DNA of 64,000 nt, taken from contig OY969557.1 in the NCBI GenBank assembly GCA_963701025.1, positions 737,953 through 801,952 of the forward strand. The letters run 5' to 3'. This stretch comes from an uncultured bacterium (GTDB lineage Bacteria; Patescibacteriota; Minisyncoccia; Phycocordibacterales; PALSA-1337). This document shows positions 1 through 64,000 of this stretch, in pieces. Within the stretch, counting starts at the first letter, position 1, and each line of letters begins with the position of its first letter. Under the pieces are notes generated by a model, which saw nothing but the letters and a program-made list of their open reading frames with translations, did no database searches and was not told the origin of the DNA. The position numbers were made by a program, and so were the translations under genes.

Positions 1-537
1 AAAGAGCTGTACGGCCTGGCTTATCGCACCGATTTCGACTTGAAACAGCACTCTGATTTCAGCAAGGTCGATCTCTCATATTACGACGAAGAGACAAAAG
101 AGCGCTTCATCCCGCATTGCATTGAGCCGTCATTCGGCCTAGACCGCACTGTCTTGGCCATATTGTGCGACGCGTACACCGAAGACGAGATGGGCGGCGA
201 AAAGCGCACGTACCTCAAGCTCGCCCCGTCCGTCTCCCCTTACAAAGTCGCCGTGTTTCCGTTGCTCCGAAATAAGCCGGAACTGGTTAAAAAGGCGCAG
301 GAGATATTCAATATGATCAAAAAAGAGATTCCCGCCGCAGCCTTCGACGACAATGGCAATATCGGCAAGCGCTACCGCCGCCAGGACGAGATCGGCACTC
401 CGTATTGTGTGACCATCGATTTTGATACGTTAGAAAAAGATGCCGGCGTGACCGTGCGCGACAGGGATACGGGCAAGCAGGAGCGAGTGGGGGAAGGTAA
501 AGACCTACTTGACTTTTTGGGTAGAAAGGTGGTATAA
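1..537 (+). CDS. glyQS: Glycine--tRNA ligase, C-terminal anticodon-binding part. The 5' end lies outside the window.
   Basis: The ORF is open from position 1 in the same frame as the listed 40..537 ORF. The C-terminal motifs 'IGKRYRRQDEIGTPYCVTIDFDT' are typical of class II GlyRS. Confidence 0.8.
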   Translation, partial: KELYGLAYRTDFDLKQHSDFSKVDLSYYDEETKERFIPHCIEPSFGLDRTVLAILCDAYTEDEMGGEKRTYLKLAPSVSPYKVAVFPLLRNKPELVKKAQEIFNMIKKEIPAAAFDDNGNIGKRYRRQDEIGTPYCVTIDFDTLEKDAGVTVRDRDTGKQERVGEGKDLLDFLGRKVV

Positions 538-628
538 TACCGCCGTAAGCTCCTTGTAAGTGCTAAAGGAACCGACCGCAACCCGGAGCGTATCCGGCCA
601 ACAATGTATGTGAAAGGATGATAACGGT

Positions 629-1012
629 ATGAAACCGATTACATCAGGACAGAAAGAACAGGTCACTAACTTCATCAAAGACGCCGCCCGCAAGGGTGCG
701 GAAGAGGCGACCGCCGAACTGGAAGCAAACGGTGCTCTCAACGGTGATAACGTCCAGCGAGTCATTGAATCGAAGCAGTTGACTGCGCGGATCCATGACT
801 TCGTAAAGGGACAGCTTGCCGAGCTTGCGGAATTGATCTCCGGCTTCGTCAAACTCATCTCCGGCGCCAAAACGCTGACCCTTGTCAAAATTTATTTTGG
901 CAAATCAGAGGGATTTTTGTATACTGTGACTGCATGCATGAACGTGCGGCGGTCACGGCTTCCGTGTCATGGTCTTAGGACATCTTTCTCGAGAGTCAGC
1001 GCAAGCGCTTAA
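629..1012 (+). CDS. Hypothetical small protein
   Basis: A 127-aa ORF with an RBS-like 'aaaggatgataacggtATG' upstream. No recognisable domain. The C-terminal third looks low-complexity, so the true stop is uncertain. Confidence 0.3.
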   Translation: MKPITSGQKEQVTNFIKDAARKGAEEATAELEANGALNGDNVQRVIESKQLTARIHDFVKGQLAELAELISGFVKLISGAKTLTLVKIYFGKSEGFLYTVTACMNVRRSRLPCHGLRTSFSRVSASA

Positions 1013-1049
1013 CACAGTTTCAATCCTATGCTAAGCTACAACTATAAAC

Positions 1050-1349
1050 ATGATTAACCCAATCAAAAACTTCACGCTGGCGGTCAATTTCATAAAAGAA
1101 GGGAGATCTTTTATTGCATATTCTCCTGCTTTGGACCTATCTACTTCGGGGAAGACGGAGGCCGAGGCACGGAGCAGATTCGAGGAAATAGTTCAGATGT
1201 TTTTCGATGATATCGTTGACCGTGGAGTCTTTGCAGAAGTTTTGACGGAACTTGGTTGGAGTAATAACAAAACATCTTCGCACGCCGGGTGGAGGCCTCC
1301 CATCGTCAGACAGAGGTCTATCGATATAAAAGTCCCTGTGCCGGCATGA
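1050..1349 (+). CDS. hicB: HicB-like antitoxin (UPF0150 family, short form)
   Basis: The motif 'FIAYSPALDLSTSGKTEAEARSRFEE' is typical of HicB/UPF0150. Its stop overlaps the next gene's start (ATGA at 1346-1349). Confidence 0.55.
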   Translation: MINPIKNFTLAVNFIKEGRSFIAYSPALDLSTSGKTEAEARSRFEEIVQMFFDDIVDRGVFAEVLTELGWSNNKTSSHAGWRPPIVRQRSIDIKVPVPA

Positions 1350-1570
1350 AGATTGGTGCGACGAGTTGGCAGAAGTTTGAAAGATTCCTCCTTTCGAACG
1401 GGTGTGAATTTGTGAAGCAAGAAGGAGATCATCGGAAATATCATAAGAAAGGTATATTACGTCCTATAATCATCCCTCGAATAAAAGACATACCGGTTTT
1501 TATCATCTTAAACAATCTAAGGATACTAGGCGTCAAGCGGGAAGAGTATCTTAAGTCGATCAATAAATAA
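1346..1570 (+). CDS. hicA: HicA family toxin (YcfA-like mRNA interferase)
   Basis: The internal Met of the listed 1289..1570 ORF gives a 74-aa product. The motif 'GDHRKYHKKG...RPIIIP' matches the HicA signature (G-x-H-x-K... P-x-H). It overlaps hicB by 4 nt. Confidence 0.6.
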   Translation: MKIGATSWQKFERFLLSNGCEFVKQEGDHRKYHKKGILRPIIIPRIKDIPVFIILNNLRILGVKREEYLKSINK

Positions 1571-1578
1571 GAACACGT

Positions 1579-2229
1579 ATGCACATCAAGAAACTCAAAC
1601 ACTGCTGTCTCGTCATCGACCTCAAAGGCAAAGACGGCAAGAGCAAGCGAATCCTGGTGGACCCGGGTTCTTATAGCGTGGAAGAGCATGACAAAGTGAA
1701 GCATGCCGATATCGTTCTCATCACCCACGAGCACGCGGATCATTTCCATATAGAATCATTGAAAGCTCTGATCAAACGCGCGCCGGACGCGACGATCATC
1801 ACCGATATCGGAGTCGGGGCGATCCTCGCCAAAGAAGGCATAGAGCATCGCGTCATGGAGCACGGCAATGCCATCGATTTGAAAGGAGTCCATATAGAAG
1901 CGTACGGCAAAGATCATGCTTTTCTGCATGAGTCTCTGCCGCTCATGTCAAATATCGGATTTTTCATAGAAAATAAGTTCTTCTTTCCCGGCGATGCTTT
2001 CACCGATCCGAAGAAACCGATAGATGTTCTGGCCCTGCCGGTCGCGGGGCCGTGGATGAAGATTTCGGAAGCCGTCAATTACGCGCTGAAAGTGAAGCCG
2101 CGCGTGGCTTTTCCCGTGCATGACGGAGTCGCCTTTTCCTCGGCGCATCGCATACCAGAGATGGTCTTGGGAAAAAATGGTATCGAGTTCGTCAAGTTGG
2201 AAGAAGGAGGGGAGATTGATTTAGGTTAA
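1579..2229 (+). CDS. MBL-fold metallo-hydrolase
   Basis: The 'HEHADH' (HxHxDH) motif and further conserved His/Asp residues indicate the beta-lactamase-fold metal-dependent hydrolase family. Confidence 0.7.
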   Translation: MHIKKLKHCCLVIDLKGKDGKSKRILVDPGSYSVEEHDKVKHADIVLITHEHADHFHIESLKALIKRAPDATIITDIGVGAILAKEGIEHRVMEHGNAIDLKGVHIEAYGKDHAFLHESLPLMSNIGFFIENKFFFPGDAFTDPKKPIDVLALPVAGPWMKISEAVNYALKVKPRVAFPVHDGVAFSSAHRIPEMVLGKNGIEFVKLEEGGEIDLG

Positions 2230-2265
2230 TTAGGTCAATTAGAAATTTTCTGTTACATTAAAGCA

Positions 2266-3534
2266 ATGAAATTTAGTAAGACCACTCTGTCGAATGGTTT
2301 GCGAATCATCACTGTGCCCATGGCGGATAATCCGTCCGTGACGATCCTCGTCATGGTCGAAGCCGGTTCGAAGTACGAGACCAAGGAGCAAGGCGGCCTT
2401 TCGCATTTCATCGAGCACATGCTATTCAAAGGTACGCCCAGGCGGCCGAAGGCCACCGACATCTCGCGCGAATTTGACGGGCTCGGAGCGCAGTCGAACG
2501 CTTTCACTTCGCAGGAGTTCACTGGCTACTACGCCAAGGCTGATGCCCGTCATGCCGACGCCATCCTGGATATCCTGTCCGACATGTATCTCGATCCGTT
2601 GTTCGACGAGGCCGAAATGAAGAAAGAGAAAGGCGTCATCGTCGAGGAGATAAAGATGTACCAGGATCGGCCGCAGGCCCGCGTCCATGATCTATTCATG
2701 GAGCTTGTCTACGGCGATCAGGCCGTGGGCAGGAATATCGCCGGCACGGAAGAGTCGGTCAGGTCATTAAGCCGAGAACAGCTCATCAGTTACCGAGCCG
2801 AGCACTATGTGAGCGGCGCCACGACCGTCATCGTCGGCGGGTCATTCGACGAGAAGAAGATGGTCAAGAAGATAGAAGCGGCATTTTCCGCTTTGCCTAC
2901 GGGCCCTAAACGAGCCAAGCCGCCAGTCTCCGAATCCCAATCGGCACCTGCCGTCGCCGCCATGTTCAAGGAGACCGACCAGACCCATCTCGTCATCGGT
3001 GTTCGCACCTTCTCCGTGACTGATCGGCGCGACCCCGCTCTATCGATCCTATCGACCGTCCTCGGCAAAGGAATGAGCTCTCGCCTCTTCTCCAAGATGC
3101 GCGACGAGCTCGGCATCTGCTATTACATAAGGACGAATCCGGACTCTTTCACCGACCACGGCGTCCTGACCATCTCGGCCGGCGTGGATAACTCGCGAGT
3201 CGAGGAAGGCATCAAGGGCATATTGGGGGAATGCGCGCGGCTCAAAACGGAGCTCGTTTCCGAGGCCGAACTGAAGAAGGCCAAAGACTATATCGCCGGA
3301 ACGACCATGCTCGAGCTCGAGACGTCCGACGCCAGAGCCGAATTCTGCGGATACCAGGAGGTATTGAAAGGAAAGATCGAATCGCCCGACGAGGCTATCA
3401 GGAAGACGAACGCGGTGACCGCGGCGGACGTGCAGGAATTGGCCCGTGAGATATTCACGGACGAAAGCTTGAACATGGCCATAGTGGGCAGATTCAAAGA
3501 CGGCTCGGCTTTCAAGGATTATTTCAAATTCTAG
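2266..3534 (+). CDS. M16 family zinc peptidase (insulinase/pitrilysin-like)
   Basis: The inverted zinc motif 'HFIEH' and conserved 'LFKGT' are present. A length of 422 aa is typical for this family. Confidence 0.8.
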   Translation: MKFSKTTLSNGLRIITVPMADNPSVTILVMVEAGSKYETKEQGGLSHFIEHMLFKGTPRRPKATDISREFDGLGAQSNAFTSQEFTGYYAKADARHADAILDILSDMYLDPLFDEAEMKKEKGVIVEEIKMYQDRPQARVHDLFMELVYGDQAVGRNIAGTEESVRSLSREQLISYRAEHYVSGATTVIVGGSFDEKKMVKKIEAAFSALPTGPKRAKPPVSESQSAPAVAAMFKETDQTHLVIGVRTFSVTDRRDPALSILSTVLGKGMSSRLFSKMRDELGICYYIRTNPDSFTDHGVLTISAGVDNSRVEEGIKGILGECARLKTELVSEAELKKAKDYIAGTTMLELETSDARAEFCGYQEVLKGKIESPDEAIRKTNAVTAADVQELAREIFTDESLNMAIVGRFKDGSAFKDYFKF

Positions 3535-3571
3535 GCTTTAAATCCTAGCCATCTGGTGCTATACTCTCGAC

Positions 3572-4645
3572 ATGCCCAGTCCTATCGGCGGTTCGACTTC
3601 CATATCGACCGGTACCATCGTGAGGTTTTTTCTCGTGGTCATCATCCTCGCCGCGCTCTACTACCTGCGCGACGTCCTACTGGTCGTGATCGCCGCTGTC
3701 GTCATCGCCTCGGCTTTGGAGCCGATCGTCCGGCGCCTCGGCCGCTATCGCATACACCGGGTCATCGCCGCCGTGCTCATCTATGTCGTGATCGCCGCCG
3801 CGGTCGCCCTCATCCTGATATTCTTCCTGCCGCTCCTCGTCAATGACGCGGTATCGTTCCTGTCCAACCTGCCACGCACCATATCTCTCGACGATGTCTG
3901 GAACCCCATCAGGGATATCGGCATCAATATCGTGCCGTCGTCGGTGGGATCAGGCCAGAACATCTCCGTGGCCGACTTGGTGAGTGGCCTGCAATCGGCC
4001 ATCACCGGCACGACCGCTGGCGCTTTCAAGACGGCCTCGTTCCTCTTCGGCGGCGTCTTGTCCTTCATCCTCATCGTCGTCCTGTCGTTCTACCTCGTCG
4101 TCCAAGAGGACGGCGTGGAGAACTTCATCCGCCTGGTAACGCCATCGGCCAGGCACGACTACGCCATCAATCTCTGGGGACGGGCTCGTAGGAAGATCGG
4201 CTCCTGGCTCCAGGGGCAGATCCTTCTCGGCATCATCGTCGGCGTCCTGGTCTATCTCGTGCTCATGGTCGTGGGCATCCCTCACGCGCTCCTGCTCGCG
4301 GTCTTGGCCGCCGTCTTCGAGCTCATTCCCGTCTTTGGCCCTGTCATAAGCTCGGTGCCCGCCATATTCATCGCCTTTGTCGACCGGGGCCTCGGCACGG
4401 GGCTACTCCTCATCGGCCTCTACATCATCATATATCAGTTCGAGAGCCAGCTGTTCTACCCGCTGGTGGTCAAGAAGATCGTCGGCATATCGCCCATCAT
4501 AGTCATCTTGGCCTTGGTCATCGGCGCCAAGCTGGCCGGCATATTGGGCGCCGTCATCGCTGTGCCGCTCTCGGCCGCCCTCATGGAGTACGTCCATGAC
4601 GTGGAGAAGCGCAAAAAAGAGGAGCATCCGACGACGGCCATTTGA
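3572..4645 (+). CDS. AI-2E family transporter (UPF0118/PerM-like membrane protein)
   Basis: A multi-pass hydrophobic profile and the conserved C-terminal 'YQFESQLFYPLVVKKIVGISP' block, typical of AI-2E/TqsA-like proteins. Confidence 0.7.
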   Translation: MPSPIGGSTSISTGTIVRFFLVVIILAALYYLRDVLLVVIAAVVIASALEPIVRRLGRYRIHRVIAAVLIYVVIAAAVALILIFFLPLLVNDAVSFLSNLPRTISLDDVWNPIRDIGINIVPSSVGSGQNISVADLVSGLQSAITGTTAGAFKTASFLFGGVLSFILIVVLSFYLVVQEDGVENFIRLVTPSARHDYAINLWGRARRKIGSWLQGQILLGIIVGVLVYLVLMVVGIPHALLLAVLAAVFELIPVFGPVISSVPAIFIAFVDRGLGTGLLLIGLYIIIYQFESQLFYPLVVKKIVGISPIIVILALVIGAKLAGILGAVIAVPLSAALMEYVHDVEKRKKEEHPTTAI

Positions 4646-4724
4646 GTAAAATTACTAATTAACCTAACTAACCTAATTTCTAAACATTTAGGTCAATTAG
4701 GAATTAGGTTAATTTGATTATGAC

Positions 4725-6191
4725 ATGAAAAAGCCTTTCTACATAACGACAACCTTGCCGTACGTCAATGCAGAACCTCACATCGGCTTCGCCATGGAGA
4801 TCATCCGCGCCGACATGATTGCTCGGGCACAGAAGCTGGCTGGACGTGAGGTCTTTTTTAATACCGGGACCGATGAGCACGGGATCAAGATATACCAATC
4901 GGCCAAAGCAATGAATCTGCCGTCACAGGCGTACGTCGACAGCCTTGCGAAGAAGTATAAAGAGCTGTTACCGCTTCTCGACATAATGCCGGAGATAAAT
5001 TTCATCCGCACGACTGACGATCATCACAAGCAGGCCGCACAGGAATTCTGGAAGATCGTCGATCGGAACGGCTTTATCTATAAGAAGCATTATGAGACGA
5101 AATATTGCGTCGGTTGCGAATTGGAAAAGACCGATTCCGAGCTGGTGAACGGCCGCTGTCCGCTCCACCCCATCCAGGAATTGGAGATCATCGAAGAGGA
5201 GAATTATTTCTTCAAATTCAGCGCCTTTCAGCAAAAATTGCTGGATCTGTACAAAGAGAATCAGTCTCTCGTCATACCGGATTTTCGCTTCAACGAGGCC
5301 AAGAAGCTTGTCGAAGGCGGTCTTGAGGATTTCAGCATCTCGCGTCTTGCGTCGAAAATGTCATGGGGGATCCCAGTGCCGGGCGATGCGGATCATGTCA
5401 TGTACGTATGGTTCGACGCGCTGGTCGACTATATCTCGGCTATCGGTTGGCCAGATGACACGGAAAAATTCGACAAATGGTGGATAAAAACCGGAGGCAT
5501 TGTCCAATATTGCGGCAAGGACCAGATCCGTCAACAGGCGGTAATGTGGCAAGCGATGCTCATGGCCGCTGGCCTGTCACAGTCGCAGGCGATCGTGGTC
5601 GACGGTTTCATTACCGGCGATGGCGGTCTCAAGATGTCCAAATCTCTGGGTAATACGATCTGTCCATTCGAAATAGTCCGTGAATACGGCGCCGATGCCC
5701 TCCGGTATTATTTCGCCCGCGAAGTACCGCCTTTCGAAGACAGCCCATTTACCATGGAACGTTTCAAAGAGGCCTATAACGCCCATTTAGCCAACGGCTT
5801 GGGGAATCTGACGAGCCGCGTGCTGAAGATGGCCACGAGTAACGGCATCGTTTTCGATGAGCATGTCGCGAAGGAATTCGCCGCTTCGGCCGAGACAAAA
5901 GATCTATGTGCCCGTCAGACGGCAGGCTTCGAAGCTTATGACCTGCAAAAAGCGGCCAATGCGGTTTGGGATCTCATAGGTTCGACGGACAAGATCGTCC
6001 AAGAGCGCCAGCCCTTCAAGAAGATCAAGACCGATAAGACCGGAGCCGGAAAAGACATCAAGGAGCTTCTCGCCCGTCTGCACATGATCGGCACCATGCT
6101 TTTGCCGATCCTCCCGCAGACGGCCGAGACGATCGTTTCCTTGGTCGAAAAGAACGAGATGCCGGCAGAACCGCTCTTCATGAGAAAATGA
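4725..6191 (+). CDS. metG: Methionine--tRNA ligase (short form)
   Basis: The class I motif 'KMSKS' appears as 'KMSKSLGN', with N-terminal 'PYVNAEPHIGFAMEII' and zinc-knuckle Cys residues. Confidence 0.9.
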   Translation: MKKPFYITTTLPYVNAEPHIGFAMEIIRADMIARAQKLAGREVFFNTGTDEHGIKIYQSAKAMNLPSQAYVDSLAKKYKELLPLLDIMPEINFIRTTDDHHKQAAQEFWKIVDRNGFIYKKHYETKYCVGCELEKTDSELVNGRCPLHPIQELEIIEEENYFFKFSAFQQKLLDLYKENQSLVIPDFRFNEAKKLVEGGLEDFSISRLASKMSWGIPVPGDADHVMYVWFDALVDYISAIGWPDDTEKFDKWWIKTGGIVQYCGKDQIRQQAVMWQAMLMAAGLSQSQAIVVDGFITGDGGLKMSKSLGNTICPFEIVREYGADALRYYFAREVPPFEDSPFTMERFKEAYNAHLANGLGNLTSRVLKMATSNGIVFDEHVAKEFAASAETKDLCARQTAGFEAYDLQKAANAVWDLIGSTDKIVQERQPFKKIKTDKTGAGKDIKELLARLHMIGTMLLPILPQTAETIVSLVEKNEMPAEPLFMRK

Positions 6192-6231
6192 CGAGGATGC
6201 GGGTCTTGAAACATAGCACAAGCTTTTCAAT

Positions 6232-7065
6232 ATGAAACTGACCTATTTCGACATCCACGGCCACGTGAACTTCGCGGCCTATGACACGGACAGGGAAGAG
6301 GTCATAAAACGCGCGCAGGATGCAGGTGTCGGCATGATCACAGTCGGCACGCAGATAGACACGTCGAAGAAGGCAGTAGAACTGGCGGAGACTTATGAGA
6401 ACATGTGGGCAATTATTGGTCTGCATCCCATCCACACGTCGAAATCTCACCACGATGAAAAAGAGCTTGGCGAGAGAGGCAAAGAATTCACTTCACGCGG
6501 AGAGGTTCCTGACATTGAAGCATATAAGAAGCTGGCCAAGCATCCGAAAGTCGTGGCCATCGGCGAATGCGGGCTTGATTTTTATCATCTCGACGAAGAT
6601 TCGCGGGCCACGCAAGTAAAAGTATTCGAAGCCATGATAGATCTGGCAAATGAGGTCAATAAGCCTCTGATGCTTCATATCAGAAATGGTTCTGGGCGCT
6701 CCGCCTATAATGATGCATACGACATATTGAAGAACCGGGCCAAGGTCAAGGGCGATCTGCACTTCTTCGCCGGAAGTATAGAAGAGGCGAAGCCGTTCCT
6801 TGAGCTTGGATTCTCATTCTCGTTCACGGGCGTAGTGACGTTCACGCGCGATTACGATGAGATCGTGAGATATCTGCCGCTTGAGCGGATCATGTCCGAA
6901 ACTGATTGCCCGTATGTCACGCCAAAACCTAACAGGGGAAAGAGGAATGAGCCGGCGTATGTCGTCGAAATCGTGAAGGCCATCGCCCGCATCCGCGGCG
7001 AGGATGAAGCCGTCGTTACCCGCCAATTGGCCGAAAATGCTCGGCGTTTCTTTGGACTCGCCTAA
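6232..7065 (+). CDS. TatD family hydrolase / DNase
   Basis: Motifs 'DIHGHVNF', 'IGECGLDFYH' and the C-terminal 'ETDCPY' are present. The position right after metG is conserved synteny in many bacteria. Confidence 0.85.
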   Translation: MKLTYFDIHGHVNFAAYDTDREEVIKRAQDAGVGMITVGTQIDTSKKAVELAETYENMWAIIGLHPIHTSKSHHDEKELGERGKEFTSRGEVPDIEAYKKLAKHPKVVAIGECGLDFYHLDEDSRATQVKVFEAMIDLANEVNKPLMLHIRNGSGRSAYNDAYDILKNRAKVKGDLHFFAGSIEEAKPFLELGFSFSFTGVVTFTRDYDEIVRYLPLERIMSETDCPYVTPKPNRGKRNEPAYVVEIVKAIARIRGEDEAVVTRQLAENARRFFGLA

Positions 7066-7103
7066 ACTCTTCGGACTCGCCTAAGCTACGCCCCCGTGGA
7101 CAG

Positions 7104-7174
7104 ATCTTCATCGAAAATTTATCGGATCTTCATCGTTTCTTGAGGCTTTCTTGAGCGTTTCTTTATCTCGCTCT
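7104..7174. repeat. Intergenic repeat copy A (~70 nt), between tatD and rpsF
   Basis: It carries the internal direct repeats GATCTTCATCG x2 and TTTCTTGAG x2. See copy B at 37220. Confidence 0.6.
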
Positions 7175-7362
7175 GGTATCCTGCAGGCACGCCTCGGAAT
7201 CCGCCAGCCGGTTGACAGGCCATTGCGGGGCGGCCAACGTCATGGTAGGCTCATGTCATTAACAAGTAATCGCAGTTAGTCCCTGGCGACAGGGTTCCGC
7301 GAAAAGCTTGCCTCCGTCAGTCGACGGATGGCGGACCGAAACGGACCACTGGCTGCAACAAA

Positions 7363-7893
7363 ATGACTGAAACTACCCATGAAGACCGCCCGGCGGTCTA
7401 CGAGATCGGATACCTCATCGCCCCTTCCATTCCGGAGGAGAAAGTTCCGGCTGAAGCGGACGCGGTGAGCAAGATCATACGCGATGCCGGAGCGTCGACT
7501 ATAGCCGAAGAGGCGCCGCACCGGATGAAGCTCGCCTACGAGATGCGCCGAAAGACGGTGTCAGGCTCGTACGACAAGTACGATGAGGCCTATTTCGGCT
7601 GGATCAAGTTCGAAGTCGGTTCGGAATCCATCGAGACTGCCAAGAAGGCCATCGAGGCCCACCCGTCGGTCTTGCGAATGCTCCTCATCACGACCACGCG
7701 CGAGAACACCTATCTAGGCAAGCGCGCGCCGGCCATAGCCGCGGAGATCGCCGGAAGAAAATCAGCCGAGGCTTCCGGAGACAGGCAACCTCCGAAAGGT
7801 GTCGGCAAAACGACCGAGGCCAAGAATGAAGCCGCCCCCGCTTCCATCGAAGAGATGGACAAGTCCATTGACGCTATGGTCAAAGAGGCATAG
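7363..7893 (+). CDS. rpsF: 30S ribosomal protein S6 with a C-terminal extension
   Basis: 'YEIGYLIAP...RMKLAYEM' matches the S6 core. It is the first gene of the conserved rpsF-ssb-rpsR order. Confidence 0.8.
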   Translation: MTETTHEDRPAVYEIGYLIAPSIPEEKVPAEADAVSKIIRDAGASTIAEEAPHRMKLAYEMRRKTVSGSYDKYDEAYFGWIKFEVGSESIETAKKAIEAHPSVLRMLLITTTRENTYLGKRAPAIAAEIAGRKSAEASGDRQPPKGVGKTTEAKNEAAPASIEEMDKSIDAMVKEA

Positions 7894-7932
7894 CGGGAAA
7901 AGTAGATATTAAAAAGTAAACAGCAAAAATCC

Positions 7933-8409
7933 ATGTATCTAAATAAAGCATTGATCATAGGAAACCTCACCCGCGACCCGGAGGTGAAGGCCCTGCCTTC
8001 GGGCAACAAGGTCTGCACCTTCAGTCTGGCAACGAATCGCAATTACAAGGACAAGGACGGCAACCGCCAAGAGTCTGCCGAGTTCCACAATATAGTCGTC
8101 TTCGGACGCACCGCCGAGCTCGTGGGCCAGTATCTGAAGAAGGGCTCGCAGGCATGCGTCGAAGGACGCCTCCAGACCCGTTCATGGGATGACAAGCAGA
8201 CCGGAGCTAAAAAGTACCGCACCGAGATCGTGGCCGAGACCGTGCAGTTCGGCAACCGGCCGGGAGCGGGCGCGTCATCTGGAGCATCTGCCGCAGGAGC
8301 TTCGGGCAAAGGCCCCGAGGAAGTCTCGGGAGACGCCGGTCCTGGCGAGAAAGGCGACAAGATAGAATATCCGCAGGAAGAGATCAATCCTGACGACATA
8401 CCTTTCTAG
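7933..8409 (+). CDS. ssb: Single-stranded DNA-binding protein
   Basis: An OB-fold core 'LIGNLTRDPEV...FSLATNR' and the acidic C-terminal tail ending 'DDIPF'. Confidence 0.9.
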   Translation: MYLNKALIIGNLTRDPEVKALPSGNKVCTFSLATNRNYKDKDGNRQESAEFHNIVVFGRTAELVGQYLKKGSQACVEGRLQTRSWDDKQTGAKKYRTEIVAETVQFGNRPGAGASSGASAAGASGKGPEEVSGDAGPGEKGDKIEYPQEEINPDDIPF

Positions 8410-8457
8410 CCACTCTTATCATTCGGACATTATCATTAGATTCGCATTATAACCATC

Positions 8458-8661
8458 ATGAAAAAGCAATGCTACTTTTCACAGCATAATATCAGGCACA
8501 TCGACTACAAGGACACGGAGCTCCTGAAGAAATTCATCAACCCGCACGGCCGCATGATTGCCCGGAAGCGCACCGGCATCAGCGCAAAATACCAGCGTCA
8601 GCTGGCCGCCGCCGTCAAGCGCGCCAGATTCATGGGGCTCCTGCCGTATGTCGCGAGCTAG
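8458..8661 (+). CDS. rpsR: 30S ribosomal protein S18
   Basis: '[13 protein letters not shown]...[10 protein letters not shown]...[19 protein letters not shown]' is the S18 signature. Confidence 0.9.
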
Positions 8662-9233
8662 TAGTTGTTTACTCTCTCACGATATTCCCCGGTCTCCGTG
8701 TTGATCCTGATAACGTCGCCCTCGTTGACGAATAGAGGAACGTTGATGGTGGCGCCGTTCTCCAGAGTGACCGTCTTTGATCCGCCGGTCACCGTGTCGC
8801 CCTTCACGGCCGGCTGTGCTTCGGTCACCTTGAGGTCGGCGGTTATCGGCAGGCGGAATCCCATAGGCTGGTCTTTGAAGAGGAATTGGCCGACGACGGT
8901 GTTCGGTTTCAGGAATTTTCCTTGCGGTCCGACCTGTTCCTCGGTCACCTTGAAGCGCTTTGACGGATCTTCCGCTTCGGCGAACCACCACTCGCCGCGG
9001 TTGTTATAGAGGTATTTTACTTCTCTCTCCTCGATCTCTGCCTCTTCTACCTTGTCGGAAACATGGAATGAGTATTCCGTGACTTTGCCGGTCATGAGAT
9101 TCTTCAGCTTTGTGGCATTGACCGGCTTGCGCTGCTGTTTGCGGAAAACGTGGGCGGATATGACCTCGTACGGAGTGCCATCCATGACGATGTATTTCTT
9201 CTCGGTGATGTCGCTGTATTCGAGGAGGGACAT
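8658..9233 (-). CDS. efp: Elongation factor P
   Basis: The conserved C-terminal block '[45 protein letters not shown]' matches EF-P domain III. Confidence 0.9.
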
Positions 9234-9303
9234 GAGGAATTGGTTATTGTCCGCCGGTTGGCGGATTGATAATTAAGGATTGGCCTAGTCTATAGGGTTT
9301 TCG

Positions 9304-9347
9304 GGGAAAAAGCAAAAAAGAGACGGTGTCTTTTAGTCTACCGTCTC
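9304..9347 (-). terminator. Rho-independent terminator (minus strand) downstream of the small ORF
   Basis: The hairpin agagacggtgtctttt...accgtctct is followed by a T-run on the minus strand (the '+' strand reads ggaaaaagcaaaaaag). Confidence 0.6.
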
Positions 9348-9359
9348 TGGTGTTCAAAT

Positions 9360-9557
9360 TCATTGGCCACCTCTTTGTTGCTCGATTTCTCGAAGCAAAG
9401 CAAGCGCTCGGTCACTTGTTTCGACGGTCATGGTTCTTTTAGTCGCCGTGTTAAACGCGCTTGATGGTATATGGCATGAAAATCCCGAGCCGTCTGGATG
9501 ATGGTCGTCGTAATGGCCGCTGTGATAAAGTGCTTCTGGTGCTAATGATCTTTTCAT
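9360..9557 (-). CDS. Small hypothetical His-rich protein (65 aa)
   Basis: A strong Shine-Dalgarno 'AAAGAGGAG' lies 4-5 nt upstream of the ATG. The gene has its own terminators up- and downstream. The product is His-rich ('HSGHYDDHHPDG'). Confidence 0.4.
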   Translation of the reverse strand: MKRSLAPEALYHSGHYDDHHPDGSGFSCHIPSSAFNTATKRTMTVETSDRALALLREIEQQRGGQ

Positions 9558-9600
9558 AACTCCTCTTTCGTTGTTTATCTCAATGATAACATATTAATCA

Positions 9601-9630
9601 TAAAGCAAAAACCCGCCGAAGCGTGGTTTT
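9601..9630 (-). terminator. Rho-independent terminator (minus strand) ending the recA transcript and its 3' structured region
   Basis: The hairpin aaaacccgccgaagcgtggtttt is followed by a T-run on the minus strand. Confidence 0.5.
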
Positions 9631-9872
9631 GCTGGATGTACCATCGTGGACGGTCCCTTCCTCGTCAGTTGTGCTACAAATGTACTCTTGTGGAGTTGTA
9701 AAGTCAAGTCAAAGAGTCATCTTGGTACTTGAGGACAATCGCTTCACCCTGTGGACCTTACGGGAGTCGAATCCGCACACCCTAGCTGACGAGGAAGGAT
9801 GCCAAACCACTTGGAAGGCCCACAGGCAAAAGCGATCATCCAGTGATGACCGACTTTTGTTGTAAACTGCGA

Positions 9873-10967
9873 TTACTCCTTCAACTTCGCCTTTATCTGT
9901 TTCAGTATCTCATTCCTGACGGGTGCATTCTCCTTGAGGAATTGCCTTGTAGCATCATATCCTCGGCCGAGCTTAACATCGCCATAGGCATATGAAGATC
10001 CTGACTTCTGAAGGATCTCATACTTTTCGCCCAGGGCGATGATCTCGCCTTCTTGGCTGATGCCTTCGTTGTACATGAGGTCGAATTCGGTCTGGCGGAA
10101 CGGCGCGGCTACTTTGTTCTTGACCACTTTGACGCGGACGCGGCCACCCATGACCTCGTCGCCTTTCTTTATCTGGGCTATGCGACGGATGTCGAGGCGG
10201 ACGGATGCGTAGAACTTGAGAGCCTTGCCGCCAGGGGTGGTTTCTGGATTGCCGAACATGACGCCTATCTGCATGCGAATCTGATTGATGAATATAACTA
10301 TGGTCTTGGATTTGGCGACGATAGCGGTCAACTTGCGCAGTGCCTGGGACATGAGGCGGGCTTGAGTACCGACATGAAAGGCACCCATGTCACCCTCTAT
10401 TTCAGCCCGTGGCGTTAGCGCCGCCACAGAGTCGATAACCACCACATCCATCTTGCCGGTCCTGATGAGGCTGTCTACTATTTCGAGTGCTTGTTCGCCC
10501 GCATCCGGCTGGGAAATGAGCAGCTCATCGACTTTCACGCCGAGGCGTTTGGCATATTCCGGATCCATAGCGTGCTCGGCGTCTATGTAGGCGCAGACGC
10601 CGCCGAGCTTTTGGGCTTCGGCGACAACATGCAAAGCGAGAGTCGTCTTGCCGGATGATTCTGGCCCGAATATTTCGATGATACGGCCACGAGGCATACC
10701 ACCGATGCCGAGCGCGGCATCCAATCCTAGCGAGCCCGTCGGCACCGCGTCTACGCCGACTTTCGGCTTATCGCCGAGCTTCATGATCGACTCATCGCCG
10801 AACTTCGTGCGGATGGCGTCTATGGCGTCGGCTATGCCGCCGGAAGTGCCCTTCATCTTTGTCGCGGCTCTCTCGGCTTTTTCAGCCTTTTCCGCGGCCT
10901 CTTCTTTCGCTTGATTCTCTTTCTCCTCTTCTAAGCGAGGATTCTTCACTTTTTTGGTAATAGACAT
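9873..10967 (-). CDS. recA: Recombinase RecA. The N-terminal KE-rich extension may or may not be translated.
   Basis: Walker A '[12 protein letters not shown]', the L1/L2 loop regions and 'IDSVAAL' are present. An internal Met at about 10856 would give a canonical-length RecA. Confidence 0.9.
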
Positions 10968-11030
10968 ATCTTTCTAACAGTTTGGGTGATGATAATACAG
11001 GCAGTAGGGGTATTGTAGCATGAAAAATCC

Positions 11031-11321
11031 TTACTCTCTAAACTGCATATAATCTGTCACTATTTCGATGATCTTTTGTACAGTATTGTTACAGTTTTTG
11101 AAATGAATCTTCTCCAAGACATCAGCGCCATAATGTCTAATCAATTGGCTAATGAGAGCATGGATGAATGATTGTGTAGTTGAATCAACACCGTCAAAGT
11201 CGAGTTCCACATCCTCGCCTTTTTTCAGGGTAGGGTTTATTTTTTTTATGCGTATATTTTTCGCTTTATCTTTATTCTCAGCGAAAGACCCTGTAACCAG
11301 TTTTAATTTTATTGTTATCAT
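11031..11321 (-). CDS. DUF4325 / STAS-like domain protein (internal-Met start of the listed 143-aa ORF)
   Basis: 'VELDFDGVDSTTQSFIHALISQL' resembles the STAS-like DUF4325 signature. The ATG overlaps the stop of the upstream GHKL gene (ATGA at 11318-11321). Confidence 0.5.
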   Translation of the reverse strand: MITIKLKLVTGSFAENKDKAKNIRIKKINPTLKKGEDVELDFDGVDSTTQSFIHALISQLIRHYGADVLEKIHFKNCNNTVQKIIEIVTDYMQFRE

Positions 11322-12286
11322 GTGAATTTTGGTTTTCTGTATTTTTCTTTGCGTCTCTCTCTTATAGAGGTAGAGTACGTCTTGCGGATAAGATCTAACA
11401 GTATCGAGAATTCTTTGGTGTTGTCGAGGGCAATATCGATTCCGACAACAGTCCCGTTCCAATAGGGAAGGGCTTTCTCTTTGGAGTGTCTATCATCAAT
11501 GGGGTCTGATTGTAAGGTTATATCTTTTTCAGGGGACCTTTTCAGTAATTTATACATTGCTTTACCGCTATATATTAAAAAGAAATCTCGGTTTACATGT
11601 GCTATTGATTTGATGAAAAAAAGCCCAGCTCCAGCATTTTCCGCCGTGCCACCTTCCTTTTTTGTTGTACCTGTTATACCTGGCATTAGAGCAAGCCTGA
11701 TGGCTTCGAAGTCGTCCATAGCAGCATGGGACTGAGTAATCGTCTTTTTGATACCTACTCCTCCGTCGACGATTCCGATTCGAATGGTATTGCTTTTCTT
11801 ATAATATTGAGCACAGACTATAGCCCCGTCTCTCGCTTGAGAATGTTCGATCACGTTTCTTACCAGTTCACCAACGATATATTGTATAGGTTGTGCTTGT
11901 TTAGGATTATCTATCAGATGCAAAAGAGGGATCATCTCAGTAAGGAATTTGCTTTGTTGGGTAGAGTTCTTAATTCGTGTCAGGGGGATGAAGCGTCCCG
12001 AAGAATCGTGCCTTGTTATCGAGATACCTGAATCTATACCTAAAAACTTGAATAAGCCTATTCTTTCGAAGTAGTGCTTTGATCTTGCCTCAAAAGCCTT
12101 GAACGTGAGCTTATTCGGAGAAATATTTTTACCAAGTGCCGCAACCATCGCTATGACCATCGGATGCACTGATACCCACTTATTATTTGAACTGATAATT
12201 AATTCATCTGGCCTAGACGGATCAAAACTCCTTAAAAAAGGGTCTATGTTACCTAAGAAGGCACTATTTGGTAAATGTATTTTCAC
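11318..12286 (-). CDS. GHKL-superfamily (histidine-kinase-like) ATPase with extra N- and C-terminal regions; GTG start
   Basis: Bergerat-fold motifs are present: N box 'ELVRNVIEHS', G1 'IVDGGVGI', G2 'NAGAGLFF'. The start codon reads GTG on the minus strand. Confidence 0.55.
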   Translation of the reverse strand: MKIHLPNSAFLGNIDPFLRSFDPSRPDELIISSNNKWVSVHPMVIAMVAALGKNISPNKLTFKAFEARSKHYFERIGLFKFLGIDSGISITRHDSSGRFIPLTRIKNSTQQSKFLTEMIPLLHLIDNPKQAQPIQYIVGELVRNVIEHSQARDGAIVCAQYYKKSNTIRIGIVDGGVGIKKTITQSHAAMDDFEAIRLALMPGITGTTKKEGGTAENAGAGLFFIKSIAHVNRDFFLIYSGKAMYKLLKRSPEKDITLQSDPIDDRHSKEKALPYWNGTVVGIDIALDNTKEFSILLDLIRKTYSTSIRERRKEKYRKPKFT

Positions 12287-12296
12287 AACCGAATAT

Positions 12297-12340
12297 TACC
12301 GGGAATTTGATTTTTATGCAAATAATGATAATTCCCGGTA
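12297..12340. promoter_or_regulatory. 10-bp perfect inverted repeat (ACCGGGAATT ... AATTCCCGGT) with a 22-nt spacer, 11 nt upstream of the GHKL ATPase start
   Basis: Seen directly in the sequence. Either an operator-like site or a 5' UTR hairpin. Confidence 0.4.
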
Positions 12341-12404
12341 GGAAATAAGGATTTTTTGACAAAAGATGCTGAATAATATAAGGATTATGTCATCATTCGA
12401 TCCT

Positions 12405-12764
12405 CTAAATCACCCCCACCAGCTCCAACTCCTTTTTAGTTTCGCGCCCGAATTGGTCATGCGCGTCAAAGGTCAAGATGTTCACTCCCGGAAAGACTAT
12501 GAGCGTCTCGCTAAAATTACCGGCCTGGTCGATGAAGACAGTCTTGCCGTTCAGTGAAAGGGAATTGACCCGTAATGCCTGGCCGATGATCTTCACGGTG
12601 GAAGTGGCTACGGCGGAACCGTTCAAAGGCTGGAAGATATTGATAGCCGGACCGCGGGCGTAGGAGAACGAACGCCAGATAGCATAAGCGATGATGATGA
12701 CAGCGACGAGGAAGATGGCCGCAATGCGGATCATTTTCAAGGTCTTTGTGCGGCTATTGAACAT
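12405..12764 (-). CDS. Hypothetical membrane-anchored protein
   Basis: An N-terminal TM helix 'IAAIFLVAVIIIAYAIW' followed by a ~90-aa beta-rich domain. No family recognised. Confidence 0.4.
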   Translation of the reverse strand: MFNSRTKTLKMIRIAAIFLVAVIIIAYAIWRSFSYARGPAINIFQPLNGSAVATSTVKIIGQALRVNSLSLNGKTVFIDQAGNFSETLIVFPGVNILTFDAHDQFGRETKKELELVGVI

Positions 12765-12865
12765 GGGAAGAGAATTTCTAATTAATCTAATTACCTAATT
12801 GACCTAAGAAAATCCCAATTAGGAATGATTGAAGCTTGGTGATTTCTTAGAAATTAAAAATTAGG

Positions 12866-15241
12866 TTAATTAGGAATTTCTTCATCAGTGCCTTCGCTTG
12901 CCTCTGTTGGACCGCCCTGCTCCACGCCTGTTCCAACCCCTATAACCTCTCTCGGTTTTGACCCATTAGCTGGCCCTATGACGCCGCGCTCTTCGAGCAT
13001 GTCCATGAGCTTGGCCGCTCGGGAATAGCCGACACCGAGCTTGCGTTGGATGTATGAAGTAGAGGCCTTGCCTGCGGCCGTGACGGCTTCGCGGGCTGAC
13101 TCGTACATATCATCATCTTCATCGAGGCTGTCGTTGTCGAGACCCATGTCCGCGCTAAAAGCAGAAGTGCCTCCAGGCTCTGAACCGGCCGTAGGCGCGC
13201 TCAAAGTGATCTCGCTCATGATCTCGTCCTTGTATTGGTCGTGGAGGAATTTGACCACGCGCTTGACCTCGGACTCGGAGATGAAAGCGGATTGGAGACG
13301 CACCGGTTTGGACATTTCGCCGCCCAGGTAGAGCATGTCGCCGGCACCGAGGAGCTTCTCCGCCCCAGGCTGGTCGAGAATAGTGCGCGAGTCTATCTGC
13401 GAGGCTACCTGGAGGGCCACACGGGACGGTATGTTTGCTTTAATCAGACCGGTGATGACGTTCACACTCGGACGCTGTGTAGAGATGATGAGGTGTATGC
13501 CTACGGCTCGGCTCATCTGGGCCAAGCGGACGATAGCGGATTCCAGCTCGCGCGGATAAGCTGACATGATATCAGCTAACTCGTCGATGACGACGATGAT
13601 GTAGGGCATAGTCTCAGGAAGAGAGGGTGTAGGGTTTAGGGTATAGTCCGCTTTTTTCTCTACCCTATACCCTATACCCTTTTTATACTTCTCTACTGCT
13701 GGTGCCAGCACGCTCTTGTGATACGACTCGATATCGCGGGCTGAATTTCTCTCCAGGACGTCATATCGGCGGCTCATCTCTTTGCCGGCCCATTTTAGGG
13801 CTAGAATGGCCTTCTTTGGGTCGGTGATGACAGGCGTCAAGAGATGCGGGATCTTGTTATATAGGGTGAGCTCGACGCGTTTAGGATCTATCATGATGAA
13901 GCGCAGATTCTCCGGCGAATTCCGGTAGAGCAGGGAAGTGATGAGAGAATGTATGGAGACAGATTTGCCCGAACCGGTGGCACCGGCGATGAGAGTGTGC
14001 GGTGCCTTGGCCAGGTTGGAGAAATGGGCTCGTCCGGTGATGTCCTTGCCTAAGGACATGAGAAGAGGCTTCTCCGACTCCTGGAAATCGGGTGAAGCGA
14101 GGAGGGTGGCCAGGCCGACGGTCGTCTTGGCGGTATTCGGCACTTCTATGCCGACGAGGGATTTGCCGGGGATGGGCGCTTCGATGCGGATCGGGTGCGC
14201 GGCGAGCGACAGGGCAAGATCGTTGTTGAGCGCCACGATCCTCGAGAGCTTGACGCCTTCGGCGGGCTTCAGAGCGTAGCGGGTGACGGACGGGCCGATG
14301 GATATCTCATCCATCTCCACGGTGATGCCGAAATTCTGGAGAGTCCGCTTGATGATATTGGCATTGGCCTTGATGTCGCCGGTCTCCGGTTTGCCTCGAT
14401 CTTTCTCGAGGAGGGACAAGGGCGGGGGAGTGAACGGCTTCAAAAGCGGCACCTGGACGGCCGCGGCCATGCCTGCCGGCAGGCTGGCGAAAGCACCTTC
14501 TTCTTCGTCGCCGAAGTCCATTTTTTGGGTCTTTTTCGCTTTAACGGAGTCTATTTGTTTTGCGCCTCCTCCTTTCTCCTTTCTCCCTGCTTCCTGTTCC
14601 TCTGCCGCCGCCACGGCCTCCTCGACCATAGCTTCTTCGTCTTCATCCATCTCCGCGTCCCGTCCTTTCATTCCTTTATTCCTCCCTTCCCCTATTCCTT
14701 TTCCGAACCACTTCCAGAATTTCAACTGTTCGGCGGTGATATGCATCTCGAATAGGATGAATACCGACGCTATTATCAGAACGACGAGAAGGGCCGTAGT
14801 CGCCCAGACATCCATGATCTTGACCAGGGGCGCTCCCACCCAACGGCCGAATACGCCTCCCGCCCGGCCGCCAGCGATGCCGAAGAGTATATCGGCCACA
14901 TATATAAGACCGAGTGCGGACAGGAAAAAGACGATGGCACCCACGGTCTTGGAAAGCTTGAATCTTTTCTCCATGCCATGGAGGAGGGCGATGCCGATCA
15001 TGGCGAAGACGAGCGGGATGAGGAAATAGCCTATGCCGAAGAATCTGGTGAAGAAAAGATACCCATAAGCGCCGAGCGGACCGGCCAAGTCACTGCCGTC
15101 GCCGCGATGGAAAGCGGCCAGAAGGGAAATGAGAGTGATAAGGAATGAGAATATGGCCAATACCGCCTGGACCGTCTCGTCTCTCATTTCGCGCCAGAAT
15201 TTCGCCTTTTCGACGATGTCAGAGTCTTTTTTCTTTGCCAT
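12866..15241 (-). CDS. ftsK: DNA translocase FtsK/SpoIIIE, starting at the internal Met 'MAKKKDSD'
   Basis: The N-terminal TM segments, Walker A 'GATGSGKS', Walker B 'IVVIDELAD', 'TQRPSVNVITG' and the C-terminal gamma domain are present. The longer 15421 start would run through a terminator hairpin at 15314-15343, so the 15241 ATG is preferred. Confidence 0.85.
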   Translation of the reverse strand: MAKKKDSDIVEKAKFWREMRDETVQAVLAIFSFLITLISLLAAFHRGDGSDLAGPLGAYGYLFFTRFFGIGYFLIPLVFAMIGIALLHGMEKRFKLSKTVGAIVFFLSALGLIYVADILFGIAGGRAGGVFGRWVGAPLVKIMDVWATTALLVVLIIASVFILFEMHITAEQLKFWKWFGKGIGEGRNKGMKGRDAEMDEDEEAMVEEAVAAAEEQEAGRKEKGGGAKQIDSVKAKKTQKMDFGDEEEGAFASLPAGMAAAVQVPLLKPFTPPPLSLLEKDRGKPETGDIKANANIIKRTLQNFGITVEMDEISIGPSVTRYALKPAEGVKLSRIVALNNDLALSLAAHPIRIEAPIPGKSLVGIEVPNTAKTTVGLATLLASPDFQESEKPLLMSLGKDITGRAHFSNLAKAPHTLIAGATGSGKSVSIHSLITSLLYRNSPENLRFIMIDPKRVELTLYNKIPHLLTPVITDPKKAILALKWAGKEMSRRYDVLERNSARDIESYHKSVLAPAVEKYKKGIGYRVEKKADYTLNPTPSLPETMPYIIVVIDELADIMSAYPRELESAIVRLAQMSRAVGIHLIISTQRPSVNVITGLIKANIPSRVALQVASQIDSRTILDQPGAEKLLGAGDMLYLGGEMSKPVRLQSAFISESEVKRVVKFLHDQYKDEIMSEITLSAPTAGSEPGGTSAFSADMGLDNDSLDEDDDMYESAREAVTAAGKASTSYIQRKLGVGYSRAAKLMDMLEERGVIGPANGSKPREVIGVGTGVEQGGPTEASEGTDEEIPN
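13622..13680. repeat. G-tract palindromic repeat element (copy A), lying in-frame inside ftsK
   Basis: The left arm GGGTGTAGGGTTTAGGGTATAG and the right arm CTACCCTATACCCTATACCC are inverted. The pair encodes 'GIGYRV...TLNPTP' within a variable loop of the FtsK motor domain. Confidence 0.6.
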
Positions 15242-15305
15242 GATGGGATTGTGTTTGAATATTATGCGGTAATAATAACATTTGGCCGTTTTTTCTGCTT
15301 GGAGA

Positions 15306-15348
15306 GTAAAACAAAATACCGTAACCAGTTGGCTACGGTATTTTGCTA
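15306..15348. terminator. Hairpin terminator between the NYN gene (minus strand) and the ftsK promoter region
   Basis: A 13-bp stem aaataccgtaacc/ggctacggtattt flanked by A/T runs; it reads as a terminator on the minus strand. Confidence 0.5.
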
Positions 15349-15485
15349 AGGCTTGCGAACCCGGTTGGAACCCTTCCTTGCTAGTACTACAATTATAATC
15401 TGCCGATATTTCGGAAGTCAAGTCTTGACTTTTTGCTTACGACACGCTAGGATATGCGTATTACGACGAAAGAGGTTCCGAACGG

Positions 15486-15914
15486 CTAACTGCCTAAGGA
15501 GCCTTTTTCATTTCCCTCTATCTTGGCCCGGATATCAACAGAATCTAAAGCATCGAAATAAGCCGCTCCGATCTTTTTATACAAAGAAGATGCTCTGTCC
15601 CGATCAGGAAATAGCATCTTTGCAAATCTCTTTTCCTCGATCAGAAAATCAACCACCAGTTTGTAATCACCATCTCCAGATACTATAACGACCTTCTCAA
15701 AATTCTCCTTTTTGTACATTTTCTTCATTATATGAAAAATGATATCGGAATCTACATTGCCTTTCTTTTTTCCAATCATTGCAGGGTTGTGCTCACGAAA
15801 AATCAGCACAAAACCTGCATTTTGGATTTCCTCATACAACTCCTGATTTGTTTCCTGCACATAGCCCAAGAAATAATACGCCTTGTCGACAGCGTATTTT
15901 TCCTTGAGATACAC
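15486..15914 (-). CDS. NYN-domain (LabA-like) ribonuclease. The N-terminus may be longer than annotated.
   Basis: 'KGNVDSDIIFHI...VVIVSGDGDY' matches the NYN/PIN-like signature. The upstream frame stays open, so the start is uncertain. Confidence 0.55.
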   Translation of the reverse strand: MYLKEKYAVDKAYYFLGYVQETNQELYEEIQNAGFVLIFREHNPAMIGKKKGNVDSDIIFHIMKKMYKKENFEKVVIVSGDGDYKLVVDFLIEEKRFAKMLFPDRDRASSLYKKIGAAYFDALDSVDIRAKIEGNEKGSLGS

Positions 15915-16049
15915 ACGAAATCTCGCAAGATTGATTCCGTATGTTCAAATATGTCACGGACAAAGGCGATAAAGAAACGATGAAGATTTCACAGGCGCTT
16001 GCAATGCGTCAGCTTTGTCCTATAATGGAATCGTTTAAGACATGCCAAT

Positions 16050-16778
16050 ATGAACCCAAAAGACATGAACAATTCGCCGTCCTTAAATGATCCGATAGAC
16101 TGGAAGTCTCTCGGCTTTTTCTCCGGGGACGATTATCTCGTCTATGTTTTCAAAAAGACAGAGAAGATAACCGCCGCCCTGTATCTCATTTCCGGCCTGC
16201 TCAAAGATGATGAGCCGATGAAATGGGAATTGCGCGATCGGGGTATCGATATGCTCACTTCGTCCTTTACGGCGTCTAGTTCTCTGCCTGGAGACAAGAA
16301 CGCCGTCATCCAGTCGCTTTTCACCGCCACCCTGGAAACCATATCCCTCCTCAATGTGGCCCGGATATCGAACCTAGTTTCCGAGATGAACCACGTCCTC
16401 CTGGTGCGCGAGATAGATAGCATCGTCTCTTTGCTCCGGGACCGGCTGGTCGCCAGCGCCGAGAACGCAGGCTATGTCCTTTCCGAGAAATTCTTTAAGA
16501 CAGAACAGGAAGCGGGTAGAAGGGAGAAAGTAGAAAGTAGTAACCAAAATATAGCTATTTCTCAAGGACATGCTATGACTCAGCATAAAAAATCTCAAAG
16601 ACAGGAACATATCATCTCTATCCTTAAAGGACAGAGCAATATCACCATAAAGGACTTCTCTAAGGTGATCAGGGACTGCAGTGAAAAGACCATTCAGCGG
16701 GAGCTGTCAGAATTGGTCGATAAAGGCGTCATAAGGAAAGAAGGCGAGCGGCGCTGGAGCAGATACTCGTTAAAATAG
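16050..16778 (+). CDS. Hypothetical protein with a C-terminal winged-helix DNA-binding domain
   Basis: The C-terminal 'ITIKDFSKVIRDCSEKTIQRELSELVDKGVIRKEGERRWSRY' resembles DeoR/MarR-type wHTH domains. The N-terminal domain is unknown. Confidence 0.4.
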   Translation: MNPKDMNNSPSLNDPIDWKSLGFFSGDDYLVYVFKKTEKITAALYLISGLLKDDEPMKWELRDRGIDMLTSSFTASSSLPGDKNAVIQSLFTATLETISLLNVARISNLVSEMNHVLLVREIDSIVSLLRDRLVASAENAGYVLSEKFFKTEQEAGRREKVESSNQNIAISQGHAMTQHKKSQRQEHIISILKGQSNITIKDFSKVIRDCSEKTIQRELSELVDKGVIRKEGERRWSRYSLK

Positions 16779-17146
16779 CGAATCCGTTGACTTTTGGGCC
16801 GGAATGGCTTAATATGGCCTAGTTATCCACATTGAGCCGTATTTGCGGGTGAAGTCGTATATAGGCTATAATGTTCTGCAACGAACGCGTAATCGCATTT
16901 TATTGCTATTGCGCGCTCGTCCCAGAGCAATTACCATAAAAAGCTCTCGGAAACGGACTTTGACAATTCCATAAGAAAGAATCGTTAAGGTTTGTTTTGT
17001 CTGCCACAAACTCTTGCGTCTCGCGTGCCGATACACGCGTGATGGAAGATGTGGAAATCGCGGTACGGTCGAACCGTTTCGGAGAGATCCGGCGCGGATA
17101 CGTACTGCACTGTTTATCAGTTTACTCAATTAATTAATAAAAAATA

Positions 17147-19073
17147 ATGAAACTTCAGAAAGTTCTTCTCGCAACAGGCATCGCCGCTTTGGCTTTCGCC
17201 AGCGTTGCGGCAGCGGCTACGTTCAACGTCAACCTCACGGTTGGCTCGACTGGCGCTGATGTCTCCGCTCTCCAGAATGCTCTCATCGCCGCTGGATACA
17301 GCATCCCGGCTATCCAGTCCGGCGCGGCTAACACCGGTTACTTTGGTTCGCAGACAAAAGCTGCGGTCATGAAGTATCAGGCTGCCAATGGCATCCCGAA
17401 CACTGGCTTCGTCGGTCCCCTTACTCGCGCGTCTTTGAATGGTTCGGCTCCGGTGGCATCAAACTGCCTCGCAGGCTGGTCCTCGGCTTCCTATCAGGGT
17501 ACGATGTACTGTGTACCTCCGGGAGCTATGCTTCCGCCTGGTAGCACACCGACTCCATCGGCACCCGGTACCGGCATCACCACTCCGGGCGTTCCTGGAA
17601 CCCTCGCGGTATCGCTCTGGTCTTCTCCTTCTGACGGCACCGTCGTCTACAAGGGTCAGTCCTACGATGTCGTAGCCTACAAAGCCCAGGCTGCCGCTTC
17701 GGACATGGCTGTCCAGAGCGTTGGTCTTGACTTCAACACCCGCCTCTGGCTCTATGCCTGCTGCGATCACCCTCAAGGATGACACAGGTGCAATCGTCGG
17801 CCAGGTCAGCAACTTGAACTCGAGCAACTTCAGCGAGCTCACGGTCGGTTCCGACTATCGCATCACCGTCCCGATCAGCAACTACGTCGTCAAGGCGACT
17901 CAGACCCGTTACCTCACGGTTAACGTCACCTTCCTCGCAGTCTCTGATCGTGCGACTGGCAACATCGGCGTTACCGCGGTCCAGGTCCGTTCAATCGACG
18001 GCACTGGCGTCACTGACACCGAGCCTACGACTGCTGTAGCTACTCGTACCTTCAGCTATCAGGGCAGTGGAGCCGGATCGGTTGTCGTTACGGTTGACAG
18101 CTCGTCTCCTCTCGCAGGCCTCGTCCAGATCTCGACTGGCGGTCAGACTTCAGGTGTTCCCCTTGCTGTCTACGACATCAAGTCCCAGAACGCCCCGTCT
18201 AACCTCCGCGCGATCAGCTTCGTGATCTACACTACTGGCGGCAAGACTCCTCAGGATCTCTTCACCCAGTACAACCTGAAGATCAATGGACAATCTATCG
18301 GAGCTCAGACAGTGACCCCGAACACGACCGTCTCTGGTCAAGCTTCGACAACGGTCACCTTCACGAACTTCGGTACGATCCAGCTCGCGGCCGATACTTA
18401 CCTCCCGCTCACCCTTTCTGCGAACGTCCAGCAGGATACCAACAATGCTCTTGATGGTACGATCGCTTCGACGACTCTCGTAGTCTCCGGTTCAGCAGGC
18501 GGTTCGTCGAACAACCCGGATGTTGAGGACAACAGCTACAGCTCTCTGTCCGTCAACTCTGGTACGTTCACTTCGAGCAACCTGACCTTCTCCGGTTCGA
18601 GCGCTACTTTGAGCGGCCTCTCGGCTGTTCTCGGTTCGCCGATCACGAGCAGCGTCGGTAGCGTCGCCATCACTACTGGTTATAACGTGACCTTCGGATT
18701 CACCCTCACGGCAGGCAACAACACCCTGTACTTGAGCTCCGATCCGAGCCAGGCTCTCGGTACGACCAGCACGGGCTTCGCTTCAACGGCTTCGTCTACC
18801 TTGACGGTCGGCGGTGTTATCACTAACCCGGGCAATCTCTCGGGCGACACGAATATCACTGCTTTGAACGGCTACTATGTCGTTCCTGCCGGTTCATCCC
18901 GCCAGTTCACCTTCCAGGGTACGATGGACAACCACAATGGTGCCCAGAGCTTCAAGACCTTCAGCATTACCCAGGTCAACTATGCTACGTCGACCACTAA
19001 GCTGAATGTTGCGGCTGGCGCCTCCGTCATCAACTACAACCTGCAACCTCTCAAGGTCTCTGCTACGTTCTAG
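17147..19073 (+). pseudogene. Surface protein paralogue 1: signal peptide + peptidoglycan-binding-like domain + Thr/Ser-rich beta domain. A 1-nt insertion near 17759 splits it into ORFs 17147..17782 and 17721..19073.
   Basis: Paralogue 2 reads straight through the equivalent site ('LWLYASTITLKDD'). Here 'gccTgctgcg' shifts the frame. This could be a genuine pseudogene or a sequencing error. Confidence 0.5.
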
Positions 19074-19118
19074 TTGATCGGGTCCGCTCTCCTCTCTCGC
19101 AAGGGATTGGAAACACAA

Positions 19119-19165
19119 AGACCGCCCGCCATCCGTCAGTTGACGGAGGCGCGGCGGTTTTTGTG
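19119..19165 (+). terminator. Rho-independent terminator after surface protein paralogue 1
   Basis: A GC-rich hairpin accgcccgcc...ggcgcggcggt followed by TTTTT. Confidence 0.6.
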
Positions 19166-19282
19166 TTGGCGGGCTTTGGTTTCGCGCCTTTTCAGGAATG
19201 TTGATAACCGACGCTTTTCATTATGATATGGGTGATATAATTCTCTTGCTACAAGTAAAGAAGCCATAACATCAATATATAC

Positions 19283-21142
19283 ATGACTTTTAAAAGATCA
19301 CTTATCGTATCAGCCATCATTTCGCTTTCGGCCATATCAGTCGCCTTCTTATTTTCAGGAGTTTCAGTCATGGCCGCGACAGGAGGCGCGTTTTCGACCG
19401 ACATGGGCGTCGGCGCGACCGGACCGTCTGTTTCGGCTCTGCAGACCCTGCTCATAAGCGGTGGTTTCCATATTCCTTCGATAGAGAACGGACTTAATCC
19501 GAAAGGCCGTTTTGGTAGTCAGACCAAGAAAGCCGTACAGCAGTACCAGATCGCTCACAAGATCTCAGCCACAGGCTTCGTCGGCCCGATAACCAGGGCG
19601 TCTTTGAATGGGATCACATCCTCAAGCGCCACGAGCACGCCTATGATCGTTTCCCATATCCTCGTCGTGGCCAGCACATCCACTTCTCCCGCCTCGGTCA
19701 TAACCACCATAGGTACCGCCGGAACCCTCGCTACATCTCTCTGGTCTTCTCCTTCTGACGGCACCGTCGTCTACAAGGGTCAGTCCTACGATGTCGTAGC
19801 CTACAAGCTCCAGGCTGCCGCTTCGGACATGGCCGTTCAGTCCATCTCCCTCGACTTCAACACCCGCCTCTGGCTCTACGCCAGCACCATCACCCTCAAG
19901 GATGACACCGGTGCCGTCGTTGGTCAGGTCAGCAACTTGAACTCGAGCAACTTCAGCGAGCTCACGGTCGGTTCCGATTACCGCGTGACCATCCCGATCA
20001 GCAACTACGTGGTCAAGGCGACTCAGACCCGTTACATCACGGCTAACATCACCTTCCTCGCCGTCTCTGATCGCGCAACAGGCAACATCAGCGTCACTCA
20101 AGCTCAAATCCGTGCTGTTGACGGCACCGGCGTGACTGACACGGAGACACTCGCTTCAACCCGCACCTTCAGCTATCAGGGCAGTGGCGGTCTCATCGTG
20201 TTCACGGTCGACGCCCAATCTCCTCCGAACATGCTCGTACCCATCTCCACTTCAGTCCCCACGGATAATATTCCTCTGGGAGTCGTTGATATCACATCGC
20301 AGGGAAGGGATTCCACCATGACCGACATGACGCTCTATGTGAATACGAGCGTCGATACGACCACGAATATCTCGAATGTATTGAGGGATATCAAAGTCCA
20401 ATCAGGCGCTCTCATCTATTCGGCAGACTCGATAATCTACACCACTGCCGGGTCCGTGGTCACATTCAATAACATGCATATTCCTCTCGCCAAGGACCAA
20501 GGAGTCCCGGTCGCCATCCTGGTCGACGTGAACCCGGACACGAATCATTCTCTCGACGGCATCAGCGCTTCGACGACGCTGGTCGCGAGCGGTACCACGG
20601 GCGGCGCGGACAACAATCCCGTCATCGTCGATTCGAGCTTCACGACGGTGGACATCAATGACGCACCCCTCCTCTCGAGCGATATCACCTTCTCCGCCAG
20701 CGATAGCCACATAGACTACCTGGCGACCTCTAGCATGACCTTCGGCGCGCCGACCATGAACAACAACATAGCCACCGCCTACCCGGTGACGGCCGTGTTC
20801 ACCTTAGTCGCCGGGGATAACACTCTGTATGTGAGCGCGTCGGCTAATACCGCTCTGGCGACTAGTTCGATCGGACTTTCCTCTAACTCGAACGCTCAAC
20901 TAGTGGATACTACCGCCAATCCAGGCACGCTGGCTGGCGATACGTCGACATACTTCGTCATCCCCGCCGGTTCTTCGCGCCAATTCACTTATCGCGGATT
21001 TCTCTCGAATACCGGCGGTACGAGCGGGCTTAAGACCTTAGAGATAAATGGCATACGCTATGGAACCGACGCCGGAAACTTGAGCGCCGATACGGTCGTC
21101 TATTATAACTACGCGACCCTTAAAGCCTCCATCGGCTTCTAG
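19283..21142 (+). CDS. Surface protein paralogue 2 (intact): signal peptide + PG-binding-like domain + beta-rich domain
   Basis: The 'VSALQTLLISGGFH...GSQTKKAVQQYQIAHKISATGFVGPITRASL' block matches the PG_binding_1 signature. Long stretches are >90% identical to paralogue 1 at the nucleotide level. Confidence 0.65.
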   Translation: MTFKRSLIVSAIISLSAISVAFLFSGVSVMAATGGAFSTDMGVGATGPSVSALQTLLISGGFHIPSIENGLNPKGRFGSQTKKAVQQYQIAHKISATGFVGPITRASLNGITSSSATSTPMIVSHILVVASTSTSPASVITTIGTAGTLATSLWSSPSDGTVVYKGQSYDVVAYKLQAAASDMAVQSISLDFNTRLWLYASTITLKDDTGAVVGQVSNLNSSNFSELTVGSDYRVTIPISNYVVKATQTRYITANITFLAVSDRATGNISVTQAQIRAVDGTGVTDTETLASTRTFSYQGSGGLIVFTVDAQSPPNMLVPISTSVPTDNIPLGVVDITSQGRDSTMTDMTLYVNTSVDTTTNISNVLRDIKVQSGALIYSADSIIYTTAGSVVTFNNMHIPLAKDQGVPVAILVDVNPDTNHSLDGISASTTLVASGTTGGADNNPVIVDSSFTTVDINDAPLLSSDITFSASDSHIDYLATSSMTFGAPTMNNNIATAYPVTAVFTLVAGDNTLYVSASANTALATSSIGLSSNSNAQLVDTTANPGTLAGDTSTYFVIPAGSSRQFTYRGFLSNTGGTSGLKTLEINGIRYGTDAGNLSADTVVYYNYATLKASIGF

Positions 21143-22170
21143 TGGGCTTTGATCGAAAAACATACATGTCCAAGAATCGGCTCATCCCGTCTATAGCCCT
21201 TATTTTCCTCGTCGGTGGGCTTTGTGGGTGGATGGCACGCGACTGGCATCTATTTCTGCCGCGAGCAACGCCCATGCCGACCGTCCAGATAAGGGCGGAT
21301 CTGCCGACGTACAGATTCATCAACCCGCTTCTTTTCTCCGAGAGCCCTAAGGACTCATCGGCGCAGTTCAGACAGCTCTCATCCGCTATCGGCGACTTTG
21401 TCGCCTTGGAAGAGAAGAACACCGACGCGAGCGACATATCGGTTTATTTCCGCGATCTGAACGGCGGGCGATGGACGGGGGTGAATGAAGACGACACATA
21501 CCGGCCGTCGAGCATGCTCAAGGTCATCGCCATGATGGCGGCCTTGGAGATCGCGCAGAATGATCAGGAATTCCTGTCGAAACAGCTCGATTATCAGAGC
21601 TCCGATCACACTGATCAGTATTACAAGCCGGGAGACTCTTTGTCGACCGGACAATACAGCGTCCAGCAACTGATCAATGCCATGATCGTATATTCCGATA
21701 ACGACGCTTTGAGCGCGTTGCTCGCGGATCAGGACGTGCAGGACCGCTTCAACAGTCTCTACGCGCTTTTCCGCTTGCCGGTATACTCGACGAGCACGCC
21801 GGATTTCATGTCGCCGAAATCCTACTCGGCGGTATTCAGGACGCTCTATAATTCTGCCGTATTCCCTTGGGACCTTTCGGAACAGATACTCCATCTCCTT
21901 TCCGAGACGACATTCGACAACGGCATCGTGGCCGGCGTGCCAGCCGGTACGGTCGTGGCTCACAAATTCGGCGAAAATACCGCCGTAGAAAACACGGGCA
22001 CCATCGTCGATCGCGAGCTCCACGATTGCGGCATTATCTATTATCCAGGTCACCCGTATCTTCTCTGCGTCATGACCAGAGGTTCTAATTTTCCCAAGCT
22101 GGAAGGCGTCATATCCGGTATTTCCAAGATCGCCTATAGTTTTGTCAGCGGCGGCAATCTCGGTCAGTAA
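21142..22170 (+). CDS. Class A beta-lactamase-fold serine hydrolase (penicillin-binding / DD-peptidase-like)
   Basis: 'SSMLK' (SxxK), 'YSDN' (SDN) and 'HKFG' (a KTG-like triad) are present, with an N-terminal TM anchor. Confidence 0.6.
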   Translation: MGFDRKTYMSKNRLIPSIALIFLVGGLCGWMARDWHLFLPRATPMPTVQIRADLPTYRFINPLLFSESPKDSSAQFRQLSSAIGDFVALEEKNTDASDISVYFRDLNGGRWTGVNEDDTYRPSSMLKVIAMMAALEIAQNDQEFLSKQLDYQSSDHTDQYYKPGDSLSTGQYSVQQLINAMIVYSDNDALSALLADQDVQDRFNSLYALFRLPVYSTSTPDFMSPKSYSAVFRTLYNSAVFPWDLSEQILHLLSETTFDNGIVAGVPAGTVVAHKFGENTAVENTGTIVDRELHDCGIIYYPGHPYLLCVMTRGSNFPKLEGVISGISKIAYSFVSGGNLGQ

Positions 22171-22215
22171 AAATGATGTATACTTATAGTATATTAACAT
22201 CATCTATCTAGCATA

Positions 22216-23725
22216 ATGAAAAAAATATCATCCGCATCATTAGTGTCAGCCATCTTCTCTCTGACCATTTTCGCCTGCTCTTATACGTTTTGTGTGCCGA
22301 ACGCCAGCGCCTCGTCATTTCCGTCGCTCACCCTGTCGAGCAACGGTTCGATAGTCCAGGCCATCGTATCCAACGCTGATCCCAACGCGACCGTCACGTT
22401 CTTCTATCCGTCAGGGTCGTCGAATGCCTCGGTCAATATAGGCACGACCGATTCGAACGGCTATCTCACAGCACAGATTAATCCGGGCTCGTACAGCATA
22501 TCTACGGGCAATCCGGTATACGTGCGGGTCAATAGCGGGCAATCCCCGACCGCCACCTGGCCCTCCGTCTCAAGCGGTTCCTCCGGTTCCGGCGTAAGCT
22601 TGTATCTCACCCAGACGAGCGTCTCGCTCAATGTTGGCCAGAGCGTCAACATCACTGCCTCCAATGTCATAGGATCATTGTCCGTGCCGGGCAATAGCAA
22701 CCCTTCCGCGGCTAGCGCTTCGGCGAACGGCAACATCATCACGGTCTCCGGTCTGGCGAACGGCACTAGCGCCATAACGGTCTGCGCTTCGTCGAGCGGC
22801 TGTTCCACCATCAATGTCACCGTCCAGCCTTCCAATCTGACGTCCCCGGCCATATATCTAAATCCGAACAGTCTGAATCTTTCCTCGGGCCAAAGCCAGA
22901 CCGTTTCCATCACCGGCTACGCCTCCGGGCCGTATTATATTTCGGGGAATACCGGCTCGAATGCCGTGAGCGCGGCGGTCAGCAACAGCAGTCTTATCCT
23001 GACCGGGCTCGCAGTGGGCAATTCGAACATAACCGTCTGCGCCACGGGCGGCCAGTGTGGCACGATGTTCGTCAACGTCTCCTCCGGCTCGGCGTCAGGG
23101 AATACCGGTTTGCCGCCGGTCCTGTCTTCGGTGAGCATTTCATCGAGCGGAAATAATAATAATAATTCATTTGTCAGCGCGGGAACGGCGATCACTATAT
23201 CATTCACCGCCAATCAGCAGGTGGTCAATCCCCAAGTCAGAGTGAACGGATCCCAGATCCTGACGAACGGCTCCGGTGCGGGCCCTTACACAGCCACCTA
23301 CACGGTGACGGGCGCTGAAAGCATGCCCATACCGATAGTCATAAGCTTCGCTAGCCTGTCCGGATCCTCCGGCCAGACGTACTTCTGGTTCGGCAATTCT
23401 CCTACGGCCCCGTCGGTCAGTTCCGCGACGATAACGGCCGTTTCCGGCGTACAAACGCCTATCTCTCAAACGCCTGCTCCTTCTGGTTCCTATTCCTTCA
23501 CCAAGTATCTTTACATAGGCATGACCAAATTGGGCGTATCCGACCCGGACGTCACCGCCCTCCAACGGCGTCTGAAGGCCGACGGCATATATTCCGGTCC
23601 GGTGACCGGATATTTCGGTTCCCAAACTAAAGTAGCCGTCGAGACGTATCAGAAAGAAGCACGGATTGAGTACTCTCGGAGTGGTCGGACCGGGCACCCG
23701 CAATCTGCTCAATCAGGGGATATAG
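22216..23725 (+). pseudogene. Ig-like (Big_2) repeat surface protein with a C-terminal PG-binding-like domain. An apparent 1-nt deletion near 23651-23660 runs it into the next gene as a 946-aa ORF.
   Basis: In the +1 frame the C-terminus reads 'KHGLSTLGVVGPGTRNLLNQGI*'. That completes the PG-binding domain by analogy with the paralogues and stops at 23723-23725, just before the next ATG. Confidence 0.5.
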
Positions 23726-23730
23726 ATTTC

Positions 23731-25056
23731 ATGATAATGAAAGAAAACATCCGGCGCGTCTCGATCGCCGCGCTGTTCCTTATCCCGTTATTCCCGCTCG
23801 TCGTCACTCCTTTTCTGGCCTCGCCGTTCATAACCGGCCAAGCCTTCTTTTTCAGGATCCTGGTAGAGATCGCTTTTACCGGTTGGGTCATCCTGACTTG
23901 CGTCGACGCGACATATCGACCGAAATGGACTCCGATGACGATAGCGGTCTGCGCGTTCACGCTCATCGTCCTCGTTGCCGACCTTGCCGGAGTAGATCCT
24001 CTGCGCAGTCTTTGGTCTAACCTAGAGCGTATGGAAGGATGGATCGATATAGTCCACCTCTGGGCGTTATACATGGTGATGGCCAACATGTTCGACAGGC
24101 GCCTCTGGCATCGGTGGCTCGGTGTCTCTCTTGCGGTGGCGGCAATCGTCGCCGTATACGGATTATGCCAGCAATTCGGCCTTGCCCCCTATCATTACCA
24201 GATCGGCAGATTGGACGCGTCCTTCGGCAATCCGACTTATCTGGCTGAATATCTGCTCGCGCACATTTTTATCGCCGGTTATTTATTCTTTGTCGCCAAG
24301 CGGCTCGGCGATGCCGTCGTCCGGCCGTCTGTGTGGCGATGGGCATATCCGATCTTGGCCGCATTGTTTGCTTTTGACATCTTCGAGACGGCCACTCGCG
24401 GCGCCATCATCGGGTTGATCGTGGGGATCCTCGCCGCCCTGGCATGGTATGCCGTTTTCGGCACGGGAGAGTCAAGGAAATGGCGCGCGATCTCCGGCGG
24501 TATCGTCGGTTTTATCGTCATTATCGGGATGATCTTCTTTTTGACGAGGAGCGCTCCTATCTATCAGAAAAACTATACCTTGAGCCGTCTCGCTTCCATC
24601 TCGTGGAGCAATACCGGCGATCAGGCCCGGCAATATATATGGCCGATAGCGTTGAAGGGGATAGCGGAGCGGCCGATCCTCGGCTGGGGCCAGGAAGATT
24701 TCAATTACGTGTTCAATGCTGGCTATGATCCGGCCATGTATGGGCAGGAGCAATGGTTCGACCGGGCGCACGATTCATACCTTGATTGGGCGATCGCGTC
24801 GGGCATCGTCGGTTTGATGGCATATCTCGCCTTGTATGTCCTGTTCCTCTTGGCTGTTTGGAGATCAGCCTTAGACGTCCCCGAGAAAAGCGTCCTTATC
24901 GGGCTCATTGCCGGATACGCCGTATTCAACATATTCACTTTCGACACTTTGGCGAGCTATGTCTTTTTCTTCGCCTTGCTCGCTTACGCTAATTCATTGA
25001 AGGGACGAAATTTTCCGAGGGATAGACTTTCCCCGCCTCGCATCGCGGGAAGATGA
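23731..25056 (+). CDS. O-antigen ligase / Wzy_C-domain polytopic membrane protein
   Basis: Multiple TM segments and a 'WGQEDFNYVF...DRAHDSYLDWAIASGIVGL' periplasmic loop typical of Wzy_C (RfaL-like) proteins. It starts at the 'MIMKEN' Met, which has an AGGGGA RBS upstream. Confidence 0.55.
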   Translation: MIMKENIRRVSIAALFLIPLFPLVVTPFLASPFITGQAFFFRILVEIAFTGWVILTCVDATYRPKWTPMTIAVCAFTLIVLVADLAGVDPLRSLWSNLERMEGWIDIVHLWALYMVMANMFDRRLWHRWLGVSLAVAAIVAVYGLCQQFGLAPYHYQIGRLDASFGNPTYLAEYLLAHIFIAGYLFFVAKRLGDAVVRPSVWRWAYPILAALFAFDIFETATRGAIIGLIVGILAALAWYAVFGTGESRKWRAISGGIVGFIVIIGMIFFLTRSAPIYQKNYTLSRLASISWSNTGDQARQYIWPIALKGIAERPILGWGQEDFNYVFNAGYDPAMYGQEQWFDRAHDSYLDWAIASGIVGLMAYLALYVLFLLAVWRSALDVPEKSVLIGLIAGYAVFNIFTFDTLASYVFFFALLAYANSLKGRNFPRDRLSPPRIAGR

Positions 25057-25913
25057 GCGTTGGCGCGGGCAATGCCGAAGTGATCGTCGCTCTCGCGGGG
25101 CTTGCCGTCATCATCTACGTCTTCAACATCCGGCCGATCGAGGCGAGCGCGGCATCGATCGCGGCCTTCGATACGTGCTCGAAAAATGATCCGAACATTG
25201 TCTTATTCCAAAGAGCCTTAGACACGAAAGCGACCATGGCCGATCAGGACATACAAGAGCGATTATTGTCATGCGCGCTCAATGTCATAAGCAATCCATC
25301 GGTATCCGAAGAGACCAAGCGGGACTTTCTGGACTTGGCGATAAGGGGAAATGAAGACGAGATAGCTTCCGCTCCGGCCGATGCCCGTCCGTATGCTTTG
25401 GGCGGAGCATTTCTGGATCAAGTCGGAGATTTCATACGCGCGGCGCCGCTCCTGGAGACGGCGCACGCGCTCATGCCGGCTAAGGAGACTATCAGTTTTG
25501 AGCTCGCCATCAATTATCTGCAACAGGACAAGAAAGATCAGGCATTGGCCTTGTTGAAGAGAGTATACGAATCGGCTCCCGGATACGGTAAGGCCCAGTC
25601 CGCGTATGCGGTAGGTCTTGTCATCGTCGGAGAGGACGCGCAAGCAAGTCAGATATTCGGCGCCGACCAGAGCGCCATCTCTTCGGCACAAGCGTATATG
25701 TCGTCGGGACAGTACTCAAAGGCCATGGATTTGATCCAAAGCATTGTCGCAAGCCAACAAAACGACGTGAGCGCGCGCATACAGCAGGCCCAGATATTAT
25801 ATTCGTCCGGCATGGTGTCCGAAGCGATCCAGACCATGCGTTCGATCGAGAACGACCATCCGGAATTGACCGGCCAAATAGAGGCGGCGATCAGGGAAGT
25901 GCAGAATCGATAA
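25053..25913 (+). CDS. TPR-like repeat protein with an N-terminal TM anchor
   Basis: Helical repeat character ('ALALLKRVYESAPGYGKAQSAYAVGL'). The start overlaps the preceding stop by 4 nt. Confidence 0.4.
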   Translation: MSVGAGNAEVIVALAGLAVIIYVFNIRPIEASAASIAAFDTCSKNDPNIVLFQRALDTKATMADQDIQERLLSCALNVISNPSVSEETKRDFLDLAIRGNEDEIASAPADARPYALGGAFLDQVGDFIRAAPLLETAHALMPAKETISFELAINYLQQDKKDQALALLKRVYESAPGYGKAQSAYAVGLVIVGEDAQASQIFGADQSAISSAQAYMSSGQYSKAMDLIQSIVASQQNDVSARIQQAQILYSSGMVSEAIQTMRSIENDHPELTGQIEAAIREVQNR

Positions 25914-27135
25914 GGTCAAGATACTTTCTTGTCTCAACCGACCGGGAGAATAGCTTCACGAGCGTCGAACGGCCGTTTGCGCCCAGTCGCGCCGCCAAGG
26001 CCTGGTCTTTCTTCAGGCGCAGGATGGCGGAAGCGAGAGATTTGCCGTCAGCCGCTCCTATGCCGATATCGTTATCCTCGACGAGACGATAGAGCTCATT
26101 GCCTTTTTCGGTGACGGCGATGATCGGCCTTCCCGCGGCCATGTAGCTGTACGTTTTGACGGGGAAACCGAAACGGTCCATGCCCGGCTTCAAGGCCACA
26201 ATGCCGCAATCGGCGGTCGCCAGGAGATCGTTGTAGCTTTCCGTCGGCACATAGCCTATGAATGATATGTTATCAAGACCTCTTTTCCTCGCTTGTTCCT
26301 GAAGATAGAGTTTTTTTCCTCCTTCCCCGGCGAACAGAAATACGATGTCTTTGCCGTCCGTCGATCCTCTTTTGTCCTTCAATATTTCCGCCGCCTCAAG
26401 TACGGGATCGAGATCTTGTATCAGGCCTATGTTGCCGGCGTAGAGAGCCACGAATCTTCGGTCATATCCGGTGAGCCTTGACCAGGCATTGTCTTTAGCC
26501 GCGGGGAAGACCTGTTCGGGATCCTCCCAGTTGGCGATGACGACGGACTTACCGGCCCATGCGCTATAGTGTGGATCATCGGAGAAATACCTCCGCATGG
26601 CCTCGCCCAAAACGACGATCTTCTCCGCGCGCCTGAATCCGGAGCGGTTGAGGCCGTACATGGCGCGGGCCATGACGCCGCCGGGGGAGGCATATCCCAG
26701 ATGGATGGCCAAGTCGGGATACAGATCCTGGATCATGAAATAGACGGGTTTGCCGAATATCAGGTGAACGGCCGCGCACAAGCCGGAGAGGGTCGGCGGA
26801 TTGGACACGACGATGACTTTGTCGGCCCAGCGGAAGAGCCGGAATTGCAGCATGGCGGCGGCGGTGAACAGGAAATAGCTCGATATTCTGCCGAAAACAC
26901 TGTCTTTGTTCAGGGCTCCCGGTCCCACTCTTTTTACCTTGATCGGGCTGTCGTATGTGCCGTACGGGCACTCGCTATAATAGCGCGTGCGGCCGGCTAT
27001 CACTCTGACTTCCTTGCCGTATGAGACGAGATCAGCGGCCAATTCCGCCATGACCTGCCCGGTCGAGGCCATGTCCGGAGAGAAATACTGCGAAACGATG
27101 AGGATCTTCTCTCTCTTTTCGGCCGGGATTTCCAT
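25891..27135 (-). CDS. Glycosyltransferase family 4 (GT-B, group 1)
   Basis: The C-terminal 'GYVPTESYNDLL...DRFGFPVKTYSYMAAGRPIIA' block (EX7E-like region) identifies GT4. Confidence 0.75.
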   Translation of the reverse strand: MEIPAEKREKILIVSQYFSPDMASTGQVMAELAADLVSYGKEVRVIAGRTRYYSECPYGTYDSPIKVKRVGPGALNKDSVFGRISSYFLFTAAAMLQFRLFRWADKVIVVSNPPTLSGLCAAVHLIFGKPVYFMIQDLYPDLAIHLGYASPGGVMARAMYGLNRSGFRRAEKIVVLGEAMRRYFSDDPHYSAWAGKSVVIANWEDPEQVFPAAKDNAWSRLTGYDRRFVALYAGNIGLIQDLDPVLEAAEILKDKRGSTDGKDIVFLFAGEGGKKLYLQEQARKRGLDNISFIGYVPTESYNDLLATADCGIVALKPGMDRFGFPVKTYSYMAAGRPIIAVTEKGNELYRLVEDNDIGIGAADGKSLASAILRLKKDQALAARLGANGRSTLVKLFSRSVETRKYLDLIDSALP

Positions 27136-27220
27136 TATTCGTTTATCCTAACACAATTTGTACTTTGAAATACATTTTGTCGTGCAGAGCCTTTTGTCCA
27201 CAGGGGACTGGACTTTTTGA

Positions 27221-27244
27221 CAGTTTTAAGTATACTTAAAACTG
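27221..27244. promoter_or_regulatory. Perfect 24-bp palindrome CAGTTTTAAGTATACTTAAAACTG, with a third TTTTAAGTA half-site abutting the ATG at 27272
   Basis: Seen directly. A related TAAGCATACTTA motif lies upstream of the paralogous ATPase at 29349-29360. Confidence 0.5.
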
Positions 27245-27271
27245 TTTAGCAAACATTAACTGATTTTAAGT

Positions 27272-28480
27272 ATGGATAAAACATATCAAAAACGCCCATA
27301 TTATATAGACAAGATCAGGCCTTTTATAGGTTCGGATCTTATAAAAGTCATCATTGGTCAGCGCAGAGTGGGCAAGAGCTATATCCTGTTTCAGTTGATG
27401 GATGAGATCAAGGCACAAGACAAAAAGGCCAACATAGTCTATATAAATAAAGAGGAGAATGAATTTGAGGCCATAGTAAATTACCGGGATTTGATAGTCT
27501 ACGTCGAAAAGCGTGCCATTGACGGAGTTAATAATTATCTGTTCATAGATGAGATCCAGGACATAGAGAATTTTGAAAAGGCTTTGCGTCATTTGGCGGC
27601 CAAAAAGACCTTCGATCTGTATTGCACCGGCAGCAATGCCAGACTGCTTTCCTCGGAGATCGCGACGGGATTCTCCGGCCGTTATATCGAGATTCCCATA
27701 CACACGTTGTCCTATCGGGAATTTCTAAGTTTTCAAAATCTGGAGGCCAATGAAGATACGCTTTTAAAATATATCCGCTACGGCGGCCTGCCGTATATCG
27801 CCCATTTGGAATTGAATGATGAGATCGTATACGGTTATCTGCGTAGCATCTACAGCACCATAATACTGAAAGACGTCGTGGTGCGTTTCAGGATAAGGAA
27901 TGTGAATTTTCTAAATAGGCTTCTGGAATATTTAGCTCTAAACATAGGATCGTTGGTATCCGCCAACCGCATCAGCGATTTTCTGAAATCGCAGAAGATC
28001 AAGACGACGCCTAACATAGTCTTGGATTACTTGTCCTACCTTTCCTCCAGTTTCATCATCCATGAAGTCAATCGCACCGACATAAGGGGCAAGAAGATAT
28101 TCGAGATCAACGAAAAATATTATTGGGAAGATCTGGGGCTTCGGAATTCCCTCGTCGGCTATAAGGCGGCAGAGATAGGGCAGATGCTCGAGAATCTGGT
28201 TTTTTCGCATCTGGCGCGCCTCGGGTTCAAGATCAACGTTGGCCAATTGGAGGACAAGGAGATAGATTTCGTCGCGGAAAAGGATGGCCGAAAGATATAC
28301 ATCCAAGTAGCTTATTTGATCGGAGACCAAGCCGTTAAAGACAGGGAGTTCGGAAATCTTCTCGCCATCCATGATAATTATCAGAAGTTGGTCATATCGA
28401 TGGACAGATTGATAGGAGACGATTATCAAGGCATCAAGCATTACGGAATCGTGGATTTTTTAAGGAATGATATACTTTAG
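27272..28480 (+). CDS. AAA+ ATPase of the AAA_14 + DUF4143 (COG1373-like) family, paralogue 1
   Basis: Walker A 'GQRRVGKSY', Walker B 'LFIDEIQ' and a DUF4143-like C-terminal half. Confidence 0.65.
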   Translation: MDKTYQKRPYYIDKIRPFIGSDLIKVIIGQRRVGKSYILFQLMDEIKAQDKKANIVYINKEENEFEAIVNYRDLIVYVEKRAIDGVNNYLFIDEIQDIENFEKALRHLAAKKTFDLYCTGSNARLLSSEIATGFSGRYIEIPIHTLSYREFLSFQNLEANEDTLLKYIRYGGLPYIAHLELNDEIVYGYLRSIYSTIILKDVVVRFRIRNVNFLNRLLEYLALNIGSLVSANRISDFLKSQKIKTTPNIVLDYLSYLSSSFIIHEVNRTDIRGKKIFEINEKYYWEDLGLRNSLVGYKAAEIGQMLENLVFSHLARLGFKINVGQLEDKEIDFVAEKDGRKIYIQVAYLIGDQAVKDREFGNLLAIHDNYQKLVISMDRLIGDDYQGIKHYGIVDFLRNDIL

Positions 28481-28489
28481 GTATCTTTT

Positions 28490-29269
28490 ATGACCAAAAG
28501 CCACGAAAACTACCGGGAATTGGTCATGCGCATAGCCAAGACCGACTTCAAGCTCCGCTATCACGGCAGCGTCCTCGGCTATGTCTGGGTGATCCTGAAG
28601 CCGCTCCTCATGTTCGCCATCCTCAATTTCGTCTTTTCATCCCTGTTCAATTTCCGCAATTCCGGCACGCCGTATTATCCTCTGGAGCTCTTGACCGCCT
28701 TGCTCCTGTTCCAATTCTTCTCCGAAGCGACCATGACCGGTCTGACTTCGCTCGTCACCAAAGCCCAGTTGGTGACCAAGATATATGTGCCGAGATGGAC
28801 TATCGTCTTGGGATCAACCATGAACGCTTTGTTCATCTTCGGCATGAATCTGATCGTCCTCGCCCTGTTTTTTTTCTATTATCATAAAATGCCGACTCTT
28901 TCCGGAGCGGCCATGTTCGTCATATATTCACTGCTCCTGTACATACTGGCGGTGGCGTTCTCTTTCCTGACGGCTCCGCTCTATGTCCGTTTCCGCGATC
29001 TGTCTACCATTTGGGAAGTGCTGCTATCGGTCATCATGTACGCGTCGCCGATCATATATCCATTGACCATTATGCCCGTCCACATACGGTCTATTCTCAT
29101 GCTTGATCCGTTCGCCTTCATTGTCAATTATGCCAAGCAAGGATTGATCAACGACCAATTCGCCGCCGGCTGGCATTTCGCGGTTTTGTTTTTCGGCATC
29201 ATCATCGCGGTCATCCTGGCCTTCCTGGTCTTCAGGAAATACGAGAAGACCGTGGCTGAACTGATATGA
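28490..29269 (+). CDS. ABC-2 type polysaccharide exporter permease (Wzm/TagG-like)
   Basis: Six TM segments and the N-terminal 'DFKLRYHGSVLGYVWVILKP' signature of ABC-2 permeases. Confidence 0.7.
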   Translation: MTKSHENYRELVMRIAKTDFKLRYHGSVLGYVWVILKPLLMFAILNFVFSSLFNFRNSGTPYYPLELLTALLLFQFFSEATMTGLTSLVTKAQLVTKIYVPRWTIVLGSTMNALFIFGMNLIVLALFFFYYHKMPTLSGAAMFVIYSLLLYILAVAFSFLTAPLYVRFRDLSTIWEVLLSVIMYASPIIYPLTIMPVHIRSILMLDPFAFIVNYAKQGLINDQFAAGWHFAVLFFGIIIAVILAFLVFRKYEKTVAELI

Positions 29270-29291
29270 AGAACAAAGTCGTAGAACATAG

Positions 29292-29320
29292 TTGACATTT
29301 ATATGAACTTAGACTATGAT
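29292..29320 (+). promoter_or_regulatory. Sigma70-like promoter: TTGACA, 17-nt spacer, TATGAT
   Basis: The -35 sits at 29292-29297 and the -10 at 29315-29320, upstream of the second ATPase gene. Confidence 0.5.
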
Positions 29321-29399
29321 ATACTAATGTTTTAGATTAGATTTTACATAAGCATACTTATAGTCTAGTGAATATAAGTAAAATACGCCTTAAAATAAC

Positions 29400-30596
29400 A
29401 TGTTTATAGAACGACAGATTCACAAAAAGGTACGAAATTACCTAAAAGAGAGGCAAATCATCGTCATAACCGGCATGAGAAGGGTAGGAAAAACCACTCT
29501 TGTTAAGGAACTACTCAAGGAGATAGGGTCCGCCAACAAGCTATATATCGATTTACAGCAGGTTGAAAATAGGGAACTGTTCAATGACAAGAACTATGAC
29601 AATATCTTGCTCCAACTGAAGAATAAAATGGGCCTAGACTTGAATCAAAAGATGTTTATCGCCATTGACGAGATTCAGCTTGTCCCCGAATTACCGGGGA
29701 TCATCAAGTATCTCTATGACCACAACGACATCAAGTTCATCATTACGGGGTCTAGTTCCTACTACATGAAGAATCTTTTCACTGAATCTTTGTCAGGAAG
29801 GAAGATCATATTCGAATTGTATCCTCTGGATTTCGACGAGTTTCTGGATTTCAAGAATATAAAGCACGACAATAAAGATGATCTTCTCGATACTATCGCT
29901 TCGGGATCGGGGTATTCCGCTTTCAAGGTCTACTATGAAGAATTCATAGAATATGGGGGATTTCCGGAGGTGGTTCTCGCGCATTCCACGGAAGTAAAGA
30001 AGGAAATGCTCAAAGATATCATCAATTCTTATATCAATATCGACGTGGAGACCCTTTCCGATTTCAAAAAGAAAGACGATTTTTATAGACTAGTTAAAGT
30101 GTTGGCGGAACGGGTCGGTTCAAGATTGGATTACGCCAAATTATCGAAGATCGTCGGAATAGCCGATGTCACGCTGAAGAATTATTCAAAGTTCCTCGAA
30201 GATACCTATCTGATCCACAGAATCTCCGTGTTTACAGAAAGCAGGGAGAAGGAGATAACCAAGGCCCAGAAGCTTTATTTTTCCGATACGGGCATCGCTA
30301 ATATACTGGCTGATCTGAGCGGAGGGGCTAAATTTGAGAACACGGTTTTTAACCAACTGAAGCATCATGGCGAAATCAGGTACTATGCCTTGAAAACTGG
30401 TAGGGAAATAGATTTCGTGCTTACAAGGGAAAAAGAAAACCCCGTGGCTGTGGAAGCAAAAGAAACGCCTACGCATTTCGACGTCGAAAATCTGGTGAAA
30501 CTGTCTAAAGTCGCAGGCATAAGCAGGTCGGTGGTTGTCGGAAGGAATTTGACTCCGAATTTTACGGATTATATATGGGGAGGGGATATAAGATAA
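29400..30596 (+). CDS. AAA+ ATPase of the AAA_14 + DUF4143 family, paralogue 2
   Basis: Walker A 'GMRRVGKTT' and Walker B 'IAIDEIQ'. The architecture matches the protein at 27272. Confidence 0.65.
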   Translation: MFIERQIHKKVRNYLKERQIIVITGMRRVGKTTLVKELLKEIGSANKLYIDLQQVENRELFNDKNYDNILLQLKNKMGLDLNQKMFIAIDEIQLVPELPGIIKYLYDHNDIKFIITGSSSYYMKNLFTESLSGRKIIFELYPLDFDEFLDFKNIKHDNKDDLLDTIASGSGYSAFKVYYEEFIEYGGFPEVVLAHSTEVKKEMLKDIINSYINIDVETLSDFKKKDDFYRLVKVLAERVGSRLDYAKLSKIVGIADVTLKNYSKFLEDTYLIHRISVFTESREKEITKAQKLYFSDTGIANILADLSGGAKFENTVFNQLKHHGEIRYYALKTGREIDFVLTREKENPVAVEAKETPTHFDVENLVKLSKVAGISRSVVVGRNLTPNFTDYIWGGDIR

Positions 30597-30603
30597 AATC
30601 AAG

Positions 30604-31401
30604 ATGACAGAACAAAAAACCAGAACAGCCATTCGCGTTGAAAACGTCTATAAGCAATTCGTCATTCCGCATGAAAAGACGAGCACCCTGAAAGGCGCCT
30701 TCATAAATATCTTCCGGAAAAAAACGTATGAAAAGTTCTACGCGCTGAAAGACGTCTCATTCGAGGTCAGAAAAGGCGAATTCTTCGGCATCCTTGGCCG
30801 CAACGGCAGCGGGAAGTCGACTTTACTGAAGATCCTGGCCGGCGTCTATACCGCCAACCAAGGATCGGTGAAGATAGACGGTCTGGTCTCGCCGTTCCTC
30901 GAATTGGGCATAGGTTTCAATCCGGAGCTTTCCGGCCGTGATAACATCTATCTAAACGCCACCGTGCTCGGCCTCTGTGAAAAAGAGATCGACACCAAGT
31001 TCGATTCCATAGTGGCGTTTTCCGAGCTGGGGAGGTTCATCGACCAGAAGATCAAGAATTATTCCTCCGGCATGCAGGTCAGACTAGCTTTCGCCGTGGC
31101 CATCCATGCCAACAGGGAAATTCTGCTCATGGACGAAGTATTGGCGGTCGGCGACACGAACTTCCAGGCGAAATGCCTTCGCGAGTTCGAGCGATACAAA
31201 GAGGCGGGGAAGACCGTGGTCCTAGTCACGCATGATATCGACACCGTGCGGAAGTATTGCGACCGAGCCATGCTCCTGCGCGCTGGCGAAGTGGCCAAGA
31301 TAGGCAGCGCCGAGGAGGTGGGGAATGAGTATGCGCGACAGAATATGGCTGATGAGGATAGGAGAGCGGCGGATGACAGAAAACAACCGGAGAATGAGTA
31401 A
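30604..31401 (+). CDS. ABC transporter ATP-binding protein (Wzt/TagH-like, short form without a C-terminal carbohydrate-binding domain)
   Basis: Walker A 'GRNGSGKST', the ABC signature 'YSSGMQVRLAFA' and Walker B 'LLMDE'. Confidence 0.8.
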   Translation: MTEQKTRTAIRVENVYKQFVIPHEKTSTLKGAFINIFRKKTYEKFYALKDVSFEVRKGEFFGILGRNGSGKSTLLKILAGVYTANQGSVKIDGLVSPFLELGIGFNPELSGRDNIYLNATVLGLCEKEIDTKFDSIVAFSELGRFIDQKIKNYSSGMQVRLAFAVAIHANREILLMDEVLAVGDTNFQAKCLREFERYKEAGKTVVLVTHDIDTVRKYCDRAMLLRAGEVAKIGSAEEVGNEYARQNMADEDRRAADDRKQPENE

Positions 31402-31406
31402 ATAAG

Positions 31407-34400
31407 ATGAAAACAAATAACGCTTTTTGTTCGATATGCACGGTGAGCCATTCCGCTTACGCCGCCACGTTGAATGATTCTTTGAAGAAAGCGGGACACA
31501 GTGAACCGCATTATGTTTTGATCGTGGACTATGACCAAAAATACAAGGACATCATCGACGGATTTAAGTTTACTCCGGTCTTCTTGAGCGAGCTCAACAT
31601 ACCGAGAATCGATGAGCTTATCAGGAAATATTCCGCGTTCGAGCTGTGCAATGTTTTACGGCCATTCTTCATGGAATGGTTATTGAAGAACAATCCTACA
31701 ATGACAAGTTTGATATTTTTAGACACTGATATATACGTTTATTCTCCCTTGACCGGTGTATTCGACCGTATCAGAAAAGATCCGAATACCAGCGTGATCC
31801 TGACTCCGCACTTGAGCGACTACGACGCATACGCCACGGCGCGAGATTATCGTCTTGAGAAGGCGTTTTTCGCGCACGGGCTCTATAACAGCGGTTTTTA
31901 CGTCCTGAAGAATGACGGGAATTCGCTGCGATTTCTTGAATGGCTTAAAGATAAGCTGTTCGATCATTGTTACAACGCTCCTTACATGCATATGTTCGTG
32001 GATCAGAAGATCTTGGACCTCGCCCCCGTGCTTTTTGATTTTGTGAATATATACAAGGATAGGGCCTATAATGTCGCTCACTGGAACTATTCCCAGGGCT
32101 TGATTGAAGAAGATAGCGGAATGTATCGCGTCGGAAAAAACAGACTGGTTTTCTTTCATTTCTCCCAGCTTAGAACGGATCCGTCGGACATGACCGGAAA
32201 CTTCTATCTCGACATATCTCCAGAGGACAGGCGCATCTTCGAAAAGATGGCATCCGGATATCTTGCCTGTTTGAAGAGGAATAACCATGATGAGATAAGG
32301 AAAATACCTTATGGGTACGAAAGAGCGTATGTTCCGCCGGAACTATCGTCTATAGATCCACTTCTGTCAAAATCGGCTGAACTGGCTTCGGTCAAAGCGG
32401 CGCTTGATTCGGCTGAAGGCATGCTGGTCTACAAGACGACTGAATTGAACGACGCCTATCATTCCCGCGGGTGGAGATTCGTCGTATATGTGCGCAAAGT
32501 CCTGAATGTCATTATCCCGCGCGGAAGCGCGCAGAGAAGAGTGACGGCATCAATATACGAGTATTCCAAAAAAGGCGCGAAATTTTATATAGGGACGAAG
32601 CAGAGATTGTCCGGATCGTTATCAGAGCTCAAAAGCGGTTTTGTCAGCTTTAAACCGCGGGCGAAGAGAAGGATAAATAAACAATCAAAAAAGATCGTTT
32701 TCATAGGCCACTATTACCATGATAAGACGAAATCCTCGGCATTCCTGATAGATTATCTACGACAGCACTATGAGGTAAAGGTGATACTGGACGAAAGCTA
32801 TATCGGAAAGGAGTTTCCCGACCTGTCCTTCGTCGATCGGAGCTACCTAGCGGTCGTATTCTTCCAGTCTTTGCCTTCCCGAAAGATCATAGACAAGATA
32901 GATAACGACAACATCATACATTTTCCCATGTATGATGCCGCGGTCGGCCGCGGCCGGGGTTACTGGAACGAATATCGGTCGCTGAAAATGATCAACTTTT
33001 CCAGTACCTTGCACAAGGACTTCGTCAAATGGCGCTTCGAGTCGGTGTATACCCAATATTTTCCAGAACCGGAAGCATTCAGTCCGGGGAATGTCGGCGA
33101 GGCCTTCTTTTGGCAAAGGCTGGATAGCATCAACATCAATACGGTCGCGTGTCTCCTAAAAGGAGAGGAAATCAAGGTCCATGTCCACAGAACGGTTGAT
33201 CCTTGGCACAAATTCATCCAGCCGAGTAAGGTCTTGGAGGACACATTCCACATAGGGTATTCAGACTGGTTCAAGACCAAGGAAGAGATGCTTGATATAG
33301 TCCGATCGAAGGGGATCTATATAGCTCCGCGGGAATATGAAGGGATAGGCATGTCTTTCTTGGAAGCCATGGCTATGGGCAAGGCGGTGATAGCGGTCAA
33401 TCATCCGACAATGAACGAGTATATCGAGGACAAAAAGACAGGATACTTATTTGATCTCAAAAATCCTCGGGAGATCTGCTTCGGCAATATCGAAGAGGTG
33501 CAAAGAAACGCGCACGAATACATGAAAATCGGTTATCAAAAATGGATGGCGGAAAGGAGGCGGATAATCGATTTTATCGTCGCGGGCGAGGACCTGATCG
33601 ATCCGGTTGTGGATAGAAAAGTCGGGCGGAAGACGTTAAAGATGCAGGCATCGCACCAATTGCCCTTGTATTATAAAAAAGATCCTCTGTATGACAGGGC
33701 TTTGCCGCGAATCGCCAAGATGCTCTCCGGGATAGACGGACATCTGACATGCATAGATGTTGGGGCGAATATAGGCGACACCGTGTCTTTGATCACGGAT
33801 GAGGTGAAAGGATCTTTTCTGTGTGTGGAGGGCGACAGAGAATTCCTGCCTTTCCTGAAAGATAACACGCGCGGCCTCGATGGCAACGTCATAGTCATAG
33901 AAGATTGTTACTGCGCCGAAGACGGCGAAAAAGACAGAAAGGTAAAAGTCCATAGAAAGAACGGGACGGCGTGGCTCGAATATGAAAACAAGGCGGGAGA
34001 ATCAGGCGGCGTAACATTCAAAAAATTGGACGATATCGTCGAGAAATATCCTCTATTCAAAGGAGTTAACCTGTTAAAGATCGATACTGACGGGTTTGAT
34101 TTCGATGTGTTAAGGGGAGGTCGCGTATTGCTCAAAGAAGCGACGCCCCTCCTGTATTTTGAATTCGATCCGGAATCATATTCGCGTCATATCGATCATC
34201 CTCTGTCCGTCTTCGATCTCCTTTACCAGAGCGGCTATCAAGACGCCCTGGTGTATGATAATTTCGGGGTTCCGCTTAAGATCATAAAGACGTCCGACAC
34301 GGCCGAAATCAAAAGACTGATGGGCAGCATAGACAAGAGAAATATCTATTATTTCGATATCCTGACGCTTCATCATAGCAAGAAAGACAAGTATGGAAAG

Positions 34401-34433
34401 ATTATCGAGAATGAGCTATTGGAAAAACGCTGA
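31407..34433 (+). CDS. Three-domain glycan-synthesis enzyme: GT-A-like nucleotide-sugar transferase, then a GT-B (GT4-like) glycosyltransferase, then an FkbM-family methyltransferase
   Basis: N-terminal DxD 'LDTDIYV'. Middle domain 'EGIGMSFLEAMAMGKAVIA...DKKTGYLFD'. C-terminal domain 'IDVGANIGD...LLKIDTDGFDFDVLRGG'. Confidence 0.6.
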   Translation: MKTNNAFCSICTVSHSAYAATLNDSLKKAGHSEPHYVLIVDYDQKYKDIIDGFKFTPVFLSELNIPRIDELIRKYSAFELCNVLRPFFMEWLLKNNPTMTSLIFLDTDIYVYSPLTGVFDRIRKDPNTSVILTPHLSDYDAYATARDYRLEKAFFAHGLYNSGFYVLKNDGNSLRFLEWLKDKLFDHCYNAPYMHMFVDQKILDLAPVLFDFVNIYKDRAYNVAHWNYSQGLIEEDSGMYRVGKNRLVFFHFSQLRTDPSDMTGNFYLDISPEDRRIFEKMASGYLACLKRNNHDEIRKIPYGYERAYVPPELSSIDPLLSKSAELASVKAALDSAEGMLVYKTTELNDAYHSRGWRFVVYVRKVLNVIIPRGSAQRRVTASIYEYSKKGAKFYIGTKQRLSGSLSELKSGFVSFKPRAKRRINKQSKKIVFIGHYYHDKTKSSAFLIDYLRQHYEVKVILDESYIGKEFPDLSFVDRSYLAVVFFQSLPSRKIIDKIDNDNIIHFPMYDAAVGRGRGYWNEYRSLKMINFSSTLHKDFVKWRFESVYTQYFPEPEAFSPGNVGEAFFWQRLDSININTVACLLKGEEIKVHVHRTVDPWHKFIQPSKVLEDTFHIGYSDWFKTKEEMLDIVRSKGIYIAPREYEGIGMSFLEAMAMGKAVIAVNHPTMNEYIEDKKTGYLFDLKNPREICFGNIEEVQRNAHEYMKIGYQKWMAERRRIIDFIVAGEDLIDPVVDRKVGRKTLKMQASHQLPLYYKKDPLYDRALPRIAKMLSGIDGHLTCIDVGANIGDTVSLITDEVKGSFLCVEGDREFLPFLKDNTRGLDGNVIVIEDCYCAEDGEKDRKVKVHRKNGTAWLEYENKAGESGGVTFKKLDDIVEKYPLFKGVNLLKIDTDGFDFDVLRGGRVLLKEATPLLYFEFDPESYSRHIDHPLSVFDLLYQSGYQDALVYDNFGVPLKIIKTSDTAEIKRLMGSIDKRNIYYFDILTLHHSKKDKYGKIIENELLEKR

Positions 34434-34438
34434 AATAT

Positions 34439-36223
34439 ATGGAAAAATACAAGCTCTCCATAGTGACCATAACGCACAATGATCCGGGTCTGAAAAGAAC
34501 CCTGGATTCTGTTTTGGCCCAGAAGAACATACGCTCGGATATGGAACATATCATAGTCGACAGCCTTTCGGATGACGGTACTGAAGACATGGTCATGGCC
34601 TATATTGAAAAAGCGCCTTACAGAGTCAACTACATAAGGGAAAAAGACGCCGGCAGGTGCGATGCCATGAATAAGGGGATCGTGGCCGCCAAAGGCAAGT
34701 ATCTGTCTTTCATGAATGCCGGGGATCATTTTTATGATGACACGGCGGTGGAGAGCATCATGAGCGGTAATAACGACAGCGATATAGTCTATGGAAACTT
34801 GCATGTGGTGGATCAAGGAGTTGAGTCGGTCTACTGCCCGCCGGATGCGGTTGACTTCAGTTATTTTCTCAACGGCTACGCTCTGCCGCACCAGGCCTCG
34901 ATAATAAAGAGGGATCTCTTCGATAAAATCGGCCTGTATGACGATTCCTTGAAAATCGTCTTTGATTGGAAGTTCTTTTTGGTGGCGATTTGCAAATACA
35001 AATGCTCATATGTCCATCTTAGCAAGACTATCGCCACTTTTTACACCGGTGGGAACAGCTCAAAAAACCCTCGGCAGGTCGAACTTGAAAAAAGTCGCGT
35101 ATATAACGATGATTTCTCTGAATTCGTGACAAGGAAGATCACGACAGATCGATCCACGAACGGAGCAAAGCTTGAAACCCCGGTCTTGTTCATGGTTTTC
35201 AATCGTCCCGAAACGACCGCTCGGGTTTTCAGCCAAATCAAGAAAGCCAGACCCTCAAAGCTGTATATAGCTTCAGACGGTCCGAGAATGAATAAACTCC
35301 AAGAGGTCGAAGTCGTCAAGAGAGTGAGAGATCTCGTTCTGGACGGCATCGATTGGAACTGCGAAGTCAGAGCTATTATGAGGAGTGAGAATCTGGGCTG
35401 CGGCAGGTCCGTGTCAAGCTCCATCAATTGGTTCTTTGGCCAGGAGGAAGATGGCATAATCTTGGAAGACGACTGTTTGCCCGATGAGACTTTCTTCCCG
35501 TACTGCGCGGAACTGCTTGAAAAATACCGTGACGATGAGCGCGTGACGCACATAAGCGGGACCGCTACCATTACCAGAGAAGATGCCGAAGACACCTATT
35601 ATTATTCGAAATATTTCAATATCTGGGGATGGGCCACGTGGCGCAGAGCATGGAATCAGTATGATTTTGCCATGACGGATTACCCGGTTTTTCGTTCATC
35701 GAATAGGATCGCTGACATCTTTCGTCACATGAGCGTCCAGAAATTCTGGTTGGATTGTTTCGACGCGATATACTCGAAAAGAAACGACACCTGGGATTAC
35801 CAGTGGTCTTACGCCAATTTTATAAATAATACCCTTGCGATAACCCCGTATACCAATTTGATCAAGAATATAGGCTTTGGAGATGATGCCACTCACACGC
35901 CGAATACTGAAGATAAGAGCGCTAATAGGATCACGGGCAAGATAAAAAAGACGGTTCACCCGTTATTCATCATCCACGACGTGTCCATGGATGATCTGAT
36001 CTACTCGGATCATCACGGATTGTCATTGGGGCACCACCCGGTAGGAGATCGTCCGGACATATACCCGGCGTTTGATATAAAAGCCTATCGCAACAAGCGG
36101 TTAGGCTCATTCAATCCGAGACAATTCATGAAGAAACACGTTGACGGATTATTCGGTGGCAGATTGAGTCGCCCCCTAAGGAAGGTCTATCGTTTTGCGA
36201 AGGACAAAAGACTAACCAAATAA
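34439..36223 (+). CDS. Two-domain glycosyltransferase: an N-terminal GT2 and a second nucleotide-diphospho-sugar-transferase-like domain
   Basis: GT2 motifs 'LSIVTITHND', 'IVDSLSDDGT' and DxD 'NAGDHF' in the first half. The second half carries 'VLFMVFNRPETT...LYIASDGPR'. Confidence 0.6.
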   Translation: MEKYKLSIVTITHNDPGLKRTLDSVLAQKNIRSDMEHIIVDSLSDDGTEDMVMAYIEKAPYRVNYIREKDAGRCDAMNKGIVAAKGKYLSFMNAGDHFYDDTAVESIMSGNNDSDIVYGNLHVVDQGVESVYCPPDAVDFSYFLNGYALPHQASIIKRDLFDKIGLYDDSLKIVFDWKFFLVAICKYKCSYVHLSKTIATFYTGGNSSKNPRQVELEKSRVYNDDFSEFVTRKITTDRSTNGAKLETPVLFMVFNRPETTARVFSQIKKARPSKLYIASDGPRMNKLQEVEVVKRVRDLVLDGIDWNCEVRAIMRSENLGCGRSVSSSINWFFGQEEDGIILEDDCLPDETFFPYCAELLEKYRDDERVTHISGTATITREDAEDTYYYSKYFNIWGWATWRRAWNQYDFAMTDYPVFRSSNRIADIFRHMSVQKFWLDCFDAIYSKRNDTWDYQWSYANFINNTLAITPYTNLIKNIGFGDDATHTPNTEDKSANRITGKIKKTVHPLFIIHDVSMDDLIYSDHHGLSLGHHPVGDRPDIYPAFDIKAYRNKRLGSFNPRQFMKKHVDGLFGGRLSRPLRKVYRFAKDKRLTK

Positions 36224-36227
36224 GGGC

Positions 36228-37019
36228 ATGTTCAAAGGGATATTCAAGAAGATTGCCAGAAAGATAGCCGGGACAAATGAGATAGTACCGGAATCCTCGA
36301 CCGACTATAACGCCATCAACGCGAATTGGGCATTGTCATACTGCGACGTGCGCAGAGCCAGGGTTCTTGTAGTCGGATGCAATACCGGAAAAGAATGCTC
36401 CTATTTTGTGACCGCCGGAGCACAGCATGTCACCGGCGTAGATGTGTTGGAAGAGACGGGGAGAGATTACAAGCACGAGAAAGCATCTTATCTCATAGAG
36501 AATGCTGAAGATATGCCGTCTTTGAAAGAAAGCCAGTTCGATCTGGTCTATTGTCACGCGACATTGGAGCATATTCCCGATATCAATGCCGCTTTCAAGG
36601 AAATGGTCCGAGTATGCAGAAAAGGCGGCATGATCTGTACGATAGCCGCTCCGCTTTGGCATTCGGCATACGGCCATCATAAGAAAGAATTCTTTGAAGG
36701 ATATCCCTGGATCCACCTTTGTCTGTCCAAGGACAGGATAAAGGATTGGTTTATCGATAATATGTCGGAAAAGTATCCACCCGGCACGATGGATATCATG
36801 AGCCACATAGATTACATGTTGGATCGCAGGAATATGAATCAGAGAGGGGCTTCAGAATATCTGAAGGTCTGCAATGATCTTGGAGTCAAAATAATCGTTA
36901 ATCAGATTGAAAAAGACCCGACATGTCCATTATTCGGCGAAACGAGGAAAAAGCTTCTGCCAATGTTCGGCGAAGATGAGCTTTTGGGGATGACGCATAG
37001 GTTTGTTGGCATAAAATAG
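36228..37019 (+). CDS. Class I SAM-dependent methyltransferase
   Basis: Motif I 'VLVVGCNTG' and a post-I acidic residue, plus 'DLVYCHATLEHI'. Confidence 0.6.
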   Translation: MFKGIFKKIARKIAGTNEIVPESSTDYNAINANWALSYCDVRRARVLVVGCNTGKECSYFVTAGAQHVTGVDVLEETGRDYKHEKASYLIENAEDMPSLKESQFDLVYCHATLEHIPDINAAFKEMVRVCRKGGMICTIAAPLWHSAYGHHKKEFFEGYPWIHLCLSKDRIKDWFIDNMSEKYPPGTMDIMSHIDYMLDRRNMNQRGASEYLKVCNDLGVKIIVNQIEKDPTCPLFGETRKKLLPMFGEDELLGMTHRFVGIK

Positions 37020-37219
37020 CCGACCCAATCGGCCATGGTATACTATCCATGATATGGTCAATCCTTTCGACCGCAATTTCTTCAGATTCTTCGTCGGCTT
37101 CGTCTGCATCCTGGCCATATCCTTCGCCATCCTCTATGTCGTGGGCCAATGGGGCAATTCTCTGGATAGACAGACGGCCTCCATGTTCAAATAACCCGCC
37201 CTGCGAACCCCAGGCAAAA

Positions 37220-37288
37220 ATCTTCAGCGAAAATTTATCGGATCTTCATCGTTTCTTGAGACTTTCTTGAGCGTTTCTTTATCGCTCT
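37220..37288. repeat. Intergenic repeat copy B (~70 nt), near-identical to 7104-7174
   Basis: ATCTTCAGCGAAAATTTATCGGATCTTCATCGTTTCTTGAGACTTTCTTGAGCGTTTCTTTATCGCTCT, with 3-4 mismatches to copy A. Confidence 0.6.
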
Positions 37289-37328
37289 CCTGATAGTCTG
37301 TGGGCATTATCAGCTCATCGACTATATT

Positions 37329-40241
37329 ATGCGTACAAAACCTCTTGCGTGTTTCGCGATTGCGGTTATCGGAAGCTTGTCATTATTCACTGTCGTTCCA
37401 TGCGTGGCTCACGCCGAGACGCGCGTCGCCGGCGGCTATCTCCCGGATGACGCCGTCTGGACGGCGAGCTCGAGCCCTTATATCCTCGAGGATTCCGTGA
37501 CTGTGCCGTCGGGCGGCACGCTCACCATCGAACCCGGCGTGACGATCGACACCGCCGATCCGACCATAGACCCGAATTACGCGCCGGAAATATCCGTGAA
37601 CGGCTCTCTCATCATGAGCGGCGCTCCCGACGCGCATATAACCGTGAAGGGCATATGGGGAATAGCCGTCTCCCAAGCGACGGCGACCATCGCCTACGCT
37701 GATTTTTCAACTATTCAAGGATTGTATCTCAATAATGCTTATACGACAGTCTCAAGCTCTACATTTTCCGGCGCCTATCAGGCCATATACGTCCGGTCGG
37801 GCTCTCTCGACGTGGAAGGAAGCCGCATCGAAGGGAATACGTACGGTATATATGTAAAGAAATACATTCCAGTCTTCCAGGCGACGGCCGATCCTCGGCA
37901 TATCGCCTCCACGGACATTCATTTTGGCGCCCGCGATTTTGGCGCCGGCGTCTTTGACGCACGCGTCGCACTCGGGAATTCTCTGCCTCCCGCGGCCGTG
38001 ACGATCTCGAATTCTTCGCTCGCGGGCAATTCTTCCGCCGCCATAAATAATACGGAAACCGACCCGGCCGGAATAGTGCAAGCCGGCGGCAATTGGTGGG
38101 GAAGTCCTGACGGGCCGAATGGCATTGAAGGCCTAGTTGCTTACGAGCCGTGGCTCGACCATGACCCGACGCGTCTGCCGTCAAAACCACCCTGTTGTTC
38201 CAATATCCTTTTCCTTCCCGGCATCGAGTCGAGCCGGCTCTATCGCGACGAGAAAGGCATATTCGGTTCCGGCATCGGGCCGGGCACGAGCACGAACATG
38301 CTCTGGGAGCCGAACAGGAACGACGACGTGCGCAAACTGTTTCTGAATCCGGACGGTTCGAGCACCGATCCGACGGTATATTCCGGCGGGGCCATAGACA
38401 GCGCTTGGGGCTACGGCGTATACGGAAAATTCATGGGATTCCTCGACGGATTGGTGGCGCAAGGGAATATCAACGAATGGTTGCCGTTCGGCTATGATTG
38501 GCGCAAGCCCATAGCGGACGTGGTTGCGGGGCCCGAAAAGAAAGCCACGACGACGGTTTCGCTCATACAGACTCTCGAAGATCTGGCGGCGCGGTCGAAG
38601 ACGGGCAAAGTGACGCTCATCGCCCATTCGAACGGCGGTCTGGTGGCGAAATATCTGACCAAGACCTTGGCCGACATGGGAAAAGATGGTCTGATCGATT
38701 CGGTCATATCGGTGGCGGTGCCGTATCTCGGCACGCCGGAAGCCGTGGGCGGCATCCTCCACGGCGACGACGAAGCTCTCGCCGGCGGATGGCTTCTGAA
38801 ACAAAGCGTGGCCAGACAGCTCGGGCAAAATATGTCGAGCGCCTATTCGCTCCTGCCTTCAGCCATGTATTTCGCTGGCGCGGCCGCCGGTCCGGTCATC
38901 ACATTTTCATCGACGACTCCGCGAACCGTGAATAACGGTTCTTATCCGACTACGATCTCTTCTTTCTCTGGCGAATCCTCCTTTATGACCGACGCCAAGA
39001 ATATCCGATCCGCACCGGCGGCATCGGATACGGAAAGCCCGATAGAAGGAAATAAGGCCCTCATGGCTGGAGCCGGATCGCTCCACGACATGCTCGATCT
39101 TTTCTCCTGGCCGGCGCACATCGCTCGCTGGGCTATAGTGGGTTGGAATGCGTTGACGACGAAGGGCATTTCTTATCACGCGAGCAAAGCCGATCCCAGT
39201 CTTCCCGCGCACGATGCTATTCAAACGAATATGGGAGATGGCACGGTTGTCAGCCGGAGCGCCTCGTACGACGATGGGACGACGACATCGATCGATTTGC
39301 AACAGAGTGGAATAAAAGGAACCCTTCACGGCAACATATTGGAATCAGCAGCTACGCAAGGAATCGTTCGCGATTTATTGGAGGACAGTCCTGCCGCGGC
39401 AAAGGAACGGGCCATCGCTTCAATTCCCGGCGTGACCATAGGTCCCTTGGATTACAGCAAAGAGAGAACATACATAGTCATATCGACTCACTCGCCGATA
39501 CAGCCGCATGTATATGACGCGCAAGGCAATCATACGGGGGAAATACCGCCGCCGCCAGGCACGGAGCCTGGACTGTGGATCGGCCGTGAGCAGAATATTC
39601 CCGGCAGTTCATTCAGCATTCAGGCGCACGACAATGAAACAGACTATGACACTACTATATATGTCCCCGACGATGGCACGAAGTATTCGGTCGTCTTGAA
39701 CGGCACGGGCGTGGGCTCATTCACCTATGACGTCGAGCGCATCCGCGGCGGCGTGACGTTCGATCACGCCGAATACGCCGGTCTGCCGGTGACGCCGCTC
39801 ACCGTCGCCACGACGACCATCCAATTCTCTCCGACGGATATCCCGATGCCGCCGGGCGTTCCATTCGGTATCGCCTCTTCCACTTTCATGGCCACGATAC
39901 AACCGTTGTCTGTTGACGTAGACGGCGACGGCGCTCCTGACATAAAGGCCGTGCAAGGCAGTACGACTGATCAGATCACGTATTGGGAATCATTGAAGAG
40001 ATCTTGCGGCGCCATATTCGCTCCAGACAAACACGGCGCCATAGATCCGCATTGCAAAAGCATTTCCAGCCGCATCGATCATATCGAAGACTTGATCAAG
40101 AAGAAAAAATTCAAGAAGACTCACGATTTCGGCGAAAAAATAGGACAATACCTGAAGCATCGGCGTGCGAACAGCATGTCAGACGATGATAAACGGCAAA
40201 TGGGGGACATGTTGGATGAATATATCTCGCAGTATGAGTAA
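37329..40241 (+). CDS. Secreted 970-aa protein: signal peptide, right-handed beta-helix repeats, and an alpha/beta-hydrolase (lipase/PGAP1-like) domain
   Basis: A signal peptide, PbH1-like repeats ('NNAYTTVSSSTFSG...'), 'FLPGIESSRLY' and a nucleophile-elbow-like 'IAHSNGG'. The many overlapping antisense ORFs reflect the high GC content. Confidence 0.55.
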   Translation: MRTKPLACFAIAVIGSLSLFTVVPCVAHAETRVAGGYLPDDAVWTASSSPYILEDSVTVPSGGTLTIEPGVTIDTADPTIDPNYAPEISVNGSLIMSGAPDAHITVKGIWGIAVSQATATIAYADFSTIQGLYLNNAYTTVSSSTFSGAYQAIYVRSGSLDVEGSRIEGNTYGIYVKKYIPVFQATADPRHIASTDIHFGARDFGAGVFDARVALGNSLPPAAVTISNSSLAGNSSAAINNTETDPAGIVQAGGNWWGSPDGPNGIEGLVAYEPWLDHDPTRLPSKPPCCSNILFLPGIESSRLYRDEKGIFGSGIGPGTSTNMLWEPNRNDDVRKLFLNPDGSSTDPTVYSGGAIDSAWGYGVYGKFMGFLDGLVAQGNINEWLPFGYDWRKPIADVVAGPEKKATTTVSLIQTLEDLAARSKTGKVTLIAHSNGGLVAKYLTKTLADMGKDGLIDSVISVAVPYLGTPEAVGGILHGDDEALAGGWLLKQSVARQLGQNMSSAYSLLPSAMYFAGAAAGPVITFSSTTPRTVNNGSYPTTISSFSGESSFMTDAKNIRSAPAASDTESPIEGNKALMAGAGSLHDMLDLFSWPAHIARWAIVGWNALTTKGISYHASKADPSLPAHDAIQTNMGDGTVVSRSASYDDGTTTSIDLQQSGIKGTLHGNILESAATQGIVRDLLEDSPAAAKERAIASIPGVTIGPLDYSKERTYIVISTHSPIQPHVYDAQGNHTGEIPPPPGTEPGLWIGREQNIPGSSFSIQAHDNETDYDTTIYVPDDGTKYSVVLNGTGVGSFTYDVERIRGGVTFDHAEYAGLPVTPLTVATTTIQFSPTDIPMPPGVPFGIASSTFMATIQPLSVDVDGDGAPDIKAVQGSTTDQITYWESLKRSCGAIFAPDKHGAIDPHCKSISSRIDHIEDLIKKKKFKKTHDFGEKIGQYLKHRRANSMSDDDKRQMGDMLDEYISQYE

Positions 40242-40279
40242 TATTTTCGAAGCCGATAGATGGGTGTGAGCCGGTGGAC

Positions 40280-40299
40280 TTGACACGCATGGTATAATT
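40280..40299 (+). promoter_or_regulatory. Extended -10 promoter cassette TTGACACGCATGGTATAATT (copy 1)
   Basis: It carries a TGnTATAAT extended -10 and is identical over 20 nt to 44436-44455. Confidence 0.5.
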
Positions 40300-40313
40300 A
40301 CAAATATAAAACT

Positions 40314-40601
40314 ATGAATCTTATGAATTTATTGAACCTGATAAATGCCACTATAGTCATGTTGGGGATACCTACCATAGTGGCCGCGTCTATGTACTTG
40401 GGAAGAAAGCTTCAAGTGCTAGACAATCTCGTCTACACAGTCAATAATCAGATACTACCGAAACTTCAGGAAATAGAGCTAAGGCTGACCGAGGTCGAGA
40501 GAAAATTGACGGTAATGGGAAGTAAACTGGATATATTATGGAGCTGGTTCTCGCAGAACGTATTGCCTTCAGCGAAGCTTGACATTGCGTCAAAAGAATA
40601 A
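40314..40601 (+). CDS. Hypothetical small membrane-anchored coiled-coil protein
   Basis: A 95-aa ORF with an N-terminal TM segment followed by heptad-like repeats. Confidence 0.35.
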   Translation: MNLMNLLNLINATIVMLGIPTIVAASMYLGRKLQVLDNLVYTVNNQILPKLQEIELRLTEVERKLTVMGSKLDILWSWFSQNVLPSAKLDIASKE

Positions 40602-40726
40602 GCGTGTTAGCCTATCGGCAAGGCTCAAGACAGAAGGCGCGCCCCGATGTACATCGGGACAATAAGACCTTCCGAGGTACTCTATCTCAATCGTCAAGGC
40701 CTGATAAAGGTCGAAAAATAACACAA

Positions 40727-40795
40727 GGGTTTAGGGTGTAGGGTAGAGGGCGCAGTAAATTGTAGCCTACACCCTCTACCCTGAACCCTGCACCC
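40727..40795. repeat. G-tract palindromic repeat element (copy B), immediately upstream of rplJ
   Basis: GGGTTTAGGGTGTAGGGTAGAGGG ... CTACACCCTCTACCCTGAACCCTGCACCC. One arm has four G3 tracts; the other is C-rich. Confidence 0.6.
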
Positions 40796-40800
40796 TCACT

Positions 40801-41286
40801 ATGGCTCGCACAAAAGCACAGAAGAAAGAGGTCGTGGAGAAGCTCCAGACCATCATGAAGGGAGCGCAATCGCTCGTCTTCGTCAATGTCCACGGACTGA
40901 AAGTCGGAGATACGACCGTCATGCGCCGCAAGCTGAAAAGCGATGGCGTGGGGTTCTTCGTGGCCAAGAAGACCCTGACCGCGCTGGCTCTCGCCGACGG
41001 CAAGTACCAAGGCACCATGCCGGAGCTCTTGGGAGAGCTCGGCCTGGCCTATGGTGCCGACCTGGTGGCGCCGGCCCGTGGCATATATGAGTTCGAGAAG
41101 AAGCACAAAGGCCAGATCGCCATCGTAGGCGGAGTCTTTGAGTCGAAATACATGAGCAAAGAGGAGATGCTGGCCATCGCGGCCATACCTCCGCTCGCCA
41201 CGCTTCACGGCATGTTCGTCAATATCATCAATTCGCCGATCCAAGGCCTTGTTATGTGTTTAGATCAGATGAGCAGGAAAAAGTAA
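40801..41286 (+). CDS. rplJ: 50S ribosomal protein L10
   Basis: An L10 profile ('KAQKKEVVEKL...VFVNVHGLKVGDTTVMRRKL') followed directly by rplL. Confidence 0.85.
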   Translation: MARTKAQKKEVVEKLQTIMKGAQSLVFVNVHGLKVGDTTVMRRKLKSDGVGFFVAKKTLTALALADGKYQGTMPELLGELGLAYGADLVAPARGIYEFEKKHKGQIAIVGGVFESKYMSKEEMLAIAAIPPLATLHGMFVNIINSPIQGLVMCLDQMSRKK

Positions 41287-41350
41287 AGAATTGACCTAGT
41301 TTTTAATTAGTCTAATTAGGTCAATTAGAAATTATTAAATTATCACCACA

Positions 41351-41740
41351 ATGGAAAATACAACCATCGAAGTTCCAGCGAAGTTTAAATCAATCGTTGA
41401 GTCAATAGAAAAAATGCCGGTCATCGACCTTTCGGAGCTGGTCAAGCTCCTGGAGAAGAAGTTCGGCGTCTCGGCCCAGGCCGTCGCCGTGGCCGCCCCG
41501 GTAGCCGCCGGAGCCGCCGCGGACGAAAAGAGCGCCTTCGCCGTGCACTTGGCCGACGCCGGAGCCCAGAAGATCGCCGTCATCAAGGTGATCAAGGAAG
41601 TCCTCGGCCTAGGGCTTAAAGAAGCCAAGGACCTCGTCGACGGAGCCCCGGCCCTGATCAAGGATGGCGTCAAGAAAGAAGACGCGGAAGACATCAAGAA
41701 GAAAGTCGAAGCCGCAGGCGGGAAAGTCGAACTCAAATAA
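41351..41740 (+). CDS. rplL: 50S ribosomal protein L7/L12
   Basis: An Ala-rich hinge and the C-terminal '[26 protein letters not shown]...[12 protein letters not shown]'. Confidence 0.9.
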
Positions 41741-41746
41741 TCTGGA

Positions 41747-42349
41747 GTGTGCTACAATCAACCTTGTAGTACCATCATGGAAACCCTGACAGCCCTCTTC
41801 GGCAGTGCCGCGAAAGTGAAATTGCTCCGTCTCTTCCTCTTCAACGGAGGGATGGCTTTTTCCGTGCGCGACATCGCTCGTCGCACCAAGGTGAAGGGCG
41901 GGGCCGTGGGTAAAGAATTGAATCTCCTGGTCAAAGCCGAGATCATCCGCAAGCGCCGCGGGCCGAAAGGCGCCACATACGCCTTGAACGACAAATTCCC
42001 GTACCTCGAGCCCCTGAAGAATCTGCTCACCGTCGTATCCATCCAGGCCGACGACTCGTTGGCCAAGCGCTTTAGCGGCGCCGGCAAGATCAAGCTGATA
42101 GTGGCCGCCGGGGTTTTCATCCAGAACTGGGATTCCCGGGTCGACCTGCTCATCGTCGGGGATGACCTGAACATACGCAAGATCGAGTCCGCCATCAAAG
42201 TCGTGGAATCCGAGATAGGCAAAGAAATAGCCTATTCGGCCTTTGAAACCCATGATTTTGAGTACCGCGTCGGCATCCATGACCGTCTGATCAGGGATAT
42301 CCTCGACTATCCCCATGTGGCCCTTTTGGACCGCTTGGGGGTGGTATAA
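41747..42349 (+). CDS. Putative winged-helix transcriptional regulator with a C-terminal domain. The start may be the internal Met at 41777.
   Basis: The N-terminal 'LLRLFLFNGGMAFSVRDIARRTKVKGGAVGKELNLLVKAEIIRKRRG' is ArsR/PadR-like wHTH. Confidence 0.4.
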   Translation: MCYNQPCSTIMETLTALFGSAAKVKLLRLFLFNGGMAFSVRDIARRTKVKGGAVGKELNLLVKAEIIRKRRGPKGATYALNDKFPYLEPLKNLLTVVSIQADDSLAKRFSGAGKIKLIVAAGVFIQNWDSRVDLLIVGDDLNIRKIESAIKVVESEIGKEIAYSAFETHDFEYRVGIHDRLIRDILDYPHVALLDRLGVV

Positions 42350-42394
42350 TAGGTCCGTTACAAAGAGTCGTTATTAATTAAGTCATAAATCATT

Positions 42395-43084
42395 ATGATG
42401 TTTATACAAAATTGGGGCGATGTCTTCACTCAATCGCTCCAGGGGGTATGGTACGGAGTGGCGAGCTTCGTGCCGGAACTGGTCATAGCTCTTATCATAT
42501 TCGCCATCGGCTGGGTCCTCGCCTCCCTCATCGAGAAGCTCGTCGAGAGCATTTTCAAGGCCCTTAGGATCGACGCCGCCCTACGGAGCGCCGGCATGGA
42601 AGATGTGGTCAAGCGCGCCGGCTATAACCTGAATTCCGGCATATTCGTCGGAGCCCTGGTCAAATGGTTCATCATCATCGTCTTTCTGATGGCCTCATTC
42701 GGCATCCTCGGCCTCAATCAGGTCAACGCCTTCCTCGGCGAAGTGGTCAACTACATCCCGCAGGTCATCGTCGCCGTCCTTATCCTGATGGTCTCGGTCC
42801 TGGTGGCGAGCGCCCTCCAGAAGCTGGTCATAGCGAGCGCCAAGGCCGGTCACGTCAAATCCGCGGAGCTCCTCGGCCGCGTGACCAAGTGGGCCATCTG
42901 GATCTTTGCCATCCTAACGGCTCTGATCACCCTCGGCATCGCACCTTCCTTGATCCAAATGCTCCTCACGGCCATCTTCGCCGGCGGCGCTTTGGCTCTC
43001 GGTCTCGCCTTCGGCCTCGGCGGCAAGGAAGTGGCGGCACGTCTTATCGAGAGGACCGCGCACGCAGTTTTGGAGAAGGAGTAA
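42395..43084 (+). CDS. Membrane protein with repeated TM-helix units (mechanosensitive-channel-associated 'TM_helix'-like)
   Basis: Four to five hydrophobic helices with repeated 'ALIIFAIGWVLASLIEKLV' and 'AIWIFAILTALITLGIAPSLIQ' units. Confidence 0.4.
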   Translation: MMFIQNWGDVFTQSLQGVWYGVASFVPELVIALIIFAIGWVLASLIEKLVESIFKALRIDAALRSAGMEDVVKRAGYNLNSGIFVGALVKWFIIIVFLMASFGILGLNQVNAFLGEVVNYIPQVIVAVLILMVSVLVASALQKLVIASAKAGHVKSAELLGRVTKWAIWIFAILTALITLGIAPSLIQMLLTAIFAGGALALGLAFGLGGKEVAARLIERTAHAVLEKE

Positions 43085-43157
43085 GGAGAAAGGAGAAAGG
43101 AGAAAGAAGCAGGAAGTTTTTCAATTGATCTAATTTCTAATTGGTCTAATTGACCTA

Positions 43158-43184
43158 AAGCGGCCCGAGAGGGCTGCTTTTGGT
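43158..43184 (+). terminator. Rho-independent terminator
   Basis: A gcggcccgagagggctgc hairpin followed by a TTTTGG run. Confidence 0.5.
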
Positions 43185-43225
43185 ATGGGGTTGAGACCTT
43201 ATAAAAGTGTTAGAATGATATTGTA

Positions 43226-44374
43226 ATGAAAAAACTTCTCGTGAATTTTGTCTACTATAATCCAGTCGGCCATGTGGCTGAGGCCTTAAAATATGCCAGG
43301 AGTTTCTATGAGGCCAATAAAAATTTAGAAGTGCACCTCGCTCTCAATAGTCAATCATCGACGGAGCTCGTACATGGGTGCTCGTGGGTTAAAAAGATGT
43401 ATTTGATCGATCCAAAGGAGATATTGAAAAAAGGAGATAAGGCCAATTGCTTGCGATCACTTCCCAAGAAGTGGGACTTTGTCGTCTATGATAATCGGGT
43501 TATGAATGATTATAAGACGCCTTTAGGGCTGGATAGATTTGAAGATGCGCTTTTCCGTTATTATAGATATTGTGATCAGTCATTGAAATCTCAAATTGGA
43601 AAAGCAACTCTTTTTCCACGGATCCTGCCTAGGGGTCTAAAATATAAGATTGATACAAGAGTTGACATAAAATTACCGGTATCAGCTACTAGATTCGCGA
43701 GGAGATTTAATTACTCTGGAAAGAAAATTTGTTTGATGCTAGGAGGCTCTGCCGGATACAGATATTATCCCTCGATAAAAAGCTGGTCTAAAATAGTGGG
43801 GGCGATTTTATCGGAATTTCCTGATTCGAGGATATATCTTACGGGTGTAACAAAAAAGATCAGAGGGAGGACGTATTCCAAAGCTTATTCGAAAAAGAAT
43901 ATCAATAGCTTGCTAAAAAGGTTCAAGAATAATATCGTTGATTGTTACGACATAGGACTTTGGAATCAGCTCGCTCTTGTCAAGAATTGTGATGTTTTTA
44001 TAGCGCCGCATACCGGTTTTGGAATGACAGTGTTATGCGTGGGAACCCCGTGGCTCGCTCTCTCAGGAGGTGATTGGGCTGAGGGATTATTCAACAAAGT
44101 GCCTTTCTACTCTGTTCTGCCTGATGATCGAGACTATCCATACTGTGGCGGGACGAAACTCTCAAAGCACACAGGTAGATTTTTCAGCAGGAATGGCAGA
44201 ATACCGTCTTATGAGTCCCATAGGTTAGAGAAGAAGATACCTGAAATAGTAAAAGCTACGGGTCTTTTGATTGGCGGGAGTCTTACGTATAAGAAGGCCC
44301 TGAAGATTCATTTTGACAAGATCAGACGCGCAAATATAAATAAAAAACTAATGCCGAAAAGACCATGGTATTGA
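43226..44374 (+). CDS. Glycosyltransferase family 9-like (heptosyltransferase-like) protein
   Basis: 'KKICLMLGGSAG' and 'CDVFIAPHTGFGMTVLCVGTPWLALSGG' resemble the GT9 C-terminal motifs. Confidence 0.45.
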   Translation: MKKLLVNFVYYNPVGHVAEALKYARSFYEANKNLEVHLALNSQSSTELVHGCSWVKKMYLIDPKEILKKGDKANCLRSLPKKWDFVVYDNRVMNDYKTPLGLDRFEDALFRYYRYCDQSLKSQIGKATLFPRILPRGLKYKIDTRVDIKLPVSATRFARRFNYSGKKICLMLGGSAGYRYYPSIKSWSKIVGAILSEFPDSRIYLTGVTKKIRGRTYSKAYSKKNINSLLKRFKNNIVDCYDIGLWNQLALVKNCDVFIAPHTGFGMTVLCVGTPWLALSGGDWAEGLFNKVPFYSVLPDDRDYPYCGGTKLSKHTGRFFSRNGRIPSYESHRLEKKIPEIVKATGLLIGGSLTYKKALKIHFDKIRRANINKKLMPKRPWY

Positions 44375-44435
44375 GTATCGGCAGTGATTATTTGTCTACA
44401 TCTTATCCATCTTTGAGATATAAAAGTCTATCTTA

Positions 44436-44455
44436 TTGACACGCATGGTATAATT
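44436..44455 (+). promoter_or_regulatory. Extended -10 promoter cassette TTGACACGCATGGTATAATT (copy 2)
   Basis: It is identical to 40280-40299 over 20 nt and sits 6 nt upstream of the 44462 ATG. Confidence 0.5.
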
Positions 44456-44461
44456 GCGGTT

Positions 44462-45292
44462 ATGAAAGAAAAAGCTATAGCCTTATTTGAAGGCCGTGAG
44501 ATACGCCGGCACTGGGACGCTGACAAGGAACTGTGGTATTTTTCCGTGGTTGATATCGTCCGTGCTCTGACGGGTAGTGAAGACGCACGGACTTACTGGA
44601 AAGTTCTCAAGCACCGGCTCATAGAAGAAGGGAGTAGTCAAACGGTTACAAATTGTAACCAGTTGAAATTAGAAGCCGAGGACGGCAAAATGCGCCTTAC
44701 TGACGTGGCCGATACGGAAACTATGCTTCGTTTGGTTCAGTCAATTCCATCTCCCAACGCCGAACCATTCAAGCTCTGGCTGGCTCGTGTCGGTTACGAA
44801 CGGCTAGAAGAAACGGCTGATCCGGAATTGGCCATCAATCGCGCGCTCAAAACATATTTGAGGAAAGGATATACTCCAGAATGGATCAATCAAAGGTTAA
44901 AGAGCATTGAAATCAGAAAAAATCTTACTGATGAATGGGAAAAACGAGGAGTTAAACAAGGACGAGAATTCGCGATCTTAACTGACGAGATCACTCAAGC
45001 TTGGGCTGGACTTACAACCAAAGAATACAAAAATTTTAAGGATCTCAAGAAAGAAAATCTTCGAGATAACATGACCAACTTGGAATTGGTCCTGAACATG
45101 CTAGCTGAAACCGCAACGACAGAAATATCTGACAAGCGCGAGCCAAAGGATTTTCATGAGAATAAGCAAGTTGCTCAAGAAGGGGGAACTATTGCCGGGA
45201 ATGCCCGCAGAGAGATTGAATCAAAAACCGGGAAGAAGGCTATTAGCGGTTACAATTTTAGAAAAGAGCAGGAAAAAAAGAGGTTGAATTAG
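44462..45292 (+). CDS. Bro-N domain / DNA-damage-inducible protein D (DinD)-like protein
   Basis: The N-terminal 'IRRHWDADKELWYFSVVDIVRAL...ARTYWKVLK' resembles the Bro-N/KilA-N-related fold seen in DinD and phage antirepressor-like proteins. Confidence 0.5.
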   Translation: MKEKAIALFEGREIRRHWDADKELWYFSVVDIVRALTGSEDARTYWKVLKHRLIEEGSSQTVTNCNQLKLEAEDGKMRLTDVADTETMLRLVQSIPSPNAEPFKLWLARVGYERLEETADPELAINRALKTYLRKGYTPEWINQRLKSIEIRKNLTDEWEKRGVKQGREFAILTDEITQAWAGLTTKEYKNFKDLKKENLRDNMTNLELVLNMLAETATTEISDKREPKDFHENKQVAQEGGTIAGNARREIESKTGKKAISGYNFRKEQEKKRLN

Positions 45293-45519
45293 TGTTCGGG
45301 AATTGTCGACATCTGGAACTCGGTTCATTTCCACCATTTGAACCGAGTTGGTGGCATGACCTTGGGCCGCTGTCCCCAGGCTATCCCCAACAGGGCATAT
45401 ACGCCCAACCCATTGACTTTATTCCGGCTTCATATATACTAGCCTGCACACAGAATGATTATGAAAAGCCTTAATTTCCCACAGCGGCCATAGCCATACC
45501 CCAGCGATGGAGTGTTGCT

Positions 45520-45552
45520 CGTGCCGCTCAACGAAGCGGTTTTTCTTTTTTC
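45520..45552 (+). terminator. Rho-independent terminator after the DinD-like gene
   Basis: A ccgctcaacgaagcgg hairpin followed by tttttcttttttcc. Confidence 0.5.
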
Positions 45553-46241
45553 CGGCGAGAATCGGAATATCCCGGACGATCGCAGATTTACAATCTCATA
45601 CCTCAAAGTAATGCAAGCAATGTAGGTAATTTTCTCGCAAGAGAAAATAAAAGTGATATTAAGTAGCGGTTCTTAGATTTCCTGATGGGAAATTAAGGGC
45701 GTATGGTGGATGCCTTGGCTAGAAAAAGCGATGAAGGACGCGGCGTGGCGGCGATACGCTTCGGGGAGGTGCCGAGCAACCTTTGATCCGAAGATGTCCG
45801 AATGGGGAAACCCCGTCGAGCGAACCTCGACGACCTTTCCAGTTACTCTGGTAAGGAGCGTACCCTGGGAAGTAAAACATTTCAGTACCAGGAGGAATAG
45901 AAACAAACATGCATTCCGTCAGTAGCGGCGAGCGAACGCGGAGGAGACTAAACTTATCCAAAATCGTAGGGCGAATTCCGCCTTACGGCCGTTTATTCGG
46001 TTGGAAGCGGAAACGCTTTGCGATTTTGGATGAGGGTTGCAAGGTGAGGACGTGCCATTTATGGCAGAGAAGTCAAAAAATCTTTCATTAACCGAACGAT
46101 CTGGAAAGATCGGCCCTAGAGGGTGATAGCCCCTTAGGTGAAAATAGAAGATCTTCTTTGTTCTCATTCTTAAGTACCCCGGGAAACGAATAGCTCGGGG
46201 GAATCCGCCGGAACTAACCGGCAAGTCTAAATATTTTTCTA

Positions 46242-46281
<40 letters not shown>

Positions 46282-47046
46282 CAGCCCGAAAGGGCGGTGA
46301 AATAGACCTGAAACCATATGCCTACAAGGAGTCAGAGCGGGCGGAACAAAGGTATACAAGTCGCAAGTAGCAAGAGGAACAAGTTTTCTACTGTTCTTCC
46401 TGTCACTTGTCGCTTGCTACTTTTTTTCCGTCCGTCATGGCGTGCCTATTGAAGAATGAGCCAACGAGTTTTAGCAAGCTGCTCGACTAAGCCCGAGAGG
46501 GCGGAGTCACAGGGAAACCGAGTCTGAACAGGGCGCTCGTAGTTTGCTAAAGACCCGAAGCCAGATGAGCTTGCCACGCGCAGGGTGAAGTTCGCCGAAA
46601 GGCGGATGGAGGCCCGAACCGGTGAGCCGTGCAAAACTCTCGGATGACGTGTGGTAAGGAGTGATAAGCTAATCGAATCTGGTAATAGCTGGTTCTCTCC
46701 GAAAGAACTTTTGGGTTCGCGTCGCGATGTACCCCTGCGGGGTAGAGCACTGGAAGGTCTCGAACGGGCGAAAGCTCACGAGACCTATCAAACTCCGAAT
46801 ACGCAGGGTCATTATGCGGCAGTTAGTCTGTGGGGGCTAAGCTCCATTGGACAAAAGGGAAACAGCCCGGATCTCAATTTAAGGTCCCTAAATCGACATT
46901 AAGTGCGCGTAAGGTGGTGGAATTTCTCCGACAATGAGGATGTAGGCTTAGAAGCAGCCATCATTCAAAAATAGCGTAACAGCTTACTCATCGAGAAATT
47001 CCGCGCCGCAGATAATCGGGGCTCAAATGTCGTACCGAAACTGAGG

Positions 47047-47251
47047 GCTTGCGGACTTCACAGAGGAAAATTATTTTGTTCTTTAGAAGATTTTGGGTCG
47101 GGGCGTGGCGTAGCCCGGTAGCGCGCTCGCTTTTTGTGCGAGAGGTCGTGAGTTCAAATCTCACCGCCCCGCCCACTCTTTTTCCGGCATTTTTCGCATA
47201 AAAATGCCACAGGCGATCAAATTGCTCGCCTCCTCTGTGAAGTCCGCAAGC
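47047..47251 (+). other. 23S helix-45 intervening sequence: 20-bp stem GCTTGCGGACTTCACAGAGG / CCTCTGTGAAGTCCGCAAGC enclosing a 165-nt insert
   Basis: A perfect inverted repeat replaces the short helix-45 hairpin. The conserved 'GGTAGG.GAGCGTT' resumes right after the 3' arm. Confidence 0.6.
47099..47175 (+). tRNA. tRNA-like cloverleaf (anticodon UUU, Lys-like) with an encoded CCA, nested inside the 23S intervening sequence
   Basis: A 7-bp acceptor stem (CGGGGCG/CGCCCCG), a 4-bp D stem with a 9-nt loop containing GG, a 5-bp anticodon stem with loop TTTTTGT, a 5-nt variable loop, a 5-bp T stem with TTCAAAT, discriminator C and CCA. Atypical points are C1-G72 and G37. Confidence 0.5.
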
Positions 47252-47974
47252 GGTAGGAGAGTATTCGCATCGCGTTGAAGCTGAAGGGGTGACCCGCAGT
47301 GGAGCGTTGCGAAGTAAGAATGTTGGCACAAGTAACCGCAATGCGGGTGAGATTCCCGCACGCCGAAAAACCAAGGTTTCCTTGGCAATGTATATCAGCC
47401 AAGGGTTAGTCGGTCCTAAGGGGATGGCGAACGCCGCACCCGATGGATACACGGTTAATATTCCGTGACTTGCGTGAAATGCGATGGAAGGACGAAGCGT
47501 AGTATGTTCTGCGCACTATTGGATCTGACGTTCGTGGTGTAAGGGTGTGTCCCGGCAAATCCGGATGCTGGCTTCAAGGCCGAACTCAAGCACAGCGAAA
47601 ATGGCCGCAAGGCTAAAATAGAGCAAAGCACGCTTCCAAGAAAATTTTCTAAGCATAATTTCACGTAAACCGTACCGCAAACCGACACAGGTGGTTAGGT
47701 CGAGTAGACCTAGGCGAACGAGTGAGAGGTCTCCAAGGAACTCGGCAAAAAAGCAGCCGTAACTTCGGAATAAGGCTTGCCCTTTTTTAACTAAAGGGGC
47801 CGCAGCTAAAGTATCTCTGGCAACTGTTTAACAAAAACACAGCTCCCTGCGAACTCGCAAGAGGATGTATAGGGGGTGACACTTGACCAATGCCAGAAGG
47901 TCAAATAACGGCGTTGTATGTCGCAAGATATATGGTGACTGTTATAAGCCCTGGTGAATGTCGGTCGTAACTAT

Positions 47975-48885
47975 AGACTTGATCGTTGTAGTTACGATAA
48001 TAAATCTTGCCATATGCTGGAAACTCTGTGTATCTCGGGCTACTATGGTATAATTACACCATAGTAAAAATGCCATGAGTGCAGACAATCAGCAGGAAAG
48101 ATCAAAAATTGAAGCTTGGGTTCTCGGTTTCACGGACGGAGAAGGATGTTTTTCAGTTAGTTTTATCAAAAATAAGACTACAAAGGCTGGATGGCAGATC
48201 TTCCCGGAATTCGTGATAACCCAAGGAGCCAAAAGCTTGCCGGCGCTTGAAATAATCAAGGATTATTTTAGGTGCGGTAGATTGTTCATCAATAAGCGAT
48301 ACGATAATCATAGAGAACATCTCTACAGATATTGTGTCCGCTCGATCGCTGATTTGGAAAAGGTAATTATCCCGTTCTTCAAGAAGAATGAGCTCAAAAC
48401 ATACAAAAGAAATGATTTTCAGATCTTCTCTGAGATAGTTTCATTGATGTCAAAGGGTGTTCATTTGAAAGGAAATGGAATGAAGAAAATTGCTAAATTA
48501 GTGGAGAAGATGAACAGGAAAAAGAAATCTCGATTTCTGAAATCCTCAGAGACTATACGCAAGACGCTTTCTATTCACAAATTGGAACCGACGAATAGAG
48601 AATGATGATATAGTCCGATCTTTACAGCGATGTAAAGTTAACAAAGACTTCTTAAGGTAAGAAGAAAAATGAACGATCCTAAGGTGGAATAAGCTGCCTT
48701 AGTAAAATCTAGCTATATCGGTGAACATCTTGAAAACTTATCAAGAAAATACCGAGGCAACCTCCGCAAGGAGAGAGTCCGTAGAGACTAATACGCTAGA
48801 CTCCATTTACTTGGAGAAGATAGAGTCCGATCTCATGGGTGACTATGAGAATCTGGTAGAAATATCAGATCGCCCGCAAGGGTAG
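47975..48885 (+). mobile_element. Group I intron in 23S (E. coli position ~1917-1931 region) carrying a LAGLIDADG homing-endonuclease ORF. Boundaries are approximate.
   Basis: Exon 1 ends at '...GTCGGTCGTAACTAT(A)' and conserved 'GCGCAATTCCTTGTCGGGTAAGTTCCGAC' resumes after ~910 nt. The ORF lies within the insert. Confidence 0.6.
48075..48605 (+). CDS. LAGLIDADG homing endonuclease (intron-encoded)
   Basis: 'WVLGFTDGEGCFSVSF' is the LAGLIDADG motif. The ORF is embedded in the 23S intron and preceded by the ATGGTATAATTA extended -10-like motif. Confidence 0.8.
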   Translation: MSADNQQERSKIEAWVLGFTDGEGCFSVSFIKNKTTKAGWQIFPEFVITQGAKSLPALEIIKDYFRCGRLFINKRYDNHREHLYRYCVRSIADLEKVIIPFFKKNELKTYKRNDFQIFSEIVSLMSKGVHLKGNGMKKIAKLVEKMNRKKKSRFLKSSETIRKTLSIHKLEPTNRE

Positions 48886-49527
48886 TAACATAGCTCGAGC
48901 GCAATTCCTTGTCGGGTAAGTTCCGACGCGTTGAATAGTGTAATGACTGGAGAACTGTCTCGGAGACTTGCTCGGTGAAAATACAATACCGGTGAAGATG
49001 CCGGTTACCTGCAGTTAGACGAAAAGACCCTAGAAGCTTTACTGTAATTTTGTATTGACCGTACGTGATTCATGCGTAGCGTAGATGGGAGGATTTGAAG
49101 TTTTTCTTTCGGGAAAGATGGATCCGTCGATGAAACACCATTCTTGAATTTTGTACGTTCTAACCTCGGCGGCATAAACGCCGGGAGACAGTATATGATG
49201 GACAGTTTTAGTGGGGCGCTATCCTCCTAAAGAGTAACGGAGGAGCCTATTAAGGTCAGCTAGCCGCGAATGGAAACCGTGGCGATAGTGTATGGGCACA
49301 AGCTGGCCTGACTGAAAGTCGTACGTGACGATCAGACGCGAAAGCGGAGCCAAGTGAACCGACCGTTCGCATTAGATGCGGCGGAAGATTATCGGACAAA
49401 AGCTACTCTAGGGATAACAGGCTAGTTCCGCCTAAGAGTTCATATCGACGGCGGAGTTCGGCACCTCGATGTCGGCTCACCACATCCTGGGGGTGGAGAA
49501 GCTCCCAAAGGTTTGGCTGTTCGCCAA

Positions 49528-49559
<32 letters not shown>

Positions 49560-49974
49560 AAAGAAGTTACAAGCAGAAAGTAGCAAGAGGAACAGGAGAA
49601 ACATGCGTTTGTTCCTCTTGTCACCTACGACTTGTGACTTTTCTACAGTCTGAATCACTTCGAGAATTTTCGTTTTATTGAACATATTTCGCGCGGAAAT
49701 GCGGAATATGATGTAAAGAGAGAGGAATGACTAATCAACCACGGCGGTCACTTCATTTAATTGAAGTGATGAAGTCGATTTATATCGGAGGAATCCTCAC
49801 AAAAGGGGACAATTCCGAGGGAATGTTATGTTATAGTATCTGTACTTATGGATGGAGAATAAATAACAGCCCGTAGAGACTAAACATCGACCATCCGACA
49901 TCTAATATTGAATCTCAATCTTAAATGTTGTGATGAAGCTATAGTCCAATGCACTTAGTAATAAGTGATACCAT
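49560..49974 (+). mobile_element. Second group I intron in 23S (E. coli position ~2593-2596 region), without an ORF
   Basis: Exon 1 ends '...GGGTTCAGACCGT' (U before the splice site) and the insert ends in G before 'CGTGAGACAGGTTGGTC'. It is 415 nt long. Confidence 0.5.
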
Positions 49975-50358
49975 GCGTGAGACAGGTTGGTCTCCTATCT
50001 ACTGCAGGCGTTGATGCTTGAGGGGATTTGATTCTAGTACGAGAGGACCGAATTGAACGAACCTCTGGTCTACCTGCTGTCGTGCCAACGGCACCGCAGG
50101 GCAGCTATGTTCGGATCGGATAAGCGCTGAAAGCATATAAGCGCGAAGCCGGCCCCAAGATTAGGCATCGTTGAGACCCGTGAGAGATGATCACGTTGAT
50201 AGGCGTTAGGTGTACGCACCGCAAGGTGTTGAGCCGTGACGTACTAATCCGTCGATCTCATCAGGAACTCTACGAATCGCGCTTGATATCAGGTTTTCCA
50301 GCATGGGAAAATCGCCGGCATTGTTTGCATTACTTTGAGGTATGAATTGAATCCTCCG

Positions 50359-50468
50359 TTCTGGTGGTTCGGCGCTGTGGCACCACCCGTTCTCATTCCG
50401 AACACGGCAGTGAAACGCAGTTGCGGCGATGATAGTCCTTCGGGGCGAAAGTAGCTTGCCGCCAGAAC
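50359..50468 (+). rRNA. rrf: 5S ribosomal RNA
   Basis: 'CCGTTCTCATTCCGAACACGGCAGTGAAACGC' with terminal helix pairing ttctggtgg / ccgccagaa. Confidence 0.75.
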
Positions 50469-50498
50469 AGAGCATTCAAGCATGATATAATTAAGCCG

Positions 50499-51254
50499 AT
50501 GACCTCTTGGTCGCAGCGCAGGAAACTCATATATGGCGGCATCGCCGCCCTCGTCGTATGCGCGGCTATTTTCCTGCTGGCTTTCTTCTTTTTCTATAAA
50601 GCGCCGACGTGCTTCGACGGAGTCAGGAATGGCAATGAGCAGGGGGTAGACTGCGGCGGCTCATGCCAAAGGCTGTGCCCGAGCGCATTTCTCGCTCCCT
50701 CCGTCTCCTGGACGCGGCTCGAACAGGTTGCTCCCGGCCTCTACAATGTGGCCGCCTACGTCATCAACCCGAATCCGACCGCCGGCGCCGCCCTAGTGCC
50801 GTATCATGTCATCCTGTACGACGACCAGGGCGTCGAGATCACGGAGTACGACGGAACCATGACTCTGCCGCCGCACCGGAACGCCCTCGCTTTCAACGGA
50901 GCCGTCTCGACGGGCAAACGCATCCCTTCGCGCGCGCTGTTTGAGCTCACCGCCGCGCCGAACTGGCTCTCGGAAGCCGATCCGCTCGCGGCTCTCTCCG
51001 TCGGCGACAAAACCTATTCCGAAGACGCTTCCGGAGCGTCGCTATCGGTCGTTCTAAAGGATACCGCGGTCGATCCCGTAGGCCGGACATCCGTCTACGC
51101 CGTGCTCTACGACAAAGACGGCAATGCTCTCGGCTTTTCAAAGACGATCCTCGATGGCATACCGGCGTATGGTTCGGCAGTTGCTCCATTCACCTGGCCT
51201 TCATCGTTCGGCGGAGCCGTTATTTCCATAGAAGTCCTGCCTGTGGCGGAATGA
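50499..51254 (+). CDS. Hypothetical membrane-anchored protein with a Cys-rich N-proximal segment
   Basis: An N-terminal TM helix, then 'CFDGVRNGNEQGVDCGGSCQRLC', then a beta-rich domain. Confidence 0.4.
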   Translation: MTSWSQRRKLIYGGIAALVVCAAIFLLAFFFFYKAPTCFDGVRNGNEQGVDCGGSCQRLCPSAFLAPSVSWTRLEQVAPGLYNVAAYVINPNPTAGAALVPYHVILYDDQGVEITEYDGTMTLPPHRNALAFNGAVSTGKRIPSRALFELTAAPNWLSEADPLAALSVGDKTYSEDASGASLSVVLKDTAVDPVGRTSVYAVLYDKDGNALGFSKTILDGIPAYGSAVAPFTWPSSFGGAVISIEVLPVAE

Positions 51255-51287
51255 AAAGCCGCGCTCCTCGCGTGTTAGAATAGAGCG

Positions 51288-52427
51288 ATGCAGCAAAAAG
51301 CCACGGGCGTGGGGCGTTTCTTCAATATCGATTGGGTCCTTTTCTTGGCCATCCTGCCTCTGCTCGCCGCCGGGCTCGCCACCATGCACTCATTCACCGG
51401 GGATAATTCCCTGGCTCTGCACCAATTCCTCTGGATCGCCGTTTCGATCGCCGCCTTCTTCGCCGTAAGCGGCATCGACGTCCGCTTCCTACGCCTGCGG
51501 TCGGTCTCGGCGGCCCTTTTTATCGGCTCGCTCGCTTTGCTCGGCGCCCTCTTCGTCGTGGGCAAAGTCTCGCACGGTGCCGCCAACTGGTTCGACTTTG
51601 GCGCCTTCTCTTTCCAGCCGTCCGATTTCGCCAAGCTGGCACTCATCATCATCCTAGCCAAATATTTCTCCCGCCGGCACATCGAGATCGCCAATATCCG
51701 CCACATCATCGTCTCCGGAACTTACGCTCTGGCCTTCTTCGTCCTCGTCCTCCTGCATCCGGACCTCGGCTCGGCCATGATCATGTTCTTCATCTGGCTA
51801 GGCATGGTCCTCGTCTCCGGACTGTCCAAGAAGCACCTCTTCGGCCTCATCGCCCTGGTCGCCATCGGCTTCGGCCTCCTTTGGTCAGTCGCTTTCAAGC
51901 CGTACCAAAAAGATCGCATCATCAATTTCATCCATCCGCTCTCCGACGTTCGCGGCGCCGGCTACAACGCCTATCAATCAGAGATCGCCGTCGGCTCTGG
52001 CGGCCTTTGGGGCAAAGGTCTCGGTTACGGCACCCAGTCGCGCCTCAAGTTCCTGCCCGAGTACCAGACCGACTTCATCTTCGCCGCTTTCGCCGAGGAA
52101 TGGGGCTTCGCCGGCGTTTTCATGTTCTTCGTCCTCTACGGCGTCATCGTCTGGCGGGTCATAGCGAATGCCTCCCGCGGCGCCACCAATTTCGAGATCC
52201 TCTACGGCGCCGGCGTGGCCGTGTTCTTCATCATCCATCTCGTCATCAATGTCGGCATGAACATTCATCTTCTGCCGGTGACCGGCACGCCGCTACCCTT
52301 CATGAGTTACGGCGGGACGCACATCATGACGGAATTCCTGGCCTTGGGCGTTCTCATGGCCCAGCGCCGCTACGCCCGTCCGGCGCACAAGGACGCGGCC
52401 AAGAACGAGTTCCTTGGGCCGCAGTAG
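51288..52427 (+). CDS. SEDS-family peptidoglycan glycosyltransferase (RodA/FtsW)
   Basis: 'GSGGLWGKGLGYGTQSRLKFLPEYQTDFIFA' and 'LLPVTGTPLPFMSYGGTHIM' are FtsW/RodA signatures. Confidence 0.85.
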   Translation: MQQKATGVGRFFNIDWVLFLAILPLLAAGLATMHSFTGDNSLALHQFLWIAVSIAAFFAVSGIDVRFLRLRSVSAALFIGSLALLGALFVVGKVSHGAANWFDFGAFSFQPSDFAKLALIIILAKYFSRRHIEIANIRHIIVSGTYALAFFVLVLLHPDLGSAMIMFFIWLGMVLVSGLSKKHLFGLIALVAIGFGLLWSVAFKPYQKDRIINFIHPLSDVRGAGYNAYQSEIAVGSGGLWGKGLGYGTQSRLKFLPEYQTDFIFAAFAEEWGFAGVFMFFVLYGVIVWRVIANASRGATNFEILYGAGVAVFFIIHLVINVGMNIHLLPVTGTPLPFMSYGGTHIMTEFLALGVLMAQRRYARPAHKDAAKNEFLGPQ

Positions 52428-52498
52428 GGGGGTGGGGCTTTTCTTCCTTGCCTCATTTAATCGCCACCCTCGGTGTCTTCAAAAACATCGAATATTGC

Positions 52499-52572
52499 AA
52501 ATGAGAATTAAGAGCAATTTGGAGTTATGGCATGGCTAACTCTCGTGGAGAATTGAGCTTAATTCTCATTTA
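52499..52572. repeat. 14-bp perfect inverted repeat AAATGAGAATTAAG / CTTAATTCTCATTT with a 46-nt spacer
   Basis: Seen directly in the intergenic region after the RodA/FtsW gene. No T-run follows on either strand. Confidence 0.5.
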
Positions 52573-52666
52573 GAAAAACCTAGGGAAAAGAGGTACCGCT
52601 CCCCGTCAAGAAAACGAGAAAAACACGCCATCGGTCCTCTTTTTGGGATATGCGATAAAATTTGAC

Positions 52667-53827
52667 TTACTTCTCCCCATACACCCCCTCCGTCTCCCTG
52701 ACCATCTTCTCGAGCGAGAAATCCCTAAGCACTTTCTCGCGCAGAGCCGCGCCGTAAGCGCGCCGCTCGTCGGGATGCTCGATCATGAATGCGATGGCAT
52801 GCGCCAACTCGCGGTGGTCTCGCGGCCGGACGAGGATGCCGGAAGACATATCGTCGATGATCTCGGGGATGCCGCCGACGGCGGTCGCCACGACGGGGAC
52901 CCCCGCGGCGCCGGCTTCCAGGAGGACATAGCCGAGGCCTTCGGACAGGGAAGCGAGCAGGAAGGCATCGAATGCATTCGCGTATTGGGCGGCGCCATCG
53001 ACATGGCCGAGCAGCAGGATGTGCTTTTCCATGCCGAGCTCCTTGATCAGAGCTTCGAGGTGTGGCCGTTCCGTTCCTTCGCCGATGATGGCGTAAAGGA
53101 TCTTTTTGCGGGTATTGAACGAGCGGACGCAATCGGCGATAGCCCTGATGGCATACGCATAGCCCTTGATGGGATGCAACTCGGCGATAGTGCCGACGAG
53201 GAATGCAGCGCTCTCGGAAGCTCCTTCAAGGGCCCTTTTCAGCTCCGGCTTCAGCCGGGTCAATTCGAGGCGGGCATTGGCTTTGGAAAAGCCGGTCTCA
53301 TGGGCGATGCCGTTGTGGATTACAGTCAGCCTGCCCTTTATCCATGGCCAATTTCGAGTCTGTTGCCTTACTGCTTCTGACACAGCGATAGTCTGGTCGC
53401 ATGCCAAGATAGCCAGCCAATAAAATAATCGTAGAAGCGCCTTGATGGTGAATGACCTGTCTTCATTGAATGCCCAGCCGTGAATGGTGAAGACGATCCG
53501 CGGCACTCGCGCCAATCGTCCTGCGAGCGATCCCACGATGCCGATCTGCGAGCTATTCAGATGGAGCACATCCGGCCTCTGTTTGCGGAGCAACGAGTAA
53601 AGCTTGAAGAAGGACCTGACGTTCTCGGAGATGCTGATGTTATTGCGCACTGGCAATGATCCTTCGGCGTGTATGCCGGCATCCCATAGCTTCTGAGTGA
53701 GCGGCCCTTCGCCGCCGGCCATGACTTCCACCTTGTATGATTCCTTGGGCAGGCTCGTGGCGAGCTCATAGACGTATTTTTGGGCCCCGCCCCAGTTCGG
53801 CTTGGTGATGAGATAGAGTATTCTCAT
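52667..53827 (-). CDS. Glycosyltransferase family 4
   Basis: An N-terminal 'ILYLITKPNWGGAQKY' and C-terminal GT4 motifs ('EGLGYVLLEAGAAGVPVVAT'). Confidence 0.75.
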   Translation of the reverse strand: MRILYLITKPNWGGAQKYVYELATSLPKESYKVEVMAGGEGPLTQKLWDAGIHAEGSLPVRNNISISENVRSFFKLYSLLRKQRPDVLHLNSSQIGIVGSLAGRLARVPRIVFTIHGWAFNEDRSFTIKALLRLFYWLAILACDQTIAVSEAVRQQTRNWPWIKGRLTVIHNGIAHETGFSKANARLELTRLKPELKRALEGASESAAFLVGTIAELHPIKGYAYAIRAIADCVRSFNTRKKILYAIIGEGTERPHLEALIKELGMEKHILLLGHVDGAAQYANAFDAFLLASLSEGLGYVLLEAGAAGVPVVATAVGGIPEIIDDMSSGILVRPRDHRELAHAIAFMIEHPDERRAYGAALREKVLRDFSLEKMVRETEGVYGEK

Positions 53828-53859
53828 AATGGGTATTTTATTGTAGAGTAGAGCATACT

Positions 53860-55200
53860 ATGGCAATAGTCAATAAAAAGGAGCCCATAATCCTCGGTTT
53901 CGTGGATATTTTCATCTTGGCGGCTTCTTTGCTGGTTACTTTGGCTCTGCGCTACCACACGGTGCCCTCGAATGGCCTCATCGACCAGCACGTATTGCCG
54001 TTCAGCATCATTTTCGTCTATTCCATTGTCATCTTCTATATATCCGGCTTGTACGGCAGGACCATATCCCTGGCCCGCTCGTCTGTGCCCGGTATCGTCG
54101 TCAAGGCCCAGATCGCCAACGGCCTCATCGCGGTGGCGCTGTTCTACTTCATCCCGAGCTTCTCAGTCACGCCGAAAGTGACGCTCTTCGCGTACCTATT
54201 CCTTTCTTCGGCTCTCGTCATCCTTTGGCGTTTCAGCACATACTCGCTTTTTTCACTCCGTCGTAAATTCCCGGCGCTCGTCATCGGTTCCGGTCCTGAA
54301 GCCGAAGAGCTCATCCATGAGATGAACACCAATCCGCGGGTGGGCTTGTCCTGCCGCAAACGCATCGACCCCGGTGCCTCTGCCGGAGAGCTACTCGCAT
54401 CCATGGAGGATAACGGATCGACCTTCCAGTATATCGTGGCTGACGTCAGTGACCCGCGCATCGAGGCTCTCCTGCCCGAGCTCTACCGCAAATTCTTTTC
54501 CAAAGCCGCCATCATAGACATCCACGACCTCTATGAGAGCGTCTTCAACCGTATCCCGCTCTCCTGCATGAACTACGCCTGGGTCATGAGCCACGTCACC
54601 CCGGTATCCACCGGCGTCTATGATTTTATGAAGCGCCTTATAGACATTTGTTTCGGCCTGATCATCGGCTTGGTTGCTCTCATCTTCTATCCCTTCGTGG
54701 CTCTGGCCATCAAGATCGAAGACAAGGGGCCGGTCTTCATCCTGCAGGAGCGCATCGGCAGGAACGGTGCGCCGATCCATTATTATAAATTCCGCAGCAT
54801 GCTCCGGAATGAGACGGGAAAATGGGTCGCCGAGAGCGCCAAAGGCGCCAACCACGTCACCCGGGTGGGGAGGTTCATCAGGAAGACCCGCATCGACGAA
54901 TGGCCGCAAGGCCTGGCCATCCTCAAGGGAGACATGTCCCTCATCGGGCCTCGCGCCGATATCGCCGGCCTCGACGGCCGCCTCGCCGCGGAGATACCCT
55001 ATTATTCCGTCCGCACCATCGTCAAACCGGGACTGACCGGCTGGGCCCAAATCAGTCAGAACAAGCCGCCGCAATCAGTGGAGGAGAATAAATTGCGCAT
55101 GTCCTACGACCTCTACTACATCAAGCACCGCTCGTTCGGTCTCGATCTCCAGATCATCCTGCACACCATCCGGACATTATTGTCGCGGGAGGGGATGTAA
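53860..55200 (+). CDS. Polyprenyl-phosphate sugar phosphotransferase (WbaP/WcaJ-like initiating enzyme)
   Basis: The C-terminal 'KRLIDICFGLIIGLVAL...GPVFILQERIGRNG...FYKFRSM...DEWPQGLAILKGDMSLIGPR' is the bacterial sugar-transferase signature. Confidence 0.8.
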   Translation: MAIVNKKEPIILGFVDIFILAASLLVTLALRYHTVPSNGLIDQHVLPFSIIFVYSIVIFYISGLYGRTISLARSSVPGIVVKAQIANGLIAVALFYFIPSFSVTPKVTLFAYLFLSSALVILWRFSTYSLFSLRRKFPALVIGSGPEAEELIHEMNTNPRVGLSCRKRIDPGASAGELLASMEDNGSTFQYIVADVSDPRIEALLPELYRKFFSKAAIIDIHDLYESVFNRIPLSCMNYAWVMSHVTPVSTGVYDFMKRLIDICFGLIIGLVALIFYPFVALAIKIEDKGPVFILQERIGRNGAPIHYYKFRSMLRNETGKWVAESAKGANHVTRVGRFIRKTRIDEWPQGLAILKGDMSLIGPRADIAGLDGRLAAEIPYYSVRTIVKPGLTGWAQISQNKPPQSVEENKLRMSYDLYYIKHRSFGLDLQIILHTIRTLLSREGM

Positions 55201-55232
55201 GGAGAATTTCTAATTAACCTAATTCCTAAAAA

Positions 55233-56309
55233 ATGAGCGATCAGAAACACACGATTTTCATCACGGGCGGAGTCGGCTATGTCGGCGCCATGCTCATCGA
55301 CTTGTTCTCGCGCCGCGACGATGTGGCGCGCATCGTCGCCGTGGACAAGGAGCCGCTGCCTGACCTCATCAAGGACGCGCCGAATCTGACCTATATCGTC
55401 GCGAATACGGCAGATGGAACGTGGCAAAAGCAGGTCGCAGAGGCGAAACCTGATATCGTCATCCACACTGCCTGGCAGATTAGGGAGATGTACGGCAAGA
55501 AAGCACTGCAGTGGAAATGGAATGTCGACGGGTCCGATAAAGTCTTCGATTTCGCATTTTCCACTCCGTCAGTCAAAAAACTCATCCATTTTTCCACGGT
55601 CGCTTCATACGGCGCATATCCGTCGAATACCTTCGAGCACAGATTTACCGAGGCCGAAGGATTCAGGAAGACCGACTATCTGTATGCGGAAGAGAAGCGT
55701 ATCGTCGAGGAGCATCTTGAAGAACGGTATCAAAAAGCGCTCACAGCCAAGGGTGGCAGCACGAGCATGATCCCGCAGGTCGCTATCATCCGTCCTGCAG
55801 CCATCACTGGCCCGCGCGGCCGCTATATGCGCATACGCTTCGGCCTACAGGCGGCCCTCTCCGGCCAACTCAAGGAGTCATTCATCCACCGTGTCATCTC
55901 CGCCATGGTCTCGTTCGTGCCTGTCACGCCCAAGTGGTGCCGCCAATTCATCCACGAGGACGATATCGCCGACGTCGTGACGCTCTTCGCCTTCAGCCCG
56001 CTCACGAGCGATTACGAGGCATTCAACGCCTGCCCGCCCGGCCCGGTTGTCGTCGGAAAGGACATGGCTGCCGCCGTGGGGAAGCGCATGTTCGTCGTAT
56101 TGCCGTGGATGGTGCGCATCGTCTTCTTCTTCGCCTGGAACCTCACCCGCGGTCGTGTGCCGACTTCCAAGGGCGGTTGGAAGTCATACAGCTATCCCAT
56201 AGCCGTCGACGGTTCCAAGCTGACGCGCATGTATGGATATCAGTACAAATGGCAACCTAAAGATGCATTTATAAAAAAAGAGGGTAGATATGCAAAATAC
56301 GCAAAATAA
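55233..56309 (+). CDS. NAD-dependent epimerase/dehydratase family protein
   Basis: An N-terminal Rossmann motif 'ITGGVGYVGAML' and a C-terminal region with the short-chain dehydrogenase architecture. Confidence 0.65.
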   Translation: MSDQKHTIFITGGVGYVGAMLIDLFSRRDDVARIVAVDKEPLPDLIKDAPNLTYIVANTADGTWQKQVAEAKPDIVIHTAWQIREMYGKKALQWKWNVDGSDKVFDFAFSTPSVKKLIHFSTVASYGAYPSNTFEHRFTEAEGFRKTDYLYAEEKRIVEEHLEERYQKALTAKGGSTSMIPQVAIIRPAAITGPRGRYMRIRFGLQAALSGQLKESFIHRVISAMVSFVPVTPKWCRQFIHEDDIADVVTLFAFSPLTSDYEAFNACPPGPVVVGKDMAAAVGKRMFVVLPWMVRIVFFFAWNLTRGRVPTSKGGWKSYSYPIAVDGSKLTRMYGYQYKWQPKDAFIKKEGRYAKYAK

Positions 56310-56324
56310 TATATACTAGCCCCC

Positions 56325-57695
56325 ATGTTCAAACAGCGCGTCAAAGCCGTCTATGTGGTCATATTCGCCCTCCTAGTCGGCTTTTTCGTTTATGCCTCGC
56401 AGACTCCCGGATCGTGGGCAGGCTTCCGCCCATTTCGCCTCGGCCTCGACCTCTCCGGCGGCACGCATCTGGTCTATTCGGCTGACGTATCCAAGCTGGC
56501 TTCATCCGATATATCCGATTCCATGGCCTCGCTCCGAGACGTCGTCGAGCGCCGGGTGAACGCTCTCGGCGTCTCCGAGCCCCTGGTCCAGACCCAGGTC
56601 GGCGGCTCCCTCTCGAGCGGCGCCGGCGCCTACAAGCTCATCGTCGAGCTTCCGGGCGTGACCGACGTCGATCAGGCCGTTCAGGAGATCGGCGCCACGC
56701 CGGTCCTCGACTTTCGCTTGGCCACGGCCGCCGAAGTCAAGGCATTCGAGGCTTCGACCACGGTCATCGATGAGTCAACCACCACCCAGGCCGCCGGATA
56801 TGCCTCTATGTTCAAGGACACCGGTCTCACTGGTCGTATGGTCAGCCGTGCCAGCGTCATCTTCGACCAGACCACCGGCGCGCCGCAGGTCGGCCTCAAC
56901 TTCACCAGCCAGGGCGCGGCCCTTTTCGCTTCGACCACGGCCAACAACATAGGCAACTACATCGGCATATTCCTCGACGGCACCCTCATCTCCGCCCCGG
57001 TGGTCCAAGCCGCCATCACCGGCGGACAAGCCCAGATCACCGGCACCTTCACTCTTCCCGAAGTCCAAACCCTCGTCCGCGACCTCAATTTCGGCGCTCT
57101 GCCCGTGCCCATATCGCTCCTATCCACCGAGACCATCGGTCCTACTCTCGGACAGGAGGCCGTCCATGGCGGCATATACGCCGGTCTGGTGGCATTCGTC
57201 ATCATCGCCCTCTTCCTCATCGCCTGGTACCGCCTGCCGGGCTTGGTGGCCGTCGTGGCTCTTCTCGTCTATACCGCGCTCATGCTCGCTCTCTTCAAGC
57301 TCATTCCCGTCACTCTCTCGGCCGCTGGCATCGCCGGCTTCATCATCACCATCGGCATGGCCGTCGATGCCAACATCCTCATCTTCGAGCGCATGAAGGA
57401 GGAGCTCCGCGCCGGCCGCGGCATATCAGACGCCATGCACGAGGGCTTCGCCCGAGCCTGGACCTCCATCCGGGATTCCAATATCTCGTCTATCATCACC
57501 GGCGCCATCCTCTACTATTTCGGCTCGACCGCCATCATCACCGGCTTCGCCTTGGTCTTCGTCATCGGCGTCTTGGTGTCCATGTTCACCGCCATCACCG
57601 CGTCACGCCTGTTCCTGTACGCCGTGGCTCCGTCGAAGACGACAAAGTTGAGCACATTCCTTATCAGCAACGGGTTTAGAAAATTTAAAAATTAA
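56325..57695 (+). CDS. secD: Protein translocase subunit SecD
   Basis: The conserved C-terminal TM bundle 'IIALFLIAWYRLPGLVAVVALL...AGIAGFIITIGMAVDANILIFERMKEE' and the periplasmic P1 domain. Confidence 0.9.
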   Translation: MFKQRVKAVYVVIFALLVGFFVYASQTPGSWAGFRPFRLGLDLSGGTHLVYSADVSKLASSDISDSMASLRDVVERRVNALGVSEPLVQTQVGGSLSSGAGAYKLIVELPGVTDVDQAVQEIGATPVLDFRLATAAEVKAFEASTTVIDESTTTQAAGYASMFKDTGLTGRMVSRASVIFDQTTGAPQVGLNFTSQGAALFASTTANNIGNYIGIFLDGTLISAPVVQAAITGGQAQITGTFTLPEVQTLVRDLNFGALPVPISLLSTETIGPTLGQEAVHGGIYAGLVAFVIIALFLIAWYRLPGLVAVVALLVYTALMLALFKLIPVTLSAAGIAGFIITIGMAVDANILIFERMKEELRAGRGISDAMHEGFARAWTSIRDSNISSIITGAILYYFGSTAIITGFALVFVIGVLVSMFTAITASRLFLYAVAPSKTTKLSTFLISNGFRKFKN

Positions 57696-57700
57696 CTACA

Positions 57701-58669
57701 ATGTGGGTCATCAATAACAGAAAATACCTCTACGCGTTTACCGGCATCCTCGTGCTTATTTCCCTTGCCTCGCTCGCCGTCTGGGGTTTGAAGCCCGGCA
57801 TCGATTTCGCCGGAGGCACCCTCATAGAGATATCATATTCCGCCGCGGCCACCAGCACCCCGACCCAATCGGCCATAACCGCCGCTCTCGTCTCCATCGA
57901 TTCCGCGGTTTCCGTCCGTCCGTCAGGCACATCAGGCACGACCGCTTCCTCGGGCTCGGCCGGTTCTCCCGCCTCTACCGGATACATCATCCGCATGAAG
58001 GCCATAGACCAGACGGAGAAAGCCGCCGTCATGAGCGCTCTCTCCTTCGGCGGCGCCGCGCCATCCATAGACAGCTTCGATTCCATCGGTCCCGTCCTCG
58101 GCGCAGAGGCCCTGCGCCGCGCGGTCGTCTCCATCATCCTGGTCATCCTCGGCATCGTCCTCTACATCACTTTCGCTTTCCGCAAGGTCTCCGAGCCCGT
58201 AAAATCATGGAAATACGGCCTGATCGCCATCGCTTCCCTGGTCCACGACATCATCATACCCCTCGGCGCCTTTTCCATTCTCGGTCATTACGCCGGCTAT
58301 GAGGTGGACACCCTATTCGTCACGGCGCTCCTCGTCATCCTCGGCTTCTCCATTCACAATACTATCGTCGTCTTCGACCGCGTGCGCGAGAATCTCTCAC
58401 ACCTGCCTGTCGGTCAGGCGGGCGCCCGCGCCAGCAATACATTCGACGCCGTCGTCGGCCAGAGCGTCAATCAGACTCTGACCCGTTCCATCAATACGTC
58501 CTTGACCGTGCTCATAGCCCTTATCGCCCTTTATATCTTTGGCGGCTCATCTACCGAACACTTCACCTTGACCCTCATCATCGGCGTCGTCGCCGGAACG
58601 TATTCGTCCGTCTGCTTCGGCTCGTCCCTGCTCGTCACCATAGAGAAGTGTGGAAGGAAGGGGAAATAA
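57701..58669 (+). CDS. secF: Protein translocase subunit SecF
   Basis: 'ILGFSIHNTIVVFDRVREN' and the TM layout; it follows secD directly. Confidence 0.9.
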   Translation: MWVINNRKYLYAFTGILVLISLASLAVWGLKPGIDFAGGTLIEISYSAAATSTPTQSAITAALVSIDSAVSVRPSGTSGTTASSGSAGSPASTGYIIRMKAIDQTEKAAVMSALSFGGAAPSIDSFDSIGPVLGAEALRRAVVSIILVILGIVLYITFAFRKVSEPVKSWKYGLIAIASLVHDIIIPLGAFSILGHYAGYEVDTLFVTALLVILGFSIHNTIVVFDRVRENLSHLPVGQAGARASNTFDAVVGQSVNQTLTRSINTSLTVLIALIALYIFGGSSTEHFTLTLIIGVVAGTYSSVCFGSSLLVTIEKCGRKGK

Positions 58670-58681
58670 AAGCCAGCAAAT

Positions 58682-58709
58682 AAAAAAGACCCGCATATCC
58701 AGATGCGGG
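58682..58709 (-). terminator. Hairpin terminator between secF and the convergent gene
   Basis: A cccgcat...atgcggg hairpin with a T-run on the minus strand (AAAAAA on '+'). Confidence 0.5.
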
Positions 58710-58725
58710 CCTCGCGGGCAGTTCT

Positions 58726-59178
58726 TTAGGCGAATTCGCCTCTCGGAGGTTCCGGCTCCATGAAGCGGCGATGTACGGCATACAAGGGGTCGAACCCCAG
58801 AGGTCTCATGTATACGCCGCTATCCTCGAAGCCATTCTTCTCGAAGAATCGCACGTAGAAGAACGCGTTTTCCCCCAAGTCCTGCAGGAAGAATATGTCG
58901 CCAGTTTCGGTCTCGTACGGCCCGAAGAAGTATTCCAACATGTTCGGGCCGAAATCATGGACGTATCCGTCTTCTCGCGTCCATTTCCTAGTCTTCGGGT
59001 TCCATAACCTTCCTTCTGCCAGCTGGAGCTGCCGGATATGTCCCACAGGCCACCAGAGAGTGCCGATGACCTTTCCCACGAATATGTCTTTGCCGACATA
59101 CGGCACTTCAGCCATCATTCCATCCAGCCTGTACATATCGTCGCTTAGATCATTGAATGTGATCATTCTTTCGCTCAT
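58726..59178 (-). CDS. Hypothetical protein
   Basis: A 150-aa ORF, aromatic-rich, with no recognised family. Confidence 0.4.
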   Translation of the reverse strand: MSERMITFNDLSDDMYRLDGMMAEVPYVGKDIFVGKVIGTLWWPVGHIRQLQLAEGRLWNPKTRKWTREDGYVHDFGPNMLEYFFGPYETETGDIFFLQDLGENAFFYVRFFEKNGFEDSGVYMRPLGFDPLYAVHRRFMEPEPPRGEFA

Positions 59179-59292
59179 AAGTTACCTTGTCTCTTTATTT
59201 CAACCGTTTCCGCTAAGACTAACTCGGTATGGTGGGGGAGTCAATATCCGTTCATAATGCGCCGGTCTTTTGTCATGCTCCCTAATAAGCGA

Positions 59293-59324
59293 ATAAAAAG
59301 AGCCACTTGCACGTATGCGGCTCT
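59293..59324 (-). terminator. Rho-independent terminator downstream of purS
   Basis: An agagccac...gcggctct hairpin with a T-run on the minus strand. Confidence 0.5.
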
Positions 59325-59351
59325 CGACCTTCTCTCAAATTGAACGACGCG

Positions 59352-59615
59352 TCAGGCTGACAATTGTTTTACTTCGACCACTTTGAATTCCTCGACCACC
59401 AGATTGACGAGGAATTTATTGCACATGGCCGTGGCTTGCTCCTTGGCGTCGGTCTCGTTCGCGGCTTCGATCGTGAGGATGAAGCACCTGCCTATAGTGA
59501 CCTTCGAGACTATTTTGAATCCCAGATCATGGAGTCCGTGGAGGACGGGCCCTTCTTCCGGGTTCAAAACGGCAGGTTTCCTGAATGAATAGACCGTTAC
59601 TTGGAATTTCAGCAT
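59352..59615 (-). CDS. purS: PurS-like protein (the small subunit of phosphoribosylformylglycinamidine synthase), standing alone
   Basis: 'KFQVTVYSFRKPAVLNPEEGPVLHGLHDLGF...ANETDAKEQATAMCNKFLVNLVVEEFKV' matches the PurS fold signature. No purL or purQ lies nearby. Confidence 0.65.
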   Translation of the reverse strand: MLKFQVTVYSFRKPAVLNPEEGPVLHGLHDLGFKIVSKVTIGRCFILTIEAANETDAKEQATAMCNKFLVNLVVEEFKVVEVKQLSA

Positions 59616-59854
59616 ATATTTCCTTTTCGTTTTTTGCTGGACTGCCTATACATTACTCATTTCCAGTAAAATGGCAAGTATATAGATTTTTCTTGCCAAA
59701 AATAATGGTGAGAGTACAATTGTCCCATTGTACGTACAGCCAGTTAGCAGTTGGAGGTTGTGCGAAGCTAAAGAATCTAGGAATTAAGCCGTTTATCCGG
59801 GTATTTGTTTGTCCACAGAGTACCCGACTTATCAGTCTGAACAAAGGTATAATT

Positions 59855-60349
59855 ATGAACAATATGGCCTTATCATCGGTGCTTAGAGCGCAGAATATCG
59901 CCGAGTATTTTCTATGGAAAGGGCAGGTTGAAAAGGAGCCTGTCACCAATAAGAAGCTGCAAAAATTGCTTTACTATGCTCAGGCATGGTCACTTGTTAT
60001 GCGCGACAAAAAACTTTTTAATGATAAGATCGAAGCTTGGGTGCATGGTCCTGCTATACGCGAAGTATATTTGGAATACAAGAATTTTGGTTTCAATCCG
60101 ATCGAGAAGAAGATAAACGAGAAGACGATCGAGTCTGTGCCTGCTGATGTAAAGAAATTTCTGGATGAAGTATGGTCTGTCTATGGCAAACGCGATGCGG
60201 CGTATTTGGAACATCTCACTCATTCGGAAGAGCCGTGGCGAAAGGCTCGCGCGGGCGTTGAGCCTCACATAGGTTCAGAAAATGAGATCTCCTTGGAGAG
60301 CATGAAGGAATTCTATTCCTTGAAATTAGAAGAAGCCAAAAAGATCTAG
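59855..60349 (+). CDS. Panacea-domain (DUF4065, SocA-like) putative antitoxin (internal-Met start of the listed 254-aa ORF)
   Basis: 'KKLQKLLYYAQAWSLVMRDKKLFNDKIEAWVHGPAIREVYLEYKNFG' is the DUF4065/Panacea signature. An RBS-like AAAGG sits 9 nt upstream. The stretch upstream of this Met overlaps purS on the other strand. Confidence 0.6.
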   Translation: MNNMALSSVLRAQNIAEYFLWKGQVEKEPVTNKKLQKLLYYAQAWSLVMRDKKLFNDKIEAWVHGPAIREVYLEYKNFGFNPIEKKINEKTIESVPADVKKFLDEVWSVYGKRDAAYLEHLTHSEEPWRKARAGVEPHIGSENEISLESMKEFYSLKLEEAKKI

Positions 60350-60352
60350 TCC

Positions 60353-60823
60353 ATGGAGATTCCTGATTCCAATAATAAGGAGGCATCTCCTGACGCTGTA
60401 CCGAGCGCGGTTGCAGAATTGCCGCAGGCTGAAGAAGCGCCTGAAATATCGCCGTATAAAATTTCGTTCGCTGAATATAAAGGCAAAGAGTGCCAGATGG
60501 ATGGTATGACTGGATATAATGCGAAGGCTACCCTCATGATCTTGAGAGATGTCGGTGTTTACTATACAAGTGCAGAGAATTTCTGGTCCAAGACTTCCAT
60601 ACAAACGAAGCCGATAATCCGAGAAGGTGATTACAGGTTTCTCTATAAGGGTTTAGCCGAAGATTCAGAGCTAAAAGAAATAAAATACCAGCACGCACGT
60701 AAAGGCGTCGATATAAGATTATTCTTTTTTACTCTTGAAAAAGAAAGGACATTCTATTTAGTAGCTGCAAAACAAGATCATATTGATACCAGTAAAGGAG
60801 GTTTTCGTAGAAGAAATCGATAG
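60353..60823 (+). CDS. Uncharacterised partner of the Panacea protein; candidate toxin with a possibly RelE/ParE-like C-terminal region
   Basis: It starts 4 nt after the Panacea gene's stop. The C-terminal 'DIRLFFFTLEKERTFYLVAAKQDH' resembles the terminal strand pattern of RelE/ParE-fold toxins. The N-terminal 35 residues are acidic and low-complexity. Confidence 0.35.
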   Translation: MEIPDSNNKEASPDAVPSAVAELPQAEEAPEISPYKISFAEYKGKECQMDGMTGYNAKATLMILRDVGVYYTSAENFWSKTSIQTKPIIREGDYRFLYKGLAEDSELKEIKYQHARKGVDIRLFFFTLEKERTFYLVAAKQDHIDTSKGGFRRRNR

Positions 60824-60899
60824 TGCCATATTAAATCCGAGCGTAAGAAGATGGCTAAGTTATTCGTGGAGATTCGTGATAAAATAAATCATTGATTCC

Positions 60900-61230
60900 A
60901 TGCCCACCCCTCGCTCCAAGATCGTCGTCTATGTCCCTCTCACTCACGCCGATGCGGTGCGTGACGCCATCGGCGCGGCGGGCTCCGTCAGCTGACGGAG
61001 GAAAGCTGGGGAGGTATTCATATTGCATATTTTCGGTGCGCGGCGTCGGGCGATTCAAGCCAGAGAGAGGCGCCATGCCCCATATCGGCACGGTCGGCAA
61101 GCTGGAAGCGGTCGAGGAAGAGCGGATCGAAGTCACTTGTGAGGATGGCGCGGTCGAACACGTCATTGCCGCCATCAAGAAAGCGCATCCGTATGAGGAG
61201 GTGGCACTCGATGTGTATAAGCTGGAATAA
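60900..61230 (+). pseudogene. NIF3 (YqfO/YbgI) family C-terminal-domain remnant with a frameshift near 60975-60990
   Basis: Frame A reads 'MPTPRSKIVVYVPLTHADAVRDAIGAAGSVS*'. The next frame continues 'GKLGRYSYCIFSVRGVGRFKPERGAMPHIGTVGKLEAVEEERIEV...KKAHPYEEVALDVYKLE', matching the NIF3 C-terminal half. No N-terminal half is present. Confidence 0.45.
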
Positions 61231-61242
61231 AAACACCGCAAG

Positions 61243-61572
61243 CTATGCTTGCGGTGTCGAGCGATGAGTCGATCTGTTTCGACGGAAGTGTCCCTGGGTG
61301 GAGAAAGTGATTTGACCTCCATCGTTCACCAATCCTTCCCGCACCTCGTCGGAAGTGCGGATGATCTCGGAAGACCCGATCTTGCCGCCGACGGTGCCGA
61401 CCGTTCGGGTCAGGACCCACGTGTCCGTTTCCGGAACTGGCTCTTTGACCCTGAATCTTTCGCCGTCTATCGTGGCGTACTCGCCAGGCTTTATCGGTTT
61501 CGGACGCTTTAACTTGATGTCGACGCGCTTCAAAGCGGCAGCGATTTCGGCCTTATGACAAAATACTCCCAT
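61243..61572 (-). CDS. Hypothetical protein
   Basis: A 109-aa ORF, possibly a small OB/beta-barrel domain ('GEYATIDGERFRVKEPV'). Confidence 0.3.
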   Translation of the reverse strand: MGVFCHKAEIAAALKRVDIKLKRPKPIKPGEYATIDGERFRVKEPVPETDTWVLTRTVGTVGGKIGSSEIIRTSDEVREGLVNDGGQITFSTQGHFRRNRSTHRSTPQA

Positions 61573-61598
61573 TTGGCTGAAATGCTATACTATTTTCC

Positions 61599-61883
61599 AT
61601 GTCCGATCAACCCCAACATCAGTCCCACATCGATAAGCTGCGCGAAGAGCAACGCCGTCTCCGCGCGGAAGTGCGTGAGCGAACGGTCGGATACATCCTG
61701 GCCGCACTCGGCTTAGTGGCTGGACTAGCCTGGAACAATGCCGTCATGGCCCTCATCAAAGCGGTCTTTCCCGGCACAGGTTCCGGAGTCCTTGCCCAAT
61801 TCATATACGCTGTCGTCCTGACCGTTATCGTTGCTATTGCCGTCTATTATATATCCAAGTTCTTTGCCGCGAAGAAAAAGTAA
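61599..61883 (+). CDS. Hypothetical small membrane protein
   Basis: Two predicted TM helices after a charged N-terminal helix. Confidence 0.4.
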   Translation: MSDQPQHQSHIDKLREEQRRLRAEVRERTVGYILAALGLVAGLAWNNAVMALIKAVFPGTGSGVLAQFIYAVVLTVIVAIAVYYISKFFAAKKK

Positions 61884-61907
61884 ATAGTGAATCCCGGATC
61901 TATTTTT

Positions 61908-62294
61908 CTACTTAGCCTTTTCCCAAAGGCCTAAGGCGTTACCGTCGGGATCCGTGAAGTCAGCCATGAAGCCCCATTCGCCGATAGGATGCTTGGGGTT
62001 GGTCACGGTGCCGCCGGCCTTCTCGATGGCTTTGGCCGTTTCGTCTATGGAATCCGTCTCGATCACGACCGAAGGAGCGTCCTTCTTAGACTTGCGCTTA
62101 TAAAAGCCGCCGTTGATATTGCCCGGTTCGCTCGGACTGCCATCCTCTTTGGCCGGGCCGGCTGTGGCCATCAGGTACTCTCCGCCGTCCCCTTCGATGC
62201 TCATCTTCCAGCCGAAAGCCCTCTCATAGAACGCCTTGGACTGCCCGGCATCGGACATCGGTATCTCGAAATGCACTACTTTGTGTTTTGACAT
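61908..62294 (-). CDS. VOC-family (glyoxalase/bleomycin-resistance fold) protein
   Basis: 'HFEIPMSDAGQSKAFYERAFGW' and the C-terminal 'DPDGNALGLWE' are typical. Confidence 0.65.
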   Translation of the reverse strand: MSKHKVVHFEIPMSDAGQSKAFYERAFGWKMSIEGDGGEYLMATAGPAKEDGSPSEPGNINGGFYKRKSKKDAPSVVIETDSIDETAKAIEKAGGTVTNPKHPIGEWGFMADFTDPDGNALGLWEKAK

Positions 62295-62307
62295 ATGTTT
62301 ATTTAGA

Positions 62308-62460
62308 TTAAGCTATCGGATTCCTACCTTGTATGAGCCTGATGAGGATCATAATGATAGCGACAATGAGTAATATGTGTATGAACCAGCCTATAGTGTA
62401 AACGCCGACGACGCCTAATACCCACAAAACTATGAGAATTATAGCAATGGTCATTAACAT
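62308..62460 (-). CDS. lmo0937-family small membrane protein (~50 aa). It is absent from the ORF track because it is too short.
   Basis: Translating the minus strand gives 'MLMTIAIILIVLWVLGVVGVYTIGWFIHILLIVAIIMILIRLIQGRNPIA*'. That matches the conserved lmo0937/YjcZ-like signature (LWxxGxxG...H.LLV.AII...I.L.RGR). No clear SD sequence is present. Confidence 0.45.
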   Translation of the reverse strand: MLMTIAIILIVLWVLGVVGVYTIGWFIHILLIVAIIMILIRLIQGRNPIA

Positions 62461-62715
62461 GGTTTTTTGTTATTTATTGATTATTTTTTATTTTACCGCT
62501 TCTGCCCGTACGCAGACTGCCGTGCTTGTACTCTCTCACGGCTTCGGCTACCTCCTCTTTGGCTTTTGGTCCGTATTTTCGCATACGCCGTTAATGACGC
62601 ACGTGCACCCAAATCGTTACATCGTCCTCATTTTTTAAATCGATATCGGCGGTCAACTAAAATAAAAAGGAGCCACGGGGCCCCTCTAAGTACGGCATAT
62701 TGTTTTGTCCGGCGA

Positions 62716-63018
62716 TCAAACAGGAAAACTTCTCCGAAACTCCTCGATATAGGCGTGAGTGAGCGCAAGCCGCTGTTCGATCCTTACGGATCTGATCGCC
62801 TCGTCCGGATTCCTGGGCGGAGTGCAAGGAAATCCTTCGAACCAGACGGCGGACGTACGGCAAGCGCGGGCGAATATTCCCTCGTCCAAGTATATGCCAT
62901 CCACTTCGGCCAACATCGCTGAACATTTTTTCTGCACTTCGTGATCCTGGTCCGTTCTGGTCTGACCGGATCCCGTTGTCTTAGTCGGTATCATATTATG
63001 GCCCTCCACGGTTGTCAT
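62716..63018 (-). CDS. Hypothetical protein
   Basis: A 100-aa ORF just upstream of the 16S promoter. No recognised family. Confidence 0.3.
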   Translation of the reverse strand: MTTVEGHNMIPTKTTGSGQTRTDQDHEVQKKCSAMLAEVDGIYLDEGIFARACRTSAVWFEGFPCTPPRNPDEAIRSVRIEQRLALTHAYIEEFRRSFPV

Positions 63019-63084
63019 TTTTGCTTTGGTTGAACCGCTTTTTACTGTCTTTATATGCTATCTGACGATATTTGTCAATATAGC

Positions 63085-63112
63085 TTGACTTCCGTCCGCC
63101 GTGCTGTAAGAT
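63085..63112 (+). promoter_or_regulatory. Candidate rRNA promoter: TTGACT, 16-nt spacer, TAAGAT
   Basis: The -35 is at 63085-63090 and the -10 at 63107-63112, about 150 nt upstream of the 16S 5' end. Confidence 0.4.
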
Positions 63113-63260
63113 AGCACCTACGTCCCATAACAAGCTATAAACGCCTTGTTGAACGGGGCGGGGTCTTTGAAAATTGAAATATGAGAATAGTGCAAGTTTC
63201 CAAGCGAAACATAAAATAAAAAGTTAGCGCTTTCTATTTTGTTCCGTTCGCTTATAGTTA

Positions 63261-64000
<740 letters not shown>

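Follow-up and report, generated by a model that had tools for sequence, protein, structure and literature searches.

The two overlapping genes lying between a small ORF and recA in the window (the whole stretch of 64,000 nucleotides that was analysed) constitute, with a probability of roughly 0.55, a minimal kinase-STAS switch of the CapK/VapK-CapS/VapS family, which is self-repressed, triggered by stress and toxin-antitoxin-like in its behaviour. Kinase-STAS switches were recently shown to sense DNA damage and to control bacterial immunity (PMC13373217). The published forms have an obvious output part, either a repressor domain or a PIN toxin, which is missing in the present cassette: it contains no PIN toxin, no HTH or wHTH and no downstream operon. 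The cassette would represent a third, minimal form of the family, and the target of the pair would reveal what the core kinase-STAS module does by itself.

The CapK/CapS and VapKSC systems were described by Chambers et al. (EMBO J 2026, PMC13373217). CapK phosphorylates CapS upon ssDNA binding and, following DNA damage, the pair de-represses the downstream operon (PMC13373217). VapKSC protects against a phage, and the C-terminal helix of VapS (residues 94-116) blocks VapC (PMC13373217); the VapS-VapC structure is available as PDB 9z7o. In both kinases, the STAS domain provides an aromatic residue that stacks on the ssDNA, W68 in CapK and F54 in VapK (PMC13373217). The preliminary description had presented the module as uncharacterised. 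This no longer applies to its kind, as CapK/CapS and VapK/VapS/VapC were described in 2026 and the two proteins studied here, A and B, are remote homologues of VapK and VapS.

The cassette measures about 1.33 kb and comprises the promoter with its operators, gene A and gene B. It is a foreign insertion of two genes, with a GC content of 0.36-0.43 against 0.52-0.60 in the flanks; the housekeeping surroundings noted earlier are those of the insertion site. At least 448 species-level genomes, from uncultured Bacteria and Archaea, contain the A/B pair, and 80 species-level loci (60-84% identical) were examined in detail. A survey of the co-occurrence of the two families had been proposed: B is placed directly downstream of A in 79 of the 80 loci, the contig of the 80th ending there, and single-chain A-B fusions exist in the same order. 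The genes and the adjoining site are the following:

Positions 11318-12286, minus strand: gene A, 322 aa, GTG start.
Positions 11031-11321, minus strand: gene B, 96 aa, ATG start, a single STAS domain (DUF4325).
Positions 11318-11321, minus strand: ATGA stop/start overlap of A and B, translational coupling.
Positions 11012-11040, minus strand: recA promoter-like site, TAGAGA-17-TGcTACAAT, which overlaps the end of B and is outside the cassette.

Both ORFs and the shared ATGA of the preliminary description were confirmed, and the overlap (ATGA/GTGA) is kept in 74 of 79 loci. The GTG start of A is correct, given the family-wide conservation of residues 1-42 (MKIHLPNSAFLGN...); automatic gene callers shorten A to 280 aa. 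A search for a hidden third gene retrieved no other frame open for at least 50 codons in 80% of the loci.

Protein A has three segments:

A residues 1-125: STAS-like domain, with W37, H41-P42 and G97-R-F-I-P.
A residues 128-287: SpoIIAB-like GHKL domain, with E140, N144, D174xGxG178, G219xG221 and G278-T279.
A residues 290-322: helix and basic tail ending in RKPKFT.

Protein A combines a STAS-like domain with a SpoIIAB-like GHKL kinase in which the ATP-binding residues are all intact. The ATP-binding motifs quoted in the preliminary description are present, and E140/N144 (N box), D174-G176-G178 (G1) and G219-G221 (G2) are invariant in 62 homologues. In Pfam, A yields only sub-threshold HATPase_c_2/HATPase_c matches (E about 3e-5), with no match for its N-terminal 127 aa or its C-terminal 72 aa. 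The model of A opens with a beta-strand of the STAS-like domain, and the predicted structure resembles SpoIIAB with a probability of 0.96-1.0 and TM-scores of 0.60-0.63. The preliminary description named assignment of the protein to a sensor kinase lacking the DHp domain as a refuting outcome; its STAS-like plus SpoIIAB-like organization is not that of a truncated sensor kinase.

The sequence of A points to a VapK/CapK-like kinase, remotely homologous to VapK. The VapK-like kinase encoded in a Deinococcus HTH/kinase/DUF4325/PIN operon is retrieved by BLASTP with an E-value of 3e-11, and hhalign relates A residues 10-253, covering both domains, to this Deinococcus kinase with a probability of 97.3% (E 2e-11). 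The identity shared with a VapK-like protein is only 25%. The N-domain of the Deinococcus protein matches Pfam STAS. W37 of A, which aligns with W53 of the Deinococcus protein (BLASTP), is invariant in 62 close homologues; this invariance is limited to the close subfamily, as the counterpart in more distant relatives is W/Y/F or absent. The basic tail of A was considered as a DNA binder and rejected: fused relatives lack it, and the tail may instead dock B.

Protein B is the cognate one-domain STAS partner of A, and is VapS-like in sequence. The assignment to DUF4325 made earlier is supported by Pfam (E 1.7e-17), which places the VapS-like proteins in the same family. The B family profile has as its top PDB match 9z7o_A, 'Escherichia VapS' (E 0.0017), and hhalign gives 52% for the comparison with a Deinococcus VapS-like protein, the similarity between B and VapS being remote. 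PDB searches with the single A and B sequences returned no matches, and VapS was reached only through the B profile. The predicted structure of B (pLDDT 94.5) resembles RsbS, the SLC26 STAS domains and SpoIIAA. The segment T49-Q50-S51-F52 at the start of helix alpha2 is invariant, as is the stripe Q50/H54/S58/R62, with T49 and S51 conserved in all 44 sequences and T49 forming the helix N-cap in the model. The alignments place the phospho-serine S48 of VapS and the Ser of the Deinococcus VapS opposite the invariant Gln50, with T49 and S51 one position off. The final helix of B (79-94) is part of the STAS fold and the protein ends at residue 96 as a bare STAS domain.

The cassette resembles VapKSC in its kinase, composed of STAS-like and GHKL domains with homology spanning both, in the DUF4325 STAS gene placed directly after the kinase gene, whose product has VapS as the top PDB match of its profile, and in an operon devoid of a phosphatase gene. 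On the other hand, it differs from VapKSC in several features. There is no VapC/PIN gene directly downstream of B, where no VapC-like ORF was found in 79 loci; B lacks the C-terminal helix of VapS; A bears an extra C-terminal helix and basic tail; and the cassette has its own conserved operators, a probably leaderless design and an occurrence in Archaea.

Related units are also found as parts of larger proteins. In the PADLOC profile PDLC02567 'DrmA' (1750 positions), A matches positions 31-248 and B positions 316-389, and in the phage family phrog_5816 they match 158-325 and 350-436, respectively. These consecutive matches indicate that the kinase-STAS unit exists as a fused front end. The cassette differs from the DISARM DrmA in that the pair stands alone, with neither a helicase core nor another effector.

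The fusion of a relative of the module to a DISARM-type helicase, together with the basic C-terminal tail of A, could suggest that A is a nucleic-acid GHKL ATPase of the MutL, MORC or Topo VI-B type rather than a protein kinase, with B in a clamp or regulatory role. Foldseek indeed gives its best E-values for Topo VI-B (1e-4), and Gln50 of B occupies the position of the canonical phospho-site in the alignments. However, Topo VI-B yields poor TM-scores (0.18-0.28), whereas the match to SpoIIAB extends over nearly all of that protein (TM 0.6). The N box of A, ExxxNxxxH, is kinase-like in the authors' reading of the alignment, A lacks the S5/transducer domain and its homology to VapK runs through both domains. 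An ATPase of this type is considered unlikely, and the kinase reading of A is retained.

The promoter region contains the following elements:

Positions 12330-12340, minus strand: left half-site of operator 1, TACCGGGAATT, just upstream of the -35 box.
Positions 12316-12322, minus strand: -35-like box TTTGCAT, with TTGCAT at 12316-12321; TTGACA or TTGCAA in relatives.
Positions 12297-12307, minus strand: right half-site of operator 2, AATTCCCGGTA, in the promoter spacer and overlapping the -10 box.
Positions 12293-12298, minus strand: -10 box TAATAT, separated by 17 nt from the preceding TTGCAT and by 6 nt from the GTG start that follows.

The preliminary description reported a perfect 10-bp inverted repeat ahead of the genes. 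The perfect repeat is real, with an estimated chance expectation of about 0.02 in 2 kb, but it measures 11 nt (22 nt between its arms) and is not a single element. Its arms are the outer halves of two operators of the type TACCGGGAWTCCCGGTA and bracket the -35 box, with the left arm belonging to operator 1 and the right arm to operator 2. In most relatives, operator 1 is a full 17-bp palindrome, TACCGGGAWTCCCGGTA. Across the 80 related loci, the 160 nt preceding A show a 68-fold enrichment of the half-site ACC[GA]GGA / TCC[CT]GGT (0.0178 vs 0.00026 per nt). The cassette appears to carry a strong promoter of its own, whose two TACCGGGAWTCCCGGTA sites lie just ahead of the -35 box and in the spacer, the latter site overlapping the -10 box.

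The TTGACA-like/17-18/TAnnnT arrangement is found in 53 of 57 bacterial loci, the window included. The -35 box is a perfect TTGACA in 35 of these 53, the bacterial pattern being TTGACA-17/18-TATAAT, and the -10 box is 5-11 nt from the start codon in 47 bacterial loci. A TATA box accompanies all 24 archaeal loci, 23 of which have it 29-32 nt upstream. Only 4 of 79 loci show a Shine-Dalgarno-like motif ahead of A. This geometry suggests a leaderless or nearly leaderless mRNA in both domains. In archaeal hosts, the promoter sequence appears to have been exchanged for the TATA-box type while the operator sites were kept. A known RNA element in the leader was also considered and rejected, since Rfam gave no match at E up to 1 and the promoter geometry places the repeats upstream of the transcript.

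The cassette shares with CapK-CapS the pairing of a kinase with a STAS substrate, a role that B would have by analogy, as well as palindromic sites at its own promoter. As in CapKS, the half-sites occur at two spacings, narrow and wide; in the cassette these are full 17-bp palindromes and, in the window, outer half-sites 35 nt apart. Unlike CapK and CapS, A has no N-terminal HTH and B no wHTH; the operators also differ, ACCGGGA in the cassette vs TTAA in CapK-CapS. Pfam gave no match to an HTH family in either A or B, and neither has a recognisable DNA-binding domain. Finally, no immune operon follows the cassette, which in 80 loci is accompanied by unrelated housekeeping genes.

In the window, the gene downstream of the cassette is recA. 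By analogy with the de-repression of the downstream operon by CapK/CapS upon DNA damage (PMC13373217), read-through from the de-repressed promoter could place recA under a DNA-damage-responsive control in this genome. The two cassette genes and recA share a strand, 63 nt separate B from recA and no terminator-like site was found in 10800-12900. However, none of the 80 other loci has recA next to the cassette, and about 75 syntenic relatives have recA with the cassette absent. The recA gene keeps its own promoter-like site, which is also retained in a relative devoid of the cassette, no operator exists between B and recA, and B lacks a wHTH. Such a control of recA is very unlikely. A general functional link to recA or ftsK was likewise rejected, ftsK being adjacent in one locus.

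The pair always stands alone among unrelated housekeeping genes in the 80 loci, with no shared neighbour within 4.5 kb. The 143 nearest neighbours match 172 Pfam families, no family occurring in more than four neighbours and PIN in only two. The cassette was not in defence islands in this survey.

The fold of its proteins relates the cassette to SpoIIAB/SpoIIAA and RsbW/RsbV, with which it shares the GHKL kinase fold, the STAS fold and an invariant Ser/Thr at the N-terminus of alpha2. The preliminary description recognized this kinase/STAS partner logic and the lack of a sigma factor or PP2C phosphatase nearby, and both statements hold. A classical partner-switching pair controlling an alternative sigma factor encoded elsewhere would be compatible with the match of the A and B folds to SpoIIAB and SpoIIAA/RsbS, but it is highly improbable. 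Inspection by eye of the ORFs in 8000-16000 revealed no apparent sigma factor, PP2C or PIN protein, neither a sigma factor nor PP2C is a recurrent neighbour in the 80 loci, and A has a STAS-like domain that is absent from anti-sigma factors. In addition, a cassette about 65% identical occurs behind TATA-box promoters in Archaea, from which, to our knowledge, sigma factors are absent.

The distribution of the cassette is patchy. Its tree mixes phyla and contains one archaeal clade, and one MAG carries two copies (L016 and L055). One close relative retains a deletion scar with only a promoter/operator remnant. The sequences suggest transfer of the cassette across distant lineages, always as an isolated pair, and also its loss, with a scar left behind. 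In these respects the cassette recalls type II toxin-antitoxin systems, as a behavioural analogy only: two small overlapping genes, palindromic operators in their own strong promoter, patchy horizontal spread across Bacteria and Archaea, a changing gene context and genomes with more than one copy. It differs from them in having no known toxin fold and no HTH, RHH or AbrB domain in A or B.

A purely selfish addiction or 'hitch-hiker' cassette, maintained by horizontal transfer and tight self-repression with neither host benefit nor a specific stress signal, would account for the patchy cross-domain distribution, the lack of conserved context, the double copy, the strong self-contained promoter and operator and the ease of loss. 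Three observations make it unlikely. The archaeal and bacterial copies are about 65% identical in both proteins with the catalytic residues intact, which argues for strong selection on a function. The GC content of the cassette has drifted toward that of the host (r = 0.89), which suggests long residence. Also, no mobility gene or terminal repeats explaining the spread were found; an 11-nt inverted repeat that brackets the cassette in the window was not seen in the closest copy, L008. Searches with A by tblastn against INPHARED phages and PLSDB plasmids retrieved nothing, and a pattern scan of IMG/VR did not find the cassette. The operator palindrome occurs in 29 IMG/VR contigs, none with a kinase-STAS gene nearby, and this search was uninformative; several of the matches are terminators made of a GC-hairpin plus a T-run.

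For the favoured kinase-STAS switch, the following mechanism can be proposed. At rest, a repressor containing A and/or B would occupy the two sites and keep the promoter off. A stress signal would activate A; by homology to CapK/VapK, this is possibly ssDNA from damage or phage replication, which A might bind close to W37, in the space between its two domains. Subsequently, A would phosphorylate B at the N-terminus of helix alpha2, with T49 or S51 as candidate sites. The phosphorylation would break the resting complex, de-repress the cassette and free the active partner. In a cassette of two genes, the role of effector would have to fall to A or B, which would act on something common to Bacteria and Archaea. 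The favoured behaviour is toxin-antitoxin or abortive-infection-like, with growth arrest upon activation.

Several observations count against this proposal. A and B have no recognisable DNA-binding domain although the operators are conserved, the position of VapS S48 is Gln50 in B, and the invariance of W37 is limited to the close subfamily. There is no toxin-like domain, the context is housekeeping, and searches of cultured phages, plasmids and IMG/VR did not retrieve the cassette. Finally, loss of the cassette is tolerated and the similarity of B to VapS is remote.

A more far-reaching version of the proposal is tentative. In it, the cassette would be a complete two-protein immune or addiction device of a novel type, the kinase-STAS complex a sequence-specific repressor with no classical DNA-binding fold, A or B the effector and the target one shared by Bacteria and Archaea, with a low need for host functions. 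This low need would be reflected in a first gene that is probably leaderless, re-initiation at the second gene and operators supplied by the cassette itself, and only the core promoter would have been exchanged, a TATA box taking the place of the sigma-70 type, in the passage from one domain to the other.

The cassette is, as far as found, the first indication that the kinase-STAS family is widespread in Archaea and in tiny-genome CPR/DPANN organisms. With its operator sequence and its candidate residues (N144 and W37 in A, T49/S51 in B), it is directly testable. It also offers a natural experiment on transfer between Bacteria and Archaea, in which the core promoter was replaced while the operators, the putative leaderless start and the stop/start coupling were kept.

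The overlapping gene pair of the preliminary description is real, and its reading as a GHKL ATPase with a STAS-like partner is essentially right. The genes, designated A and B, lie as described between recA and ftsK, flanked by recA and by the small gene orf119.

9873..10967: recA, one flank of the A/B pair
11031..11321 (minus strand): gene B, 96 aa
11318..12286 (minus strand): gene A, 322 aa, GTG start
11318-11321 (minus strand): A/B overlap, ATGA
12297-12340: perfect inverted repeat TACCGGGAATT-N22-AATTCCCGGTA with 11-nt arms, ending 10 nt upstream of the GTG
12405..12764 (minus strand): orf119, 119 aa, Glucodextran_B-like domain, the other flank, adjoining ftsK

The GC content of the pair is 0.36-0.43, against 0.52-0.60 in the flanks on both sides. 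Public gene calls for the genome of the window (L198:642-1484) shorten A to 280 aa, starting at Met43; the GTG start was presumably missed due to the absence of a ribosome-binding site. Family alignments show that the longer form is the correct one.

Protein B belongs to DUF4325, as first proposed (Pfam, E 1.7e-17). Its model (pLDDT 94.5) is a bare STAS fold that matches RsbS, the STAS domains of SLC26 and SpoIIAA. For A, Pfam returns only sub-threshold HATPase_c_2/HATPase_c matches at residues 128-229, and the AlphaFold model (pLDDT 79, pTM 0.85) has three parts.

Residues 1-125: N-terminal alpha/beta domain
Residues 128-287: GHKL domain
Residues 290-314: long C-terminal helix, followed by a basic tail

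The assignment of A to the Bergerat-fold GHKL proteins holds. This part matches the structure of the anti-sigma kinase SpoIIAB (probability 0.96-1.0, TM 0.60-0.63) and, with a lower TM, Topo VI-B, and the ATP-binding residues E140, N144, D174, G176, G178, G219, G221 and G278 vary little or not at all, including in relatives at 28-50% identity. The basic tail, in which F321 is nearly invariant, is absent from fused relatives. The preliminary description suggested looking for a phosphorylatable Ser/Thr in B; T49 and S51, at the start of helix alpha2, are both invariant. Neither protein has a recognisable DNA-binding domain, and no effector is identifiable in the cassette formed by the two genes and their upstream region.

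Homologues of A of about 320 aa number in the thousands, and a scan with one genome per species found A in at least 448 genomes. The best 80 copies among these share 60-84% identity. Their bacterial hosts are Saccharibacteria and other CPR, Elusimicrobiota, Omnitrophota, Proteobacteria, Planctomycetia, Nitrospirales, Chlamydiae and Actinobacteria; the archaeal hosts are Nano-, Woese-, Aenigm- and Micrarchaeota, Methanosarcinales and Thermoplasmata. One Elusimicrobiota MAG (DATLSD01) holds two diverged cassette copies (L016 and L055) in a single genome bin. The co-occurrence of the two families is borne out, as B directly follows A in 79 of the 80 loci, the contig of the last one ending at that point, and the 4-nt ATGA/GTGA overlap is conserved in 74/79. 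Single-chain relatives, about 400-424 aa long, carry the kinase part ahead of DUF4325, and P0364, P0367, P0373, P0378 and P0389 are genuine fusions. On the other hand, P0253 (451 aa), with an out-of-frame Arg-rich stretch between its A-like and B-like parts, looks like an artificial fusion caused by a frameshift or sequencing error. A and B also match consecutive parts of the PADLOC model DrmA (31-248 and 316-389 of 1750 positions) and of phrog_5816. No flanking gene family is common to the 80 loci, the largest being present in 6. The nearest neighbours (n=143) match 172 Pfam families, mostly housekeeping and none more than four times, with no recurrent integrase or transposase among them. No further conserved open reading frame was found within the cassette when all frames were compared across loci. 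Together, these observations indicate that A and B act as a unit that requires nothing else in cis.

Two related systems, CapK/CapS and VapKSC, were described by Chambers et al. (EMBO J 2026; PMC13373217). On activation by ssDNA, CapK (HTH-STAS-GHKL) phosphorylates CapS (STAS-wHTH); the latter is a repressor acting on palindromes at its own promoter and at a downstream immune operon. VapK (STAS-GHKL) is proposed to phosphorylate VapS, a STAS domain plus a C-terminal helix, freeing the PIN toxin VapC, and the operon protects against one phage (PMC13373217). The best PDB match of the B-family profile is 'Escherichia VapS' (9z7o_A, E 0.0017, B residues 4-90). With a VapS fragment as query, an operon on a Deinococcus plasmid was found that encodes an HTH protein, a 300-aa ATP-binding protein whose N-domain matches Pfam STAS, a 121-aa DUF4325 protein and a PIN protein. 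Both domains of A align with the 300-aa kinase (25% identity in BLASTP, E 3e-11; 97.3% in hhalign, E 2e-11), and B aligns more weakly with the DUF4325 protein (52% in hhalign, E 1.5e-4). These matches argue that A and B are remote homologues of VapK and VapS. The output parts that define the two systems are missing. No VapC-like PIN gene accompanies the cassette, either among the window ORFs of 8000-16000 or directly downstream of B in 79 loci. B ends at residue 96, ahead of the inhibitory helix of VapS. A carries about 35 additional residues at its C-terminus, ending in the basic tail. In contrast to CapK/CapS, domain searches and models reveal neither the HTH of the kinase nor the wHTH of the STAS protein, and the neighbourhoods of the 80 loci contain no downstream operon. 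Its ancestry places the cassette in the CapKS/VapKSC family as a third and minimal branch; in behaviour it resembles a type II toxin-antitoxin module. It stands out for its minimal composition and for its spread across domains with promoter replacement.

The inverted repeat upstream of A had been taken as one palindrome with 10-bp arms. It is perfect and present, but its arms measure 11 nt and are halves of two putative operator sites.

12293-12298: TAATAT, 6 nt before the GTG
12297-12307: right half of site 2, one arm of the repeat
12316-12322: TTTGCAT, bracketed by the two half-sites
12330-12340: left half of site 1, the other arm of the repeat

L008, the copy closest to that of the window, shares this reduced layout. 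With the upstream regions aligned at the start codon of A, the bacterial arrangement is [TACCGGGAWTCCCGGTA] - TTGACA - [TACCGGGAWTCCCGGTA]TAAT - 6-10 nt - ATG. Relative to the rest of the loci, the 160 nt preceding A are enriched 68-fold in the half-site. In 53/57 bacterial loci (the window included) a TTGACA-like box is followed, after a spacer of 17-18 nt, by TAnnnT; the distance from the end of the -10 box to the start codon is 5-11 nt (mode 6) in 47 of those 53. Archaeal loci combine the same sites with a different promoter: one full palindrome - about 10 nt - TTTATAAAT - about 12 nt - half-site ATTCCCGGTA - 2-6 nt - ATG, the TATA box starting 29-32 nt before the ATG in 23/24. Both geometries imply a putatively leaderless mRNA. 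A Shine-Dalgarno-like motif precedes A in only 4/79 loci. Read in this way, the 'palindrome' represents two putative operators within a portable promoter. Since the sites accompany the cassette across hosts with different transcription machineries, their reader is most likely encoded by the cassette itself. The 17-bp palindrome TACCGGGAWTCCCGGTA also occurs in 29 IMG/VR viral contigs (L169-L197), with no kinase-STAS genes nearby; several occurrences resemble hairpin terminators, and L174, L190 and L197 have two copies 27-29 nt apart.

At the sequence level, the kinase-STAS pair has intact ATP-binding residues, translational coupling, autonomy and horizontal spread, and the cassette brings its own promoter, in which two palindromic sites are conserved. 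A plausible mechanism is that the promoter is self-repressed until a stress signal, probably ssDNA, activates A. Subsequently, B would be phosphorylated at T49 or S51, leading to de-repression and setting free an activity that resides in A or B. The weakest points are the lack of a recognisable DNA-binding domain and of an identifiable effector, and the alignment of the VapS phospho-serine with the invariant Q50 of B, one residue off T49/S51. As to ssDNA as the signal, W37 of A aligns with the aromatic residue implicated in PMC13373217, but the conservation of W37 does not extend to distant relatives.

In a neighbour-joining tree of A+B, the copies from archaeal hosts group as a single clade within the bacterial ones; Elusimicrobia largely cluster and the remaining phyla are intermixed. 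Neighbouring genes, for example those of ribosomal protein S8e, CGI-121 and TrmB, are evidence that the hosts are truly archaeal. Two more copies in archaeal context, at 50-54% identity, likewise consist of the two genes, and one of them retains the palindrome and TATA box. Cassette GC follows host GC (r = 0.89), on average 5 points lower. The DNA similarity between the window and L008 begins about 75-80 nt ahead of the start codon and runs to the stop codon of B, and the two cassettes occupy different chromosomal sites. An 11-nt inverted repeat (AAAAATCCTTA / TAAGGATTTTT, window 11023-11033 and 12346-12356) flanks the entire cassette; L008 shows no such repeat, which could be chance or an insertion remnant.

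The order ftsK-orf119-recA-efp, with orf119 in place, is kept in about 75 of 80 metagenomic relatives of the recA of the window, and the cassette is absent from all of these. The closest relative, L089 (RecA 94% identical), preserves the promoter/operator region of the cassette over about 70 nt, at about 93% identity, joined to the last 12 or so nt of B and the promoter of recA.

L089:1088-1819: a different inserted gene, for a cyclodipeptide synthase, beside the scar (Pfam CDPS, E 5e-15), in the orf119-recA gap
L089:1950-2040: promoter/operator scar of the lost cassette, same gap

This scar indicates that the common ancestor of both lineages carried the cassette and that one of them subsequently lost the coding part by deletion. 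The orf119-recA gap looks like an insertion hot spot. Beside ftsK, a second low-GC patch (0.38-0.42) of the window contains a 142-aa NYN-domain ORF (15486-15914, minus strand; Pfam NYN, E 7e-8), probably another foreign insertion.

Follow-up and report, generated by a model that had tools for sequence, protein, structure and literature searches.

What are the two G-rich palindromes that lie 27 kb apart in the genome of an uncultured member of the Patescibacteriota (CPR), one of them inside a gene and the other against a start codon? We analyzed a 64,000-nucleotide stretch of contig OY969557.1 (the window). Copy A lies within ftsK and copy B lies just upstream of rplJ (Table 1). We propose, at a probability of roughly 0.55, that both are copies of a very small non-autonomous hairpin element that is selfish or near-neutral.

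Table 1. Positions of the two hairpins, their parts, and the adjoining features in the window.
Feature	Position	Strand	Sequence or basis
ftsK, host gene of copy A	12866..15241	-	ORF listing; homologue domains; alignment to 2IUU
Copy A, whole locus	13622-13680		gaGGGTGTAGGGTTTAGGGTATAGtccgcttttttctCTACCCTATACCCTATACCCt
Copy A, in-frame element, 57 nt = 19 ftsK codons (GIGYRVEKKADYTLNPTPS)	13622..13678	-	Sequence, codon alignment
Copy A, G-array (+ strand coordinates)	13625-13646		
Copy A, loop (+ strand coordinates)	13647-13660		
Copy A, C-array (+ strand coordinates)	13661-13680		
L10-leader-like conserved block, upstream of copy B	40612..40722	+	aaggctcaagacagaaggc ... aagaccttccgagg ... aaaggtcga
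Copy B, whole locus, 71 nt, hairpin in rplJ 5' untranslated region	40726-40796	+	aGGGTTTAGGGTGTAGGGTAGAGGGcgcagtaaattgtagCCTACACCCTCTACCCTGAACCCTGCACCCt
Copy B, G-array (four G3 tracts)	40727-40750		
Copy B, loop	~40751-40764		
Copy B, C-array	40765-40795		
rplJ (ribosomal protein L10), directly downstream of copy B	40801..41286	+	ORF listing

Both copies follow the same plan: an array of GGGTNNA heptamers, a short loop, and an inverted array of TNNACCC heptamers, with 3 + 3 units in copy A and 4 + 4 in copy B (whose C-array is one degenerate unit plus four C3 tracts). Inverted-repeat detection called copy A once (I10) and copy B twice (I2 and I5), and in both copies the G-array is 5' and the C-array is 3'. 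The pattern GGGTNNAGGGTNNAGGG, with at most one mismatch, has 7 matches in the window, versus 0.02 expected from shuffled sequences, and all 7 are at the two copies. The looser pattern GGGN4GGGN4GGG has 6 matches versus 0.44 expected, with none elsewhere in the window. Both copies fold into a long hairpin: fold energies are -37 kcal/mol (+ strand) and -27.7 kcal/mol (- strand) for copy A and -41.3 and -49.7 kcal/mol for copy B, with z-scores of -3.5 to -7.5. In the sense of the gene, both copies have AAGGGTnTAGGGTnTAGGGTAGAG at the 5' end and CACCCTC at the 3' end. Their loops have no clear likeness, and two copies are visible in the 64 kb. The initial annotation had assigned the two sites to one family of long palindromes, with a GGGTNNA arm and a complementary arm. 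The common architecture and ends, the inverted repeats, and the long hairpin folds all agree with this, and the two-copy family of heptamer hairpins is confirmed.

The quadruplex motif that had been pointed out is present in copy B, whose G arm has four G3 tracts with 4-nt spacers and whose C arm has four C3 tracts, but not in copy A. With three tracts in each arm, copy A cannot form a three-tetrad intramolecular quadruplex from one arm alone. G4Hunter-type scores are 1.58–1.65, which suggests quadruplex potential by a sequence rule alone.

The likely start of ftsK is the ATG at 15241 (the longest open reading frame begins at TTG 15421). The Walker A motif, the Walker B motif, and the gamma domain are intact, and the homologues of this protein have FtsK_alpha, FtsK_SpoIIIE, and FtsK_gamma domains. 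Copy A is translated as KK-GIGYRVEKKADYTLNPTPS-LPETMPYIIVVIDELAD. On the sense strand of copy A, the ftsK frame is the only one without a stop codon, and all three antisense frames are closed. The insert falls within a loop that is hypervariable and immediately precedes Walker B; this loop aligns with a long variable loop in the solved structure of FtsK from P. aeruginosa (2IUU). (AlphaFold predicted the insert to be a low-confidence coil, in a model of the motor domain whose mean pLDDT of 56.6 is too poor to use.) We aligned the codons of copy A with those of two relatives (L121 and L122). In the closest DNA relative, the site has 24 unrelated nucleotides, versus 57 nt in the window. And among 120 FtsK homologues that are 73–87% identical, none has the copy A peptide. 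Hence the description of copy A as an in-frame insert in a variable loop upstream of Walker B stands, with 19 stop-free codons that are specific to this lineage; orthologues with the same peptide but without the symmetry in the DNA, which would have marked it as an ordinary loop, did not turn up. We also considered that the loop of copy A (EKKAD) might be left over from the FtsK loop of the ancestor. It probably is not; in other lineages, loops are conserved between dispersed copies.

Copy B does abut the start of rplJ, as the initial annotation stated: its last C tract ends at 40795/40796, or 4–5 nt before the ATG at 40801. The short spacer that holds copy B has the L10-leader-like block at its left edge. 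By eye, this block is conserved in at least 30 CPR relatives, and it scores below the threshold of Rfam's L10_leader model. Using rplJ as the query, we collected 41 related L10 loci. The spacer is empty in the closest relative (L124), and other relatives have other heptamer hairpins there. We also scanned the surroundings of copy B for terminators and promoters. An intrinsic terminator at copy B can be rejected: there is no terminator-like site in 40200–41400, and copy B is followed by CACTATGG, with no T run. Neither copy matches an Rfam family at the gathering threshold (the sub-threshold hits are mostly to microRNA-precursor hairpin models), and neither do five loci from other phyla.

Elements of this type are dispersed over many phyla, and their arms vary in the number of units and are partly complementary. 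We scanned 596 Gb of genome contigs with a strict hairpin pattern that has 26 specified bases (its C-first mirror form is CCCTNNACCCTNNACCC-N8-38-GGGTNNAGGGTNNAGGG). The strict pattern matched at least 120 loci in over 15 phyla, while we estimate that far less than one would be expected by chance. The matches listed are from Planctomycetota, Chloroflexi, Gemmatimonadota, Elusimicrobia, Methylomirabilota, Acidobacteriota, several Proteobacteria, Cyanobacteria, Nitrospirota, Chlamydiae, and CPR (Saccharibacteria and Uhrbacteria). Some of them are in single-contig assemblies of ~4–5 Mb (OZ255838.1, which is labeled "chromosome: 1", JAVSMN010000001.1, and CAVWVQ010000003.1). The elements are 51–90 nt long, and among the matches listed they have 3 to 14 units, with a mode of 4. 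Of the units that are not forced by the pattern, ~73% have T at position 4 and A at position 7. The arms are often internally homogeneous, but full complementarity of the spacers is confined to 39 of 128 elements. Lineages rich in these elements include the Chloroflexi JACPQF01 genome and Elusimicrobia UBA9634. In a relaxed scan, we found ~14 more clear heptamer hairpins (by eye), all of them G-first; the raw pairs included 25 G-first and 11 C-first, and no C-first pair resembled a heptamer array. Viral contigs contain just two matches, so carriage by phage is not a major route. The orientation of the flanking genes is close to background.

Within a lineage, copies at different loci have a loop core in common. 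In Elusimicrobia, dispersed copies contain GCAGAAATAAGGAAYTCCTT, in both orientations, and three Burkholderiales copies (L062, L091, and L103) contain ..GTCGAGGCTTTTCCCC. A contig from a CPR relative (L128) has six hairpins in 20 kb, with a TCGCA..TGCGA-type core and two flavors of heptamer; the exact core pattern matched three of these sites. (This core, which is also found in L131, is absent from the window.) An A-rich motif on one strand is present in 34 of 128 loops, versus 11 ± 2.8 in shuffles, and of seven in-gene copies to which an orientation could be assigned, every one has the A-rich motif on its coding strand; together with the lone open frame of copy A, we read this as selection for tolerance. 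We considered that periodic stop codons (TAG every 7 nt) might be the universal purpose of the arrays; this fits the CPR clade but fails for the flavors GGGTCGA, GGGTACA, and GGGTCCA.

Other copies have also inserted cleanly into conserved proteins. The copy in TGT is a clean gain of 17 amino acids (51 nt) relative to three orthologues and to the structure from Z. mobilis. In other phyla, we found in-frame copies in DnaE, BipA/TypA, PSD1-domain proteins, and a U32 peptidase. So the tolerance of coding contexts that had been suggested for this repeat extends well beyond the window. A search of a protein database with the 50-amino-acid insert peptide of a Chloroflexi DnaE had no match.

We propose that the element moves as a whole to new sites, via a single-strand hairpin intermediate and with the help of a factor that acts in trans. 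The copying might be akin to that of REPIN/RAYT or of the small dispersed repeats of cyanobacteria, by analogy. After insertion, each arm would grow, shrink, and be homogenized by replication slippage. Copies would survive only where they do little harm, such as in surface loops or tight spacers. The ftsK copy would have landed in a surface loop whose length varies naturally, and it persists because one of its reading frames is open. This frame gives G-x-G-x-R-V, a charged loop, and x-T-L-x-P-x-P. Between the L10 leader and the start codon of rplJ, copy B would occupy the sole spacer that is free of constraint. Its RNA should form a stem of ~30 bp adjoining the AUG, and a side effect on mRNA stability or on translation initiation may follow.

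The initial annotation had suggested a small mobile or selfish repeat. Mobility is the part of this suggestion that we infer; we found no transposase, target duplication, or empty/filled pair of alleles. Pfam scans of the ~50 open reading frames in the window did not identify a transposase, a RAYT, or any other mobilizing gene. An all-against-all comparison of 727 open reading frames from 120 loci gave clusters of housekeeping genes only, with no recurring candidate for mobilization. Neither copy A, copy B, nor the TGT insertion is flanked by a direct duplication, and there is no defined cleavage motif. Look-ups with the exact rplJ and ftsK proteins did not recover an empty allele. The unlike loops of copies A and B, and the fact that just two copies are visible in 64 kb, also weigh against the mobile reading, and there is a further indication of long residence as opposed to frequent movement.

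Alternatively, each hairpin might have arisen independently at its own locus: a G3N4 seed by a small palindrome would be expanded by slippage and template switching into a microsatellite hairpin. We consider this rather doubtful, but several observations fit it. Period-7 arrays are ~3.5-fold over-represented in the window's CPR clade (119 versus 33.8 in Markov controls). The number of units varies widely. Arms that are homogeneous internally differ from each other, with 68 of 285 unit pairs differing at two or more spacer positions. In relatives, the rplJ spacer holds unrelated heptamer flavors, while the spacers of L123 and L125 hold a single flavor that is diverging. And the repeats of Xanthomonas stay at orthologous sites while varying in length (Rehm 2015, PMC4692102). 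However, local origin seems inconsistent with loop cores that are common to dispersed copies within a lineage, and with the clean gain of 51 nt in a conserved domain of TGT, whose orthologues contain no seed. Furthermore, it is hard to see how independent slippage would arrive at one G3-T-N-N-A unit with one G-first polarity in over 15 phyla.

Could the hairpin, or a competing G-quadruplex or i-motif, instead be a cis-acting structure that is under selection as an RNA or DNA signal? At rplJ, it might serve the L10 leader as its expression platform, or be a stabilizer or processing site of the mRNA that sets translation initiation in a host with few Shine-Dalgarno sites; in ftsK, it might be a signal for pausing or folding. 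Many CPR relatives keep a hairpin that ends ~4–11 nt before the ATG of rplJ, even though its sequence changes. Because this spacer is repeatedly occupied by different heptamer hairpins, the hairpin could be selected and not merely tolerated. Also, copy B closes all three sense frames with stop codons immediately ahead of the start codon, and it has four G3 and four C3 tracts, four being the commonest number of units. This matches the preference for four units among the GGGAATC repeats and their in vitro quadruplexes (Rehm 2015, PMC4692102). In Beggiatoaceae, heptamers upstream of start codons have been proposed to be translational signals (MacGregor 2015, PMC4679880). But the rplJ site lacks a hairpin in L124, L131, and L136, all of them close relatives, so the hairpin is dispensable. 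The lack of an Rfam match beyond generic hairpin models, the lack of a terminator-like tail, the three tracts per arm in copy A, and the near-background orientation of flanking genes also argue against a signal, and no single regulatory role is possible for an element that also lies inside unrelated protein-coding genes. Overall, we think that this explanation is unlikely.

The remaining explanation, that copy A is an ordinary conserved FtsK loop with a coincidental symmetry or that the hairpins are assembly artefacts, is scarcely credible and is already contradicted: although the length of the FtsK loop varies naturally (the loop in the window is no longer than that of P. aeruginosa), and although two contigs from the same strain that we found with rplL and ssb look-ups (L166 and L167) are short, span neither locus, and hence do not independently confirm the sequences, coincidence or artefact would not give 7 matches where 0.02 are expected, z-scores down to -7.5, a peptide in 0 of 120 homologues, or at least 120 loci of like architecture, including some in ~4–5 Mb single-contig assemblies.

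The mobile hairpin that we prefer could be part of something larger, although we would not bet on it. In this speculation, the GGGTNNA hairpins and the GGGAATC pairs of Xanthomonas form a pan-bacterial family of the smallest mobile elements. A dedicated mechanism of mobilization would impose the G-5'/C-3' polarity on both strands. Insertion into essential genes (ftsK, dnaE, tgt, and typA) would be routine and in frame, with a stereotyped peptide (G-x-G-x-R-V ... x-T-L-x-P), and lineage-specific heptamer hairpins would punctuate most operon spacers in the window's CPR clade. One possible mechanism is that, at a hairpin or a break, 3' ends are extended with G-rich heptamers from a template; another is an HUH-type enzyme that acts on the loop core. 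If there is a dedicated mobilizing activity, then the hairpins would represent a new type of very small mobile DNA. It also poses a concrete search problem, which is to find a gene that co-occurs with the heptamer hairpins. Regardless of mechanism, heptamer hairpins may confuse gene callers and alignment-based phylogenies, and they supply natural insertion-tolerant sites in FtsK, TGT, DnaE, and BipA.

How do these hairpins compare to known repeats? To our knowledge, the palindromic elements of Rickettsia do not consist of heptamer arrays and are limited to that genus and its relatives. As Ogata et al. are said to have described in 2000, they are ~100–150 bp and lie in frame within protein-coding genes, including essential ones, where they encode a peptide in a tolerated surface region. 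Similarly, copy A is palindromic and does not disrupt its gene (FtsK is intact with its 19-codon insert), and residence within conserved proteins makes the heptamer hairpins a source of new surface loops, as with the Rickettsia elements. In contrast, the elements in the window are 57 and 71 nt, are built from heptamers, and are in a Patescibacteria (CPR) host (we compared the two by description). So the resemblance that had been noted holds for behavior but not for membership, given about half the size and a different build. The small dispersed repeats (SDR) of Nostoc, as Elhai et al. reportedly described in 2008, have a hairpin core of 21–27 nt, often within tandem heptamers, and have been suggested as the smallest type of mobile element. 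Our hairpins also have a very small core within tandem heptamers, but the SDR are cyanobacterial and, comparing by description, have a different core and different heptamers.

REP/REPIN sequences are short imperfect palindromes in inverted doublets, with a conserved GTAG or CGTC head, and co-occur with a gene for a RAYT, an IS200/IS605-like Y1 transposase that REPs typically flank; they are essentially extragenic, being dispersed over tight intergenic spaces, do not duplicate their target, and have been proposed to move via single-strand hairpins (Bertels and Rainey 2011, PMC3116915; Di Nocera et al. 2013, PMC3733652). The hairpins in the window are likewise inverted doublets, and copy B likewise lies in a tight intergenic space, but they consist of periodic heptamer arrays, and there is no RAYT among the ~50 open reading frames of the window. 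Some units include GTAG (GGGTGTAGGG), but the class as a whole does not conserve it; the flavors GGGTTCA, GGGTCGA, and GGGTGAA, for example, differ. We also considered MITEs; the inverted arms are present, but we saw neither a target-site duplication nor a parent insertion sequence.

The TAACTGA direct repeats of Beggiatoaceae, cyanobacteria, and Bacteroidetes lie a few nucleotides upstream of start codons, including those of ribosomal protein genes (MacGregor 2015, PMC4679880). The genomes that contain them have few Shine-Dalgarno sites, and their spread across phyla is patchy, by a transfer mechanism that is not known (MacGregor 2015, PMC4679880). Copy B is also a heptamer array a few nucleotides upstream of a ribosomal protein gene. 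Unlike copy B, the TAACTGA repeats are direct and A/T-rich, with almost no inverted partners (PMC4679880). The window also contains a second heptamer family (CTAATTNN), and this one comes closer to the TAACTGA repeats than do the GGGTNNA hairpins.

Among described repeats, those nearest to ours are the G-rich heptamers of Xanthomonas and cyanobacteria (Rehm 2015, PMC4692102). (A literature search with the literal repeat strings gave PCR primers only.) In that study, the Xanthomonas unit is GGGAATC / GGGANTN and the STRR of cyanobacteria (Nostoc) is GGGGA(C/T)T; the GGGAATC repeats prefer four units and form quadruplexes in vitro; and the repeats occur as convergent inverted pairs whose origin and function are unexplained. 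Both copies in the window have at least two tandem heptamers, with a G3 (or G4) tract and a spacer of 3–4 nt, and a convergent pair of arrays, as is characteristic of this class. The likenesses are tandem heptamers of the form G3N4, most often four of them, arrays that are often convergent with the potential to form a stem-loop, locations within tens of nucleotides of the ends of open reading frames with a minority overlapping genes, and quadruplex or i-motif potential. The differences are the unit (GGGTNNA, which is another flavor of one architecture), the small-genome CPR host and the spread over more than 15 phyla, and the lineage-specific conserved loop cores. We found no description in the available part of Rehm 2015 (PMC4692102) of residence in frame within conserved domains (FtsK, TGT, DnaE, and BipA) or of the stereotyped peptide. 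To the class of G-rich heptamers, then, our analysis adds the inverted-pair form in a minimal-genome CPR bacterium and in over 15 phyla, a single (G-first) polarity among clear heptamer hairpins, and in-frame residence inside essential and highly conserved proteins.

The initial annotation described a family of GGGTNNA repeats with two copies, one inside ftsK (copy A) and one 5' of rplJ (copy B), and the sequence, pattern counts, inverted-repeat calls and folds all agree with this. The pattern GGGTNNAGGGTNNAGGG has seven matches in the whole window, versus 0.02 expected, and all seven are within the two copies; the looser pattern G3N4G3N4G3 is confined to the same two loci. Each copy was called as an inverted repeat, and their folding energies are -27.7 to -49.7 kcal/mol (z of -3.5 to -7.5 versus shuffled sequence). 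In the sense of the host gene, both copies begin with AAGGGTnTAGGGTnTAGGGTAGAG and end with CACCCTC, so they form a single family in the same orientation. The four-tract quadruplex rule, which had also been invoked, holds for copy B only, since copy A has three G tracts per arm.

Positions of repeat elements and neighboring features (window coordinates unless a contig is named)
Feature	Position	Description
Copy A	13622-13680	three GGGTNNA units, 14-nt loop, three TNNACCC units
Copy B	40726-40796	four G3 tracts (4-nt spacers), loop, four C3 tracts, one degenerate unit
CTAATTNN/TTAGGTNAA family	2221-2250, 41296-41340, 43120-43162, 55205-55230	
CTAATTNN/TTAGGTNAA family, inverted pairs	4655-4714, 12775-12880	right arm of the latter overlaps the ftsK stop
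11-nt-unit array, CGTTTCTTGAGGCTTTCTTGAGCGTTTCTT	7134-7163	
11-nt-unit array, ...GAGACTTT...	37250-37279	
GGAGAAA array	43072-43106	five tandem heptamers across the stop of a mechanosensitive-channel-like gene (42395-43084)
Heptamer hairpins, relative's contig L128	L128:5336-10594	
Two-gene module	11031-12286	histidine-kinase-like ATPase protein and STAS-like DUF4325 protein
AAA_14/DUF4143 ATPase genes	27272-28480, 29400-30596	two paralogs
Promoter-like TTGACACGCATGGTATAATT	40277-40295, 44436-44454 (approximate)	identical upstream of two genes
23S rRNA gene	45683-50265	4.6 kb span versus 2.9-kb model
tRNA-Lys(UUU)-like sequence	47099-47175	inside 23S span (ARAGORN and Rfam)
LAGLIDADG endonuclease ORF	48075-48605	in 23S
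Group I introns	48642-48849, 49680-49968	in 23S
Inverted repeat	49550-49654	45-nt arms
16S rRNA match	63262-63759	model positions 9-546 only

The host belongs to the candidate phyla radiation (CPR): the few FtsK relatives with named sources come under Taylorbacteria, Paceibacterota, Parcubacteria or Patescibacteria. Across the 120 FtsK homologs listed (73-87% identity to the window protein), the stretch from 'APAxEKxKK' to 'LPETMPY', directly before the Walker B strand, varies greatly in both length and sequence. Orthologs might have shared the copy A peptide, GIGYRVEKKADYTLNPTPS, but none of these 120 has it. At the DNA level, 57 nt in the window align against 24 unrelated nt in the relative L121, with the codons on either side aligned, which supports the proposed in-frame copy within a variable loop upstream of Walker B. 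By alignment, the site matches a long loop in the solved FtsK of P. aeruginosa; the AlphaFold model is weak and shows nothing beyond "low-confidence coil" for the insert. On the ftsK sense strand of copy A, the ftsK frame alone is open, because the third unit is GGGTAGA, not GGGTATA; TAG or TAA interrupts the other two frames, and all three antisense frames are closed. Such a pattern marks a passenger able to persist only when translatable. (At the same loop site, the FtsK homolog P0012 has an unusually long segment of about 40 residues, rich in Arg, Gly, Ala and Ser (ADASTPLGRDTVFRGGEAERGRAVPARSGASYSSATV), which could be a different repeat element inserted there.)

Similar hairpins are found far outside the CPR. 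A strict pattern (two full units and a third G tract, 8-38 nt, and the mirror image, with 26 specified bases) identified at least 120 loci in 596 Gb, where by our own estimate far less than one was expected. The loci are from Planctomycetota, Chloroflexi, Gemmatimonadota, Elusimicrobia, Methylomirabilota, Acidobacteriota, Alpha-, Beta- and Deltaproteobacteria, Cyanobacteria, Nitrospirota, Armatimonadota, Chlamydiae, Omnitrophica, Saccharibacteria, Uhrbacteria, and one archaeon. Among the sources are single-contig assemblies, about 4-5 Mb in size; viral contigs gave two matches only. The family is dispersed, with lineage-specific cores: dispersed copies have loop cores in common within Elusimicrobia (GCAGAAATAAGGAAYTCCTT) and within Burkholderiales (..GTCGAGGCTTTTCCCC), and the loop of copy A (GAGAAAAAAGCGGAC) is similar to the loops of two planctomycete copies. 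Over 126-128 elements among the matches listed, an A-rich loop motif is present on one strand in 34 of 128 (11 ± 2.8 in shuffles).

The insertions are clean, and copies persist solely where the context is translatable or a spacer. Naive ORF calling puts about 20% of the elements among the matches listed deep within long ORFs, and Pfam shows that real genes span the element: BipA/TypA (in a linker), DNA polymerase III alpha, queuine tRNA-ribosyltransferase (TGT), two PSD1-domain proteins, a U32 peptidase and a radical-SAM protein. In TGT, the element is a clean gain of 17 residues (51 nt), with the flanking residues kept, relative to three orthologs and the Z. mobilis structure. Because 7 and 3 are coprime, the coding copies, including that in FtsK, all translate as G-x-G-x-R-V-x ... 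x-T-L-x-P. In all seven in-gene copies that could be oriented, it is the A-rich loop strand that codes, so the peptide has a charged loop.

We propose, with a probability of about 0.55, that whole elements are copied via a hairpin intermediate, by a putative trans-acting activity; that slippage within the arms would follow insertion; and that purifying selection for harmlessness would then act on the copies. Arm length does vary (the mode is 4 G or C tracts per arm, ranging up to 14, with a search floor of 3) and the arms are imperfectly complementary: spacers, whose sequence is lineage-typical, are fully complementary in 39 of 128 elements, and 68 of 285 unit pairs differ at two or more spacer positions. 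The G array also comes first. In a relaxed scan, about 14 further hairpins were judged by eye to be clear heptamer hairpins, all G-first; the raw pairs were 25 G-first and 11 C-first, and no C-first pair was heptamer-array-like. Alternatively, the elements might be microsatellites that grew in place, which we consider unlikely. CPR sequence totalling 394 kb contains about 3.5-fold more period-7 tandem arrays than Markov controls (119 versus 33.8), and 20 of these arrays form inverted pairs. One relative's contig (L128) packs six heptamer hairpins into 20 kb, and two of the six have G-rich units (TAGGGGC and AGGGTTT); across two unit flavors, the loops of these hairpins have a TCGCA..TGCGA-type core in common, with the exact pattern at three sites. 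This core was not found in the window.

Among 41 related L10 loci from metagenomes, rplJ is preceded by a conserved leader-like block and a short spacer before the ATG. In the window, copy B occupies this spacer. In the close relatives L124 (78% L10 identity), L131 and L136 it is empty, and other close relatives have hairpins of inverted arrays of different heptamers (CAAGATA in L123, AATAACC in L125, GTGATTA in L128, TTTCTAA in L130, CCTACAA in L134 and L135, AAGCTAN in L138), whose 3' ends are about 4-11 nt ahead of the ATG. Thus, the spacer is polymorphic for both presence and flavor. Nearly all of the lineage-specific heptamers upstream of rplJ (L123-L156) contain TAG in the 5' arm and CTA in the 3' arm. 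Either this is the sole tolerant spot in the untranslated region, or some hairpin is useful there. The rplJ site is the most plausible case for a selected structural signal, which as an explanation of the family we think quite improbable; at copy B, a terminator scan found no terminator tail, and there was no match to an Rfam family. Chance or artefact, as the source of the elements, is essentially excluded. Other contigs from the same strain extend over neither element.

The window has a second repeat family, more frequent there than GGGTNNA hairpins, with units of 8-9 nt, CTAATTNN(N) or, read from the opposite strand, TTAGGTNAA, in six intergenic spacers. Its copies are often a few nt ahead of a start codon, and one is in the rplJ-rplL spacer. 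A 30-nt array of 11-nt units is present at two distant intergenic loci, with one base different; at the first locus (7103-7163) it adjoins a GATCTTCATCG array, and L124 has a similar TCTTCATCGTT array. The GGAGAAA heptamers are directly 5' of a CTAATT array.

The two-gene module lies between a small Glucodextran_B-like gene and recA; it looks like an insertion, as L122, a syntenic relative, has ftsK, the small Glucodextran_B-like gene, recA and efp directly side by side. The AAA_14/DUF4143 paralogs flank an ABC-2 membrane protein gene, which adjoins an ABC transporter ATPase gene. Many genes in the window lack a Shine-Dalgarno sequence and carry, 7-20 nt ahead of the ATG, a TATAAT-like box, which suggests, from sequence, widespread leaderless or short-leader mRNAs. 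The 16S rRNA match is about 13 kb downstream of 23S-5S, so the rRNA genes are unlinked, in the order 23S-5S...16S; it ends 240 nt short of the window's end, suggesting that the gene has an insertion.

The initial annotation likened copy A to Rickettsia palindromic elements. The behavior is alike, but the GGGTNNA elements are not members of that class: size, build and host all differ. Like REPINs, they are hairpin doublets, but the GTAG/CGTC head is missing, and a search of about 50 ORFs in the 64-kb window found no RAYT gene. Elhai is said to have described, in 2008, small dispersed repeats of Nostoc that are embedded in heptamer arrays, a partial parallel. Another partial parallel is the TAACTGA repeats, which sit upstream of start codons (MacGregor 2015, PMC4679880). 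The closest described class is the G-rich heptamer repeats of Xanthomonas (GGGAATC) and Nostoc. According to Rehm 2015 (PMC4692102), these number about 185 arrays per genome, with four units preferred, form quadruplexes in vitro, and are sited near ORF ends; 7-11% overlap genes, 70-75 cases have two convergent arrays, and their function is given as unknown. Their architecture is like that of the GGGTNNA elements, but the unit is different.

Follow-up and report, generated by a model that had tools for sequence, protein, structure and literature searches.

A tRNA-Pro-like element carried by a conserved helix-45 insert in the 23S rRNA genes of CPR/Patescibacteria

Intervening sequences (IVSs) in helix 45 (H45) of 23S rRNA are well described in Salmonella, Yersinia, Leptospira and Coxiella, where they are excised by RNase III without religation of the rRNA. 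Classical H45 IVSs and the insert described here have several features in common, i.e. the H45 loop is replaced, the ends of the insert pair in a long perfect helix, fragmentation of the host rRNA is expected, and some inserts contain small ORFs. However, classical H45 IVSs are sporadic, whereas the insert of CPR bacteria is a fixed 21-bp frame with an adjoining hairpin that covaries across a phylum-level radiation, and, unlike the classical ones, it carries one to three tRNA-like elements as cargo. tRNA shapes that are co-transcribed with rRNA are likewise known from the spacer and distal tRNAs of rrn operons, e.g. tRNA-Ile and tRNA-Ala in the 16S-23S spacer, which are freed by RNase III, RNase P and 3' trimming, and the same release is proposed for the element studied here. 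These tRNAs are located between the rRNA genes, are functional and have conserved anticodons, whereas the element is located inside the 23S gene and belongs to a family in which the anticodon is not conserved. A cloverleaf or L-shape within a longer transcript is also present in the t-elements of plant mitochondria, in MALAT1 mascRNA and in mitochondrial tRNA punctuation, where the shape is kept for RNase P, RNase Z and the CCA-adding enzyme and not for decoding; these systems are eukaryotic or organellar and lie outside rRNA helices, whereas the element resides in a bacterial rRNA helix and its cleavage is a prediction. Finally, fragmented organellar LSU rRNAs, such as that of oyster mitochondria, also consist of pieces with tRNA units between them, but in these organelles each piece has a gene of its own and the tRNAs are functional, in contrast to the single gene with a stem-closed, putatively excisable insert in CPR bacteria (PMC2996981).

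In full-text literature searches, which had incomplete coverage, we found no published description of a tRNA in a 23S IVS, and the main text of a survey of rRNA insertions in CPR bacteria does not mention tRNA (PMC11270868). The remark in the first-pass annotation of this locus that no tRNA had been described within a bacterial 23S IVS is therefore in line with the searchable literature. Both H45 inserts and tRNA-like processing signals are known; what appears to be new, as judged from the searchable literature, is a tRNA shape inside an rRNA helix, which occurs radiation-wide and in a strict 21-bp frame.

The locus is part of a 64-kb stretch of DNA, which we refer to as the window, and which contains a 23S rRNA gene with the insert, two group I introns and a LAGLIDADG ORF (Table 1). 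The alignment to the Rfam LSU model placed 189 extra nucleotides between both strands of the H45 stem, replacing the H45 loop, and identified the outer 8 bp of the insert-closing stem as the native H45 stem (model positions ~1206-1226). The arms form a perfect inverted repeat of 21 bp, 47047-47067 (GCTTGCGGACTTCACAGAGGA) and 47231-47251 (TCCTCTGTGAAGTCCGCAAGC); a repeat of 20 bp (47047-47066/47232-47251) had been noted before, of which the perfect pairing was confirmed, while the stem proved to be one pair longer. Conserved 23S sequence picks up again at 47252 (GGTAGGAGAG), directly after the 3' arm as initially proposed. The minimum free energy (MFE) fold of 47030-47270 comprised the whole cloverleaf and two 3' hairpins in addition to the 21-bp stem and had an energy of -107.5 kcal/mol (z = -7.1); none of 200 shuffled sequences was as stable. 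Sequence, fold and Rfam alignment thus agree with the original assignment of the insert as an H45 IVS closed by a long perfect stem.

Table 1 Features of the 23S rRNA gene and its helix-45 insert (positions refer to the window).
Feature	Position	Strand	Description and evidence
23S rRNA gene	45683..50265	+	4583 nt; RF02541 2195 bits, model 1-2925; hosts the insert
Native helix-45 stem, 5' strand	47047..47054	+	GCTTGCGG; aligned to H45 of the Rfam LSU model
IVS-specific stem extension, 5' arm	47055..47067	+	ACTTCACAGAGGA; forms the 21-bp helix together with the native H45 stem
A/T-rich 5' leader	47068..47098	+	GTTCTTT motif at 47078-47084; U(-1) at 47098
tRNA-like element, 77 nt	47099..47175	+	ARAGORN; RF00005; tRNA-Pro-type body; 'anticodon' UUU at 47133-47135; G37; C73; encoded CCA
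Hairpin 1	47186..47208	+	GGCATTTTT-CGCAT-AAAAATGCC; MFE fold; homologous hairpin in L022
Terminal hairpin	47212..47230	+	directly adjoins the 3' arm of the stem; MFE fold; conserved part of the insert frame
IVS-specific stem extension, 3' arm	47231..47243	+	TCCTCTGTGAAGT; sequence, MFE fold, homologue covariation
Native helix-45 stem, 3' strand	47244..47251	+	CCGCAAGC; Rfam LSU alignment
LAGLIDADG ORF within the 23S gene	48075-48605		PF00961
Group I introns (two) within the 23S gene	48642-48849 and 49680-49968		RF00028 matches

Several other origins of the insert were rejected. A scan of 46800-47500 revealed no promoter-like or terminator-like site, which argues against an own transcription unit of the insert, and hairpin 1 is not terminator-like. 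A group I intron origin was rejected because neither RF00028 nor RF00029, the group I and group II intron covariance models, matched within 47047-47251, and because the inserts in the anticodon arms of related elements (19-90 nt) are too short. A repeat or mobile copy within the window was dismissed, since no second copy of the element is present in the 64 kb. A minus-strand ORF (46988-47452) and a 50-aa plus-strand ORF across the insert lie inside the rRNA and the tRNA-like element and were treated as spurious.

ARAGORN placed a cloverleaf with the anticodon TTT at exactly the interval described in the first-pass annotation, and this was the sole tRNA call in the window. The Infernal search proposed there gave an RF00005 score of 62.4 bits, which is well above the gathering score of 29 and far from background (E = 3.9e-11 over the whole window), so that the complete cloverleaf can be regarded as established. 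The element has an acceptor stem of 7 bp, a D stem of 4 bp with one U13-G22 wobble, and anticodon and T stems of 5 bp each; the anticodon loop is TTTTTGT, the variable loop AGGTC and the T loop TTCAAAT, followed at the 3' end by discriminator C and an encoded CCA. According to the sequence and the covariance-model alignment, all tertiary nucleotides are in place, including U8, A14, G15-C48, G18G19, A21, U33 and G46, as well as G53-T54-T55-C56, A58 and C61 in the T arm.

The body of the element resembles tRNA-Pro. We compared it with six real CPR tRNAs, and its gapless identity was 70-71% to the tRNA-Pro(CGG) of L041 and L002 versus 56-60% to tRNAs for Phe, Val and Gln; in both L002 and L041, real tRNA-Pro genes adjoin the 23S/5S genes. 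With bacterial tRNA-Pro the element has in common C1-G72, G37, the D arm GCG(Y)AGCC(Y)GGTAGCGC and the T loop GTTCAAATC. However, tRNA-Pro has an NGG anticodon and A73, whereas the element has UUU and C73 and is located inside a 23S gene; it is thus not a functional tRNA-Pro. ProRS needs G35 and G36. From the shared nucleotides and the highest similarity to tRNA-Pro we conclude, at the level of sequence, that the element descends from a tRNA-Pro gene, and this ancestry accounts for C1-G72 and G37, which are unusual for a tRNA-Lys.

Database scans revealed the same H45 insert in about 65 CPR/Patescibacteria 23S genes. In a scan of GTDB genomes we searched for a 23S flank followed by a T-loop motif, so that this set was chosen for the motif; it comprised 11 true matches, all of them CPR 23S genes with one to three RF00005 matches (35-66 bits) in H45, while two further matches in a Myxococcota MAG (L008) and a Nitrospirae MAG (L013) were not 23S genes and were dropped as chance matches. 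A metagenome scan based on the 5' arm, which was agnostic to the cargo, yielded 57 loci, and RF00005 confirmed elements in these loci as well. Under a relaxed scan, tRNA-like elements were present in 32 of 62 unique inserts versus 3% of shuffled inserts. ARAGORN without introns overlooked most elements with enlarged anticodon arms, which were recovered by allowing inserts and by a custom scan for acceptor and T arms. The source organism is an uncultured ultra-small CPR/Saccharibacteria-like bacterium, and tRNA look-alikes occur in the same insert of dozens of related genomes.

The frame of the insert is strikingly uniform. The stem always measures exactly 21 bp, and all 21 pairs are formed in every complete homologue; in an alignment of 35 unique stems, 100% of 735 cells were paired with compensatory changes in 16 of the 21 pairs, a result which none of 500 shuffles equalled and which compares with 33-44% in slid controls. 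The stem sequence is partly conserved across the homologues (CATTGAGGA/TCCTCAATG). Independently of the cargo, 46 of 50 complete unique inserts have a hairpin directly next to the 3' arm, and the GTTCTTT motif was found in 21 of 31 inserts with a tRNA-like element versus 8 of 31 others. From this we conclude that the frame of the insert is fixed: the native H45 stem of 8 bp is extended by 13 bp to a 21-bp stem, and a hairpin stacks on its 3' arm. This frame is present in the window. The cargo, by contrast, is heterogeneous: some inserts contain one to three tRNA-like elements, others small ORFs or further structured RNAs, and a few frames, such as those of L042 and L061, are empty. Cargo in sister inserts reaches 700-800 nt, and some of the ORFs are preceded by Shine-Dalgarno sequences; none of these small ORFs had a Pfam match at or above the curated cut-off. 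Identical elements were assembled from different samples (L022 and L035, L040 and L049, L025 and L065).

The element of the window belongs to a family of 13 unique members, which share C1-G72, G37 and a D arm of the Pro type, mostly encode an ACCA end, and reside in 23S genes that are only 76-90% identical to that of the window. A comparison of related 23S genes for covariation, as proposed in the first-pass annotation, showed that the stems are maintained by compensatory change in 14 of 21 pairs, with the acceptor, D, anticodon and T stems all covarying and 98% of cells paired; the alignment was hand-parsed to the cloverleaf, one bulged nucleotide being dropped in three members and loops padded, so that these pair counts are biased upward. 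None of 500 shuffles equalled this result, and slid controls reached 41-50%. The T-loop nucleotides G53-T54-T55-C56..A58..C61 are invariant in the family alignment, and 8 of 10 members of the C1 family have U(-1). The anticodon loops, in contrast, are not conserved and comprise UUU (window), UUA, UGG with G33, a 6-nt loop, or inserts of 40-90 nt in the closest relatives. In the nearest homologue, L022/L035, the first 32 nt equal those of the window bar one compensated change, and the D arm and anticodon stem are identical, but about 72 extra nucleotides are present in the anticodon loop; the element of 149 nt still scores 51.7 bits and folds into a cloverleaf with an extended anticodon arm. 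It had been reasoned that relatives with a broken cloverleaf would speak against the element; the stems are intact in the homologues, while the anticodon loops are altered or interrupted. The pattern of substitutions indicates that selection keeps all four stems and the T loop of this family, in most cases also the (A)CCA end, and leaves the anticodon loop free.

These data bear on the suggestion that the insert contains a genuine decoding tRNA-Lys(UUU) gene, with the pre-23S rRNA doubling as a tRNA precursor. The high tRNA score, the intact tertiary nucleotides, the encoded CCA and the canonical 7-nt loop of the window's copy, in which position 33 is U and position 37 a purine, would suit such a gene, as would the lack of any other tRNA in the window. 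In addition, some insert-borne tRNAs look fully canonical, e.g. Arg(ACG) of L068 with 63.7 bits, and the combination of UUU and G37 is also seen in two other insert-borne elements (L012-3 and L071-1), so that the anticodon loop could be constrained in some lineages. However, bacterial tRNA-Lys(UUU) has an A73 discriminator and A37, the t6A site next to U36, neither of which is found in the element with its C73 and G37; from general tRNA knowledge, t6A is impossible at this G37, and m1G is also unlikely, as TrmD needs G36-G37. The body is tRNA-Pro-like, with C1-G72 and a Pro-type D arm, and the anticodon loops of the homologues are different or destroyed although their stems covary, which is not the pattern of a decoding tRNA. 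Furthermore, the anticodon arm is unsuitable for decoding in 29 of the 42 unique insert-borne elements (inserts, non-7-nt loops, stop anticodons, A34, no U33, or Y37), and these pseudo-tRNAs include apparent suppressor (UUA, CUA) and A34 anticodons. Since the anticodon loop is free while the stems covary, we read the element as a non-decoding mimic and consider a working tRNA-Lys gene improbable; the initial idea of a tRNA-Lys precursor was not supported, whereas the accompanying caveat of a tRNA mimic or pseudo-tRNA is favoured by the evidence, with C1-G72 and G37 now traced to tRNA-Pro. The element has the make-up of a tRNA-like processing signal, i.e. a non-decoding tRNA shape embedded in a longer transcript.

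A mimic could also be a functionless passenger, that is, a tRNA-Pro copy captured in a permissive, excised site and kept there because a compact fold with adjacent ends spares the stem and 23S folding. The highly heterogeneous cargo, the empty frames, the decay of anticodon loops or their gain of insertions, and the apparently independent captures (the Pro-like family, a family of GGACG type, Arg, Ser-like elements and an Ala-like element with G3:U70) would be expected from this. However, a mere spacer would need neither U8 and the G53-T54-T55-C56..A58..C61 nucleotides nor an encoded (A)CCA and U(-1), and compensatory change has maintained four stems across hosts as diverged as those described above, which makes a passenger without function rather unlikely. 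That the insert is not excised at all, and that the extended H45 with its tRNA-shaped domain is an expansion segment of the mature ribosome, comparable to the structural tRNA of mitochondrial ribosomes, we regard as very unlikely. Excision at this locus is predicted, and the strict stem length and partly conserved stem sequence could represent a protein-binding site, but the ORFs with Shine-Dalgarno sequences and the large cargo fit released RNAs better, RNase III excises classical H45 inserts with such long stems (PMC11270868), and rnc, which encodes RNase III, is reportedly retained in CPR genomes (PMC12641178). The chance that the locus is an assembly chimera, as may arise in a metagenome assembly, or a fortuitous cloverleaf is negligible in view of the E value (4e-11), the z score of the fold and the recurrence of this architecture in over 60 independent contigs of many projects, with some elements identical between samples.

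Taken together, we lean towards the view that the element is a non-decoding tRNA-shaped RNA, which originated from a tRNA-Pro gene and is carried as cargo of a conserved H45 IVS of CPR/Patescibacteria. The insert would be transcribed within the pre-23S rRNA, because neither a promoter-like nor a terminator-like site belongs to it. By analogy with known systems, it is probably released by cleavage of the stem and then trimmed by tRNA end-processing enzymes. A nuclease specific for double strands would cut the 21-bp helix in the way in which RNase III cuts classical H45 inserts, which would result in a two-piece 23S rRNA and a released RNA of approximately 165-190 nt. RNase P cleavage at 47099 and trimming to 47175 would then generate a discrete tRNA-sized RNA of about 77 nt, for which the L-shape, the intact acceptor/T minihelix, U(-1), the 7-bp acceptor stem and the CCA end may serve as recognition features. 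The product would not be the tRNA-Lys of the cell, since its body is that of a tRNA-Pro, its discriminator is C73, its G37 next to U36 is unmodifiable, and the anticodon is unconstrained throughout the family. As judged from the sequences, the element is likely to act either as a handle for tRNA-processing enzymes, by which the excised cargo RNA would be punctuated or turned over, or as a small tRNA-shaped RNA that has a function in its own right. The tRNA-like element does not appear to be needed for processing of the insert, because empty and ORF-only frames exist, and a role as a pure processing signal is therefore weakened.

More tentatively, the conserved H45 insert may be an expression and release platform for cargo RNAs, and its tRNA-like cargo a new class of functional small RNAs, which derive from rRNA, have the shape of a tRNA and are maintained because tRNA-handling enzymes recognize them and not because they decode; some lineages, e.g. 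that of L068 with Arg-ACG, may nevertheless hold a working tRNA gene, in which case the rRNA precursor is also a tRNA precursor. Insert-borne pseudo-tRNAs will distort the tRNA counts that are used to assess completeness and decoding capacity of MAGs. If our interpretation is correct, the inserts would offer a clean evolutionary series from canonical tRNAs to mimics with remodelled anticodon arms, they would connect the fragmentation of rRNA with the machinery of tRNA processing in bacteria whose RNase repertoires are minimal, and they would represent a natural cargo slot for tRNA mimics, small ORFs and structured RNAs in the gene that the cell transcribes most.

The LSU alignment places GCUUGCGG (47047-47054) and CCGCAAGC (47244-47251) on both strands of helix 45 (H45) of the 23S rRNA and shows the whole 189 nt lying between them to be inserted in place of the H45 loop. 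The inverted repeat enclosing it is perfect, as stated in the first-pass annotation, but comprises 21 bp (47047-47067/47231-47251) instead of 20, i.e. 8 native pairs and a 13-bp extension. The minimum free energy (MFE) fold of 47030-47270 consists of this stem, a complete cloverleaf and two 3' hairpins, with an energy of -107.5 kcal/mol (z = -7.1) that was reached by 0 of 200 shuffles. The cloverleaf, the sole ARAGORN tRNA call across the whole 64 kb, is free of mismatches, includes a single G-U wobble (D stem) and has the complete set of standard tertiary nucleotides of tRNA. LSU alignment, ARAGORN, Rfam (RF00005) and MFE fold thus confirm the annotated H45 insert holding a mismatch-free cloverleaf with anticodon UUU. 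We found no second copy of the element in the window and no promoter-like or terminator-like site within the insert.

Table. Features of the window's rRNA region and canonical tRNA genes at two related loci (L002 and L041, from the database scans).
Locus	Feature	Position	Source	Remarks
Window	ORF with Bro-N domain	44462-45292	PF02498	immediately upstream of 23S gene
Window	23S rRNA	45683-50265	Rfam	full-length, bacterial
Window	GTTCTTT motif	47078-47084		
Window	tRNA	47099-47172	Rfam	62.4 bits, gathering score 29, E 3.9e-11
Window	tRNA	47099-47175	ARAGORN	anticodon TTT
Window	3' hairpins	47186-47208; 47212-47230	MFE fold	
Window	LAGLIDADG homing-endonuclease ORF	48075-48605	PF00961	inside insertion 47976-48897
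Window	Group I intron match	48642-48849		adjoins LAGLIDADG ORF
Window	Group I intron match, second	49680-49968		inside insertion 49560-49968
Window	5S rRNA	50360-50467	Rfam	
Window	16S rRNA, 5' part	63262-63759		model positions 9-546 only; 13 kb downstream of 23S-5S pair
L002	tRNAs Val-CAC, Pro-CGG	2289-2465		minus strand; 5S match at 2076-2183 adjoins
L041	tRNAs Phe-GAA, Pro-CGG	6986-7147		same locus as 23S/5S genes

Relative to its relatives, the 23S gene carries two further insertions (47976-48897 and 49560-49968), and two stretches of about 80-90 nt each (45954-46033 and 46340-46432), unalignable to most relatives, could represent variable helices or a further site of insertion. Protein-coding genes separate the 16S part from the 23S-5S pair, so that the rRNA genes are unlinked and in an unusual order; the early stop of the 16S match, 240 nt short of the window end (64000), suggests an insertion there too. 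The Bro-N domain is typical of phage and virus-related proteins.

The scan of the GTDB species-representative genomes required the 23S flank preceding H45 and then, at tRNA distance, U8-R9-G10 plus a T-loop motif; this pattern sets no taxon restriction beyond the widely conserved flank and selects the resulting set for the T-loop motif. The scan gave 13 matches, 11 of them in CPR/Patescibacteria MAGs (Saccharibacteria, Nomurabacteria, Wolfebacteria, Woesebacteria, Paceibacteria, Taylorbacteria and Parcubacteria), each with 1-3 RF00005 matches of 35-66 bits at H45 within the 23S gene; L008 and L013 were chance matches outside rRNA. A metagenome contig scan with the shared 5' arm alone, which is blind to the cargo between the arms, yielded 57 loci; the tRNA-like elements present in metagenome loci were confirmed by Rfam. 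The window, itself from a metagenome sample, has its highest 23S similarity (88-90%) to L045, L059, L009, L020 and L035; L009 and L003 carry a Saccharibacteria label. The two scans show that the H45 insert with a tRNA-like element is recurrent and not unique to the window.

The frame of these inserts is constant. The arms pair at 21/21 positions in every complete insert, and all 735 cells (100%) of the 35 unique stems are standard pairs, with both-side changes at 16/21 pairs; this was reached by 0/500 shuffles, slid controls giving 33-44%, and the 3' arm was absent from both search patterns. Irrespective of cargo, 46 of the 50 complete unique inserts have a hairpin directly against the 3' arm.

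A relaxed acceptor/T-arm scan detected a tRNA-like element in 32/62 unique inserts vs 3% of shuffled inserts, and a conserved GTTCTTT motif precedes the first such element by 10-20 nt in 21/31 carriers (8/31 among other inserts). The remaining cargo comprises other structured RNA and small ORFs preceded by Shine-Dalgarno sequences; the ORFs occur chiefly in one clade, in which the relaxed scan found no tRNA-like elements. A few inserts hold no cargo (L042, 63 nt; L061, 80 nt). Because some frames are empty and others hold ORFs only, the tRNA-like element is presumably cargo and not an insert-removing device. The ORFs carried in place of a tRNA-like element (L016, L018/L044, L029, L034, L041, L043, L052, L056, L057, L070) encode 44-89 aa; six of them have a '..FEA..(D/E)EEA..' motif in common, three resemble single-pass membrane peptides, and for none did any Pfam family reach its curated cut-off. 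The L027 insert combines a tRNA-Cys-like element with an ORF. Strongly structured extra modules of about 90-250 nt precede the tRNA-like element in L020, L040/L049, L022/L035, L059 and L047, one being common to L020 and L040 (…GGTGGTYC…AGTCAYKGACTCAGCCATC…); those in L022, L040 and L059 matched no Rfam family at threshold.

Other CPR H45 inserts hold 13 unique elements with a common CGGG... acceptor stem; most of these elements end CCCG-A-CCA. Their anticodon regions differ: UUU (window and L012-3), UUA (L040/L049), UGG preceded by G33 (L069), a 6-nt loop (L005) or inserts of roughly 40-110 nt (L014, L022/L035, L025/L065, L032, L059, L063). The nearest homologue of the window's element, L022/L035, is identical over the first 32 nt but for C6 to U, compensated by G67 to A, and keeps the cloverleaf fold (51.7 bits) although its anticodon loop has grown into a branched arm some 80 nt long. 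In a family alignment hand-fitted to the cloverleaf, with the loop masked and arm lengths normalised by hand, 98% of cells were paired and both sides had changed at 14/21 pairs, including 5/5 anticodon-stem and 4/5 T-stem pairs (0/500 shuffles; slid controls 41-50%). C1, G2, G3, G4, U8 and the T-loop positions G53, T54, T55, C56, A58 and C61 are invariant, and U(-1) is present in 8/10 members. The pairing, the invariant positions and the differing anticodon regions together show that the tRNA shape is under selection, as are the T loop and the acceptor end, and that the anticodon is not.

The window's element aligns without gaps to the CPR tRNA-Pro(CGG) of L041 (71% identity) and is 70% identical to that of L002, vs 56-60% for genuine CPR Phe, Val and Gln tRNAs, the comparison covering six genuine CPR tRNAs. 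C1-G72, G37 and the D arm GCGUAGCCCGGUAGCGC are traits of tRNA-Pro, which explains why C1-G72 and G37 had been noted as unusual for tRNA-Lys. Judged by its sequence, the element is a descendant of tRNA-Pro, and the tRNA-Pro genes adjoining 23S/5S in L002 and L041 are a plausible source of such Pro-derived elements.

The anticodon arm is suited to decoding in only 13 of 42 unique insert-borne elements; among the others, 15 carry inserts, 3 have loops other than 7 nt, and the rest show stop anticodons (UUA, CUA), A34 anticodons other than ACG, a missing U33 or a pyrimidine at 37. In a second family, with a GGACG... acceptor stem (L004, L011, L012, L064), the anticodon varies between hosts (GAA, GAA, GCA, irregular loop). 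Some insert-borne tRNAs resemble working genes far more closely: L068 (4961-5034) is an Arg(ACG) tRNA whose D loop is of A20 type and which ends in ACCA (63.7 bits), and L071-2 (2890-2960) has the Ala identity pair G3:U70, yet C33 in the anticodon loop. The loop CUAUUAA (anticodon AUU, A34) is common to the first elements of L007 and L012 (Saccharibacteria and Paceibacteria MAGs), and the UUU-G37 loop of the window is seen again in L012-3 and L071-1; such recurrences are unexplained if the loops are entirely unconstrained.

No promoter-like site lies within the insert, which is therefore probably made as part of pre-23S rRNA. Such helices are cut by RNase III in classical H45 inserts (PMC11270868), and CPR genomes reportedly keep rnc (PMC12641178); the constant 21-bp helix would be an RNase III-type substrate, whose cutting would fragment the 23S rRNA and free the cargo. 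With its L shape, 7-bp acceptor stem, U(-1) and encoded CCA, the element would then be an expected substrate for RNase P and 3' trimming, giving an RNA of about 77 nt. On balance we lean towards such a non-decoding mimic, released and end-processed. A functionless passenger, to which the many unfit anticodon arms could also be ascribed, is rather unlikely in view of the covariation and the invariant positions. The window's intact UUU loop would suit a real tRNA-Lys, which we consider still less probable; with C73, a G37 adjacent to U36 and its Pro body, the element would be a poor one. That the insert is retained as an expansion segment seems quite remote next to the RNase III-type helix, and an artefact is scarcely credible given the recurrence.

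Classical H45 inserts are alike in site and stem, spacer tRNAs in their co-transcription with rRNA, and t-elements, mascRNA and the tRNA punctuation model in placing a non-decoding cloverleaf within a longer transcript. A survey of CPR rRNA insertions regarded short inserts at the H45 site as 'probably' RNase III intervening sequences, with no mention of tRNA in its main text (PMC11270868), and we found no description of such a tRNA-shaped unit elsewhere in the searched literature, whose coverage is incomplete. The combination of a tRNA-shaped unit inside an rRNA helix with a frame conserved radiation-wide appears to be undescribed. The element may punctuate or aid turnover of excised cargo RNA, or it may be a tRNA-shaped small RNA or a tolerated passenger.
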